A DNA stretch of 32,000 nt from Nostoc sp. PCC 7120 = FACHB-418 (GCF_000009705.1 NC_003272.1:5790001-5822000); one strand, 5' to 3'. Positions 1 through 32,000 are shown, numbered from the stretch's first letter. Program-made: numbers and translations. The notes: generated by a model not told the origin, from the sequence alone.

Positions 1-1381
1 CCAATTCTCGGCAGCTTAAACCTGTTTCCGTCAAGTTATGCTGAATTAATCGCAGTTCCGCCAAAAATTCCGACCCCGAACGATACATGGGGCTATCTTC
101 ATTTGTGGGGGTTTCACCTTTATATAAAGCTAAATTGCGATCGCGGGTATTTTCCAGGCGCTTGAGGACGTAAGCTAGTTTGAGACGATAGGGTTCTTGG
201 CGATATCTCAGCGCCAGAGCATCGTATACTTCACTTAACTGGGACTGATCTAACTCCAAGGATTCCAATAAGTCTGGTAAAACGTCACTCCAGTGCATGG
301 AGATACTTAATAATTCAATCAATTGGGTGACAGACTTGATATATCTTTCCAGCACCATTTTGCGCTGATAACAAGCTGTCTGCCAGGTAATTTCCGGTGT
401 TACCGATGGATTACCATCTCTGTCTGAACCTACCCAAGAACCAAAGGAACAGAAATCTTTGCTTGGTGGTTCTAACCAGGAGAAAGTTTGATTTAGGGCG
501 TATTTGAAACGCTTATACAGTTGGGGAATCCCATCAAATAAAACTTCTTGGAAGTAATGCAAAGCATAATCCACTTCATCCAGCACAGTGGGCTTAAACT
601 GGTGGAGTTCGTCTGTACGCCACCACAAGCGAATTTCTTCTAGCAATTTTTCCCGAATTTCCCCCGCTTCCCAAGGATAGCCGCCGCCGTCCTTAGCTCG
701 ATTTTCCACCTCATCGAGTTGTTGCAACAAATCTACTACTTGCCGTTGTTTGTCCCGAATGGTGTGGCGGACAATTTCCGTTGGGTGGGCAGTGAATACC
801 AAACGGACATCTAGTTGGGAAATCAGGCGTTGAATTTGTTGGGGTGGGACATTCAATTTAGACAATAAGGGAAATAACGCTGCAAAAGTACCTTTTTGTT
901 TCCCTTGTCCACGATTAGTCCAATTTTTTCCTAAGAAATCAGTCCCTAAACCCCGGTTGAAAATAACATCATCTTCGTTGTGGTTAGAGGATGAGGTAAT
1001 GTTTTCGGAACCATTTAGGGGTGCTGTTTCCGCTTCTAAGTCAGAATAGCGAGTTAATTGCTGCCTTTGCTCATATTCCTGCTCTATGATGTTGATCAGC
1101 TGAAAATACAAAGCAAAAGCCCTAGCTGCCCGAATGGCTTCATTAATATTCAACTGTTCAATTAACTTGACAGCAGAAACTGCTTGGTCTTTTGTGGCTT
1201 GCCCTTCTGGTGAACACAAATCACGCAACTGCCGTAACAAATCCACCATATTTTGGCCGCATTCTTGCCGCAGTACCGACTCCCACAGTTCTTCTACTAT
1301 TTGGAGACGATGACGCAAGAATAATTCCGATGCTGGATATAAATTAGCAGATTCAGATAAAGAGTATAAAACAGAACCCAT
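1..1381 (-). CDS. ppc: Phosphoenolpyruvate carboxylase, N-terminal ~460 codons; the gene continues past the left edge
   Basis: Absent from the ORF track because there is no stop in the window. Manual minus-strand translation from ATG (1381..1379) gives MGSVLYSLSESANLYPASELFLRHRLQIVEELWESVLRQECGQNMVDLLRQLRDL...ARAFALYFQLINIIEQEYEQRQQL. The frame stays open to base 2 (...SEFLAELRLIQHNLTETGLSCRELE). I recognise this as the cyanobacterial PEPC N-terminus. Confidence 0.9.
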   Translation of the reverse strand, partial: MGSVLYSLSESANLYPASELFLRHRLQIVEELWESVLRQECGQNMVDLLRQLRDLCSPEGQATKDQAVSAVKLIEQLNINEAIRAARAFALYFQLINIIEQEYEQRQQLTRYSDLEAETAPLNGSENITSSSNHNEDDVIFNRGLGTDFLGKNWTNRGQGKQKGTFAALFPLLSKLNVPPQQIQRLISQLDVRLVFTAHPTEIVRHTIRDKQRQVVDLLQQLDEVENRAKDGGGYPWEAGEIREKLLEEIRLWWRTDELHQFKPTVLDEVDYALHYFQEVLFDGIPQLYKRFKYALNQTFSWLEPPSKDFCSFGSWVGSDRDGNPSVTPEITWQTACYQRKMVLERYIKSVTQLIELLSISMHWSDVLPDLLESLELDQSQLSEVYDALALRYRQEPYRLKLAYVLKRLENTRDRNLALYKGETPTNEDSPMYRSGSEFLAELRLIQHNLTETGLSCREL

Positions 1382-1486
1382 ACTTGCTTCTCTTGTAAAG
1401 CCAATTACTGTTTAACAGATTGATTTTTGGTAACTTATGCTCTTATCTACTTATGTGAGCATATTTTTGAAGTATATTTTTAAACT

Positions 1487-1720
1487 TTAATTGGTTGATT
1501 CATCGTCATCAGGGAAGGGTAAAATAGGCAGGCGATCGCCGCGAAATAATTCTTCACTGGCTTGGCCTAAGGATTCCAGGGCTTTTACGGTGACTTGTCC
1601 AGTGGTCAGCAGCAGTAGTATAGACGCTGTACCTATTTCTAAGAGGAGAGATTGGGGAATGCTAAACAAAACCAAATTTAATCCGGGGGTTGGTGTGGAC
1701 TGTTGGGTAATAGGAGGCAT
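1487..1720 (-). CDS. Small hypothetical protein (77 aa) with a hydrophobic core and an acidic C-terminus
   Basis: ATG-initiated ORF on the same strand as ppc and directly upstream of it. Its composition is more protein-like (LLLEIGTASILLLLTTGQVTVKALESLGQASEELFRGDRLP) than the overlapping plus-strand ORF 1491..1733. No family recognised. Confidence 0.45.
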   Translation of the reverse strand: MPPITQQSTPTPGLNLVLFSIPQSLLLEIGTASILLLLTTGQVTVKALESLGQASEELFRGDRLPILPFPDDDESTN

Positions 1721-1936
1721 TGCTTGTCCTTAATGATTAGCCAGCGAGTAGAATAAAACGCAAAACTCAAAATCTGTATGACTTGTAACTGTATAAGACT
1801 ATCTTGTCCTATTTAGCAAGCCGAGATGGTAACGAAATTGTTAACAGAAAACTTCAAAATGTGATAGACCTATGGTTTTAGTTTACAAGTGCAGGCACTA
1901 CCCCCCAACATTCGCTTCTTGTAAAGTTAACTGCCC

Positions 1937-4936
1937 ATGAAAACAGTCCTACTAGATAGCCAGCAATCCTTATTGCAATGGGTCAGCCAAGCAACGGGGA
2001 TAAATACTTTCGGGGTGAAAGTCCGGTTACGGGGAAATGACCTTCATATTCTTTGTGAAGGTTTAGAATGTCCTCAACGCTGGCGCACTCTCTCTGATTT
2101 GCTTCATGCGCTACAGCAAACAGATTTAGATGTCCTCACCAGCAACGAACAACCCTCAATATACCAAGTATTTGTCTACGGGCGAAAAAAAGGGGAGTAC
2201 CGCCCCCAATGGTGTCACAAAGTCCACTTAAACCAGTTGGAACGCCATCTGGAACAGGTGGAACAAGCCCTGCTAGAAGACGCAGCTAAAGCCCCTGGTG
2301 GGGCAATGATTCTCTCTAATGAGAGTTTGGCACGTCGAGGCGATGCCAACGCCATAGCCCGTTATCTCAGCGAAACCTTGAGTGCGATGGGTGTGGCGGT
2401 GCAGGTGCAAGTGAAGCAGCATCAGCCTGAAGATGGTAATTCTGATGTATTTAATCGCCTGTGGATATTTTGCCAGTCTGCTTATAGTCCTGACCCTTCA
2501 TTATTAGCCGAACCCGTAGCCCAGAAATTACGCCAATTGAAGTTGGCTGGCTACCGGGATGCTGTTATTGTTTCTCAAGTTAGTGGTGAGACAAACCCTG
2601 ATTGGTTGTTAAGGATTGACTTGACACCACCGGAGGTGATGCTGAAGGAATGGGCTAGGTGGGGAGATGTGCAAGCGATCGCCCGTCTACTCACGGCCGC
2701 ATTATCAGAGTTACTTGTAACTGTGCAGGTTTCCTTGCAGGAATCCACCCTACATATATTTTGTGAACCAACTGCTAATTCATCGCCAGATTCCCCAGCA
2801 CCAGACAAGACAACTTGCGTCGAGAAAATTTCCTCCCAACTAGAAGCGATCGCCCCCCAAGGTATCCTCGCGGCTACGGTTTACGGGCAGAAAATCAATG
2901 ACAAACAGCCAGAATGGATTGATTGGCTGAAGTTACCCGCCAGTGAACATCCAGCCTTGGCTACCTCCGCTTTTGACTTAGCTATTACTGGTGATGAACC
3001 TGCAATTATTTTCCTCCTAGAACGCCTCCTCAACCCAGACTTAGACCGCAAGTTAAAAACAGGCGGTCTGCGGGTACTCTTGCTGCGGAAAGGGGATTTA
3101 CTCCACATCATGTGTGATGCACCTGTTTGTCCCAGCCGCAAACAAGTAGCACCAAAAGTTATCCAGTTTTTGCGTCAATTAAATTTGGCGGGGACTGCTG
3201 GCGTGCGGGTTTATGGTCGTCGTGCGGGTAATAAGGAACCCTTTTGGCATTATGGTGTAGATTTAGTCCACCGCCAGCGCTTAGTTCCCGAAGCCACCCC
3301 AGAATTTGCCGCTACTTCCGAATACGTCAACGAACTCATTACCAAAGAAGACGACGAACCAATTTTACGTTCTGAGGTCACCACAGAGGAAGTCCAAAAT
3401 TTTGTCTCGGAAGTGGCGCGAGATTGGGTAACAACCACAACTACCACGCTGAGAAAGTGGTTTCTTAACACCCAGTTATTTACCGAAAGCGGTCAGCCGA
3501 CAAACCAATTTACTGATAACCAAGGAGTCAAGGTTGCTTTAGTTTGGGGTACTTTGGGCTTATTGCTCACCCTGCAAACAGATTGGATTTTAGGTGTGAT
3601 TGTAACTCGCACTATGCCCAGTACAACTCAGGCGGCTAGTATCTCCCAACCATCACCCTCTGAGCCAATATCTGACTATGAAAATAACCAAAATCAGAGA
3701 ACAGCATTTTTCACCACCAGTTCTCAGCAGAGGGGAGGTGTATTCAATCCTTCTGGCTTCACTCAAGATGATAATCAATCCAGAAACTTAAAAGCCGCAC
3801 CACTAAGAGAAAAAGGCACAGCCACAGCTATTTTATTGGCAGCGCGATCGCAAATGCCCAGCTTTAATGTGAGGCAATTAGATGAGCAATTGGCTTTATA
3901 TAAACAACGCATCGCCAGAAACGGTAAAGCGCCGGATGTGTTGATTATTGGTTCCTCCCGCGCCCTGAGGGGAGTTGATCCGATGGCTTTATCTAAAGCT
4001 TTAGCACTGCAAGGTTATCCCAAAGTAGATGTATTTAACTTTGGCATTAACGGAGCCACCGCCCAAGTTGTAGACTTTGTGGTTCGCCAAGTTTTGCAAC
4101 CATCGGAACTACCAAAAATTATTATTTGGGCTGATGGTTCCCGTGCGTTTAATAGTGGACGAGAGGATTTAACATTTAGAGCGATCGCTAATTCCCCAGG
4201 CTATCAAGATATTTTGCAGAAAGCCCAGACAGCCTCCAGTAGCGATGAATCAGCAAAAACTCCTGAAAAGCCGACTGAAGAGGTGAAAAAACCACCCAAG
4301 CCAGAAATGAATAGCTATCAAGCTGTAAATTTGTGGTTAAACCAAGGTTTGGCGGCTGTTTCTGTCACCTATCAAAACCGCGAACAAGTCAAAACATTAT
4401 TGCAAAATAAACTAGCGTCTTTACCTATATTTAGTAGCAAGTTACCAGAAGCCACATCACCAACACAGTCCACAGTAGATAATGCCGAAGATAGTAATAA
4501 TTTGCAAGCTGTTGATTTTGATGGTTTCCTAGCTTTATCTGTGCGCTTTCATCCAGCTAGATACTATCAAAAACATCCTAAAGTTACAGGTAATTACGAC
4601 AATGATTATAAATCATTTCAAGTAGGTGGTATACAAGATGCCGCCTTCCGAGATGTTTTGCAATTTACCCAATCGCAAAATATTTCTTTAGTCTTTGTCA
4701 ATATGCCTCTGACAGCAGAATATTTAGACCCAGTACGTAAAAAATATGAGCAAGAATTTCAGCAATATATGTTAGCTTTAGCCACAAATCCTAACTTTAT
4801 CTATCGAGATTTAAGCGAACTGTGGACAAAAGCCAATGATTATTTTTCAGACCCCAGCCACCTTAATCGTTTTGGTGCTTATGAAGTATCCAAAAAACTA
4901 GCAAATGACCCGATGATTTCCTGGCCAACGAAGTAG
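1937..4936 (+). CDS. 999-aa multidomain protein: four N-terminal ~100-aa repeats, one TM helix, a Pro/Ser/Gln-rich linker and a C-terminal DltD-like/SGNH-type domain
   Basis: Long ATG ORF. Predicted TM segment VKVALVWGTLGLLLTLQTDWILGVIV at about aa 531-558. The C-terminal third has a DltD-type serine motif (DVLIIGSSRALRGVDP) and a distal Asp/His motif (FSDPSHLNRFGAYEVSKKL). It sits 89 nt upstream of an MBOAT gene on the same strand. Confidence 0.85.
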   Translation: MKTVLLDSQQSLLQWVSQATGINTFGVKVRLRGNDLHILCEGLECPQRWRTLSDLLHALQQTDLDVLTSNEQPSIYQVFVYGRKKGEYRPQWCHKVHLNQLERHLEQVEQALLEDAAKAPGGAMILSNESLARRGDANAIARYLSETLSAMGVAVQVQVKQHQPEDGNSDVFNRLWIFCQSAYSPDPSLLAEPVAQKLRQLKLAGYRDAVIVSQVSGETNPDWLLRIDLTPPEVMLKEWARWGDVQAIARLLTAALSELLVTVQVSLQESTLHIFCEPTANSSPDSPAPDKTTCVEKISSQLEAIAPQGILAATVYGQKINDKQPEWIDWLKLPASEHPALATSAFDLAITGDEPAIIFLLERLLNPDLDRKLKTGGLRVLLLRKGDLLHIMCDAPVCPSRKQVAPKVIQFLRQLNLAGTAGVRVYGRRAGNKEPFWHYGVDLVHRQRLVPEATPEFAATSEYVNELITKEDDEPILRSEVTTEEVQNFVSEVARDWVTTTTTTLRKWFLNTQLFTESGQPTNQFTDNQGVKVALVWGTLGLLLTLQTDWILGVIVTRTMPSTTQAASISQPSPSEPISDYENNQNQRTAFFTTSSQQRGGVFNPSGFTQDDNQSRNLKAAPLREKGTATAILLAARSQMPSFNVRQLDEQLALYKQRIARNGKAPDVLIIGSSRALRGVDPMALSKALALQGYPKVDVFNFGINGATAQVVDFVVRQVLQPSELPKIIIWADGSRAFNSGREDLTFRAIANSPGYQDILQKAQTASSSDESAKTPEKPTEEVKKPPKPEMNSYQAVNLWLNQGLAAVSVTYQNREQVKTLLQNKLASLPIFSSKLPEATSPTQSTVDNAEDSNNLQAVDFDGFLALSVRFHPARYYQKHPKVTGNYDNDYKSFQVGGIQDAAFRDVLQFTQSQNISLVFVNMPLTAEYLDPVRKKYEQEFQQYMLALATNPNFIYRDLSELWTKANDYFSDPSHLNRFGAYEVSKKLANDPMISWPTK
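1958..3262 (+). repeat. Four tandem protein-level repeats (~aa 8-98, 126-229, 236-333, 344-442) inside the 999-aa ORF
   Basis: Manual alignment gives a shared pattern: GD..AIA..L (repeats 2-4), a beta-like V.V.V stretch, L(H/W)I.C (LHILC, LWIFC, LHIFC, LHIMC), a Pro-containing loop, L..L.L.G, V.VYG (degenerate, IVSQVSG, in repeat 2), then P.W...(V/I).L. Confidence 0.7.
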
Positions 4937-4937
4937 A

Positions 4938-5023
4938 AGAGGGGCAGGGGGGTGTAGGGGAAGCAAAGAAGAATAACTACGGACTAACGACAACCAACAA
5001 CTGACAACCGACAACTGACTAAA
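4938..5023 (+). repeat. Composite intergenic repeat: G-rich head + AAGAAGAATAAC + six heptamer units (GACAACC/GACAACT type)
   Basis: The sequence ggggcaggggggtgtaggggaagcaaagaagaataac is followed by gactaac gacaacc aacaact gacaacc gacaact gactaaa. A second copy lies in the same orientation at 31778..31886. Confidence 0.7.
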
Positions 5024-5025
5024 CC

Positions 5026-6525
5026 ATGAACTTTATATCTATTTTGTATGGGCTTTTCTTGTTAAGTACGTTAGGAATTTATTGGTCTGTAGGTCGTCAA
5101 AAACTGCGGTTGTGGACTTTATTGATTGCTAGCCTGGTGTTTTACTCGTCCCTGAGTATCCAATACATACCACTGTTATTAACACTCACATTTATTAACT
5201 TCCGCTTAGGGCGAGAAATTGGTAAAAATACCTCACCAGGACAACATAACCTCAACTGGCAAATTTCTAATGAAGAATGGCAATTTGCTCAAGTGGATTG
5301 GAACCGTAAACGGCTAAACTTATTGTGGCTAGGTGTGGTCTTAAATGTTCTATTATTACTCGGATTTAAGTATATTAATAGTTTCTTGCAGTTAATTTTT
5401 GATTTCCCCGTTAACCCATCAGAATCATCTTGGAAAATCATTGCACCTTTAGGAATTTCATTTTTTACATTTGAATGTATTGCTTATTTAATAGATGTTT
5501 ATCGTGGTGCGCCTGCAACTAATAATTTTCTCCAATTCGCTACCTATAAATTATTTTTTGCGAAATTAATTTCTGGCCCAATTACCCGCTATCACAACCT
5601 AGCAAATCAATTCAATACATTAGAGTTGCCCACTGCTGATAGGGTATCAGAGGCATTATGGTTAATTGCTAGGGGTGCTGTCAAAAAAGGGATTTTGGCA
5701 GACAGGCTAGGAATTTTTGTGGATTTGTGTTTCGGTAATTTGCCACGGGCTGGTAGTACTGATCTTTGGCTAGCTACTTTCGCTTATGGTTTGCAGTTGT
5801 ATTTGGATTTTAATGGTTACGTAGATATCGCCCGTGGTACTGCCTTGCTATTTGGTTTAGTGCTACCAGAAAACTTTGATTTTCCCTATTTCACCACCAG
5901 CATTGCCGAATTTTGGCGGCGTTGGCACATGACTTTAGGCGATTGGTTGCGGAATTATGTCTACTTTCCTTTGGGTGGTTCTCGTCAAGGTTTAACTCGT
6001 ACCTGCGGGAATTTGTTCTTGATTATGCTAATCGCCGGGATTTGGCACGGTTCCGCCTGGGGCTTCGTGGTTTGGGGGATGTATCATGGTTTAGCTTTAG
6101 TGGTTCATCGACTGACCGATTTGATGAGCGATCGCTACGAAAAGTTAGAGCTATTCTGGCAAAATCCTTTAGGGGTAGTTGTGGCTTGGCTATTAACTCA
6201 ATGGATGGTTTTCACTTCTTGGATTTGGTTCCGTCTGCCTAATCTGCCAGAATCTTCTCTAGTTATTCAGCGCCTCTGGGGTCACTCTGCGGATGCCCAA
6301 TTTGCACAAAAGGTCTACATAGAAGCCTTAAATACTAGCCAATCTCAAGTTTCTGCCATCCTTCTGGCTTTATTTACTCTCATGGGTATAACCTATGCCT
6401 TCAAAGGCAAGCTGAAACTAGAGCTAAACTGGCCTCTCAAACTCGTCTTTGTACCTCTATGCCTCTACGCTGTTTGGTTATTCGCCCCTGAAGGCAGCCT
6501 TCCTTATATTTACTTTGATTTTTAA
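5026..6525 (+). CDS. MBOAT-family membrane-bound O-acyltransferase (AlgI/DltB/PatA-like)
   Basis: 499-aa polytopic protein with MBOAT signature regions FWRRWHMTLGDWLRNYVYFPLGGSR and IAGIWHGSAWGFVVWGMYHG (conserved His). Confidence 0.9.
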   Translation: MNFISILYGLFLLSTLGIYWSVGRQKLRLWTLLIASLVFYSSLSIQYIPLLLTLTFINFRLGREIGKNTSPGQHNLNWQISNEEWQFAQVDWNRKRLNLLWLGVVLNVLLLLGFKYINSFLQLIFDFPVNPSESSWKIIAPLGISFFTFECIAYLIDVYRGAPATNNFLQFATYKLFFAKLISGPITRYHNLANQFNTLELPTADRVSEALWLIARGAVKKGILADRLGIFVDLCFGNLPRAGSTDLWLATFAYGLQLYLDFNGYVDIARGTALLFGLVLPENFDFPYFTTSIAEFWRRWHMTLGDWLRNYVYFPLGGSRQGLTRTCGNLFLIMLIAGIWHGSAWGFVVWGMYHGLALVVHRLTDLMSDRYEKLELFWQNPLGVVVAWLLTQWMVFTSWIWFRLPNLPESSLVIQRLWGHSADAQFAQKVYIEALNTSQSQVSAILLALFTLMGITYAFKGKLKLELNWPLKLVFVPLCLYAVWLFAPEGSLPYIYFDF

Positions 6526-6835
6526 TAGTTTTCTCAATAAAACGGCGTAAATAAGTAAAGATTTATAGTCAATAATTTAGTCCCAATAAAGGACTTGAGC
6601 TTCTTACTAAAAAAATCAGCTGCTATTGCTTTACATTACTCAATATATTGGTTTACATTAATTAATAAATGTTGATTTAATCTCACAAGCTTACTGATAT
6701 CTATAGTTGATTAACTTTCAAACCAAGGAAATACAAGGATTCCCAAAGATAGGGGGAATAATTAACATTAAGAATTATTAATTCATGGGTTTTTAGTCTA
6801 GTAAATTTGCGTGAATTCATGTAAATTTTATGAGA

Positions 6836-6862
6836 CAGGCGCAAGTCTAAAAAAAGCGTCTG
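6836..6862 (+). promoter_or_regulatory. Possible stem-loop in the psbA 5' leader
   Basis: caggcgc (6836-6842) can pair with gcgtctg (6856-6862): 7 bp including one G-U, with an A-rich 13-nt loop, 37 nt upstream of the psbA ATG. The transcription start is unknown, so its presence in the mRNA is assumed. Confidence 0.3.
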
Positions 6863-6898
6863 AATTAATCTGCACAAATCCAAAGCAATCATAAAAAA

Positions 6899-7981
6899 AT
6901 GACCACAACCTTACAACAGCGTAGTAGCGCTAACGTATGGGAACGGTTCTGCACATGGATCACCAGCACCGAAAACCGCATTTATGTTGGTTGGTTCGGC
7001 GTGTTGATGATTCCTACCCTGCTAGCCGCTACCGTCTGCTTCATCATCGCTTTCGTTGCTGCACCTCCAGTAGACATTGATGGTATCCGTGAACCAGTAG
7101 CAGGTTCCTTGATCTACGGAAACAACATCATCTCTGGTGCAGTTGTTCCTTCCTCCAACGCTATTGGTTTGCACTTCTACCCCATCTGGGAAGCAGCTTC
7201 CTTAGATGAGTGGTTGTACAACGGTGGCCCTTACCAATTGGTAATTTTCCACTTCTTGATCGGATGCGCTTGCTACCTCGGTCGTCAGTGGGAATTGTCT
7301 TACCGTTTAGGTATGCGTCCTTGGATCTGCGTAGCTTACTCTGCACCTTTGGCATCTGCTACAGCAGTATTCTTGATCTACCCCATCGGACAAGGTTCCT
7401 TCTCTGATGGTATGCCCTTGGGTATCTCCGGCACCTTCAACTTCATGATCGTGTTCCAAGCAGAACACAACATCCTGATGCACCCCTTCCACATGTTGGG
7501 TGTAGCTGGTGTATTCGGTGGTTCCTTGTTCTCTGCAATGCACGGTTCTTTGGTAACTTCCTCCTTGGTTCGTGAAACAACCGAAATCGAATCTCAGAAC
7601 TACGGTTACAAATTCGGTCAAGAAGAAGAAACCTACAACATCGTTGCAGCGCACGGCTACTTCGGTCGTTTGATCTTCCAATACGCTTCCTTTAACAACA
7701 GCCGCCAACTGCACTTCTTCCTAGCTGCATGGCCTGTAATCGGTATCTGGTTTACCGCGTTGGGCGTAAGCACAATGGCGTTCAACTTGAACGGTTTTAA
7801 CTTCAACCAATCCATCATCGACTCACAAGGTCGTGTAATCAATACCTGGGCTGACATCATCAACCGCGCTAACTTGGGTATGGAAGTAATGCACGAGCGT
7901 AACGCTCACAACTTCCCTCTAGACTTAGCTGCTGGTGAAGTTGCTCCTGTTGCGTTAACCGCTCCTGCTATCAACGGTTAA
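6899..7981 (+). CDS. psbA: Photosystem II reaction-centre protein D1 precursor (360 aa), Gln-130 isoform
   Basis: Unmistakable D1 sequence (MTTTLQQR...[37 protein letters not shown]...[13 protein letters not shown] plus the 16-aa C-terminal extension [16 protein letters not shown]). By direct count, residue 130 is Q (CYLGRQ130WELSY). Confidence 0.98.
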
Positions 7982-8000
7982 TCTTCAGTTTTAGTTAACT

Positions 8001-8041
8001 AAAAAAGCGCCCTTCCAATTTGCATGGAAGAGCGCTTTTTT
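8001..8041 (+). terminator. Rho-independent terminator of psbA
   Basis: AGCGCCCTTCCA (8006-8017) pairs with TGGAAGAGCGCT (8025-8036): 11 bp with one mismatch and a 7-nt loop. It is followed by a T-run to 8041 and preceded by an A-run. Confidence 0.75.
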
Positions 8042-8067
8042 AGTCGCTATATAGGGCTATAGGAATC

Positions 8068-8652
8068 CTATTTGATTTTTGAATAAGTTCCGTACATCTG
8101 TAGAGTGTCAAAATCAAAGGTAGTGTGTCTAATAAACCACTCAAATATCCACTTTAAATGTGAAAATGAAGGAATTAAAGCACAAAAACGTCTAACCCAT
8201 GTTTTGGCTTGTAACCAAATATCCTCTATCGGATTTTGTACTGGGCAATTAGGGGCAAAACGGACACAGTGTATTTTCCATTGCTCGGTTGGTAAGCTTT
8301 GATTAACAGAGTCCAAGAAACCTCTAATTTCCTTGGAACGGTGGTAGCTAGCCCCATCCCAAAAAATTAGTAATCGCTGGTCGGGAGAGTTAGCTAGTAA
8401 GTATTCTAGGTAGTTGATAGTATTTTTTGAGTTTCCAGCATCATAAGCTTTGAGAACTAATTCTCCAAGGAGATAGTCAACTGCCCCATAGTATGTCTGC
8501 TTATCTCGCTCGTTGACAACTGGGACTGCGATTTCTTGGTCACTTTTTCCCCATACATAACCACTTAAATCTCCCCACATTAAATGACACTCATCAATTA
8601 ACAATACTCTTAACTTTCCTGTTTCGATTTCTTCTCGGTTATTTGCCAGCAA
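8068..8652 (-). CDS. IS630-family transposase, C-terminal DDE catalytic ORF
   Basis: Acidic triad candidates are D in LLIDECH, D in LIFWDGASYH and E in NPIEDIW. The start in the ORF track is a TTG (rc of 8650-8652) and is probably not a true initiation codon. The stop codon lies inside the terminal IR. Confidence 0.8.
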   Translation of the reverse strand: MLANNREEIETGKLRVLLIDECHLMWGDLSGYVWGKSDQEIAVPVVNERDKQTYYGAVDYLLGELVLKAYDAGNSKNTINYLEYLLANSPDQRLLIFWDGASYHRSKEIRGFLDSVNQSLPTEQWKIHCVRFAPNCPVQNPIEDIWLQAKTWVRRFCALIPSFSHLKWIFEWFIRHTTFDFDTLQMYGTYSKIK

Positions 8653-9179
8653 TGTTTCAATCTCTTTTTTTTTTCTGCAACAGCATTCTCATCGGCTTTC
8701 GGATTTACCTTTGTGGTTTTCTTCCAACTGATTCCTGCTTCGGAGAACAAGTCGTAGTAGCTTTGCTTTGACTCATAAACTACGTCATACTCAAAAGCTA
8801 GTTGATACTCTAGTTCCCCAAGCTCCCAACAATCTTTTGTTTGTAGCCAGCTCAACACCTCTTGGAGTTGTTTAGCATTCAGATAGCTCTTTCTCCCTTT
8901 GTAGTTTAGTCGCAGTCCGTCAATTCCAGTTTCTTCATAGGCTTGCTTCCAGCCTGTGATTGACCCTCGCGATACGTCTAAAATTTTTTGGATTTCATCA
9001 TACAAGTAACCTTGATAAACTAGCTTGACTGCCAATGCTTTCCTTACTTCACGCGCATCTGGACACATATCTATAAAATCTTGTAATTCAGCAATCGCAT
9101 TCAGTGCAGTTTCCTCTTTTAAATATTGCTGCGATACTTCCCCCGCAAGTGTAGTAGCTTGTAAATGCTGACTTTTCAT
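8610..9179 (-). CDS. IS630-family transposase, N-terminal (HTH/DNA-binding) ORF
   Basis: ATG at 9179. The helix-turn-helix-like N-terminal region is typical of IS630 transposases. The ORF ends 55 nt after an A10 run, where the reading frame of the DDE part takes over. Confidence 0.8.
   Translation of the reverse strand: MKSQHLQATTLAGEVSQQYLKEETALNAIAELQDFIDMCPDAREVRKALAVKLVYQGYLYDEIQKILDVSRGSITGWKQAYEETGIDGLRLNYKGRKSYLNAKQLQEVLSWLQTKDCWELGELEYQLAFEYDVVYESKQSYYDLFSEAGISWKKTTKVNPKADENAVAEKKKRLKHCWQITEKKSKQES
8664..8674 (-). promoter_or_regulatory. Putative -1 frameshift or transcriptional-slippage site (A10 run containing A AAA AAG in the zero frame)
   Basis: The minus strand reads GCA GAA AAA AAA AAG AGA. 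A -1 shift on A AAA AAG gives ...AVAEKKKKEIETLLANNREEIETGKLRVLLIDECH, joining the two ORFs into one transposase of about 370 aa. Frame arithmetic: ORF1 codon tops are 2 mod 3 and ORF2 codon tops are 0 mod 3, which equals -1. Confidence 0.55.
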
Positions 9180-9476
9180 TGTTTACTATTAGACTTTTAT
9201 CCCTCTCCGTATTATCTCTTGGTCTTGTTCACAAATCAAATAGGATTCCTATAGTATTTAAGGCTCTCCTAGACTAGCTATGTTAAATTAATACTTAATA
9301 CCAGCTTAAATTATTACATAGCATGGAATTCGAATAAATAAAGCGTATTTTTATTAAAACTTTAATTTTGTATTACTACAACCTTGCTATAACAGGAGTC
9401 TTAGCCTGTTTTTATTATTAATTTATCATAACCACTCTGGGAGAGCCGTATTTAATTTCTTAAATATACATATTTA

Positions 9477-9525
9477 GGGTGGGCAATGCCCACCACAACA
9501 ATGATACGGTGGGCATTGCCCACCC
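9477..9525. repeat. Nested palindromic repeat pair
   Basis: gggtgggcaatgcccacc (9477-9494) and ggtgggcattgcccaccc (9508-9525) are exact reverse complements separated by 13 nt. Each arm is itself almost a perfect palindrome (GGTGGGCA/TGCCCACC). Confidence 0.8.
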
Positions 9526-9608
9526 TACGCCAACAATAATCAAATGTAATTCCTTTAGATATATAGCCGTAGCCAGATAGATTAGGACAATAAAAGGCTT
9601 TCAAGTCT

Positions 9609-9629
9609 GTCAACCGTCAACCGTCAACA
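9609..9629. repeat. STRR-like heptamer array (GTCAACC x2 + GTCAACA)
   Basis: Direct reading: gtcaacc gtcaacc gtcaaca. Confidence 0.7.
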
Positions 9630-9760
9630 GCTATATTATGTGTTGCAAAAATTTTTAAAATTGGTAATAGATATAAAAAATCCCATCCTACCATTTTGGC
9701 ACTTTGTCACAGCCAACAAGCAGGAGGGGAGCAATAGAAATACAATAGGAACTTAATTAT

Positions 9761-10339
9761 TTATTTCTGTGATGAGGATGCTGGATTACCACCTTGTCGG
9801 GGAAAAGGTGCATCAACAAAACCTAACTCAAACAACTGCTGATAAGCTTTCTTCCCTAAATCTCGCGTTGGATTTTGACTTCTAATAATTTGCACCAATA
9901 AGGGTACGGCCAATTCTGCCTGGTTTTGGGCGCGATGTACCAATGCTAACTGATAGGTTGCTTCATCTCGCTTTTGAGCTGTTAATAAAGCTCTTTGACG
10001 TTGAGAATCAGAAACTCTATTGTCAATTCCCGAAAAACTAGAGTTTAAATCTTGATAAAAATTCGATAACTGATTATATACCTGACGTGCTTCTTGGAGT
10101 TTTTTGGCAGCTAAGGTATAGTTTTGAGCAGCAACCGCTTGTTCTGCTTCTTTCATTAAACGTTCTCCACCTTCGATGCTCAACACGCTGTTATTTTGAG
10201 CTGTAGGACGCAGGTTATTTGGACTATTGGGGTCAATAGGCTGTGGGTTTTGAGCATTCACAGGTGCAAGCAGACCAAGGGCTGCTATCACCGAGAGGGA
10301 AGTCAAACGAATTACAGAAGCAGGTTCCGCGAAGTTCAT
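9761..10339 (-). CDS. Secreted or periplasmic helical (TPR-like) hypothetical protein
   Basis: The ORF-track start at 10378 is a TTG. The in-frame ATG at 10339 gives MNFAEPASVIRLTSLSVIAALGLLAPVNA|QNPQ, a plausible signal peptide, followed by an Ala/Gln-rich helical region. Confidence 0.6.
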   Translation of the reverse strand: MNFAEPASVIRLTSLSVIAALGLLAPVNAQNPQPIDPNSPNNLRPTAQNNSVLSIEGGERLMKEAEQAVAAQNYTLAAKKLQEARQVYNQLSNFYQDLNSSFSGIDNRVSDSQRQRALLTAQKRDEATYQLALVHRAQNQAELAVPLLVQIIRSQNPTRDLGKKAYQQLFELGFVDAPFPRQGGNPASSSQK

Positions 10340-10514
10340 GGGATCAATTTGTGCAACAACTATTAAGAAACAGATCAATATAGGGAAACTTCGGGTATCT
10401 TAACTCTGTTTGCGTTTTTAACAAAGCGAAGCTAAGTACTGAGTCTCTTTGATTTAGACAGAAAATCGGTTTAATTGAGTTCCCCTAACCCGTGCATTAA
10501 CCATAATCGCTACT

Positions 10515-12626
10515 ATGAACGATACCTACGGTAATCAACGAAATAACCCTTCTGATTTTTCAACCACAGGTGCAATCAACTTAGGATTAGTTTTGCAACG
10601 GGGTGGAGAAGAATTGATACTCGAAAAGGCCTTAGACCGCTTCACCATCCGTTTTGTCACCGATTTTCCTGTGCAACAATTATCTCAGATTAGTTGGGGT
10701 ATTTGGCATAGCAGTATTACCCAAGCTCAATTAGAACTATACCAGGTTGCGCCCAACCAAATAGAGGAGGCGATCGCTCAAGCCCGCGCTAACCAAAATG
10801 TCGCTTTTGCTAGTCATGCTTATACCGTTAAGGATAATCCTGGGACATTTGTTTATCTCAGCGACCAAATTACAATTCAGTTTGCGCCTAAGTTAGATGC
10901 TGTCAAAATTACCCTCATAGCCTCTCAATTCAACCTAGTTGAAGACAAGCCAATTCCCGGTTTACCCAATGCGTTTGTATTTTTGGTTAGCAAACAAGCT
11001 ACAGAAAATCCCGTCAAAATTGCTAATCAATTACAAAGCATCCCAGAAGTTTTGGCGGCTGAACCGAATGTGTTAATACAAACGGAAACCCACTATAAAC
11101 CCAGCGACAACCTTTATCCCCAACAATGGTATCTCAACCACAACGGTGGTAATGAATTGGTTGCCAGTTCCCATATCGCCGTAGAACAAGCTTGGGACAT
11201 TACACGCGGTGTCCGTTCTGTCGTGGTGGCTGTGGTGGATGACTCCTTTGATTTAAATCACCCAGATTTTCAAGGTAGTGGTAAGATTGTTGCCCCTAGA
11301 GACTTGCGGGAAAATGACTTTTTACCTTTACCTAGTGAAAAAGAACGCAGTCATGGTACTGCTTGTGCTGGTATTGCCTTAGCAGAAGAAAACGGTGCAG
11401 GAATTGTTGGAGTTGCTCCTGGTTGTGCATTAATGCCCATTCGTACCACTGGCTTTTTAGATGACGAATCTATTGAGCAGATATTCAACTGGGCTATGGA
11501 AAAAGGAGCCAGTGTGATTTCTTGTAGTTGGGGGGCTTCTGCTGTGTATTTCCCCTTATCATTGCGTCAACGGGCTGCTATTACCAGGGCAGCTACCCGT
11601 GGACGTAATGGAAAAGGTTGCGTAGTGCTATTCGCGGCTGGTAACGCCAACCGTCCAGTTAGTGGCGCTATTTATGAACAAGATTGGCCGGGTAATGTTC
11701 TACAAGGTGTGACAGATTGGTTAAATGGTTTTGGCGTACATCCTGATGTGATGACGATCGCTGCATCTACTAGTATGAGTAAAAAGGCCGCCTATAGTAA
11801 TTGGGGATTGAACATTTCCCTATGTGCGCCTAGTAACAATGCCTCACCGGGAATGTCTTTTCCAGAAAAGGGGTTTTTGTATACGCAACCAAGCATCAAA
11901 ACTAACTTAAGTGGGTTAGGAATGCTCACAACCGATATAGTAGGAGCCGCAGGTTATGACCCTGGTAACTTCACTAGTAACTTTGGCGGTACTTCCAGCG
12001 CCACACCTGTAGTTGCGGGGGTAGCAGCCCTAGTTTTATCAGTTAATCCCGATTTGACAGCCCAACAAGTCAAACGAATTTTAGAAACAACAGCAGATAA
12101 AATCGTAGACCCTGACCCCGACCCCCAACTAGGGTTAAGTGAAGGCAAATATGATGAAAATGGTTATTCTCAGTGGTTTGGTTATGGTAAGGTCAATGCT
12201 GCTAGGGCAGTACAAGTAGCATTCCAACAACGAACCACGCTATCAGATGCTAGTAAACAAGTAAAACTTAGTAATTCTAATCGATTAGAGATTCCTGATA
12301 ATAATATCCAAGGAATCAAAAGCACAATCGCCGTTGCCGATGGCAGCAGCGTTAAAGATATTCAAGTTGGCGTTAATTTAACTCACGATTTTTTAGGCGA
12401 TATAGAAATTTATTTAATCGCTCCTAATAACCAGCAGGTGCTATTGCAAAATCGTACCTTAGGAAATCGGACTGATTTACAAATAACTTATGGAGTGCGA
12501 TCGCATCCTATCCTGAAACAGTTACTCTCACAATCAGCCACAGGCAATTGGCAGTTATGGATAATTGACTACTCACCCCAAGACATCGGCAGACTCAACA
12601 GTTGGGAATTAACATTAGGGATTTAG
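10515..12626 (+). CDS. Subtilisin-family (S8) serine peptidase with a C-terminal proprotein-convertase P-domain
   Basis: Catalytic motifs appear in order: VVAVVDDSFD (Asp), SHGTACAGIA (His), FAAGNAN (oxyanion Asn) and GGTSSATPVVAGVAAL (Ser). The C-terminal ~115 aa (IPDNNIQGIKSTI...THDFLGDIEIYLIAPNNQQVLL...GNWQLWIIDYSPQDIGRLNSWELTL) matches the kexin/furin-type P-domain pattern. Confidence 0.9.
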   Translation: MNDTYGNQRNNPSDFSTTGAINLGLVLQRGGEELILEKALDRFTIRFVTDFPVQQLSQISWGIWHSSITQAQLELYQVAPNQIEEAIAQARANQNVAFASHAYTVKDNPGTFVYLSDQITIQFAPKLDAVKITLIASQFNLVEDKPIPGLPNAFVFLVSKQATENPVKIANQLQSIPEVLAAEPNVLIQTETHYKPSDNLYPQQWYLNHNGGNELVASSHIAVEQAWDITRGVRSVVVAVVDDSFDLNHPDFQGSGKIVAPRDLRENDFLPLPSEKERSHGTACAGIALAEENGAGIVGVAPGCALMPIRTTGFLDDESIEQIFNWAMEKGASVISCSWGASAVYFPLSLRQRAAITRAATRGRNGKGCVVLFAAGNANRPVSGAIYEQDWPGNVLQGVTDWLNGFGVHPDVMTIAASTSMSKKAAYSNWGLNISLCAPSNNASPGMSFPEKGFLYTQPSIKTNLSGLGMLTTDIVGAAGYDPGNFTSNFGGTSSATPVVAGVAALVLSVNPDLTAQQVKRILETTADKIVDPDPDPQLGLSEGKYDENGYSQWFGYGKVNAARAVQVAFQQRTTLSDASKQVKLSNSNRLEIPDNNIQGIKSTIAVADGSSVKDIQVGVNLTHDFLGDIEIYLIAPNNQQVLLQNRTLGNRTDLQITYGVRSHPILKQLLSQSATGNWQLWIIDYSPQDIGRLNSWELTLGI

Positions 12627-12644
12627 TTAATAGTCAATAGTCAA
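12624..12644. repeat. Heptamer array TAGTTAA TAGTCAA TAGTCAA
   Basis: Direct reading. The first unit supplies both the peptidase stop (TAG 12624-12626) and the convergent acyltransferase stop (rc of tta 12627-12629). Confidence 0.6.
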
Positions 12645-13490
12645 TAATTCTCTTTTCCTGCTCGTTGCTCCCCCTCGGACGTTCGGCGAGCGCTCAGTCG
12701 AGTCGCTGACGCTTACTATGGGAGAAGTGCTAACTTCTGCGGCATCATGATGACTGAAGGCTAGTTCTGGATTACTTAAGCTTTGTAAATCCCTAGCTAA
12801 ATCTTCTGTAAGGCGTTTAGCGTTTTGCTTCACTTTACCCTTGGTGTAATCTTGGACATTAATTGGCGAACCAATGTGAATACTCACATCTGTACCCCAA
12901 CAAGGATAAGGCTGACTGTAATTAATGCTAATGGGCAATATTTTCACCCCCAATCCCGGGTGACTAGATTCCGCGCTTAAAGCTAGACGGGAAATTCCTG
13001 ACTTGAGCGGATGCAATTTACCATCCCGAAAAATATTGCCCTCTGGATAAATGACTAACATTTGTCCTTGTTGGAGTAATTCTACCGCGTGGCGTAGAGT
13101 AGAAACGGCAGGGTGTTGAGTATCTATAGGAAAGCCACCCATACGCCGTACAAACCAACCTTGCAAACCTCGACATTCAGTCTTAGTCACCATAAATTTT
13201 AAATCCCGACCGGTAACGTAACGCCCGGTTGCGTAAGGTAGGAGCAATGAATCCCACCTGGCTCGATGAGTTGGAGCCAAAATCACAGGGCCTGTCTTGG
13301 GAATATTTTCCTGTCCAGTAATGGAAATGCGCCCAAAAAATGATGGTAGTAAGAAATAATTACCAACAAAATACAATACAGGACTCAACCAAGGGGAAAC
13401 CCGCGAAGTAGTCACAGCTACCTGAGGATGGACGAGCCTATTTGTTGGTTGTGTTTGGTGAGTATCAGACACAGAGAAAAATTCGATCAT
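12627..13490 (-). CDS. Lysophospholipid acyltransferase family protein (1-acyl-sn-glycerol-3-phosphate acyltransferase-like)
   Basis: HX4D motif (APTHRARWDS) and the PEG block (IYPEGNIFRDG). The last ~45 residues are low-complexity and are read through repeat-like DNA. Confidence 0.8.
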   Translation of the reverse strand: MIEFFSVSDTHQTQPTNRLVHPQVAVTTSRVSPWLSPVLYFVGNYFLLPSFFGRISITGQENIPKTGPVILAPTHRARWDSLLLPYATGRYVTGRDLKFMVTKTECRGLQGWFVRRMGGFPIDTQHPAVSTLRHAVELLQQGQMLVIYPEGNIFRDGKLHPLKSGISRLALSAESSHPGLGVKILPISINYSQPYPCWGTDVSIHIGSPINVQDYTKGKVKQNAKRLTEDLARDLQSLSNPELAFSHHDAAEVSTSPIVSVSDSTERSPNVRGGATSRKRELLTIDY

Positions 13491-13603
13491 GTTGGTAGCT
13501 GCGAATTGTCCGGTAAAAGTAGGGTGTGATATTGACGTAGTTCCACCGTAGATTTTCTTCCGTGACTTGTGTCATAGCAGCTGGACAGTTTTACGTCTGT
13601 CCG

Positions 13604-14107
13604 TTACTTGTTTTGCAACCGTCGATTCACAAACCAGTTTTGCAAATGCTGGCGACAGGCTGATTCTAGAATACCTCCGATAACTTGTAAGCGGTGATTA
13701 GAAGCCGCACTGTCAGGAATATTTAAAACAGTCCGAATCGCGCCAGTTTTGGTATCGTCCACCCCATAGACAAGCTTTCCTAACCGCGAGTGTATGATAG
13801 CGCCAGCACACATTGGGCAAGGCTCTAGGGTAACGTACAAAGTGCATTCATGGAGTCGCCAAGTTTGTAAAATTTTAGTAGCCGCCCTCAATGCCACAAT
13901 CTCCGCATGAGCTGTTGGGTCTTGGTCTCGCTCCTTGCGATTTTCTCCTTCCGCTATCAAATGACCACTAGCATCAGTAATTACCGCGCCAACGGGAATC
14001 TCACCCGCCTCTCCTGCCACCTTTGCTAGTTCTAGGGCATGACTCATCCATTGGCGGTATATGAGATATTCGGGGTAGTCAACTCCTGTGGGCAATTCAA
14101 AATTCAA
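13604..14107 (-). CDS. tadA: tRNA adenosine(34) deaminase
   Basis: CDA zinc motifs HAEIVALR and PCPMCAGAI. The N-terminal YRQWMSHALELAK resembles E. coli TadA HEYWMRHALTLAK, so the start must lie upstream of Trp20. The ORF-track start is a TTG at 14107 inside a heptamer array, and the exact start is uncertain. Confidence 0.88.
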   Translation of the reverse strand: MNFELPTGVDYPEYLIYRQWMSHALELAKVAGEAGEIPVGAVITDASGHLIAEGENRKERDQDPTAHAEIVALRAATKILQTWRLHECTLYVTLEPCPMCAGAIIHSRLGKLVYGVDDTKTGAIRTVLNIPDSAASNHRLQVIGGILESACRQHLQNWFVNRRLQNK

Positions 14108-14121
14108 AATTCAAAATTAAA
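14094..14121. repeat. Heptamer array AATTCAA x3 plus a degenerate AATTAAA unit
   Basis: Direct reading of aattcaa aattcaa aattcaa aattaaa. It overlaps the annotated 5' end of tadA. Confidence 0.7.
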
Positions 14122-14215
14122 TACAAAATTAAATAATTGTATCCTCAGTACTTAAGTAAGTCGGTGCAATAAAACCAAACTGTGTGAATGAAAGTAAAGA
14201 ACACTGAAAATATTT

Positions 14216-14233
14216 CTCCCCCTGCTCCCTGCC
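14216..14233. repeat. Inverted copy of the G-rich 18-mer found at 31802..31819
   Basis: The reverse complement of ctccccctgctccctgcc is ggcagggagcagggggag, an exact match to 31802-31819. Confidence 0.6.
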
Positions 14234-14270
14234 TTATCCCAACAATAATTATTTACGCCGACCTACTTAA

Positions 14271-14582
14271 TTACGCTGGCTGTACTAGCAGGGGATCAAG
14301 TTGACCTTTTGTATCTAGCTCATAAAGATCGTCACAACCGCCGATGTGTTGGTTATTGATGAAAATTTGCGGTACTGTGCGACGACCGTTGGCGCGTTCT
14401 GCCATATTAGCTCTAGCTGCTTCGTCGCCATCAATTTTATATTCTGTAAATTGTACGCCTTTCCACCACAGTAACAATTTGGCACGAATGCAGTAGGGGC
14501 AGGTTTGCCAAGTGTATATCTCTACGTTGGCTTTAATTTTTGCTGGAGAACGTCCGAAAAGTTGATTAAATAAGTTCGACAT
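14271..14582 (-). CDS. Glutaredoxin (CPYC dithiol type, Grx3-like)
   Basis: VEIYTWQTCPYCIRAKLLL...RRTVPQIFINNQHIGGCDDL. The ORF-track start at 14609 is a TTG. The in-frame ATG at 14582 (MSNLFNQLFG...) is the more likely start. Confidence 0.9.
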   Translation of the reverse strand: MSNLFNQLFGRSPAKIKANVEIYTWQTCPYCIRAKLLLWWKGVQFTEYKIDGDEAARANMAERANGRRTVPQIFINNQHIGGCDDLYELDTKGQLDPLLVQPA

Positions 14583-14714
14583 AGCTTTTATTTCACGGCT
14601 TTTGGACAATTTTCAACTCAAATTCCTAGATTTTGTAATAGGGAACTGGGAATAAATTATGACCTATTACCCATCACCCATTACCAATCCTTAAAGTCGA
14701 ATCTATCGTTTTTG

Positions 14715-15392
14715 TTAATCCAAACTAAACTCTATAAAATCTGTTTTGGTAAATAACAGATCCTTGTCTACGGCTGACAATATTTTATTATTAGCACGCT
14801 CGGATTTTAAACACTGTATAACTAACTGTGCCACATCAGCGCGATGGATACTACCTATAATTCTAGTATCTTCAGTTAATATGCCGTTTCCTGTGGATGG
14901 CTCTGATTTTAGTCCTCCAGGACGGATGATTGTATAAGTTAGTCCACTAGCAATTAAATGCTGTTCGGCTTTATCTTTTTCTACTAAAACTGGCCCCAAT
15001 ACTGCCAACACTTGGGGAGAAAGAGCTTCTACACTATTTCCTGTACCAATAGAAGTGACAAGGATAAATTTTTGCGCTCCGGCTTTGAGCGCCGCATCAA
15101 TGAGATTCTTGTTTCCAGGGTAATCTGGTTTTTCTGCGTCTGTGGGTAGACCACCGAGGGTGCTAATAACGGTATGGATAGGCACATCGGTTAAAATTGC
15201 CCGCTCTACATCGCCGGCATTTAAAGCATCGCCCAAAACAACTTGAACACCTATTGCTTCTAGTTCAGCACGAGATGTTTCATTTCTCAAAAGTGCTGTA
15301 ACTTGGAAATTTTGGCTCCTTAAGTAGTTGGCAATTTCTCTCCCAACGCCGCGACTAGCACCAACTAAAAAAATATGGGATGAGTTTGTCAT
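14715..15392 (-). CDS. NAD(P)-binding atypical SDR-family protein
   Basis: N-terminal Rossmann motif IFLVGASRGVGREIANYL. The ~225-aa size is typical of NAD(P)H-binding (NmrA/Tic62-like) atypical SDRs. Confidence 0.8.
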   Translation of the reverse strand: MTNSSHIFLVGASRGVGREIANYLRSQNFQVTALLRNETSRAELEAIGVQVVLGDALNAGDVERAILTDVPIHTVISTLGGLPTDAEKPDYPGNKNLIDAALKAGAQKFILVTSIGTGNSVEALSPQVLAVLGPVLVEKDKAEQHLIASGLTYTIIRPGGLKSEPSTGNGILTEDTRIIGSIHRADVAQLVIQCLKSERANNKILSAVDKDLLFTKTDFIEFSLD

Positions 15393-15417
15393 ATGATTTG
15401 TAATAAATTAAAACTAA

Positions 15418-16404
15418 TCACTTACGCTCAAAGGATTGTATCAAAGGATTAGTGACAATTAGTAATTGCTCAAGCTTTTGGAAGGCTTCTGGTTGGTGGC
15501 GCACATGAGCATCAATAAATAAATGGATGATTGTGGCTAGCAATAAACGAAAATGCTCTTGGGGTTGAGTGGCAGGAATGTCTTTAAAGGGTAGAGCTAA
15601 GGTTGAGTCAACTATATCGACGATGGAAAAATGATTTGCTCCTCGCAAAATTAGTAAATAGCTGTTCTCGTGTCCTCCCATAATTGCTTCTTGGAAGGTA
15701 CGAATGACTGGGGTGGTAGCATCTTTTGTATTTAAACCAAAGTGAGAGCTACTGCTGGCAATCACTCCATCATGGGTTCCACCAATTACCAGTCGGGGCA
15801 GGGTATCTGGTAATGGCAAGATTGTATTAGGTTTATATCCCAACATAACTGCACCGGCGGTATGTGAGCCGTAGGCAAATGATGCTACAACTTGGGGGAA
15901 AAAGTTGGGGTTAGCATTCTCCATTGCCACTCTACCGCCTTCGGAGTGTCCACCTAAGATAATTTTCTCTAGGTCAAGTGTTCCAGCTAAAATACCTTCA
16001 CGCTGTAACTGCGCTAGTGTGGTTAGTATTGCTGGCAAAGCTGAAGCGGTGGGAGCAGTACCATAGAATTCCCGCTTTCGCTTTTCTATTTCAAACCCAG
16101 GGGTGAAGCTAACCAGTCCTGGAAGACTTTCTCCAACCCAGTTAAACATCACTACCACTAGTCCGGTTTGGGCTAGTTCTATACCCAACCATTGATATTT
16201 TTGGGCATCGCAGTTAAAGCCATTAAAGAAAATCATCACTGGGAGCGGGGCTTGTGCCGTATCAATCGGTAACATTCCCCAACTTTTTTCTAAATTACTA
16301 TCTGTATTTTTTGCAGGATAGAGAACTTTGATGTGGATAGTATCGTAAGGAGATTTAGCGCCATCAACTTTAGCTGCGGTCAATAAAGCTTGCACAGTCT
16401 GCAT
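15418..16404 (-). CDS. Alpha/beta hydrolase (dienelactone hydrolase/chlorophyllase-like)
   Basis: Nucleophile elbow ILGGHSEGG (GxSxG). Preceding beta-strand pattern PVMIFFNGFN. Late His candidates (GANHFS). Confidence 0.75.
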   Translation of the reverse strand: MQTVQALLTAAKVDGAKSPYDTIHIKVLYPAKNTDSNLEKSWGMLPIDTAQAPLPVMIFFNGFNCDAQKYQWLGIELAQTGLVVVMFNWVGESLPGLVSFTPGFEIEKRKREFYGTAPTASALPAILTTLAQLQREGILAGTLDLEKIILGGHSEGGRVAMENANPNFFPQVVASFAYGSHTAGAVMLGYKPNTILPLPDTLPRLVIGGTHDGVIASSSSHFGLNTKDATTPVIRTFQEAIMGGHENSYLLILRGANHFSIVDIVDSTLALPFKDIPATQPQEHFRLLLATIIHLFIDAHVRHQPEAFQKLEQLLIVTNPLIQSFERK

Positions 16405-16695
16405 AATTTGTGATTCGTATTTACCTAAGCAAAACTGGGTTTTTGATAGGATTGATTACGAATTCAGTATGCAGTTAGTCTTTGTGCTAATAAATCGGTA
16501 AAAGGTATGTTGTTAAAACAAAGATTTGCCACTCTACCTTCAGAAGATAGCCTGGGTTGAGGATCACTGAGTAAACAATACTAGTCTCAGACTCCTGAAT
16601 TTTAATACCTAGAGTAATTATACTTAGCCCGATTGTGGGAGAGATTTTTTTCAGTAATTATGCCACTCTAATAAGTAATTCATCGTAGGTGAGTT

Positions 16696-17079
16696 ATGGG
16701 TAAGCGATCGCCAGAATATATTGATGCGTCTCAAGATATTAGAGTAGCCGCTACTACAAAGATTTGGGGGCTTACAGTTGGTATGCTCGCGCTTTGTATA
16801 CCTCTTTCGGCTGTAACTCGGAGTGGTGCTATCATTCCTTTGGCTGCTCTAGGAGGTGCAACGGCTGGGACTTTTGCTATATGGCGTGCTGATGAGAAAA
16901 AATCAAAACCTCACTACTTCTCTAATCAAGGGGTAGAACTATTAGAACAAAGAATTGCCAATCTAGAAACTATTGTTAGCAGTGATGACTCTGACTTACA
17001 CGCAAAAATTCAGCGTTTAGATGCTGATAATCCTTCTGGTGTCATGACTCAAGTTACTACACCAAAAAACAAAGCTTAA
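16696..17079 (+). CDS. Small membrane protein: two predicted TM helices plus a C-terminal helical tail
   Basis: TM candidates are IWGLTVGMLALCIPLSAV and AIIPLAALGGATAGTFAIW. The tail ELLEQRIANLETIVSSDD resembles PspB-type tails only loosely. Confidence 0.5.
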   Translation: MGKRSPEYIDASQDIRVAATTKIWGLTVGMLALCIPLSAVTRSGAIIPLAALGGATAGTFAIWRADEKKSKPHYFSNQGVELLEQRIANLETIVSSDDSDLHAKIQRLDADNPSGVMTQVTTPKNKA

Positions 17080-17436
17080 CATCAACAATACATCTGATTT
17101 AGCCTTGATCTGCGATGAAGTTTAATTAACCTGAAACAATTTCTGCTTAGTTGTCCCTATCTCAAAACCCAGTTAAATCATACTCTTCTTTAGAAATAGA
17201 ACTGTTCTAGGGCAACAGTATCTTTTGGTTAAGGTTAGTTAGAATTGATGGACTTCATGGAAATTATTCCTATCTCAGTCATATCAAGCAATCAAGGCTA
17301 AAAATCCTATTAATAAGGATACTCTCTGCGAATTTCGCCTATGATTGTGTTCTATTAGACTGCGAGGATTACGGAATTTTTAATTAACTAGAAGTTATAA
17401 ACTTGATTAATTGCATTGGTATAACTTACCTTAAGT

Positions 17437-19233
17437 ATGCAAAATTGTGCCACAGGAATGCAGATGGATTGGATTAGCTTACTCAAAGCTCAACAAGCTG
17501 ACTTCCTTCTCCGTGTGAAAAAACCGAAGACTTACGATCTGTCGTTGTTGGAAAGTCAAGTGAAAGGTTGCCACAGCGAAATTATGGCATTTTGGGGGGA
17601 GCCATTTGCCAAAATTCAGGAAGTTTCTCGCCGACAAGCTGAAATCCTTGCTAAAAATCCGCCTCCCATCCCGCCTGAATATCCAGAACCGCCTGACTGG
17701 ACGATTCCTTTCCCTATCCACTTCCAGCAGCAAGCAGAAGATTATTTCTTGCGAGAACAAATTGTTGATCGCCTCATCGTTGAACGTTTGGGTAAGTTAC
17801 TGAAAAAGTTGCCCCAGGATACTGTGAAAAACATGGTACTTGATGATGAAGGCAATTTGCGCGGTGAAAGCAAATTTACTTATTTGTTAGCAGATAACCC
17901 AAAAATCAGCGTGCAAGTTTATGTAGCAGATGGAGAAAGTTTTAATGGTATTAAGAAAGATAAAATTAAGTGGTCAGTTACTCAAGAAGATTTGAAAAAT
18001 CACCAAGTATTAATTTTTCTGTGTTTATTTTATCCATCCACAGGTAAACTTGGTTATGAAAAGCAAGCTGTAGTAGCTGGCTTTTTACCTACTAGTCACA
18101 TCGCAGTAACTGAACCAAAGCTATATTTCACCCCCAGCCATTTGTTATATGCAGGTGGATTAAGTTGGTATTTAGAATCACTCACTGCAAAAAAAGAGGC
18201 GAAACTAGATTTTCTGCCGGTAGTAATTGAGAGGACGATACCAGAAACGATTCAAACTGTACCCTCAGAACATCCCCGCAAAGAAATTATTGGTGATTGG
18301 GAATGTTGGCAGACATTAAGAGGACACATGAGAGGAATTAATTGCTTGTCTTTTAGTTCTGGGTGTGAAAATGGTTTGCCGATGTTAGCTAGTGGGAGTC
18401 GGGGAGAGACAAAACTCTGGGACTTAAACCAAGGTGAATTAATCGATACTTTGTCGGAATATCCTTGGATTGTCTCTGGGTTAGTAGATGAAGTAAATTC
18501 TCTGGCTTTTAGTGCCGATGGGCAAATGTTGGTGAGTGGCGGTGCAGACTCCACTATTAAGATTTGGCACACAGGCGCACTGGATTTAATTGATATTCTG
18601 CACAAACACAATGGGATTGTGCGGTGTGCGGCTTTTACTCCCGATGGACAGATGCTAGCAACTGGTGGCGATGATAGAAGAATCTTGTTTTGGGATTTGA
18701 TGCACCGTCAGGTCAAAGCTATTTTGTCTTTAGATGATACGGCTGCCCATTCTCTAGTTTTGAGCAGAGATGGACAAACTTTAGTTACAGGGAGCTATCG
18801 CAAAATCAAAGTTTGGCAAACTTCTGGTTCCTGGTTCGGCAAAAATCTCAAGGATGCACAACCGTTACATACCCTGATGGGTCATGGTCATATCGTGCGG
18901 TCTTTAGCAATGAGTAAAGATGGTCAACTACTGATTAGTGGCAGTTGGGATCAGACGATTAAAATTTGGCACTTGGCGACTGGGAGATTAATCCGCACCC
19001 TCAAAGGTCATACAGATAAAGTGTATGCGATCGCTTTAAGTCCTGATGAACAAATTATCGCTAGTGGTAGTTCTGATCAAACCATCAAGTTGTGGCATCT
19101 GGAAACAGGCGAGTTATTAGCTACGTTTACAGGTCACACTGATATCGTCACAGCGCTAACTTTCACTACATCCGGTGAGATGTTAGTCAGTGGCAGTTTG
19201 GATAAGACAATTAAACTTTGGCAAAGAAGTTAA
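17437..19233 (+). CDS. WD40-repeat protein with an uncharacterised ~290-aa N-terminal domain
   Basis: The C-terminal ~300 aa contains repeated GH...(V/I)x(S/A)(L/V)AFSxDGQxL(A/V)SGSxDxT(I/V)K(L/I)W units, e.g. GHTDKVYAIALSPDEQIIASGSSDQTIKLWH and GHTDIVTALTFTTSGEMLVSGSLDKTIKLWQ. Confidence 0.9.
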   Translation: MQNCATGMQMDWISLLKAQQADFLLRVKKPKTYDLSLLESQVKGCHSEIMAFWGEPFAKIQEVSRRQAEILAKNPPPIPPEYPEPPDWTIPFPIHFQQQAEDYFLREQIVDRLIVERLGKLLKKLPQDTVKNMVLDDEGNLRGESKFTYLLADNPKISVQVYVADGESFNGIKKDKIKWSVTQEDLKNHQVLIFLCLFYPSTGKLGYEKQAVVAGFLPTSHIAVTEPKLYFTPSHLLYAGGLSWYLESLTAKKEAKLDFLPVVIERTIPETIQTVPSEHPRKEIIGDWECWQTLRGHMRGINCLSFSSGCENGLPMLASGSRGETKLWDLNQGELIDTLSEYPWIVSGLVDEVNSLAFSADGQMLVSGGADSTIKIWHTGALDLIDILHKHNGIVRCAAFTPDGQMLATGGDDRRILFWDLMHRQVKAILSLDDTAAHSLVLSRDGQTLVTGSYRKIKVWQTSGSWFGKNLKDAQPLHTLMGHGHIVRSLAMSKDGQLLISGSWDQTIKIWHLATGRLIRTLKGHTDKVYAIALSPDEQIIASGSSDQTIKLWHLETGELLATFTGHTDIVTALTFTTSGEMLVSGSLDKTIKLWQRS

Positions 19234-19306
19234 TGAGGTATCATTGGTCAACAGTCAATAGTTATTTGTTTCTTTTCCTGCATTTTTTATGTTTCTAGAG
19301 CCACTC

Positions 19307-19337
19307 AACAGCGCTAATCAAATTAGCGTTGTTTTTT
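19307..19337 (+). terminator. Rho-independent terminator downstream of the WD40 gene
   Basis: aacagcgctaat (19307-19318) pairs with attagcgttgtt (19322-19333): 12 bp including one G-U, with a 3-nt loop. The T-run 19332-19337 begins within the last two stem pairs and extends past the stem. Confidence 0.7.
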
Positions 19338-19642
19338 GGCATATCTTTAAATAATGTTTTTGCCAGTGGTTTTTGATGTGTAAAAATCGCTCATGCAGAT
19401 ACGGGGTATTCAGCCAGCAGATGCGAAAACAACTGATACACACTCCCATAATCAAAAGCTGTCAATATCAAGTTATTATTGTGATATTTTAGAACAAATA
19501 AGTGCATAAACTTGAGAGTAAGACGAGTTATCACCTAAATATTTCGGGTGCGATGATGTTACACCCCACTGCGGATAATGGTTTTGAAGAGGTACTTGGC
19601 AGATTTAAGGATAAATAGCATTTTGATATTGCAGCTGGAGGA

Positions 19643-22468
19643 ATGGGCAAAATAATGCCAGTGAGTAACACGAAGCCTTCTTTGCAGCGCCAAATTAAAA
19701 CTATGATTCGTTCTAGTGTTCAAACTGCTCAAAAGCTACCTTTGCGCTTGATTTTGGTTGTTCCTTTTGTGCTGCAAATTTTCACAGCAGTAAGTCTTGT
19801 AGGTTATCTCTCTTTTAAAAATGGACAAAAGGCAGTAAATGAACTCGCTGACCAGCTAATTGTGAAAGTGAATGGGTTAGTTGATCAACATCTTGATAGT
19901 TACTTAGCAGCCCCTCTCCAGATTAATCAAATCAATGTGGATGCTACCAATTTAGGAATGCTGAATCTGGAAAATTTTCAGACTACAGGACGTTATTTCT
20001 GGCAGCAAATGCAGGTATTTAATGTTGGTTATATTAGTTTTGCTAATCTCCAAGGAGAATTTATTGGAGTTGAACGCTTAGATAAAGGTGGACTCTTAAT
20101 TAATGAAGTTTCCCAAAAAAATGGGATTGGCAAACTGTATGTTTATACTACCAATAATCAAGGCGATCGCCAGCAATTAATAGCAGTTAAAGATTATGAT
20201 CCTCATGTAGAAGCTTGGTATGCAGATGCAGTTAAGGCAGGTAAACCTGTCTGGAGTCAGATTTATTCATGGGAAGATAAACCAGAAGTTTTATCTATAT
20301 CTGCAAGTTATCCGATCAATGACAATAATAATAAATTTTTTGGTGTGATTAGTGTTGACTTAATACTATCACAAATTAACAGCTTTTTAGCCAATTTGAA
20401 AGTCGGACAAACAGGACAAATATTTATTTTAGAACGCTCTGGAATGATCGTTGCTTCTTCTACTAGTGAAGCACCATACAAAGTGATAAGTGGCAAAGCA
20501 CAAAGGCTATCGGCACACCAGAGTCAAAATTATTTACTTCGAGAAACAACGGATTATCTGCAACAAAAATTCGGTCAACTAAAAAACGTTAAGAGTTATC
20601 AACAGACTGTATTGCAACTACAACATGAAAGACATTTTGTGCAAGTAAGACCTTGGAACGATAAATTAGGTTTGGATTGGTTAGTGATTGTCGTTGTTCC
20701 TGAGAGCGACTTTATGGGACAAATCAATACCAACAATCGCACAACTATTTTACTTTGTTTGTGGGCGCTGATCATAGCGACGGCAATGGGTGTATATACT
20801 TCCCGTTGGATTGCTCGTCCTATTGTGCAGTTAACTCAAGCTAGTAGTGCGATCGCTTCTGGTAACCTTGACCAAGAGGTGAGGGTTTCTGGCTTAAAAG
20901 AATTGAGTACGCTTGCCACATCTTTTAATCAAATGGCAGGACAACTACGTGATAGTTTCGCAGAATTAGAAAAAACCAATCAAGAATTAGAAAATAGAGT
21001 TGCGGAACGAACGGCGGAAATCACAGCAGCTAAAGAAGTGGCTGATGCTGCTAACCGTGCAAAAAGCGAATTCTTGGCTAATATGAGCCATGAATTACGC
21101 ACCCCACTAAATGGTATTCTTGGCTATGCACAAATTTTGCAACTTGATTCAAATACTAATGACGAGCAAATGCAAGGTTTGAACACCATTTATGAGTGTG
21201 GCTCTCATTTGCTGACCTTAATTAATGATATTTTAGATATTGCCAAAATTGAAGCTAAAAAATTAGAACTCTATCCTCAGGAATTTGATCTGGGAAGATT
21301 ATTGCTCGGCGTTTGTGAGATGTGCCATATTAAAGTAGAGCAAAAAGGAATTAGTTTTAAATATCAATTTAATGATTATATTCCTTCTAAAACTTTTGCT
21401 GATGAGAAACGGATACGCCAGGTATTAATTAATATTCTGAGTAACGCTATTAAGTTTACGGATAATGGTACAGTCACTTTTGATGTAGAAGTAGTTGCCT
21501 GTACAGGTACAAAATTAATTACCAATACAAATCAGATACTGCCAGTTCATCAACTGAGATTCCAAATTGAAGATACAGGTATTGGGATGACAGATGAACA
21601 ACTCAAAAAAATATTTTTGCCCTTTGAGCAAGTAGGAGATAATTTACATAAATCAGAAGGAACAGGTTTAGGACTAGCAATTAGTAGTCAAATTCTAGAA
21701 TTGATGGGTAGTGATATTAAAGTTGAGAGTGTATATGGTAAAGGAACTAAGTTTTGGTTTGATTTAGATTTACCTATAATTGATACTGGGAAAATCTCTT
21801 TATCAGTTGAAAGTCAAAAAAATATTATTGGCTATGAAGGGAAGACAAAAAGTATCTTAATTATTGATAGTAGTTGGGAAAAACGTGATATTTTCGCCAA
21901 TTTATTATCATCCTTAGGGTTTAAGTTAACTGAGGTTAGTAATTTACAAGAGAGTTTAGATAAGATAAAAGCTGAACATCCCGATTTAATTATTGCTGAT
22001 ATCGCCATGCCGGAAATAAATAACTTGCAGGCGACAACAATGATGCGATCGCAAGTAGAATTTGCAAAGTTGGTGATAATTGCTTCGTCAGCTAGTGTAT
22101 CTGAATATACTCGTCAGCAAAGTCAAGAAGCTGGTTATGATGATTTTTTAGCGAAACCTGTAAAGGTTGAAGACCTATTTAATATGTTACAAACTTATTT
22201 ATCTTTAAAATGGATTTACTCACCTAATGATGATTCCTCAGCTAAAATTTCATCTATAGAAGAAATTATATTTCCCCCTCCTACGGAATTGGTTAATTTA
22301 TATCAAGCTGCTAAAGCTGGTTATGTAGTTGGTATCCAAGAAGAAATCACCAGGATTCAGCAATTAGATAAAAAATATACGCGTTTTACCGTTAAAGTTT
22401 CAGAATTAATAGCAGAGTTTGAAGATGAGGCAATTGTTTCTATGATTCAACCTCATCTATCATATTGA
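19643..22468 (+). CDS. Hybrid sensor histidine kinase: TM, periplasmic Cache-like domain, TM, HAMP, HisKA, HATPase, REC and an ~85-aa C-terminal tail
   Basis: Two TM segments ([25 protein letters not shown]; [24 protein letters not shown]) flank a ~300-aa extracytoplasmic region. The HAMP-like region includes [22 protein letters not shown]. The H-box is [18 protein letters not shown] boxes are [16 protein letters not shown] and GTGLGLAIS. The receiver has [10 protein letters not shown] and LAKP. Confidence 0.9.
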
Positions 22469-22605
22469 TATTGATAAATCCTTCACTAATAACACCAAAA
22501 ATTTATTATACATATTTATGTTTAAGACAATAAAAATGTATTTTTTTCAGGAAAGTTATTAAATAAAGATGAATCTAAAACTATGATGTTTCACAGGATA
22601 ATTAG

Positions 22606-23829
22606 ATGAGCAGTCCCATAAATAACTCAGTCTTAATTGTAGATGATATCCCGACTAACATCAAGGTTTTGTTTGACATTCTCAATCAGGCTGGTTTTCG
22701 AGTCTCTGTTGCTAAAAATGGTCTAAGCGCGTTAGCAAAAGTACAAGAAACATTACCAAATTTGATTTTATTAGATGTCATGATGCCTGGTATGGATGGA
22801 TTTGAAACTTGCCGCCACCTAAAGGCCAATCCCAAAACCAAGGACATTCCCGTAATTTTCATGACGGCTCTATCTGATACAGTAAATAAAGTCAAAGGGT
22901 TGCAAATTGGAGCAGTTGACTATATTACTAAACCTATTGAATATGAAGAAGTTTTAGCGAGAATCAATGTCCATTTAGAATTGCGGCGGACTCAATTAAA
23001 GCTAGCACAAGAGGAGAAAATGTCTTCTTTGGGTCAATTGGTAGCAGGAATTGCCCATGAAATTAATAATCCAGTTAATTTTGTTTATGGGAATTTAGCC
23101 CACGCTCAAAATTATGTTGGAGACTTATTAAATTTATTAAAATTGTATGAGAATCATACAGCTAACCCAAGTCCCGAAATTCAAGAATTCTCCAAAAGTA
23201 TTGAATTAGAGTTTATTAAACAAGATTTACCACATCTATTATCTTCGATGCAAATGGGGACTGAGAGAGTGGAGAAAATCGTGCGATCGCTGCGTTTATT
23301 CTCTCGATTGGAAGATCTAGAATTTCAACTGTTTAACTTACATGAAGGTATTGATAGTACACTCATAATTTTAAGTCACCGCCTCAAAATTTTGCCTACA
23401 GATTCAACAATTAATATTATTAAGGAATATGGTGATATCCCTTTGGTGGAGTGCTATTCTGGAAAACTTAACCAAGTATTCATGAATTTGCTGGCTAATG
23501 CCATTGAGGCATTAGAGGAGTCAGTAATTAATAGAGAAAGAACTGATACATTGACAATTGGAATTCGGACAAAAGTCACGGATGACCAAAAATCAGTATT
23601 AATTGAAATTACAGATAATGGTGTTGGTATTCCTCTAGAAGTACAACAGCGCATTTTTGAGCAATTTTTCACTACCAAGCCTTTAGGTAAAGGTACAGGT
23701 TTAGGATTGGCGATCGCTCATGAGATTATAGTCGAAAAACATGGGGGTACTCTACAGGTACAATCTACTCCGGGAAAAGGTACCCAATTTTTAATCACTA
23801 TTCCCATTCAGCAAGTGATTAGATATTAA
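22606..23829 (+). CDS. Response-regulator receiver fused to a histidine kinase (REC-HK), paralogue A
   Basis: REC motifs: LIVDDIPTN, LILLDVMMPGMDGFE, FMTALSD, ITKP. Kinase motifs: AHEINNPVNF (H-box), NLLANAIEAL (N-box), [21 protein letters not shown]. Confidence 0.9.
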   Translation: MSSPINNSVLIVDDIPTNIKVLFDILNQAGFRVSVAKNGLSALAKVQETLPNLILLDVMMPGMDGFETCRHLKANPKTKDIPVIFMTALSDTVNKVKGLQIGAVDYITKPIEYEEVLARINVHLELRRTQLKLAQEEKMSSLGQLVAGIAHEINNPVNFVYGNLAHAQNYVGDLLNLLKLYENHTANPSPEIQEFSKSIELEFIKQDLPHLLSSMQMGTERVEKIVRSLRLFSRLEDLEFQLFNLHEGIDSTLIILSHRLKILPTDSTINIIKEYGDIPLVECYSGKLNQVFMNLLANAIEALEESVINRERTDTLTIGIRTKVTDDQKSVLIEITDNGVGIPLEVQQRIFEQFFTTKPLGKGTGLGLAIAHEIIVEKHGGTLQVQSTPGKGTQFLITIPIQQVIRY

Positions 23830-24306
23830 TGTTAGCTATTTTTACGGTAATAATACTTTACTATCTGTTTGGAAAAAATAATCAGGTAGTAATTGCTGCT
23901 TCAGCAGAAAAGTATTTAGGAGCCATGACAGCTTGATTTCTGTACCTATATTTTATCTTTATGATTCTTTAACTCAATCTAGTCATGAACTCTCATACAG
24001 ATGAGTCCAACATAAATCAACCTGGACTACTATATATTGATGTTATAACAATTATTGGTTGTGGCTGTTGCTCTATTACAATTTCTGGGAATCATAATCT
24101 TATAGGTTATTTATAAAGCAAGAATAACATTTATGCTGGGGAGCTTGTCTCTGTTGTAGCAACTGGTATTGTGCCAGGAACGTATGTAGACATGATTGGT
24201 CAGGGGAATAATAATTTAAGCGATGAACACACTCAAGACTTACTTTATAAATAGTCTTGTATTCCATTGGCAGTGAATCACTATAAAATCCGCGAGTTCA
24301 AATCAA

Positions 24307-25638
24307 ATGCTTGATACATCAACCGAAACTAGCTTTATTTTAATCGTAGATGATACCCTAACCAATCTCGAAATTATCTCTGAAGCATTGATTGGCGCAG
24401 GTTTTGAAGTAGCCACCGCAGTTGATGGAAAAAAAGCACTCGAACAGATACAAATTAGAGTGCCAGATTTAATTCTGCTGGATGTCATGATGCCAATAAT
24501 GGATGGATTTGAAACCTGTAAAAACTTGAAAATTCAGCCAGAAACTCACGACATTCCCGTGATTTTCATGACAGCAATTACCGATACAAATAGTAAAGTA
24601 GAAGCCTTAAGTTTAGGTGCAGTTGATTACATTACTAAGCCATTCCATAAAGCGGAAGTATTAGCTCGTATCTCTTCCCATTTGCAACTAAGAAGCCTGA
24701 ATAAAAATTTAGAAAAACGAGTTACTGAACGTACGGCGGAATTAAATCAAGCATTAAAAGACCTACAAGATTATCAACTCCAACTTGTACAACAAGAAAA
24801 AATGTCTGTTCTTGGACAATTAGTAACAGGATTAGCTCATGAAATTAATAACCCAGTCAGTTGTATTTATGGCAATTTAGGTCACGCTTTAACATATTTT
24901 GAAAATATGAATAAGCTGATTAATTTATATCAAAGTTACTATCCCCATCCTGTACAAGAAATTCAAGACGAAATCAGTGAGATGGATTTAGCTTATGTGC
25001 GCTCTGACTTACCCAATTTAATTTTTTCTATGAAAGAAGGGATTCAGCGCATCCGAGATATTAGCAGGAGTCTACGTATTTTTTCCAGATCAGACACAGA
25101 GAAAAAAATTCAGTTTGATATTCATGAAGGAATTGATAGCACTATTTTAATACTCAAACATCGATTGAAAGGGTCTGAAAATCATCCTGATATTGAAATT
25201 AAACGAGATTATGGTGTTATACCTCAAGTTAACTGCTTTCCTGGGCAATTAAATCAGGTGTTCATGAATATTTTAGCTAATGCCATTGATGCCTTGGAGG
25301 AATCATTTAGTCATAAATATTCTTCAATAATAGATAGTGCAGTAACTGATAATCAAAAACTAATGGCTGAGACTCCAAAAATCATCATTCAGACAATGCT
25401 GAGTGAAGATCAAAGTCATGCTTTAATTAAAATTCAAGATAATGGCATAGGAATGCCACATCAAATTAAAGAAAGAATATTTGATAATTTGTTTACTACT
25501 AAACCCGTGGGTAAAGGTACAGGTTTAGGATTATCAATTTCTCGGCAAATTATCATTCAAAAACATGGCGGGAAACTTGAGGTAAATTCAGAACCAGGAA
25601 GAGGCTCAGAATTTATTATTAACATCCCTATTGAATAA
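24307..25638 (+). CDS. Response-regulator receiver fused to a histidine kinase (REC-HK), paralogue B
   Basis: REC motifs: LIVDDTLTN, LILLDVMMPIMDGFE, FMTAITD, ITKP. Kinase motifs: AHEINNPVSC, NILANAIDAL, DNGIGMP, GKGTGLGLSISRQI. Confidence 0.9.
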   Translation: MLDTSTETSFILIVDDTLTNLEIISEALIGAGFEVATAVDGKKALEQIQIRVPDLILLDVMMPIMDGFETCKNLKIQPETHDIPVIFMTAITDTNSKVEALSLGAVDYITKPFHKAEVLARISSHLQLRSLNKNLEKRVTERTAELNQALKDLQDYQLQLVQQEKMSVLGQLVTGLAHEINNPVSCIYGNLGHALTYFENMNKLINLYQSYYPHPVQEIQDEISEMDLAYVRSDLPNLIFSMKEGIQRIRDISRSLRIFSRSDTEKKIQFDIHEGIDSTILILKHRLKGSENHPDIEIKRDYGVIPQVNCFPGQLNQVFMNILANAIDALEESFSHKYSSIIDSAVTDNQKLMAETPKIIIQTMLSEDQSHALIKIQDNGIGMPHQIKERIFDNLFTTKPVGKGTGLGLSISRQIIIQKHGGKLEVNSEPGRGSEFIINIPIE

Positions 25639-25886
25639 CTATGTCAGTTGTCAAACTTAATTTCTCTAGCTAATTATGTATTTGGGTAAAAGTTAATCAA
25701 AGCCAGGATGTTTTCTATCATCCTTAAATAATTGATAAATTAATCTTTGTTCACAGTACAACTTATCATAAATTCATGAACAATTTAGTATGAATTCATC
25801 GCTAATTTATGTGATTTGCAAATTTATTCAGAAAACTAGGGAACTATATTGCTGTAGGGATTAGTGTTTTACAGAGTAAAACGACG

Positions 25887-27035
25887 ATGAAAATAGTAGT
25901 AGCCCACAGCAACGACCCAGATTCTCTATCAGCAGTTAAAGAAATTCTTCAGCAATCAAAAGATTCTCTTCAAGGAAATAATCCTCAAGCGGGAATTTTA
26001 TTTGCAGCTATTGATTTTGATCATTCCCTAATTCTGGAAAATATTAATCAGGCTTTTCCGGGTATTGAGTTGATTGGTGGAACCACAGATGGAGAAATTT
26101 CTTCACTGCTAGAATTTCAGCAAGACTCAATAACTTTAATGCTATTCTGCTCGGATGAAATTGAAATTCTTGCAGGTGTGGGATATCAGGTTTCACACAA
26201 TCCAATTGCGGCGACTCAAGAAGCTGTACAAAAAGCCAAAGCCAAAAGCACAACCGAACCTCAGTTATGTTTAACCCATCCAGAAAGTCTCACAACTAGT
26301 GGTGTGTCCATCTTAGATGGCTTAAAATTGGCTTTAGGAGAAAAATTTCCCATTTTCGGGGGTTTAGCAGCTGATCAATCAGTATATCAAAACACCCACC
26401 AATTCTTTAAAACAGAAGTCTTGAGCGACGCTGTACCAATTCTGCTCTTTTGTGGTCAGGTTTTATTTTCCCACGGTATCGCCAGTGGTTGGTTCCCCAT
26501 TGGTAAAACCAGCAAAGTCACCAAAGTAGATAAAAATATAGTCTATGAGATTGATGGTCAACCAGCTTTAGAATTTTATCGACATTATTTAGGTCAGCTT
26601 CCGCCTTCAATGGAATATCCTTTAGCCGTGTTTACTCATGATGAAACGAGTTTTTATCTGAGAGCGCCGATCGCCTATGATGAACAATCAGGTAGTATTA
26701 CTTTCTTTGCGGATATTCCCGAACAAGCAAGTATTAACATGGCTGAAGCAGGTAAGGATGATATTTTGGCTGCTTCTCAAGCATCATTTATGACAGCCTT
26801 CAAGAATTACCCAGGAACCGAACCAGCAGGTGTTCTCTTTTTCTCTTGTGTAGCTCGAAGACAACTACTAGGTACACAAGCTCAACAAGAATATCTAAAT
26901 ACTAAAAATATTCTTAGTAAGGATTTACCATGCTGTGGTTTTTATTGTAATGGGGAAATTTCACCTATACAACCAACAGGTGAAACACACTTTCATAATG
27001 AAACTTTTGTCACTTTAATTTTAGGAACTCGTTAA
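25887..27035 (+). CDS. FIST-domain (FIST_N + FIST_C) signal-sensing protein
   Basis: The 382-aa soluble protein has typical FIST features as I recall them: the N-terminal block GILFAAIDFDHSLIL...FPGIELIGGTTDGEI and the C-terminal block GVLFFSCVARRQLLG...CCGFYCNGEISP. It needs HMM confirmation. Confidence 0.75.
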   Translation: MKIVVAHSNDPDSLSAVKEILQQSKDSLQGNNPQAGILFAAIDFDHSLILENINQAFPGIELIGGTTDGEISSLLEFQQDSITLMLFCSDEIEILAGVGYQVSHNPIAATQEAVQKAKAKSTTEPQLCLTHPESLTTSGVSILDGLKLALGEKFPIFGGLAADQSVYQNTHQFFKTEVLSDAVPILLFCGQVLFSHGIASGWFPIGKTSKVTKVDKNIVYEIDGQPALEFYRHYLGQLPPSMEYPLAVFTHDETSFYLRAPIAYDEQSGSITFFADIPEQASINMAEAGKDDILAASQASFMTAFKNYPGTEPAGVLFFSCVARRQLLGTQAQQEYLNTKNILSKDLPCCGFYCNGEISPIQPTGETHFHNETFVTLILGTR

Positions 27036-27050
27036 TAATTTAAGGATTGT

Positions 27051-28079
27051 ATGAATTGTGAACAAGAAATCCAGAGGCTGGAAAAAGCTAATAGAATCCT
27101 CCAAAAAAAATTAATTCGTTCAGAGGTTGATAGAGTTAGGCTAGAGGAAACAAATAGCAAAAAAGAGACTTTGCTGAAGAATGTAATTAATGAATTGAAG
27201 CAATCAAAAATTCAGTTAGAAGAAAGGAGGCATGAATTAGAGACGACTTTGTTTAATCTTCAGACAATGCAGGATAAAATGTCTGCTTTAGGTAGTATGG
27301 TTGCCGATGTAGCCCACGAAATTAATAATCCTGTGGGATTTATCATGGGGAATCTGAATCCAGCATTTGAGTATATTCATGAATTATTCCGTCTGCTTGA
27401 CCTGTATCAGCAATATTACCCCAAACCATGCCCAGAAATCCAGGCAGCAATGGCAGCAATTGATTATGAATATGTGCGTGAGGATTTACCTAAACTTATT
27501 TCCTCAATGAAAGAAGGAACTGATCGTATTAGCAAGCTTAGTAATAGTTTACGGACTTTTTCCCGAACAGATGCAGAATATAAATTGCTTTTTAATATTC
27601 ATGAAGGAATTGACAGCACTCTCTGTATTCTCCAACATCGTTTAAAGGCTGTTCCAGACCGTCCACAAATTCAAGTAGTTAAAAAATACGCAGATATTCC
27701 TTTAATTAAATGTTTTCCAGGTCAATTAAATCAGGTATTTATGAATCTTTTGGCTAATGCTATAGATGCGTTAGAAGAGTCTAATTTTGGGTTGAGTTTT
27801 GCGGAGATTGAGCAAAAAAATAATCAAATTACAATTATCACTAGTTTATTCGCTAACTCTATTTTAATTCAGGTTAAAGATAATGGTTTCGGTATATCAA
27901 ATGAATTAAAATCAAAAATATTTGAACATTCATTTACTACTAAACCTGTTGGTAAAGGTACAGGATTAGGGTTAGCGATCGCTCAACAAATTATTGTCCA
28001 AAAACATGGTGGAACACTGGAAGTTAATTCAGTTCCAGGTGAGGGTTCGGAATTTATTATTACTCTTCCTATTGAATAG
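27051..28079 (+). CDS. Sensor-less histidine kinase (coiled coil + HK core), paralogue C
   Basis: The N-terminal ~75 aa is heptad-like (EQEIQRLEKANRILQKKLIRSEVDRVRLEE...). This is followed by AHEINNPVGF, NLLANAIDAL, DNGFGIS and [14 protein letters not shown]. It starts 15 nt after the FIST gene stop, with AAGGA upstream. Confidence 0.9.
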   Translation: MNCEQEIQRLEKANRILQKKLIRSEVDRVRLEETNSKKETLLKNVINELKQSKIQLEERRHELETTLFNLQTMQDKMSALGSMVADVAHEINNPVGFIMGNLNPAFEYIHELFRLLDLYQQYYPKPCPEIQAAMAAIDYEYVREDLPKLISSMKEGTDRISKLSNSLRTFSRTDAEYKLLFNIHEGIDSTLCILQHRLKAVPDRPQIQVVKKYADIPLIKCFPGQLNQVFMNLLANAIDALEESNFGLSFAEIEQKNNQITIITSLFANSILIQVKDNGFGISNELKSKIFEHSFTTKPVGKGTGLGLAIAQQIIVQKHGGTLEVNSVPGEGSEFIITLPIE

Positions 28080-28090
28080 GTTAAAAAAAT

Positions 28091-28119
28091 ATCCCCGAAT
28101 TTTGGGAAAAATCGGGGAT
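28091..28119 (-). terminator. Hairpin terminator between the convergent kinase and ndhB genes (U-tract on the ndhB side)
   Basis: atccccga (28091-28098) pairs with tcggggat (28112-28119), and the stem extends through AT pairs. On the minus strand the hairpin is followed by the rc of ttaaaaaaat (28081-28090), a T7 run. On the plus strand there is no good T-tract. Confidence 0.65.
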
Positions 28120-28140
28120 AGTATAGATTTGAGATAGAGC

Positions 28141-29703
28141 TTACAAACCGTCTGGTTTCTCAGCAGGAATAGCACTTACCTGAGTACTGACAACTTTTGT
28201 GGCTTGCAGAATTGCAGTATTGGCAACAGAATTATTTGCCAAAGTAAAGAGTGGATTAGATAAAATTCCTGCTACAGAGGTAGCAATCAAAGTCAACACT
28301 AAACCCACTTGCAATGGTCTAAATCCAGGTAAATTCCAACGTATTTCGGGGTAATTTTTGACTACATCGGACATTTCTTGGGGTTCTTTGACCACCATCA
28401 TTTTGACTACGCGAATGTAGTAGTAGATGGAGATAACACTGGTTACTAAGCCTAGTAAGACCAACCAGTAAAGACCTGCTTGCCAACCAGCCCAGAATAA
28501 GTAAATTTTGCCAAAAAACCCAGCTAGTGGAGGAATACCGCCCAATGAAAGCAGGGAGATACTCAAACCTAGTGTGAGGAGTGGGTCTTTTTGATATAAC
28601 CCAGAGTATTCGGCAATTTGGTCGGTTCCTGTCCGCAGGGAGAACAGAATGATGCAGGTAAAACCGCACAGATTCATGAATAGGTAAACCAGCAAGTAAA
28701 AGATCATGCTGGCATATCCGGCATCAGTTCCAGCAATCAAGCCAATCATCACAAACCCGGCTTGGGCAATGGATGAATAAGCCAGCATCCGTTTCATGCT
28801 GGTTTGGGCTAGGGCGACAACGTTACCCAAAATCATGCTGAGGACGGCCAAAGCTGTGAACACAAACTTCCACTCTTCGGCGACGAAGGGGAAAACTGTA
28901 GTTAACAGACGGATAGCGAGGGCAAAGCCTGCTGCCTTAGAACCAACGGATAAAAAGGCAATCACTGGGGTGGGAGCGCCTTCATATACGTCTGGTGTCC
29001 ATTGGTGGAAAGGTGCGGCGGAAATCTTAAAGCCAATACCCGCTATGACAAAAACCAGGGCAATAACTGCACCTAGTGATTGACCAACGTTAGCTGTAAT
29101 AATTCCATTAGCGATCGCATTCAGTTCTGTTTGTCCACCAGATAGACCGTATAGCAGTGAAACGCCATACAAGAATACTGCTGTGCTGGAAGCGCCAATT
29201 AACAAGTATTTCAGCGCCGCTTCATTAGAGCGGGGGTCACGCTTGGTATAACCTGTTAACAAATACGAGGAGATACTTAAGGTTTCTAGGGAGATGAAGA
29301 TCATCACCAACTCACTAGCCCCAGAGACAAACATCCCGCCCAAAGTCGCAGTTAACAAAATAGCGATGAATTCCGCTAAAGCAGTTCCACTCTGCTCAAC
29401 ATAGCGAATTGACATCAAGATGGTAACAACGGCAGACAGGGCGATGATACCGCGAAAGATGATGCTGAGGTCATCACCGATAAACGCGCCAGTAAAAGAG
29501 ATGGGATTGGTAGCATCCCATTGAAAATACAGGGCGACGATCGCCGCGAGTAAGCCTGCGATCGCCAGATATCCTATCCAGCGTGAGGATGTACGCCCTA
29601 AAATCAAATCAACAATCAAAACCCCCATGAGGGTGACAATTACAATTCCCTCTGGCAAAATTGTTCCAGCATTTAACTGGGCTGCAAGATTAGCAAAATC
29701 CAT
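28141..29703 (-). CDS. ndhB: NAD(P)H-quinone oxidoreductase (NDH-1) subunit 2
   Basis: 520-aa polytopic protein starting [34 protein letters not shown]. The body is a typical NdhB/NuoN-family sequence ([28 protein letters not shown]). Confidence 0.95.
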
Positions 29704-30075
29704 GAGATATATAGGTTTTGGCGATTAGACATCAAGGCTAACTTTGTTCATTCTATCTATTGTTCCTGACCAAAGTTGCATTTATCTTTTTAGCTTTTAG
29801 TTTATGCTCGCTTTTGGCTAAAAACTGCTCATTGGTAGCGTCATAGCTTTCCGTTACGCACTGTTACTATACATACCATTAGATGAAATTATGCTTAGGT
29901 GTAGCATTCGTAACTTAGTAGCATGAATTGAGAAAAAGCAGGGGAAGTTGGTAGAGAGAATTGATGAAAAAAAGTGAGGTTTAAAACCGGACTTGCATCC
30001 CGCTACGCTAATGCCCCTTGTGGGTGGCTGTCTTTAATTTTGTTGGCGTTCGCGGTAGCGTCTCGTAGAGAAGCC

Positions 30076-30135
30076 TTCCCGTAGGGTATTTTGAATTTTG
30101 TTCGCCCTTGCCGTTCCCGTAGGGTATTTTGAATT
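30076..30135. repeat. Perfect 22-bp direct repeat (ttcccgtagggtattttgaatt) x2 with 38-bp periodicity
   Basis: The copies lie at 30076-30097 and 30114-30135, immediately 3' of the minus-strand stop at 30139-30141. The flanking DNA (30003-30075) has the gctacgc.../gcggtagcgtctcgtagagaag character of Nostoc-type dispersed intergenic repeats. Confidence 0.8.
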
Positions 30136-30138
30136 GAT

Positions 30139-31671
30139 TTATCTAGGTCGTCCCAATGTTGTAATATAAATAACTGCCTCATCATTGGGAATACCCAGTA
30201 CTTCATTGACTTGATCATCAAAAAAACCACCAATACCACTGACACCTAAGTTGAGTTGGATAGCCGCTAAATTCAAGCGTTGTCCCAAATGTCCGGCATC
30301 CATGTGTAAGTAACGATAAACGCGATCGCCATATTGAGCGATCGCAGATTTAAGATCAGATGTATGAAAAATTACGGCGGCAGCATCTCGGCCTAGTTCC
30401 TGTCCCAAACAGAGAAAGTGTAACTCTCGCCGGAAGTTTTTAAACCGGATTTGCCTTAATTCTTGAGCCTTAGGCGCGTAATAGTAACAACCAGCCTCCA
30501 GTCCTTGGACTCCGCAGACCGCGATAAAAGTTTCAATTAAATTTAAATCAAAATAATCTGGAGAATTATCTAGACTTTGATCAATATAATTTTGGGGTTG
30601 ATAAGTAAAATCAAGTAAAGCTTTTAGTTCATCAAAGGTCAATTCCTCACCATTATAAGCACGGGTAGAACGTCGCTTGTGCATGGTGATTTCCAAATCT
30701 GACAGATTTTCTCCCCAGTATATGGGTGCGGAGACAGTGGAGATTTTCAAGCAGAAAGGAAAATTGTATTTATCCTCCAAGGATCTTTCTTGTACGACCG
30801 TTGGTAAATTCAGCTTGCCAGTGATACTAGCCGAAATTTGAGTATGACGATGAAAATATTTGAGCAATTCACCATCAGGAACTTGGGGATAATTAGTTTC
30901 TGTAGCTGAGGGGAGAGATGTACATCCTGGGGATAAATTTTGCTGGATATCTAATAAATCTGCCAGAGGTAAAACAGCGATCGCTCCTTCCTGTAGCGGA
31001 TCAATGTATAGTAAATCATTAACCGCTTCATCAATGAAACCACCAATCAAGTGGGGACGATAATCAGTGATAGCAGCACCTAACTCAATATTTCCTAACA
31101 GGTGTCCTGTATCTAAACAAATGCGACGATAAGCCCGGTCTTCATAGCGCCACGCCGAACGATAGAAAACAGCCGTCACAATAATGGCTAATTGAGTACT
31201 TTCTAAAGCAGGATGCCAGAAACAAGCCTCTTGCAAACTTTGCCAAATATCACTTTCCCAGTAGTGCATCAGGGAATGAGTCCGACATTGGTAGTTATAA
31301 AGCCCCGGTGATAGTAGAGGCGTACCACGGGAAACCACATACACCTCCGCCGGATATAACCCCCCCGCGCTAGGTGCAGCACGTAAATATACCGTATTCC
31401 CCATAGAAGGCATTCTGGCAGTCAGCCCATAACTGCGAAACAGTAACCGCGACAGCCTTTGCCACCATTGACCATTGGCATCATTGACAAATACCTCTGG
31501 TGTTTCTTGTAAGTAGGGTTTGAGGTCAATAGCAGAACCGATTTTATACTCCTTAAACGGCACTGGCTGTTTAGCCCAATCTAACCTCTGACTTTTAGAG
31601 GCGATCGTATCAGGGTCATATTTAGTACGTTCGTGATAATGTTGAGCAATTGACTGGTGTATTTCTGGCAT
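30139..31671 (-). CDS. SagB/ThcOx-type dehydrogenase family protein with two tandem nitroreductase-like halves
   Basis: N-terminal features are HYHERTKY and APSAGGLYPAEVYVV. The C-terminal half has the FMN-type RRSTRAY motif. The internal duplication is visible: RAYRRICLDTGHLLGNIELGAAI...LIGGFIDEAVNDLLYI versus RVYRYLHMDAGHLGQRLNLAAIQ...GIGGFFDDQVNEVLGI. Confidence 0.8.
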   Translation of the reverse strand: MPEIHQSIAQHYHERTKYDPDTIASKSQRLDWAKQPVPFKEYKIGSAIDLKPYLQETPEVFVNDANGQWWQRLSRLLFRSYGLTARMPSMGNTVYLRAAPSAGGLYPAEVYVVSRGTPLLSPGLYNYQCRTHSLMHYWESDIWQSLQEACFWHPALESTQLAIIVTAVFYRSAWRYEDRAYRRICLDTGHLLGNIELGAAITDYRPHLIGGFIDEAVNDLLYIDPLQEGAIAVLPLADLLDIQQNLSPGCTSLPSATETNYPQVPDGELLKYFHRHTQISASITGKLNLPTVVQERSLEDKYNFPFCLKISTVSAPIYWGENLSDLEITMHKRRSTRAYNGEELTFDELKALLDFTYQPQNYIDQSLDNSPDYFDLNLIETFIAVCGVQGLEAGCYYYAPKAQELRQIRFKNFRRELHFLCLGQELGRDAAAVIFHTSDLKSAIAQYGDRVYRYLHMDAGHLGQRLNLAAIQLNLGVSGIGGFFDDQVNEVLGIPNDEAVIYITTLGRPR

Positions 31672-31777
31672 AGTACTTTCAATACCCTTACGACATCCTC
31701 ATTTTGATCTTGGCATTCATCAGTACCATTATTTCAGTCTAATCAGCACATTATTCCTCAGAATTACTATTGTTTAA

Positions 31778-31886
31778 GGAGGCAGGGGCAGGAGGCATGG
31801 GGGCAGGGAGCAGGGGGAGCGAAGAAGAATAACGATGGACTATTGACAACTGACAGCTGACAACTGACTAATGACTAATGACTAGC
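31778..31886 (+). repeat. Second copy of the composite repeat: G-rich head + GAAGAAGAATAAC + seven GACNANT-type heptamers
   Basis: ggaggcaggggcaggaggcatgggggcagggagcagggggagcgaagaagaataac is followed by gactatt gacaact gacagct gacaact gactaat gactaat gactagc. It is in the same orientation as the copy at 4938..5023. Confidence 0.7.
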
Positions 31887-32000
31887 TAAATGATTACGCC
31901 GCCAACGGTAGAAGCCGTAGACCCCAGCAGACAAAATTAACCAATAGGGACTGTACACTATTAACCAAATACCCAATTTGAGCAGCCCAACCGTAAAATT
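31875..32000 (-). CDS. 3' end (41 codons + stop) of a probable membrane protein; the gene continues past the right edge
   Basis: Manual minus-strand translation from base 32000 gives NFTVGLLKLGIWLIVYSPYWLILSAGVYGFYRWRRNHLASH*. It is hydrophobic and open to the window edge. It is not in the ORF track because it is partial. The last codons and the stop lie in the heptamer array. Confidence 0.35.
   Translation of the reverse strand, partial: NFTVGLLKLGIWLIVYSPYWLILSAGVYGFYRWRRNHLASH

Follow-up and report, generated by a model that had tools for sequence, protein, structure and literature searches.

A DUF1574/SGNH protein with a predicted cytoplasmic four-repeat module and its linked MBOAT: a putative PatA/PatB-like O-acyltransferase pair of filamentous cyanobacteria

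In PatA/PatB, the peptidoglycan O-acetyltransferase of Neisseria and Campylobacter, an MBOAT with a catalytic His, two extra C-terminal transmembrane (TM) helices, and an FxYxxF end is paired with a separate SGNH partner on one TM helix; there is neither a carrier protein nor a ligase, and acyl-CoA is the expected donor. FxYxxF is the acetyl-Tyr shuttle of the acetyl-CoA-dependent PatA, such MBOATs occur without DltX and DltC, and the sole known role of the motif is feeding an SGNH partner (PMC12148441). DltB/DltD, the teichoic-acid D-alanylation system, follows the same MBOAT plus SGNH logic, with the shuttle motif on the DltX microprotein. AlgI/AlgJ/AlgX (alginate) and WssH/WssI (cellulose) combine an MBOAT bearing the same shuttle motif with a periplasmic transferase of SGNH type that modifies an exported polymer, and are encoded inside polysaccharide synthase operons. 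PatB and DltD have just an N-terminal TM anchor (PMC12148441), as the original prediction had claimed in assigning a short stub to the known SGNH partners; a four-repeat cytoplasmic module on an MBOAT partner has not been described before. The locus considered here, from Nostoc sp. PCC 7120, lies in a stretch of 32 kb (the window), the positions of which are used throughout:

1937..4936, plus strand: alr4863, ORF for a DUF1574-family protein of 999 aa (in order, four-repeat module, linker, TM helix, and SGNH domain)
4937..5025, plus strand: inter-gene spacer of 89 bp, in which the heptamer CGACAAC is repeated 4.6 times at 4988-5019
5026..6525, plus strand: alr4864-type MBOAT of 499 aa (ORF and Pfam)
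6505..6522, plus strand: C-terminal hexapeptide YIYFDF of the MBOAT, an FxYxxF acyl-shuttle motif with Y496 as the predicted acyl-accepting Tyr (translation)

Both ORFs were present exactly where they had been predicted. The alr4863 product matched 'DUF1574 family protein [Anabaena sp. FACHB-709]' at 100 % identity and had been entered as 'Hypothetical (999)' in two comparative studies (PMC2823733 and PMC2821919); the searched literature contained no biochemical or genetic work on alr4863 or its MBOAT, and no report of envelope-polymer O-acylation in filamentous cyanobacteria. Since the spacer contained no terminator-like hairpin, the two genes are probably co-transcribed. The predicted lack of DltC-like, DltA-like, and polysaccharide synthase genes beside the pair was confirmed across the 32-kb window, and no DltX gene was found near it. 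Scanning the window for Rfam families and tRNAs gave no matches, and neither did plasmid searches with the DNA or the catalytic domain as the query. We consider it moderately probable that alr4863 and the MBOAT work as a two-component O-acyltransferase of the PatA/PatB type, most probably an O-acetyltransferase, which modifies an extracytoplasmic polymer of the envelope in filamentous cyanobacteria.

The profile-HMM search agreed with the MBOAT assignment: residues 99-390 matched Pfam MBOAT (PF03062) with an E-value of 1.7e-30 and 106.9 bits (gathering threshold, 27). The DltB structures 6bug and 8jem (E 2e-27) were the sole sequence-level PDB matches, whereas the score against the DltB equivalog (NCBIfam TIGR04091) was 158.5 bits, below the cut-off of 375. 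The catalytic His was H341 in a WHG motif kept in 81/81 MBOAT orthologues, and RRWH was found at 298-301. As in PatA-type MBOATs, two additional hydrophobic segments (440-461 and 467-492) followed the core. The first position of the terminal YIYFDF is Y, versus F in the definition of FxYxxF, and [FY]xYxxF formed the C-terminal end in 80/81 orthologues. Since this is the motif of acyl-CoA-using MBOATs, no carrier or ligase is expected, which explains the absence of DltA, DltC, and DltX. By analogy, the donor would be cytoplasmic acyl-CoA. The donor and the acceptor had both been left open in the original prediction; YIYFDF points to acyl-CoA as the donor. The pair differs from Dlt in carrying the shuttle motif on the MBOAT itself and in lacking the DltA and DltC genes. 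Teichoic acid synthesis is not known from cyanobacteria.

The partner's catalytic part was as follows:

3812..4933, plus strand: DUF1574/SGNH DltD-like domain, predicted to be periplasmic (aa 626-999; Pfam PF07611, motifs, and Foldseek)

When the whole 999-aa protein was searched, residues 668-976 matched Pfam DUF1574 (PF07611) with 36.6 bits, above the gathering threshold of 29.1, and the C-terminal part alone scored 39.1 bits. DUF1574 is an uncharacterised family of the SGNH clan, without known activity, structure, or characterised member. A PF27429 ('LB_356') match on some homologues was faint, probably overlaps the DUF1574 part, and was set aside. The SGNH blocks were readily located: block I, GSSR (aa 672-675; nt 3950-3961); block III, GINGAT (aa 703-708), with N705 as the Asn; and block V, DPSH (aa 972-975; nt 4850-4861), giving D972-x-x-H975. 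GSSR, N705, and D972-x-x-H975 did not vary among 68 diverse sequences, whose identity ranged down to 34 %. The AF2 model had an SGNH alpha/beta fold with a core pLDDT of >90, and its best Foldseek matches were the DltD structures 6pfx, 6o93, 7dxm, and 3bma (probability 1.00), followed by PAF-AH, TesA, and PatB (0.97-1.00 for the SGNH set). A single-pass DltD/SGNH-like protein, as had been proposed, was thus borne out. On the other hand, Pfam DltD (PF04914) gave no match in alr4863 even at E up to 10, a PDB sequence search with the whole protein found no relative, and one with the catalytic-domain profile found neither a relative nor any DltD chain. The modelled similarity to DltD is at the fold level only, and the catalytic domain had no sequence-level tie to any characterised SGNH transferase. 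It also differs by family from PatB (DUF459/PatB) and from the AlgJ/AlgX and WssI partners, and, unlike in PatA/PatB loci, no ape-type esterase gene was adjacent.

Since SGNH families are mostly hydrolases and DUF1574 has no known activity, the domain might be an esterase, de-acylase, or lipase that acts independently of the MBOAT, with their adjacency being incidental. Gene linkage bears on this in both directions. The genome scan covered the best 80 loci, all from Nostocales, and the wider pattern was sampled through eight individual divergent loci. The MBOAT gene was directly downstream of the alr4863 homologue in 78/78 Nostocales loci among the best 80; adjacency there is weak evidence because the whole ppc-to-psbA block is syntenic. 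Among the divergent lineages, it was adjacent in 4/8 and one gene away in a fifth, and the other neighbours of these five loci differed. The spacer was 0-89 bp across loci, without a terminator. In the remaining 3/8, no MBOAT gene was found within 8 kb downstream, and the SGNH motifs were intact. The expected co-conservation of the two genes was thus upheld strongly, although with exceptions. Although these three lineages and the Nostocales synteny suit an independent hydrolase, adjacency recurred in four other lineages whose gene surroundings were unrelated, the two genes in some cases being 0-13 bp apart; the nearest structures are those of DltD, an MBOAT-partnered transferase; the MBOAT bears a motif known solely for feeding an SGNH partner; and the TM helix of alr4863 is unusually conserved and contains polar residues, fitting an intramembrane protein contact. 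We regard a hydrolase as rather unlikely.

AlgI/AlgJ/AlgX and WssH/WssI reside in polysaccharide synthase operons, whereas neither the window nor the eight divergent loci had such a synthase linked to the pair. As the acceptor, an exopolysaccharide specific to an operon is less likely than peptidoglycan or some other housekeeping glycan. Without a linked synthase, the pair might also remodel membrane lipids, e.g. with a lyso-glycolipid or some lipid-linked intermediate as the acyl acceptor, instead of a polysaccharide or peptidoglycan: non-bacterial MBOATs are often lysolipid acyltransferases, and DltD, the nearest fold, works on a lipid-anchored polymer. However, the characterised bacterial MBOATs with a C-terminal Tyr shuttle and an SGNH partner all acylate extracytoplasmic glycopolymers, and we judge lipid remodelling to be unlikely.

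For the favoured glycopolymer O-acyltransferase, a pathway may be drawn from the motifs. His341 of the MBOAT would pick the acyl group off cytoplasmic acyl-CoA, and the group would cross the membrane onto Tyr496 of the protein's own YIYFDF shuttle peptide. The peptide would pass it to the nucleophilic Ser of GSSR (S673 or S674) in the periplasmic SGNH domain, which would be kept beside the MBOAT by the conserved TM helix and would place the acyl group onto the acceptor polymer. The predicted key residues are H341 and Y496 in the MBOAT, and S673/S674 and H975 in alr4863.

A further difference from the described partners was found in front of the SGNH domain, where PatB has its TM anchor only and alr4863 has about 530 residues, predicted to be cytoplasmic:

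1937..2236, plus strand: repeat R1 (aa 1-100; Smith-Waterman vs shuffles, repeat HMM, and AF2 with pLDDT about 90, alpha-bb-alpha-bb)
2318..2632, plus strand: repeat R2 (aa 128-232; Smith-Waterman vs shuffles, repeat HMM, and AF2)
2642..2941, plus strand: repeat R3 (aa 236-335; Smith-Waterman vs shuffles, repeat HMM, and AF2)
2972..3277, plus strand: repeat R4 (aa 346-447; Smith-Waterman vs shuffles, repeat HMM, and AF2)
3278..3316, plus strand: conserved linear motif RLVPEATPEFAAT (aa 448-460); the segment that contains it was modelled with low confidence and is probably disordered
3383..3469, plus strand: juxtamembrane helix (aa 483-511; AF2 helix H483-511), in the acidic/Thr-rich linker
3518..3613, plus strand: single TM helix (aa 528-559; hydropathy, AF2 helix H528-559, conservation, and topology statistics)

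The TM segment (~528-559) was strongly conserved, including the polar residues Q547, D549, and W550, and was modelled as one long helix; its hydropathy was marginal (KD maximum 1.53; Q, T, and D are included). None of 68 sequences had a signal peptide or an N-terminal hydrophobic stretch (maximum hydropathy 0.96). The K+R count flanking the TM helix was 187 on the N side and 116 on the C side, a modest positive-inside bias, and Cys residues averaged 6.7 per protein before the helix (3-10 in the module) against 0.22 behind it, where 59/68 sequences had no Cys at all. Topology prediction therefore agreed with a single TM helix preceded by cytoplasmic repeats, as originally proposed, and the acidic/Thr-rich linker was also recovered (residues 466-530: 12 D+E vs 5 K+R, and a TTTTT run). 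A reversed or otherwise different topology would make the module a periplasmic, ring-building or BON-like assembly domain. The loose Foldseek matches of the module (FliF ring-building motifs, GerMN, BON, Ohr, and CinA) lend this some colour because the first three are usually extracytoplasmic; however, they were weak (TM-score <=0.46, probability <=0.85), and none of these domains was assigned to the repeats. The lack of an export signal, the Cys distribution, and the positive-inside bias all point the opposite way, as do caspase fusions of the module without an export signal (see below), and a periplasmic N-terminus would leave the SGNH domain cytoplasmic, away from the MBOAT shuttle peptide. 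We consider such a topology highly improbable.

The four ~100-aa repeats that had been claimed were real. Because a BLASTP self-comparison of alr4863 missed them, Smith-Waterman alignment against 300 shuffles was needed: five of the six repeat pairs had z = 7-17, and R1-R2 had z = 2.6. A repeat-unit HMM found exactly four units in 111/150 best representatives; short 'module-only' representatives were truncated or frameshifted fragments and were rejected as stand-alone proteins. The module was modelled by AF2 with a pLDDT of 92 and a pTM of 0.71, each repeat having an alpha-bb-alpha-bb fold. Residues 1-530 gave nothing credible in Pfam (E up to 10) or NCBIfam, and the module had no convincing PDB relative; cyanobacterial DUF1574 members bring to PF07611 a module that neither database models. 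Conservation in R2-R4 (0.54-0.62) came close to that in the SGNH core (0.64-0.68). The module, roughly 450 residues with a confidently modelled fold, represents a new domain family. RLVPEATPEFAAT, the site of the conserved VPEAxPEFAA motif of the linker, was invariant within Nostocales and had a mean top-residue frequency of 0.59 family-wide despite a pLDDT of <50. Together with this peptide, the four repeats constitute a novel element of an MBOAT-SGNH pair.

The original prediction had offered a donor-presenting or a regulatory role for the module. As a built-in, DltC-like acyl carrier, it would deliver the acyl group to the MBOAT; it is predicted to lie on the membrane side where the MBOAT takes its donor, each Nostocales repeat has a Cys within an LHIxC motif, and no separate carrier gene is nearby. 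In the wider family, however, no Ser or Cys was common to all four repeats, and C179 in R2 alone was kept in at least 90 % of sequences. The invariant residues were of the Trp, Gly, Pro, Asn, Tyr, and Arg types: W92 in R1; W223 in R2; W242, G243, P307, and W327 in R3; and N366, G376, G377, Y426, R428, and W437 in R4. Furthermore, the repeats did not resemble acyl or peptidyl carrier proteins in fold, and MBOATs that bear FxYxxF themselves draw on acyl-CoA and do without a carrier. The module is also portable: in the orthocaspases P0230 and P0284, from two genera, it is C-terminal to Peptidase_C14, at the position where relatives bear FGE-sulfatase or GUN4 domains. These module-bearing proteases lack a TM helix, an SGNH domain, and an export signal, and no MBOAT gene is next to theirs; the Symploca fusion (P0284) also contains RLVPEATPEFAAT. 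They share the module with alr4863 and inform on it alone, not on the acyltransferase. The absence of a shared Ser/Cys and the orthocaspase fusions disfavour the donor-presenting part of the prediction, which we now find very unlikely. The module appears dispensable for acyl-transfer chemistry and most likely has a regulatory or targeting role, binding a cytoplasmic partner or ligand and so tying acylation in the periplasm to a cue or location in the cytoplasm. alr4863 would be the first MBOAT-SGNH case in which a large appendage is cytoplasmic, suggesting that control or positioning of polymer acylation in the periplasm may be exerted from inside the cell.

Comparative studies in 2010, with few genomes, reported alr4863 as specific to filamentous cyanobacteria with a blank function (PMC2823733 and PMC2821919), among about ten such genes, with hetR, hetZ, and patU3. 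Among the named members sampled here, those of filamentous genera were from Nostocales, Limnothrix, Spirulina, Moorena, Symploca, Coleofasciculaceae, and Leptolyngbyaceae, and one member had a non-filamentous name ('Synechococcus' CMS01). With the reading proposed here, a gene reported as filament-only and 'hypothetical' since 2010 gains its first falsifiable biochemical hypothesis. A more speculative extension, which we rate as unlikely, is that the pair O-acetylates peptidoglycan or another glycan of the shared periplasm at daughter-cell junctions, that the module docks on the division/septal machinery or senses a cytoplasmic signal as a switch, and that acylation shields the septal wall from autolysins, keeping filaments joined. 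If so, cyanobacterial multicellularity would have alr4863 among its mechanistic determinants, and the pair would be the first MBOAT-SGNH system with a dedicated domain that controls it from within the cell.

A small ORF is divergent from alr4863:

1487..1720, minus strand: asl4862-like ORF of 77 aa (translation)

A role as a DltX-like shuttle microprotein was considered and rejected: Tyr is missing from the ORF's conserved motif, the MBOAT already bears its own shuttle motif, and asl4862 has been reported in Chroococcales, where alr4863 is absent. It belongs to no Pfam family, and its association with the alr4863/MBOAT pair is possible but unproven. The ORF encodes a hydrophobic helix as well as SEE[LI]FRGDRLPxLxFP, its conserved motif, and its homologues were upstream of alr4863 homologues in six of the eight divergent loci.

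The acyltransferase gene pair and two neighboring features of this Anabaena/Nostoc PCC 7120-type chromosome were located as listed below, and both members of the pair had the positions and lengths of the original prediction.

1937..4936, plus strand: alr4863, 999 aa (ORF translation)
5026..6525, plus strand: MBOAT gene, 499 aa (ORF translation)
1487..1720, minus strand: asl4862-like ORF, 77 aa (translation), divergent from alr4863, with a hydrophobic helix and the conserved C-terminal motif SEE[LI]FRGDRLPxLxFP
8068..9179, minus strand: IS630-family transposase as two overlapping ORFs (189 and 194 aa), between psbA and the downstream genes

The 999-aa protein shared 100 % identity with "DUF1574 family protein [Anabaena sp. 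FACHB-709]", and corresponds to alr4863 (NP_488903), "Hypothetical (999)" in two comparative-genomics papers from 2010. A PEP carboxylase gene and the asl4862-like ORF were located upstream on the minus strand, while psbA, the split transposase, and a subtilase gene followed the pair. As originally noted for the genes beside the pair, no DltA/DltC-like or polysaccharide-synthase gene was found, and this held for the whole window. In the 89-bp spacer between alr4863 and the MBOAT gene, STRR-like heptamers were present and hairpins absent, in agreement with an operon. The heptamer (CGACAAC) occurred in 4.6 tandem copies at 4988..5019, with G-runs ahead of it at 4941-4961; RNA structure prediction on the spacer yielded no stable fold.

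Residues 668-976 of alr4863 matched DUF1574 (Pfam) above the gathering score, an SGNH-clan family with no characterized member and no structure (PMC9487903). Among 68 sequences with identities down to 34 %, GSSR (672-675), N705/G706, D733/G734, and D972-P-S-H975 were invariant. An AlphaFold2 model from this alignment had a mean pLDDT of 82 (>90 in every folded part), and its closest fold matches in the PDB were to DltD (four structures; E 3e-6 to 5e-4, probability 1.00), followed by PAF-acetylhydrolase, TesA, GDSL lipases, and PatB. On the other hand, PDB sequence and profile searches found no sequence-level relation of this domain to DltD or any solved structure. The C-terminal domain, as modeled, is therefore DltD-like by fold and DUF1574 by family, rather than a member of the DltD family; the SGNH/DltD-like character first proposed was thus borne out, with the resemblance at the level of the fold.

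The 499-aa protein matched Pfam MBOAT (E 1.7e-30), and its only sequence-level PDB matches were DltB structures (2e-27). Assignment as a DltB equivalog was rejected (158 bits against a cut-off of 375 bits). RRWH(301) was retained, as was the catalytic WHG (H341), two more hydrophobic segments (about 440-492) lay past the MBOAT core, and the C-terminal end was Y-I-Y-F-D-F. In non-Dlt bacterial MBOATs, two extra TM helices bear a C-terminal FxYxxF hexapeptide, the Tyr of which is auto-acetylated from acetyl-CoA before the SGNH partner receives the acetyl group, and systems with this motif are without DltX and DltC (Anderson et al. 2025, PMC12148441). Among the complete MBOAT orthologues in the loci fetched, WHG was kept in 81/81 and an [FY]xYxxF end in 80/81, 78 of them with exactly LPYIYFDF. 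The missing carrier and ligase are expected from this shuttle-type motif. The acyl donor, which the original prediction had left open after correctly finding neither gene nearby, is now predicted by motif homology to be acyl-CoA, most simply acetyl-CoA.

The MBOAT gene directly followed the alr4863 homologue in all 78 Nostocales loci for which sufficient downstream sequence was available (from a species-genome scan of the best 80 loci, all Nostocales); however, this adjacency alone is weak evidence because the entire ppc-to-psbA block is syntenic there. The wider sample consisted of eight divergent homologues (37-53 % identity), few for divergent lineages. MBOAT abutted or closely followed at four of these loci (L081, L086, L088, and L089), the neighbors of which were otherwise unrelated, and was one gene away at a fifth (L082). 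The intervening gene (L082 3861-6611) encoded a 916-aa DUF5118/DUF5117/DUF4953 (zinc-metalloprotease-like) protein. Close linkage of the pair therefore held in 5/8 divergent lineages, but not in the remaining three, in which no MBOAT was found within 8 kb downstream: L084 ("Synechococcus" CMS01), L085 (Limnothrix), and the locus of the 1510-aa variant P0122 (L087). Since the SGNH motifs of these three homologues were intact, MBOAT may be encoded elsewhere in their genomes.

An N-terminal hydrophobic stretch was absent in 68/68 alr4863-family sequences, and the one conserved hydrophobic helix (528-559) carried conserved Q547, D549, and W550. K+R in its 30-residue flanks (68 sequences) totaled 187 N-terminally and 116 C-terminally, and the average number of Cys per protein was 6.7 ahead of the helix versus 0.22 beyond it (zero beyond it in 59/68). 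All indicators agreed with the original proposal of cytoplasmic repeats. Since the hydropathy of the helix was marginal, we infer, rather than assign, an N-in/C-out topology; this is the only orientation setting the SGNH domain beside the periplasmic shuttle peptide of MBOAT.

The four repeats of ~100 aa first recognized from the sequence alone (aa 1-100, 128-232, 236-335, and 346-447) were confirmed by a shuffle test (z = 7-17 in 5/6 pairs). When residues 1-530 were searched exhaustively with HMMER, 283 representative clusters matched, including 156 at E <1e-30. Exactly four units were present in 111 of the best 150 representatives and the DUF1574 domain in 121, the rest being truncated or frameshifted fragments. 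Length variation, up to 1655 aa, was accounted for by an insert of variable size separating R1 from R2; this insert was 460-580 aa in P0122 (1510 aa) and P0123 (1655 aa), and contained pentapeptide repeats in the latter. No Pfam or NCBIfam family matched the module. In a model of the module alone (pLDDT 92, pTM 0.71), each unit was predicted to fold as helix, β-hairpin, helix, β-hairpin. PDB fold matches of the module were only loose (TM-score ≤0.46, single-domain level), and comprised FliF ring-building motifs, GerMN, and BON domains. Conservation of R2-R4 nearly reached that of the catalytic core (top-residue frequency of 0.54-0.62 vs 0.64-0.68), and each repeat had one invariant Trp. Between R4 and the membrane, the conserved peptide VPEAxPEFAA lay in a segment modeled as disordered, a pattern typical of docking motifs.

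The module also occurred at the C-terminus of two proteins from different genera with an N-terminal Peptidase_C14 caspase domain: P0230 (Spirulinaceae; locus L083 5186-7705), with four repeats, and P0284 (Symploca), with R2-R4 and VPEAAPEFA. No MBOAT gene was found near a caspase fusion. Since both were without a signal peptide, TM helix, and SGNH domain, and related orthocaspases have FGE-sulfatase or GUN4 domains in the same position, the module is an autonomous, cytoplasmic-type domain in a "sensor or partner-binding" slot. The module of P0230 was 73 % identical to that of the canonical DUF1574 protein P0282, suggesting recent domain shuffling. A carrier or donor-presenting role, the latter one option initially considered, is argued against by two points, which favor a regulatory or targeting function: no Ser or Cys was conserved in all four repeats, and MBOAT requires no additional component for the shuttle step.

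Homology and conserved motifs, the basis of every functional statement here, place the pair among the known MBOAT-SGNH polymer O-acyltransferases as a previously undescribed version. It differs from these in its DUF1574 partner, in the large cytoplasmic four-repeat module (a new domain family), and in a reported phyletic link to filamentous growth. alr4863 has been listed in a "core set" of about ten filamentous-only cyanobacterial genes, together with hetR, hetZ, and patU3 (Stucken et al. 2010, PMC2821919), and as specific to Nostocales and Oscillatoriales (Gupta and Mathews 2010, PMC2823733); the named family members encountered were from filamentous genera, with one exception. A literature search found no functional study on alr4863 or the MBOAT gene, and none of the Anabaena cell-wall papers retrieved mentioned peptidoglycan O-acetylation. 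Since a polysaccharide synthase was linked in no locus examined, we conjecture that the acceptor is more probably a housekeeping polymer, such as peptidoglycan, than an operon-specific exopolysaccharide.

Homologues of asl4862, which matched no Pfam family, were located just upstream of alr4863 homologues in 6/8 divergent loci; in most of these, ppc was on the other side, and in one it was absent. The association with alr4863 is not exclusive, asl4862 having also been listed in a 2010 study for Chroococcales, in which alr4863 is missing. Scans of the window for tRNA and Rfam families gave zero matches. The split IS630 transposase is either frameshifted or subject to programmed frameshifting. 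Further downstream, a subtilase with a proprotein-convertase P-domain (10515..12626, plus strand) was convergent with a PlsC-type glycerolipid acyltransferase gene (12627..13490, minus strand), their stop codons abutting. A WD40-repeat protein was encoded at 17437..19233, and a cluster at 19643..28079 comprised a Cache/HAMP hybrid histidine kinase, two response-regulator/histidine-kinase hybrids, a FIST-domain protein, and another kinase.
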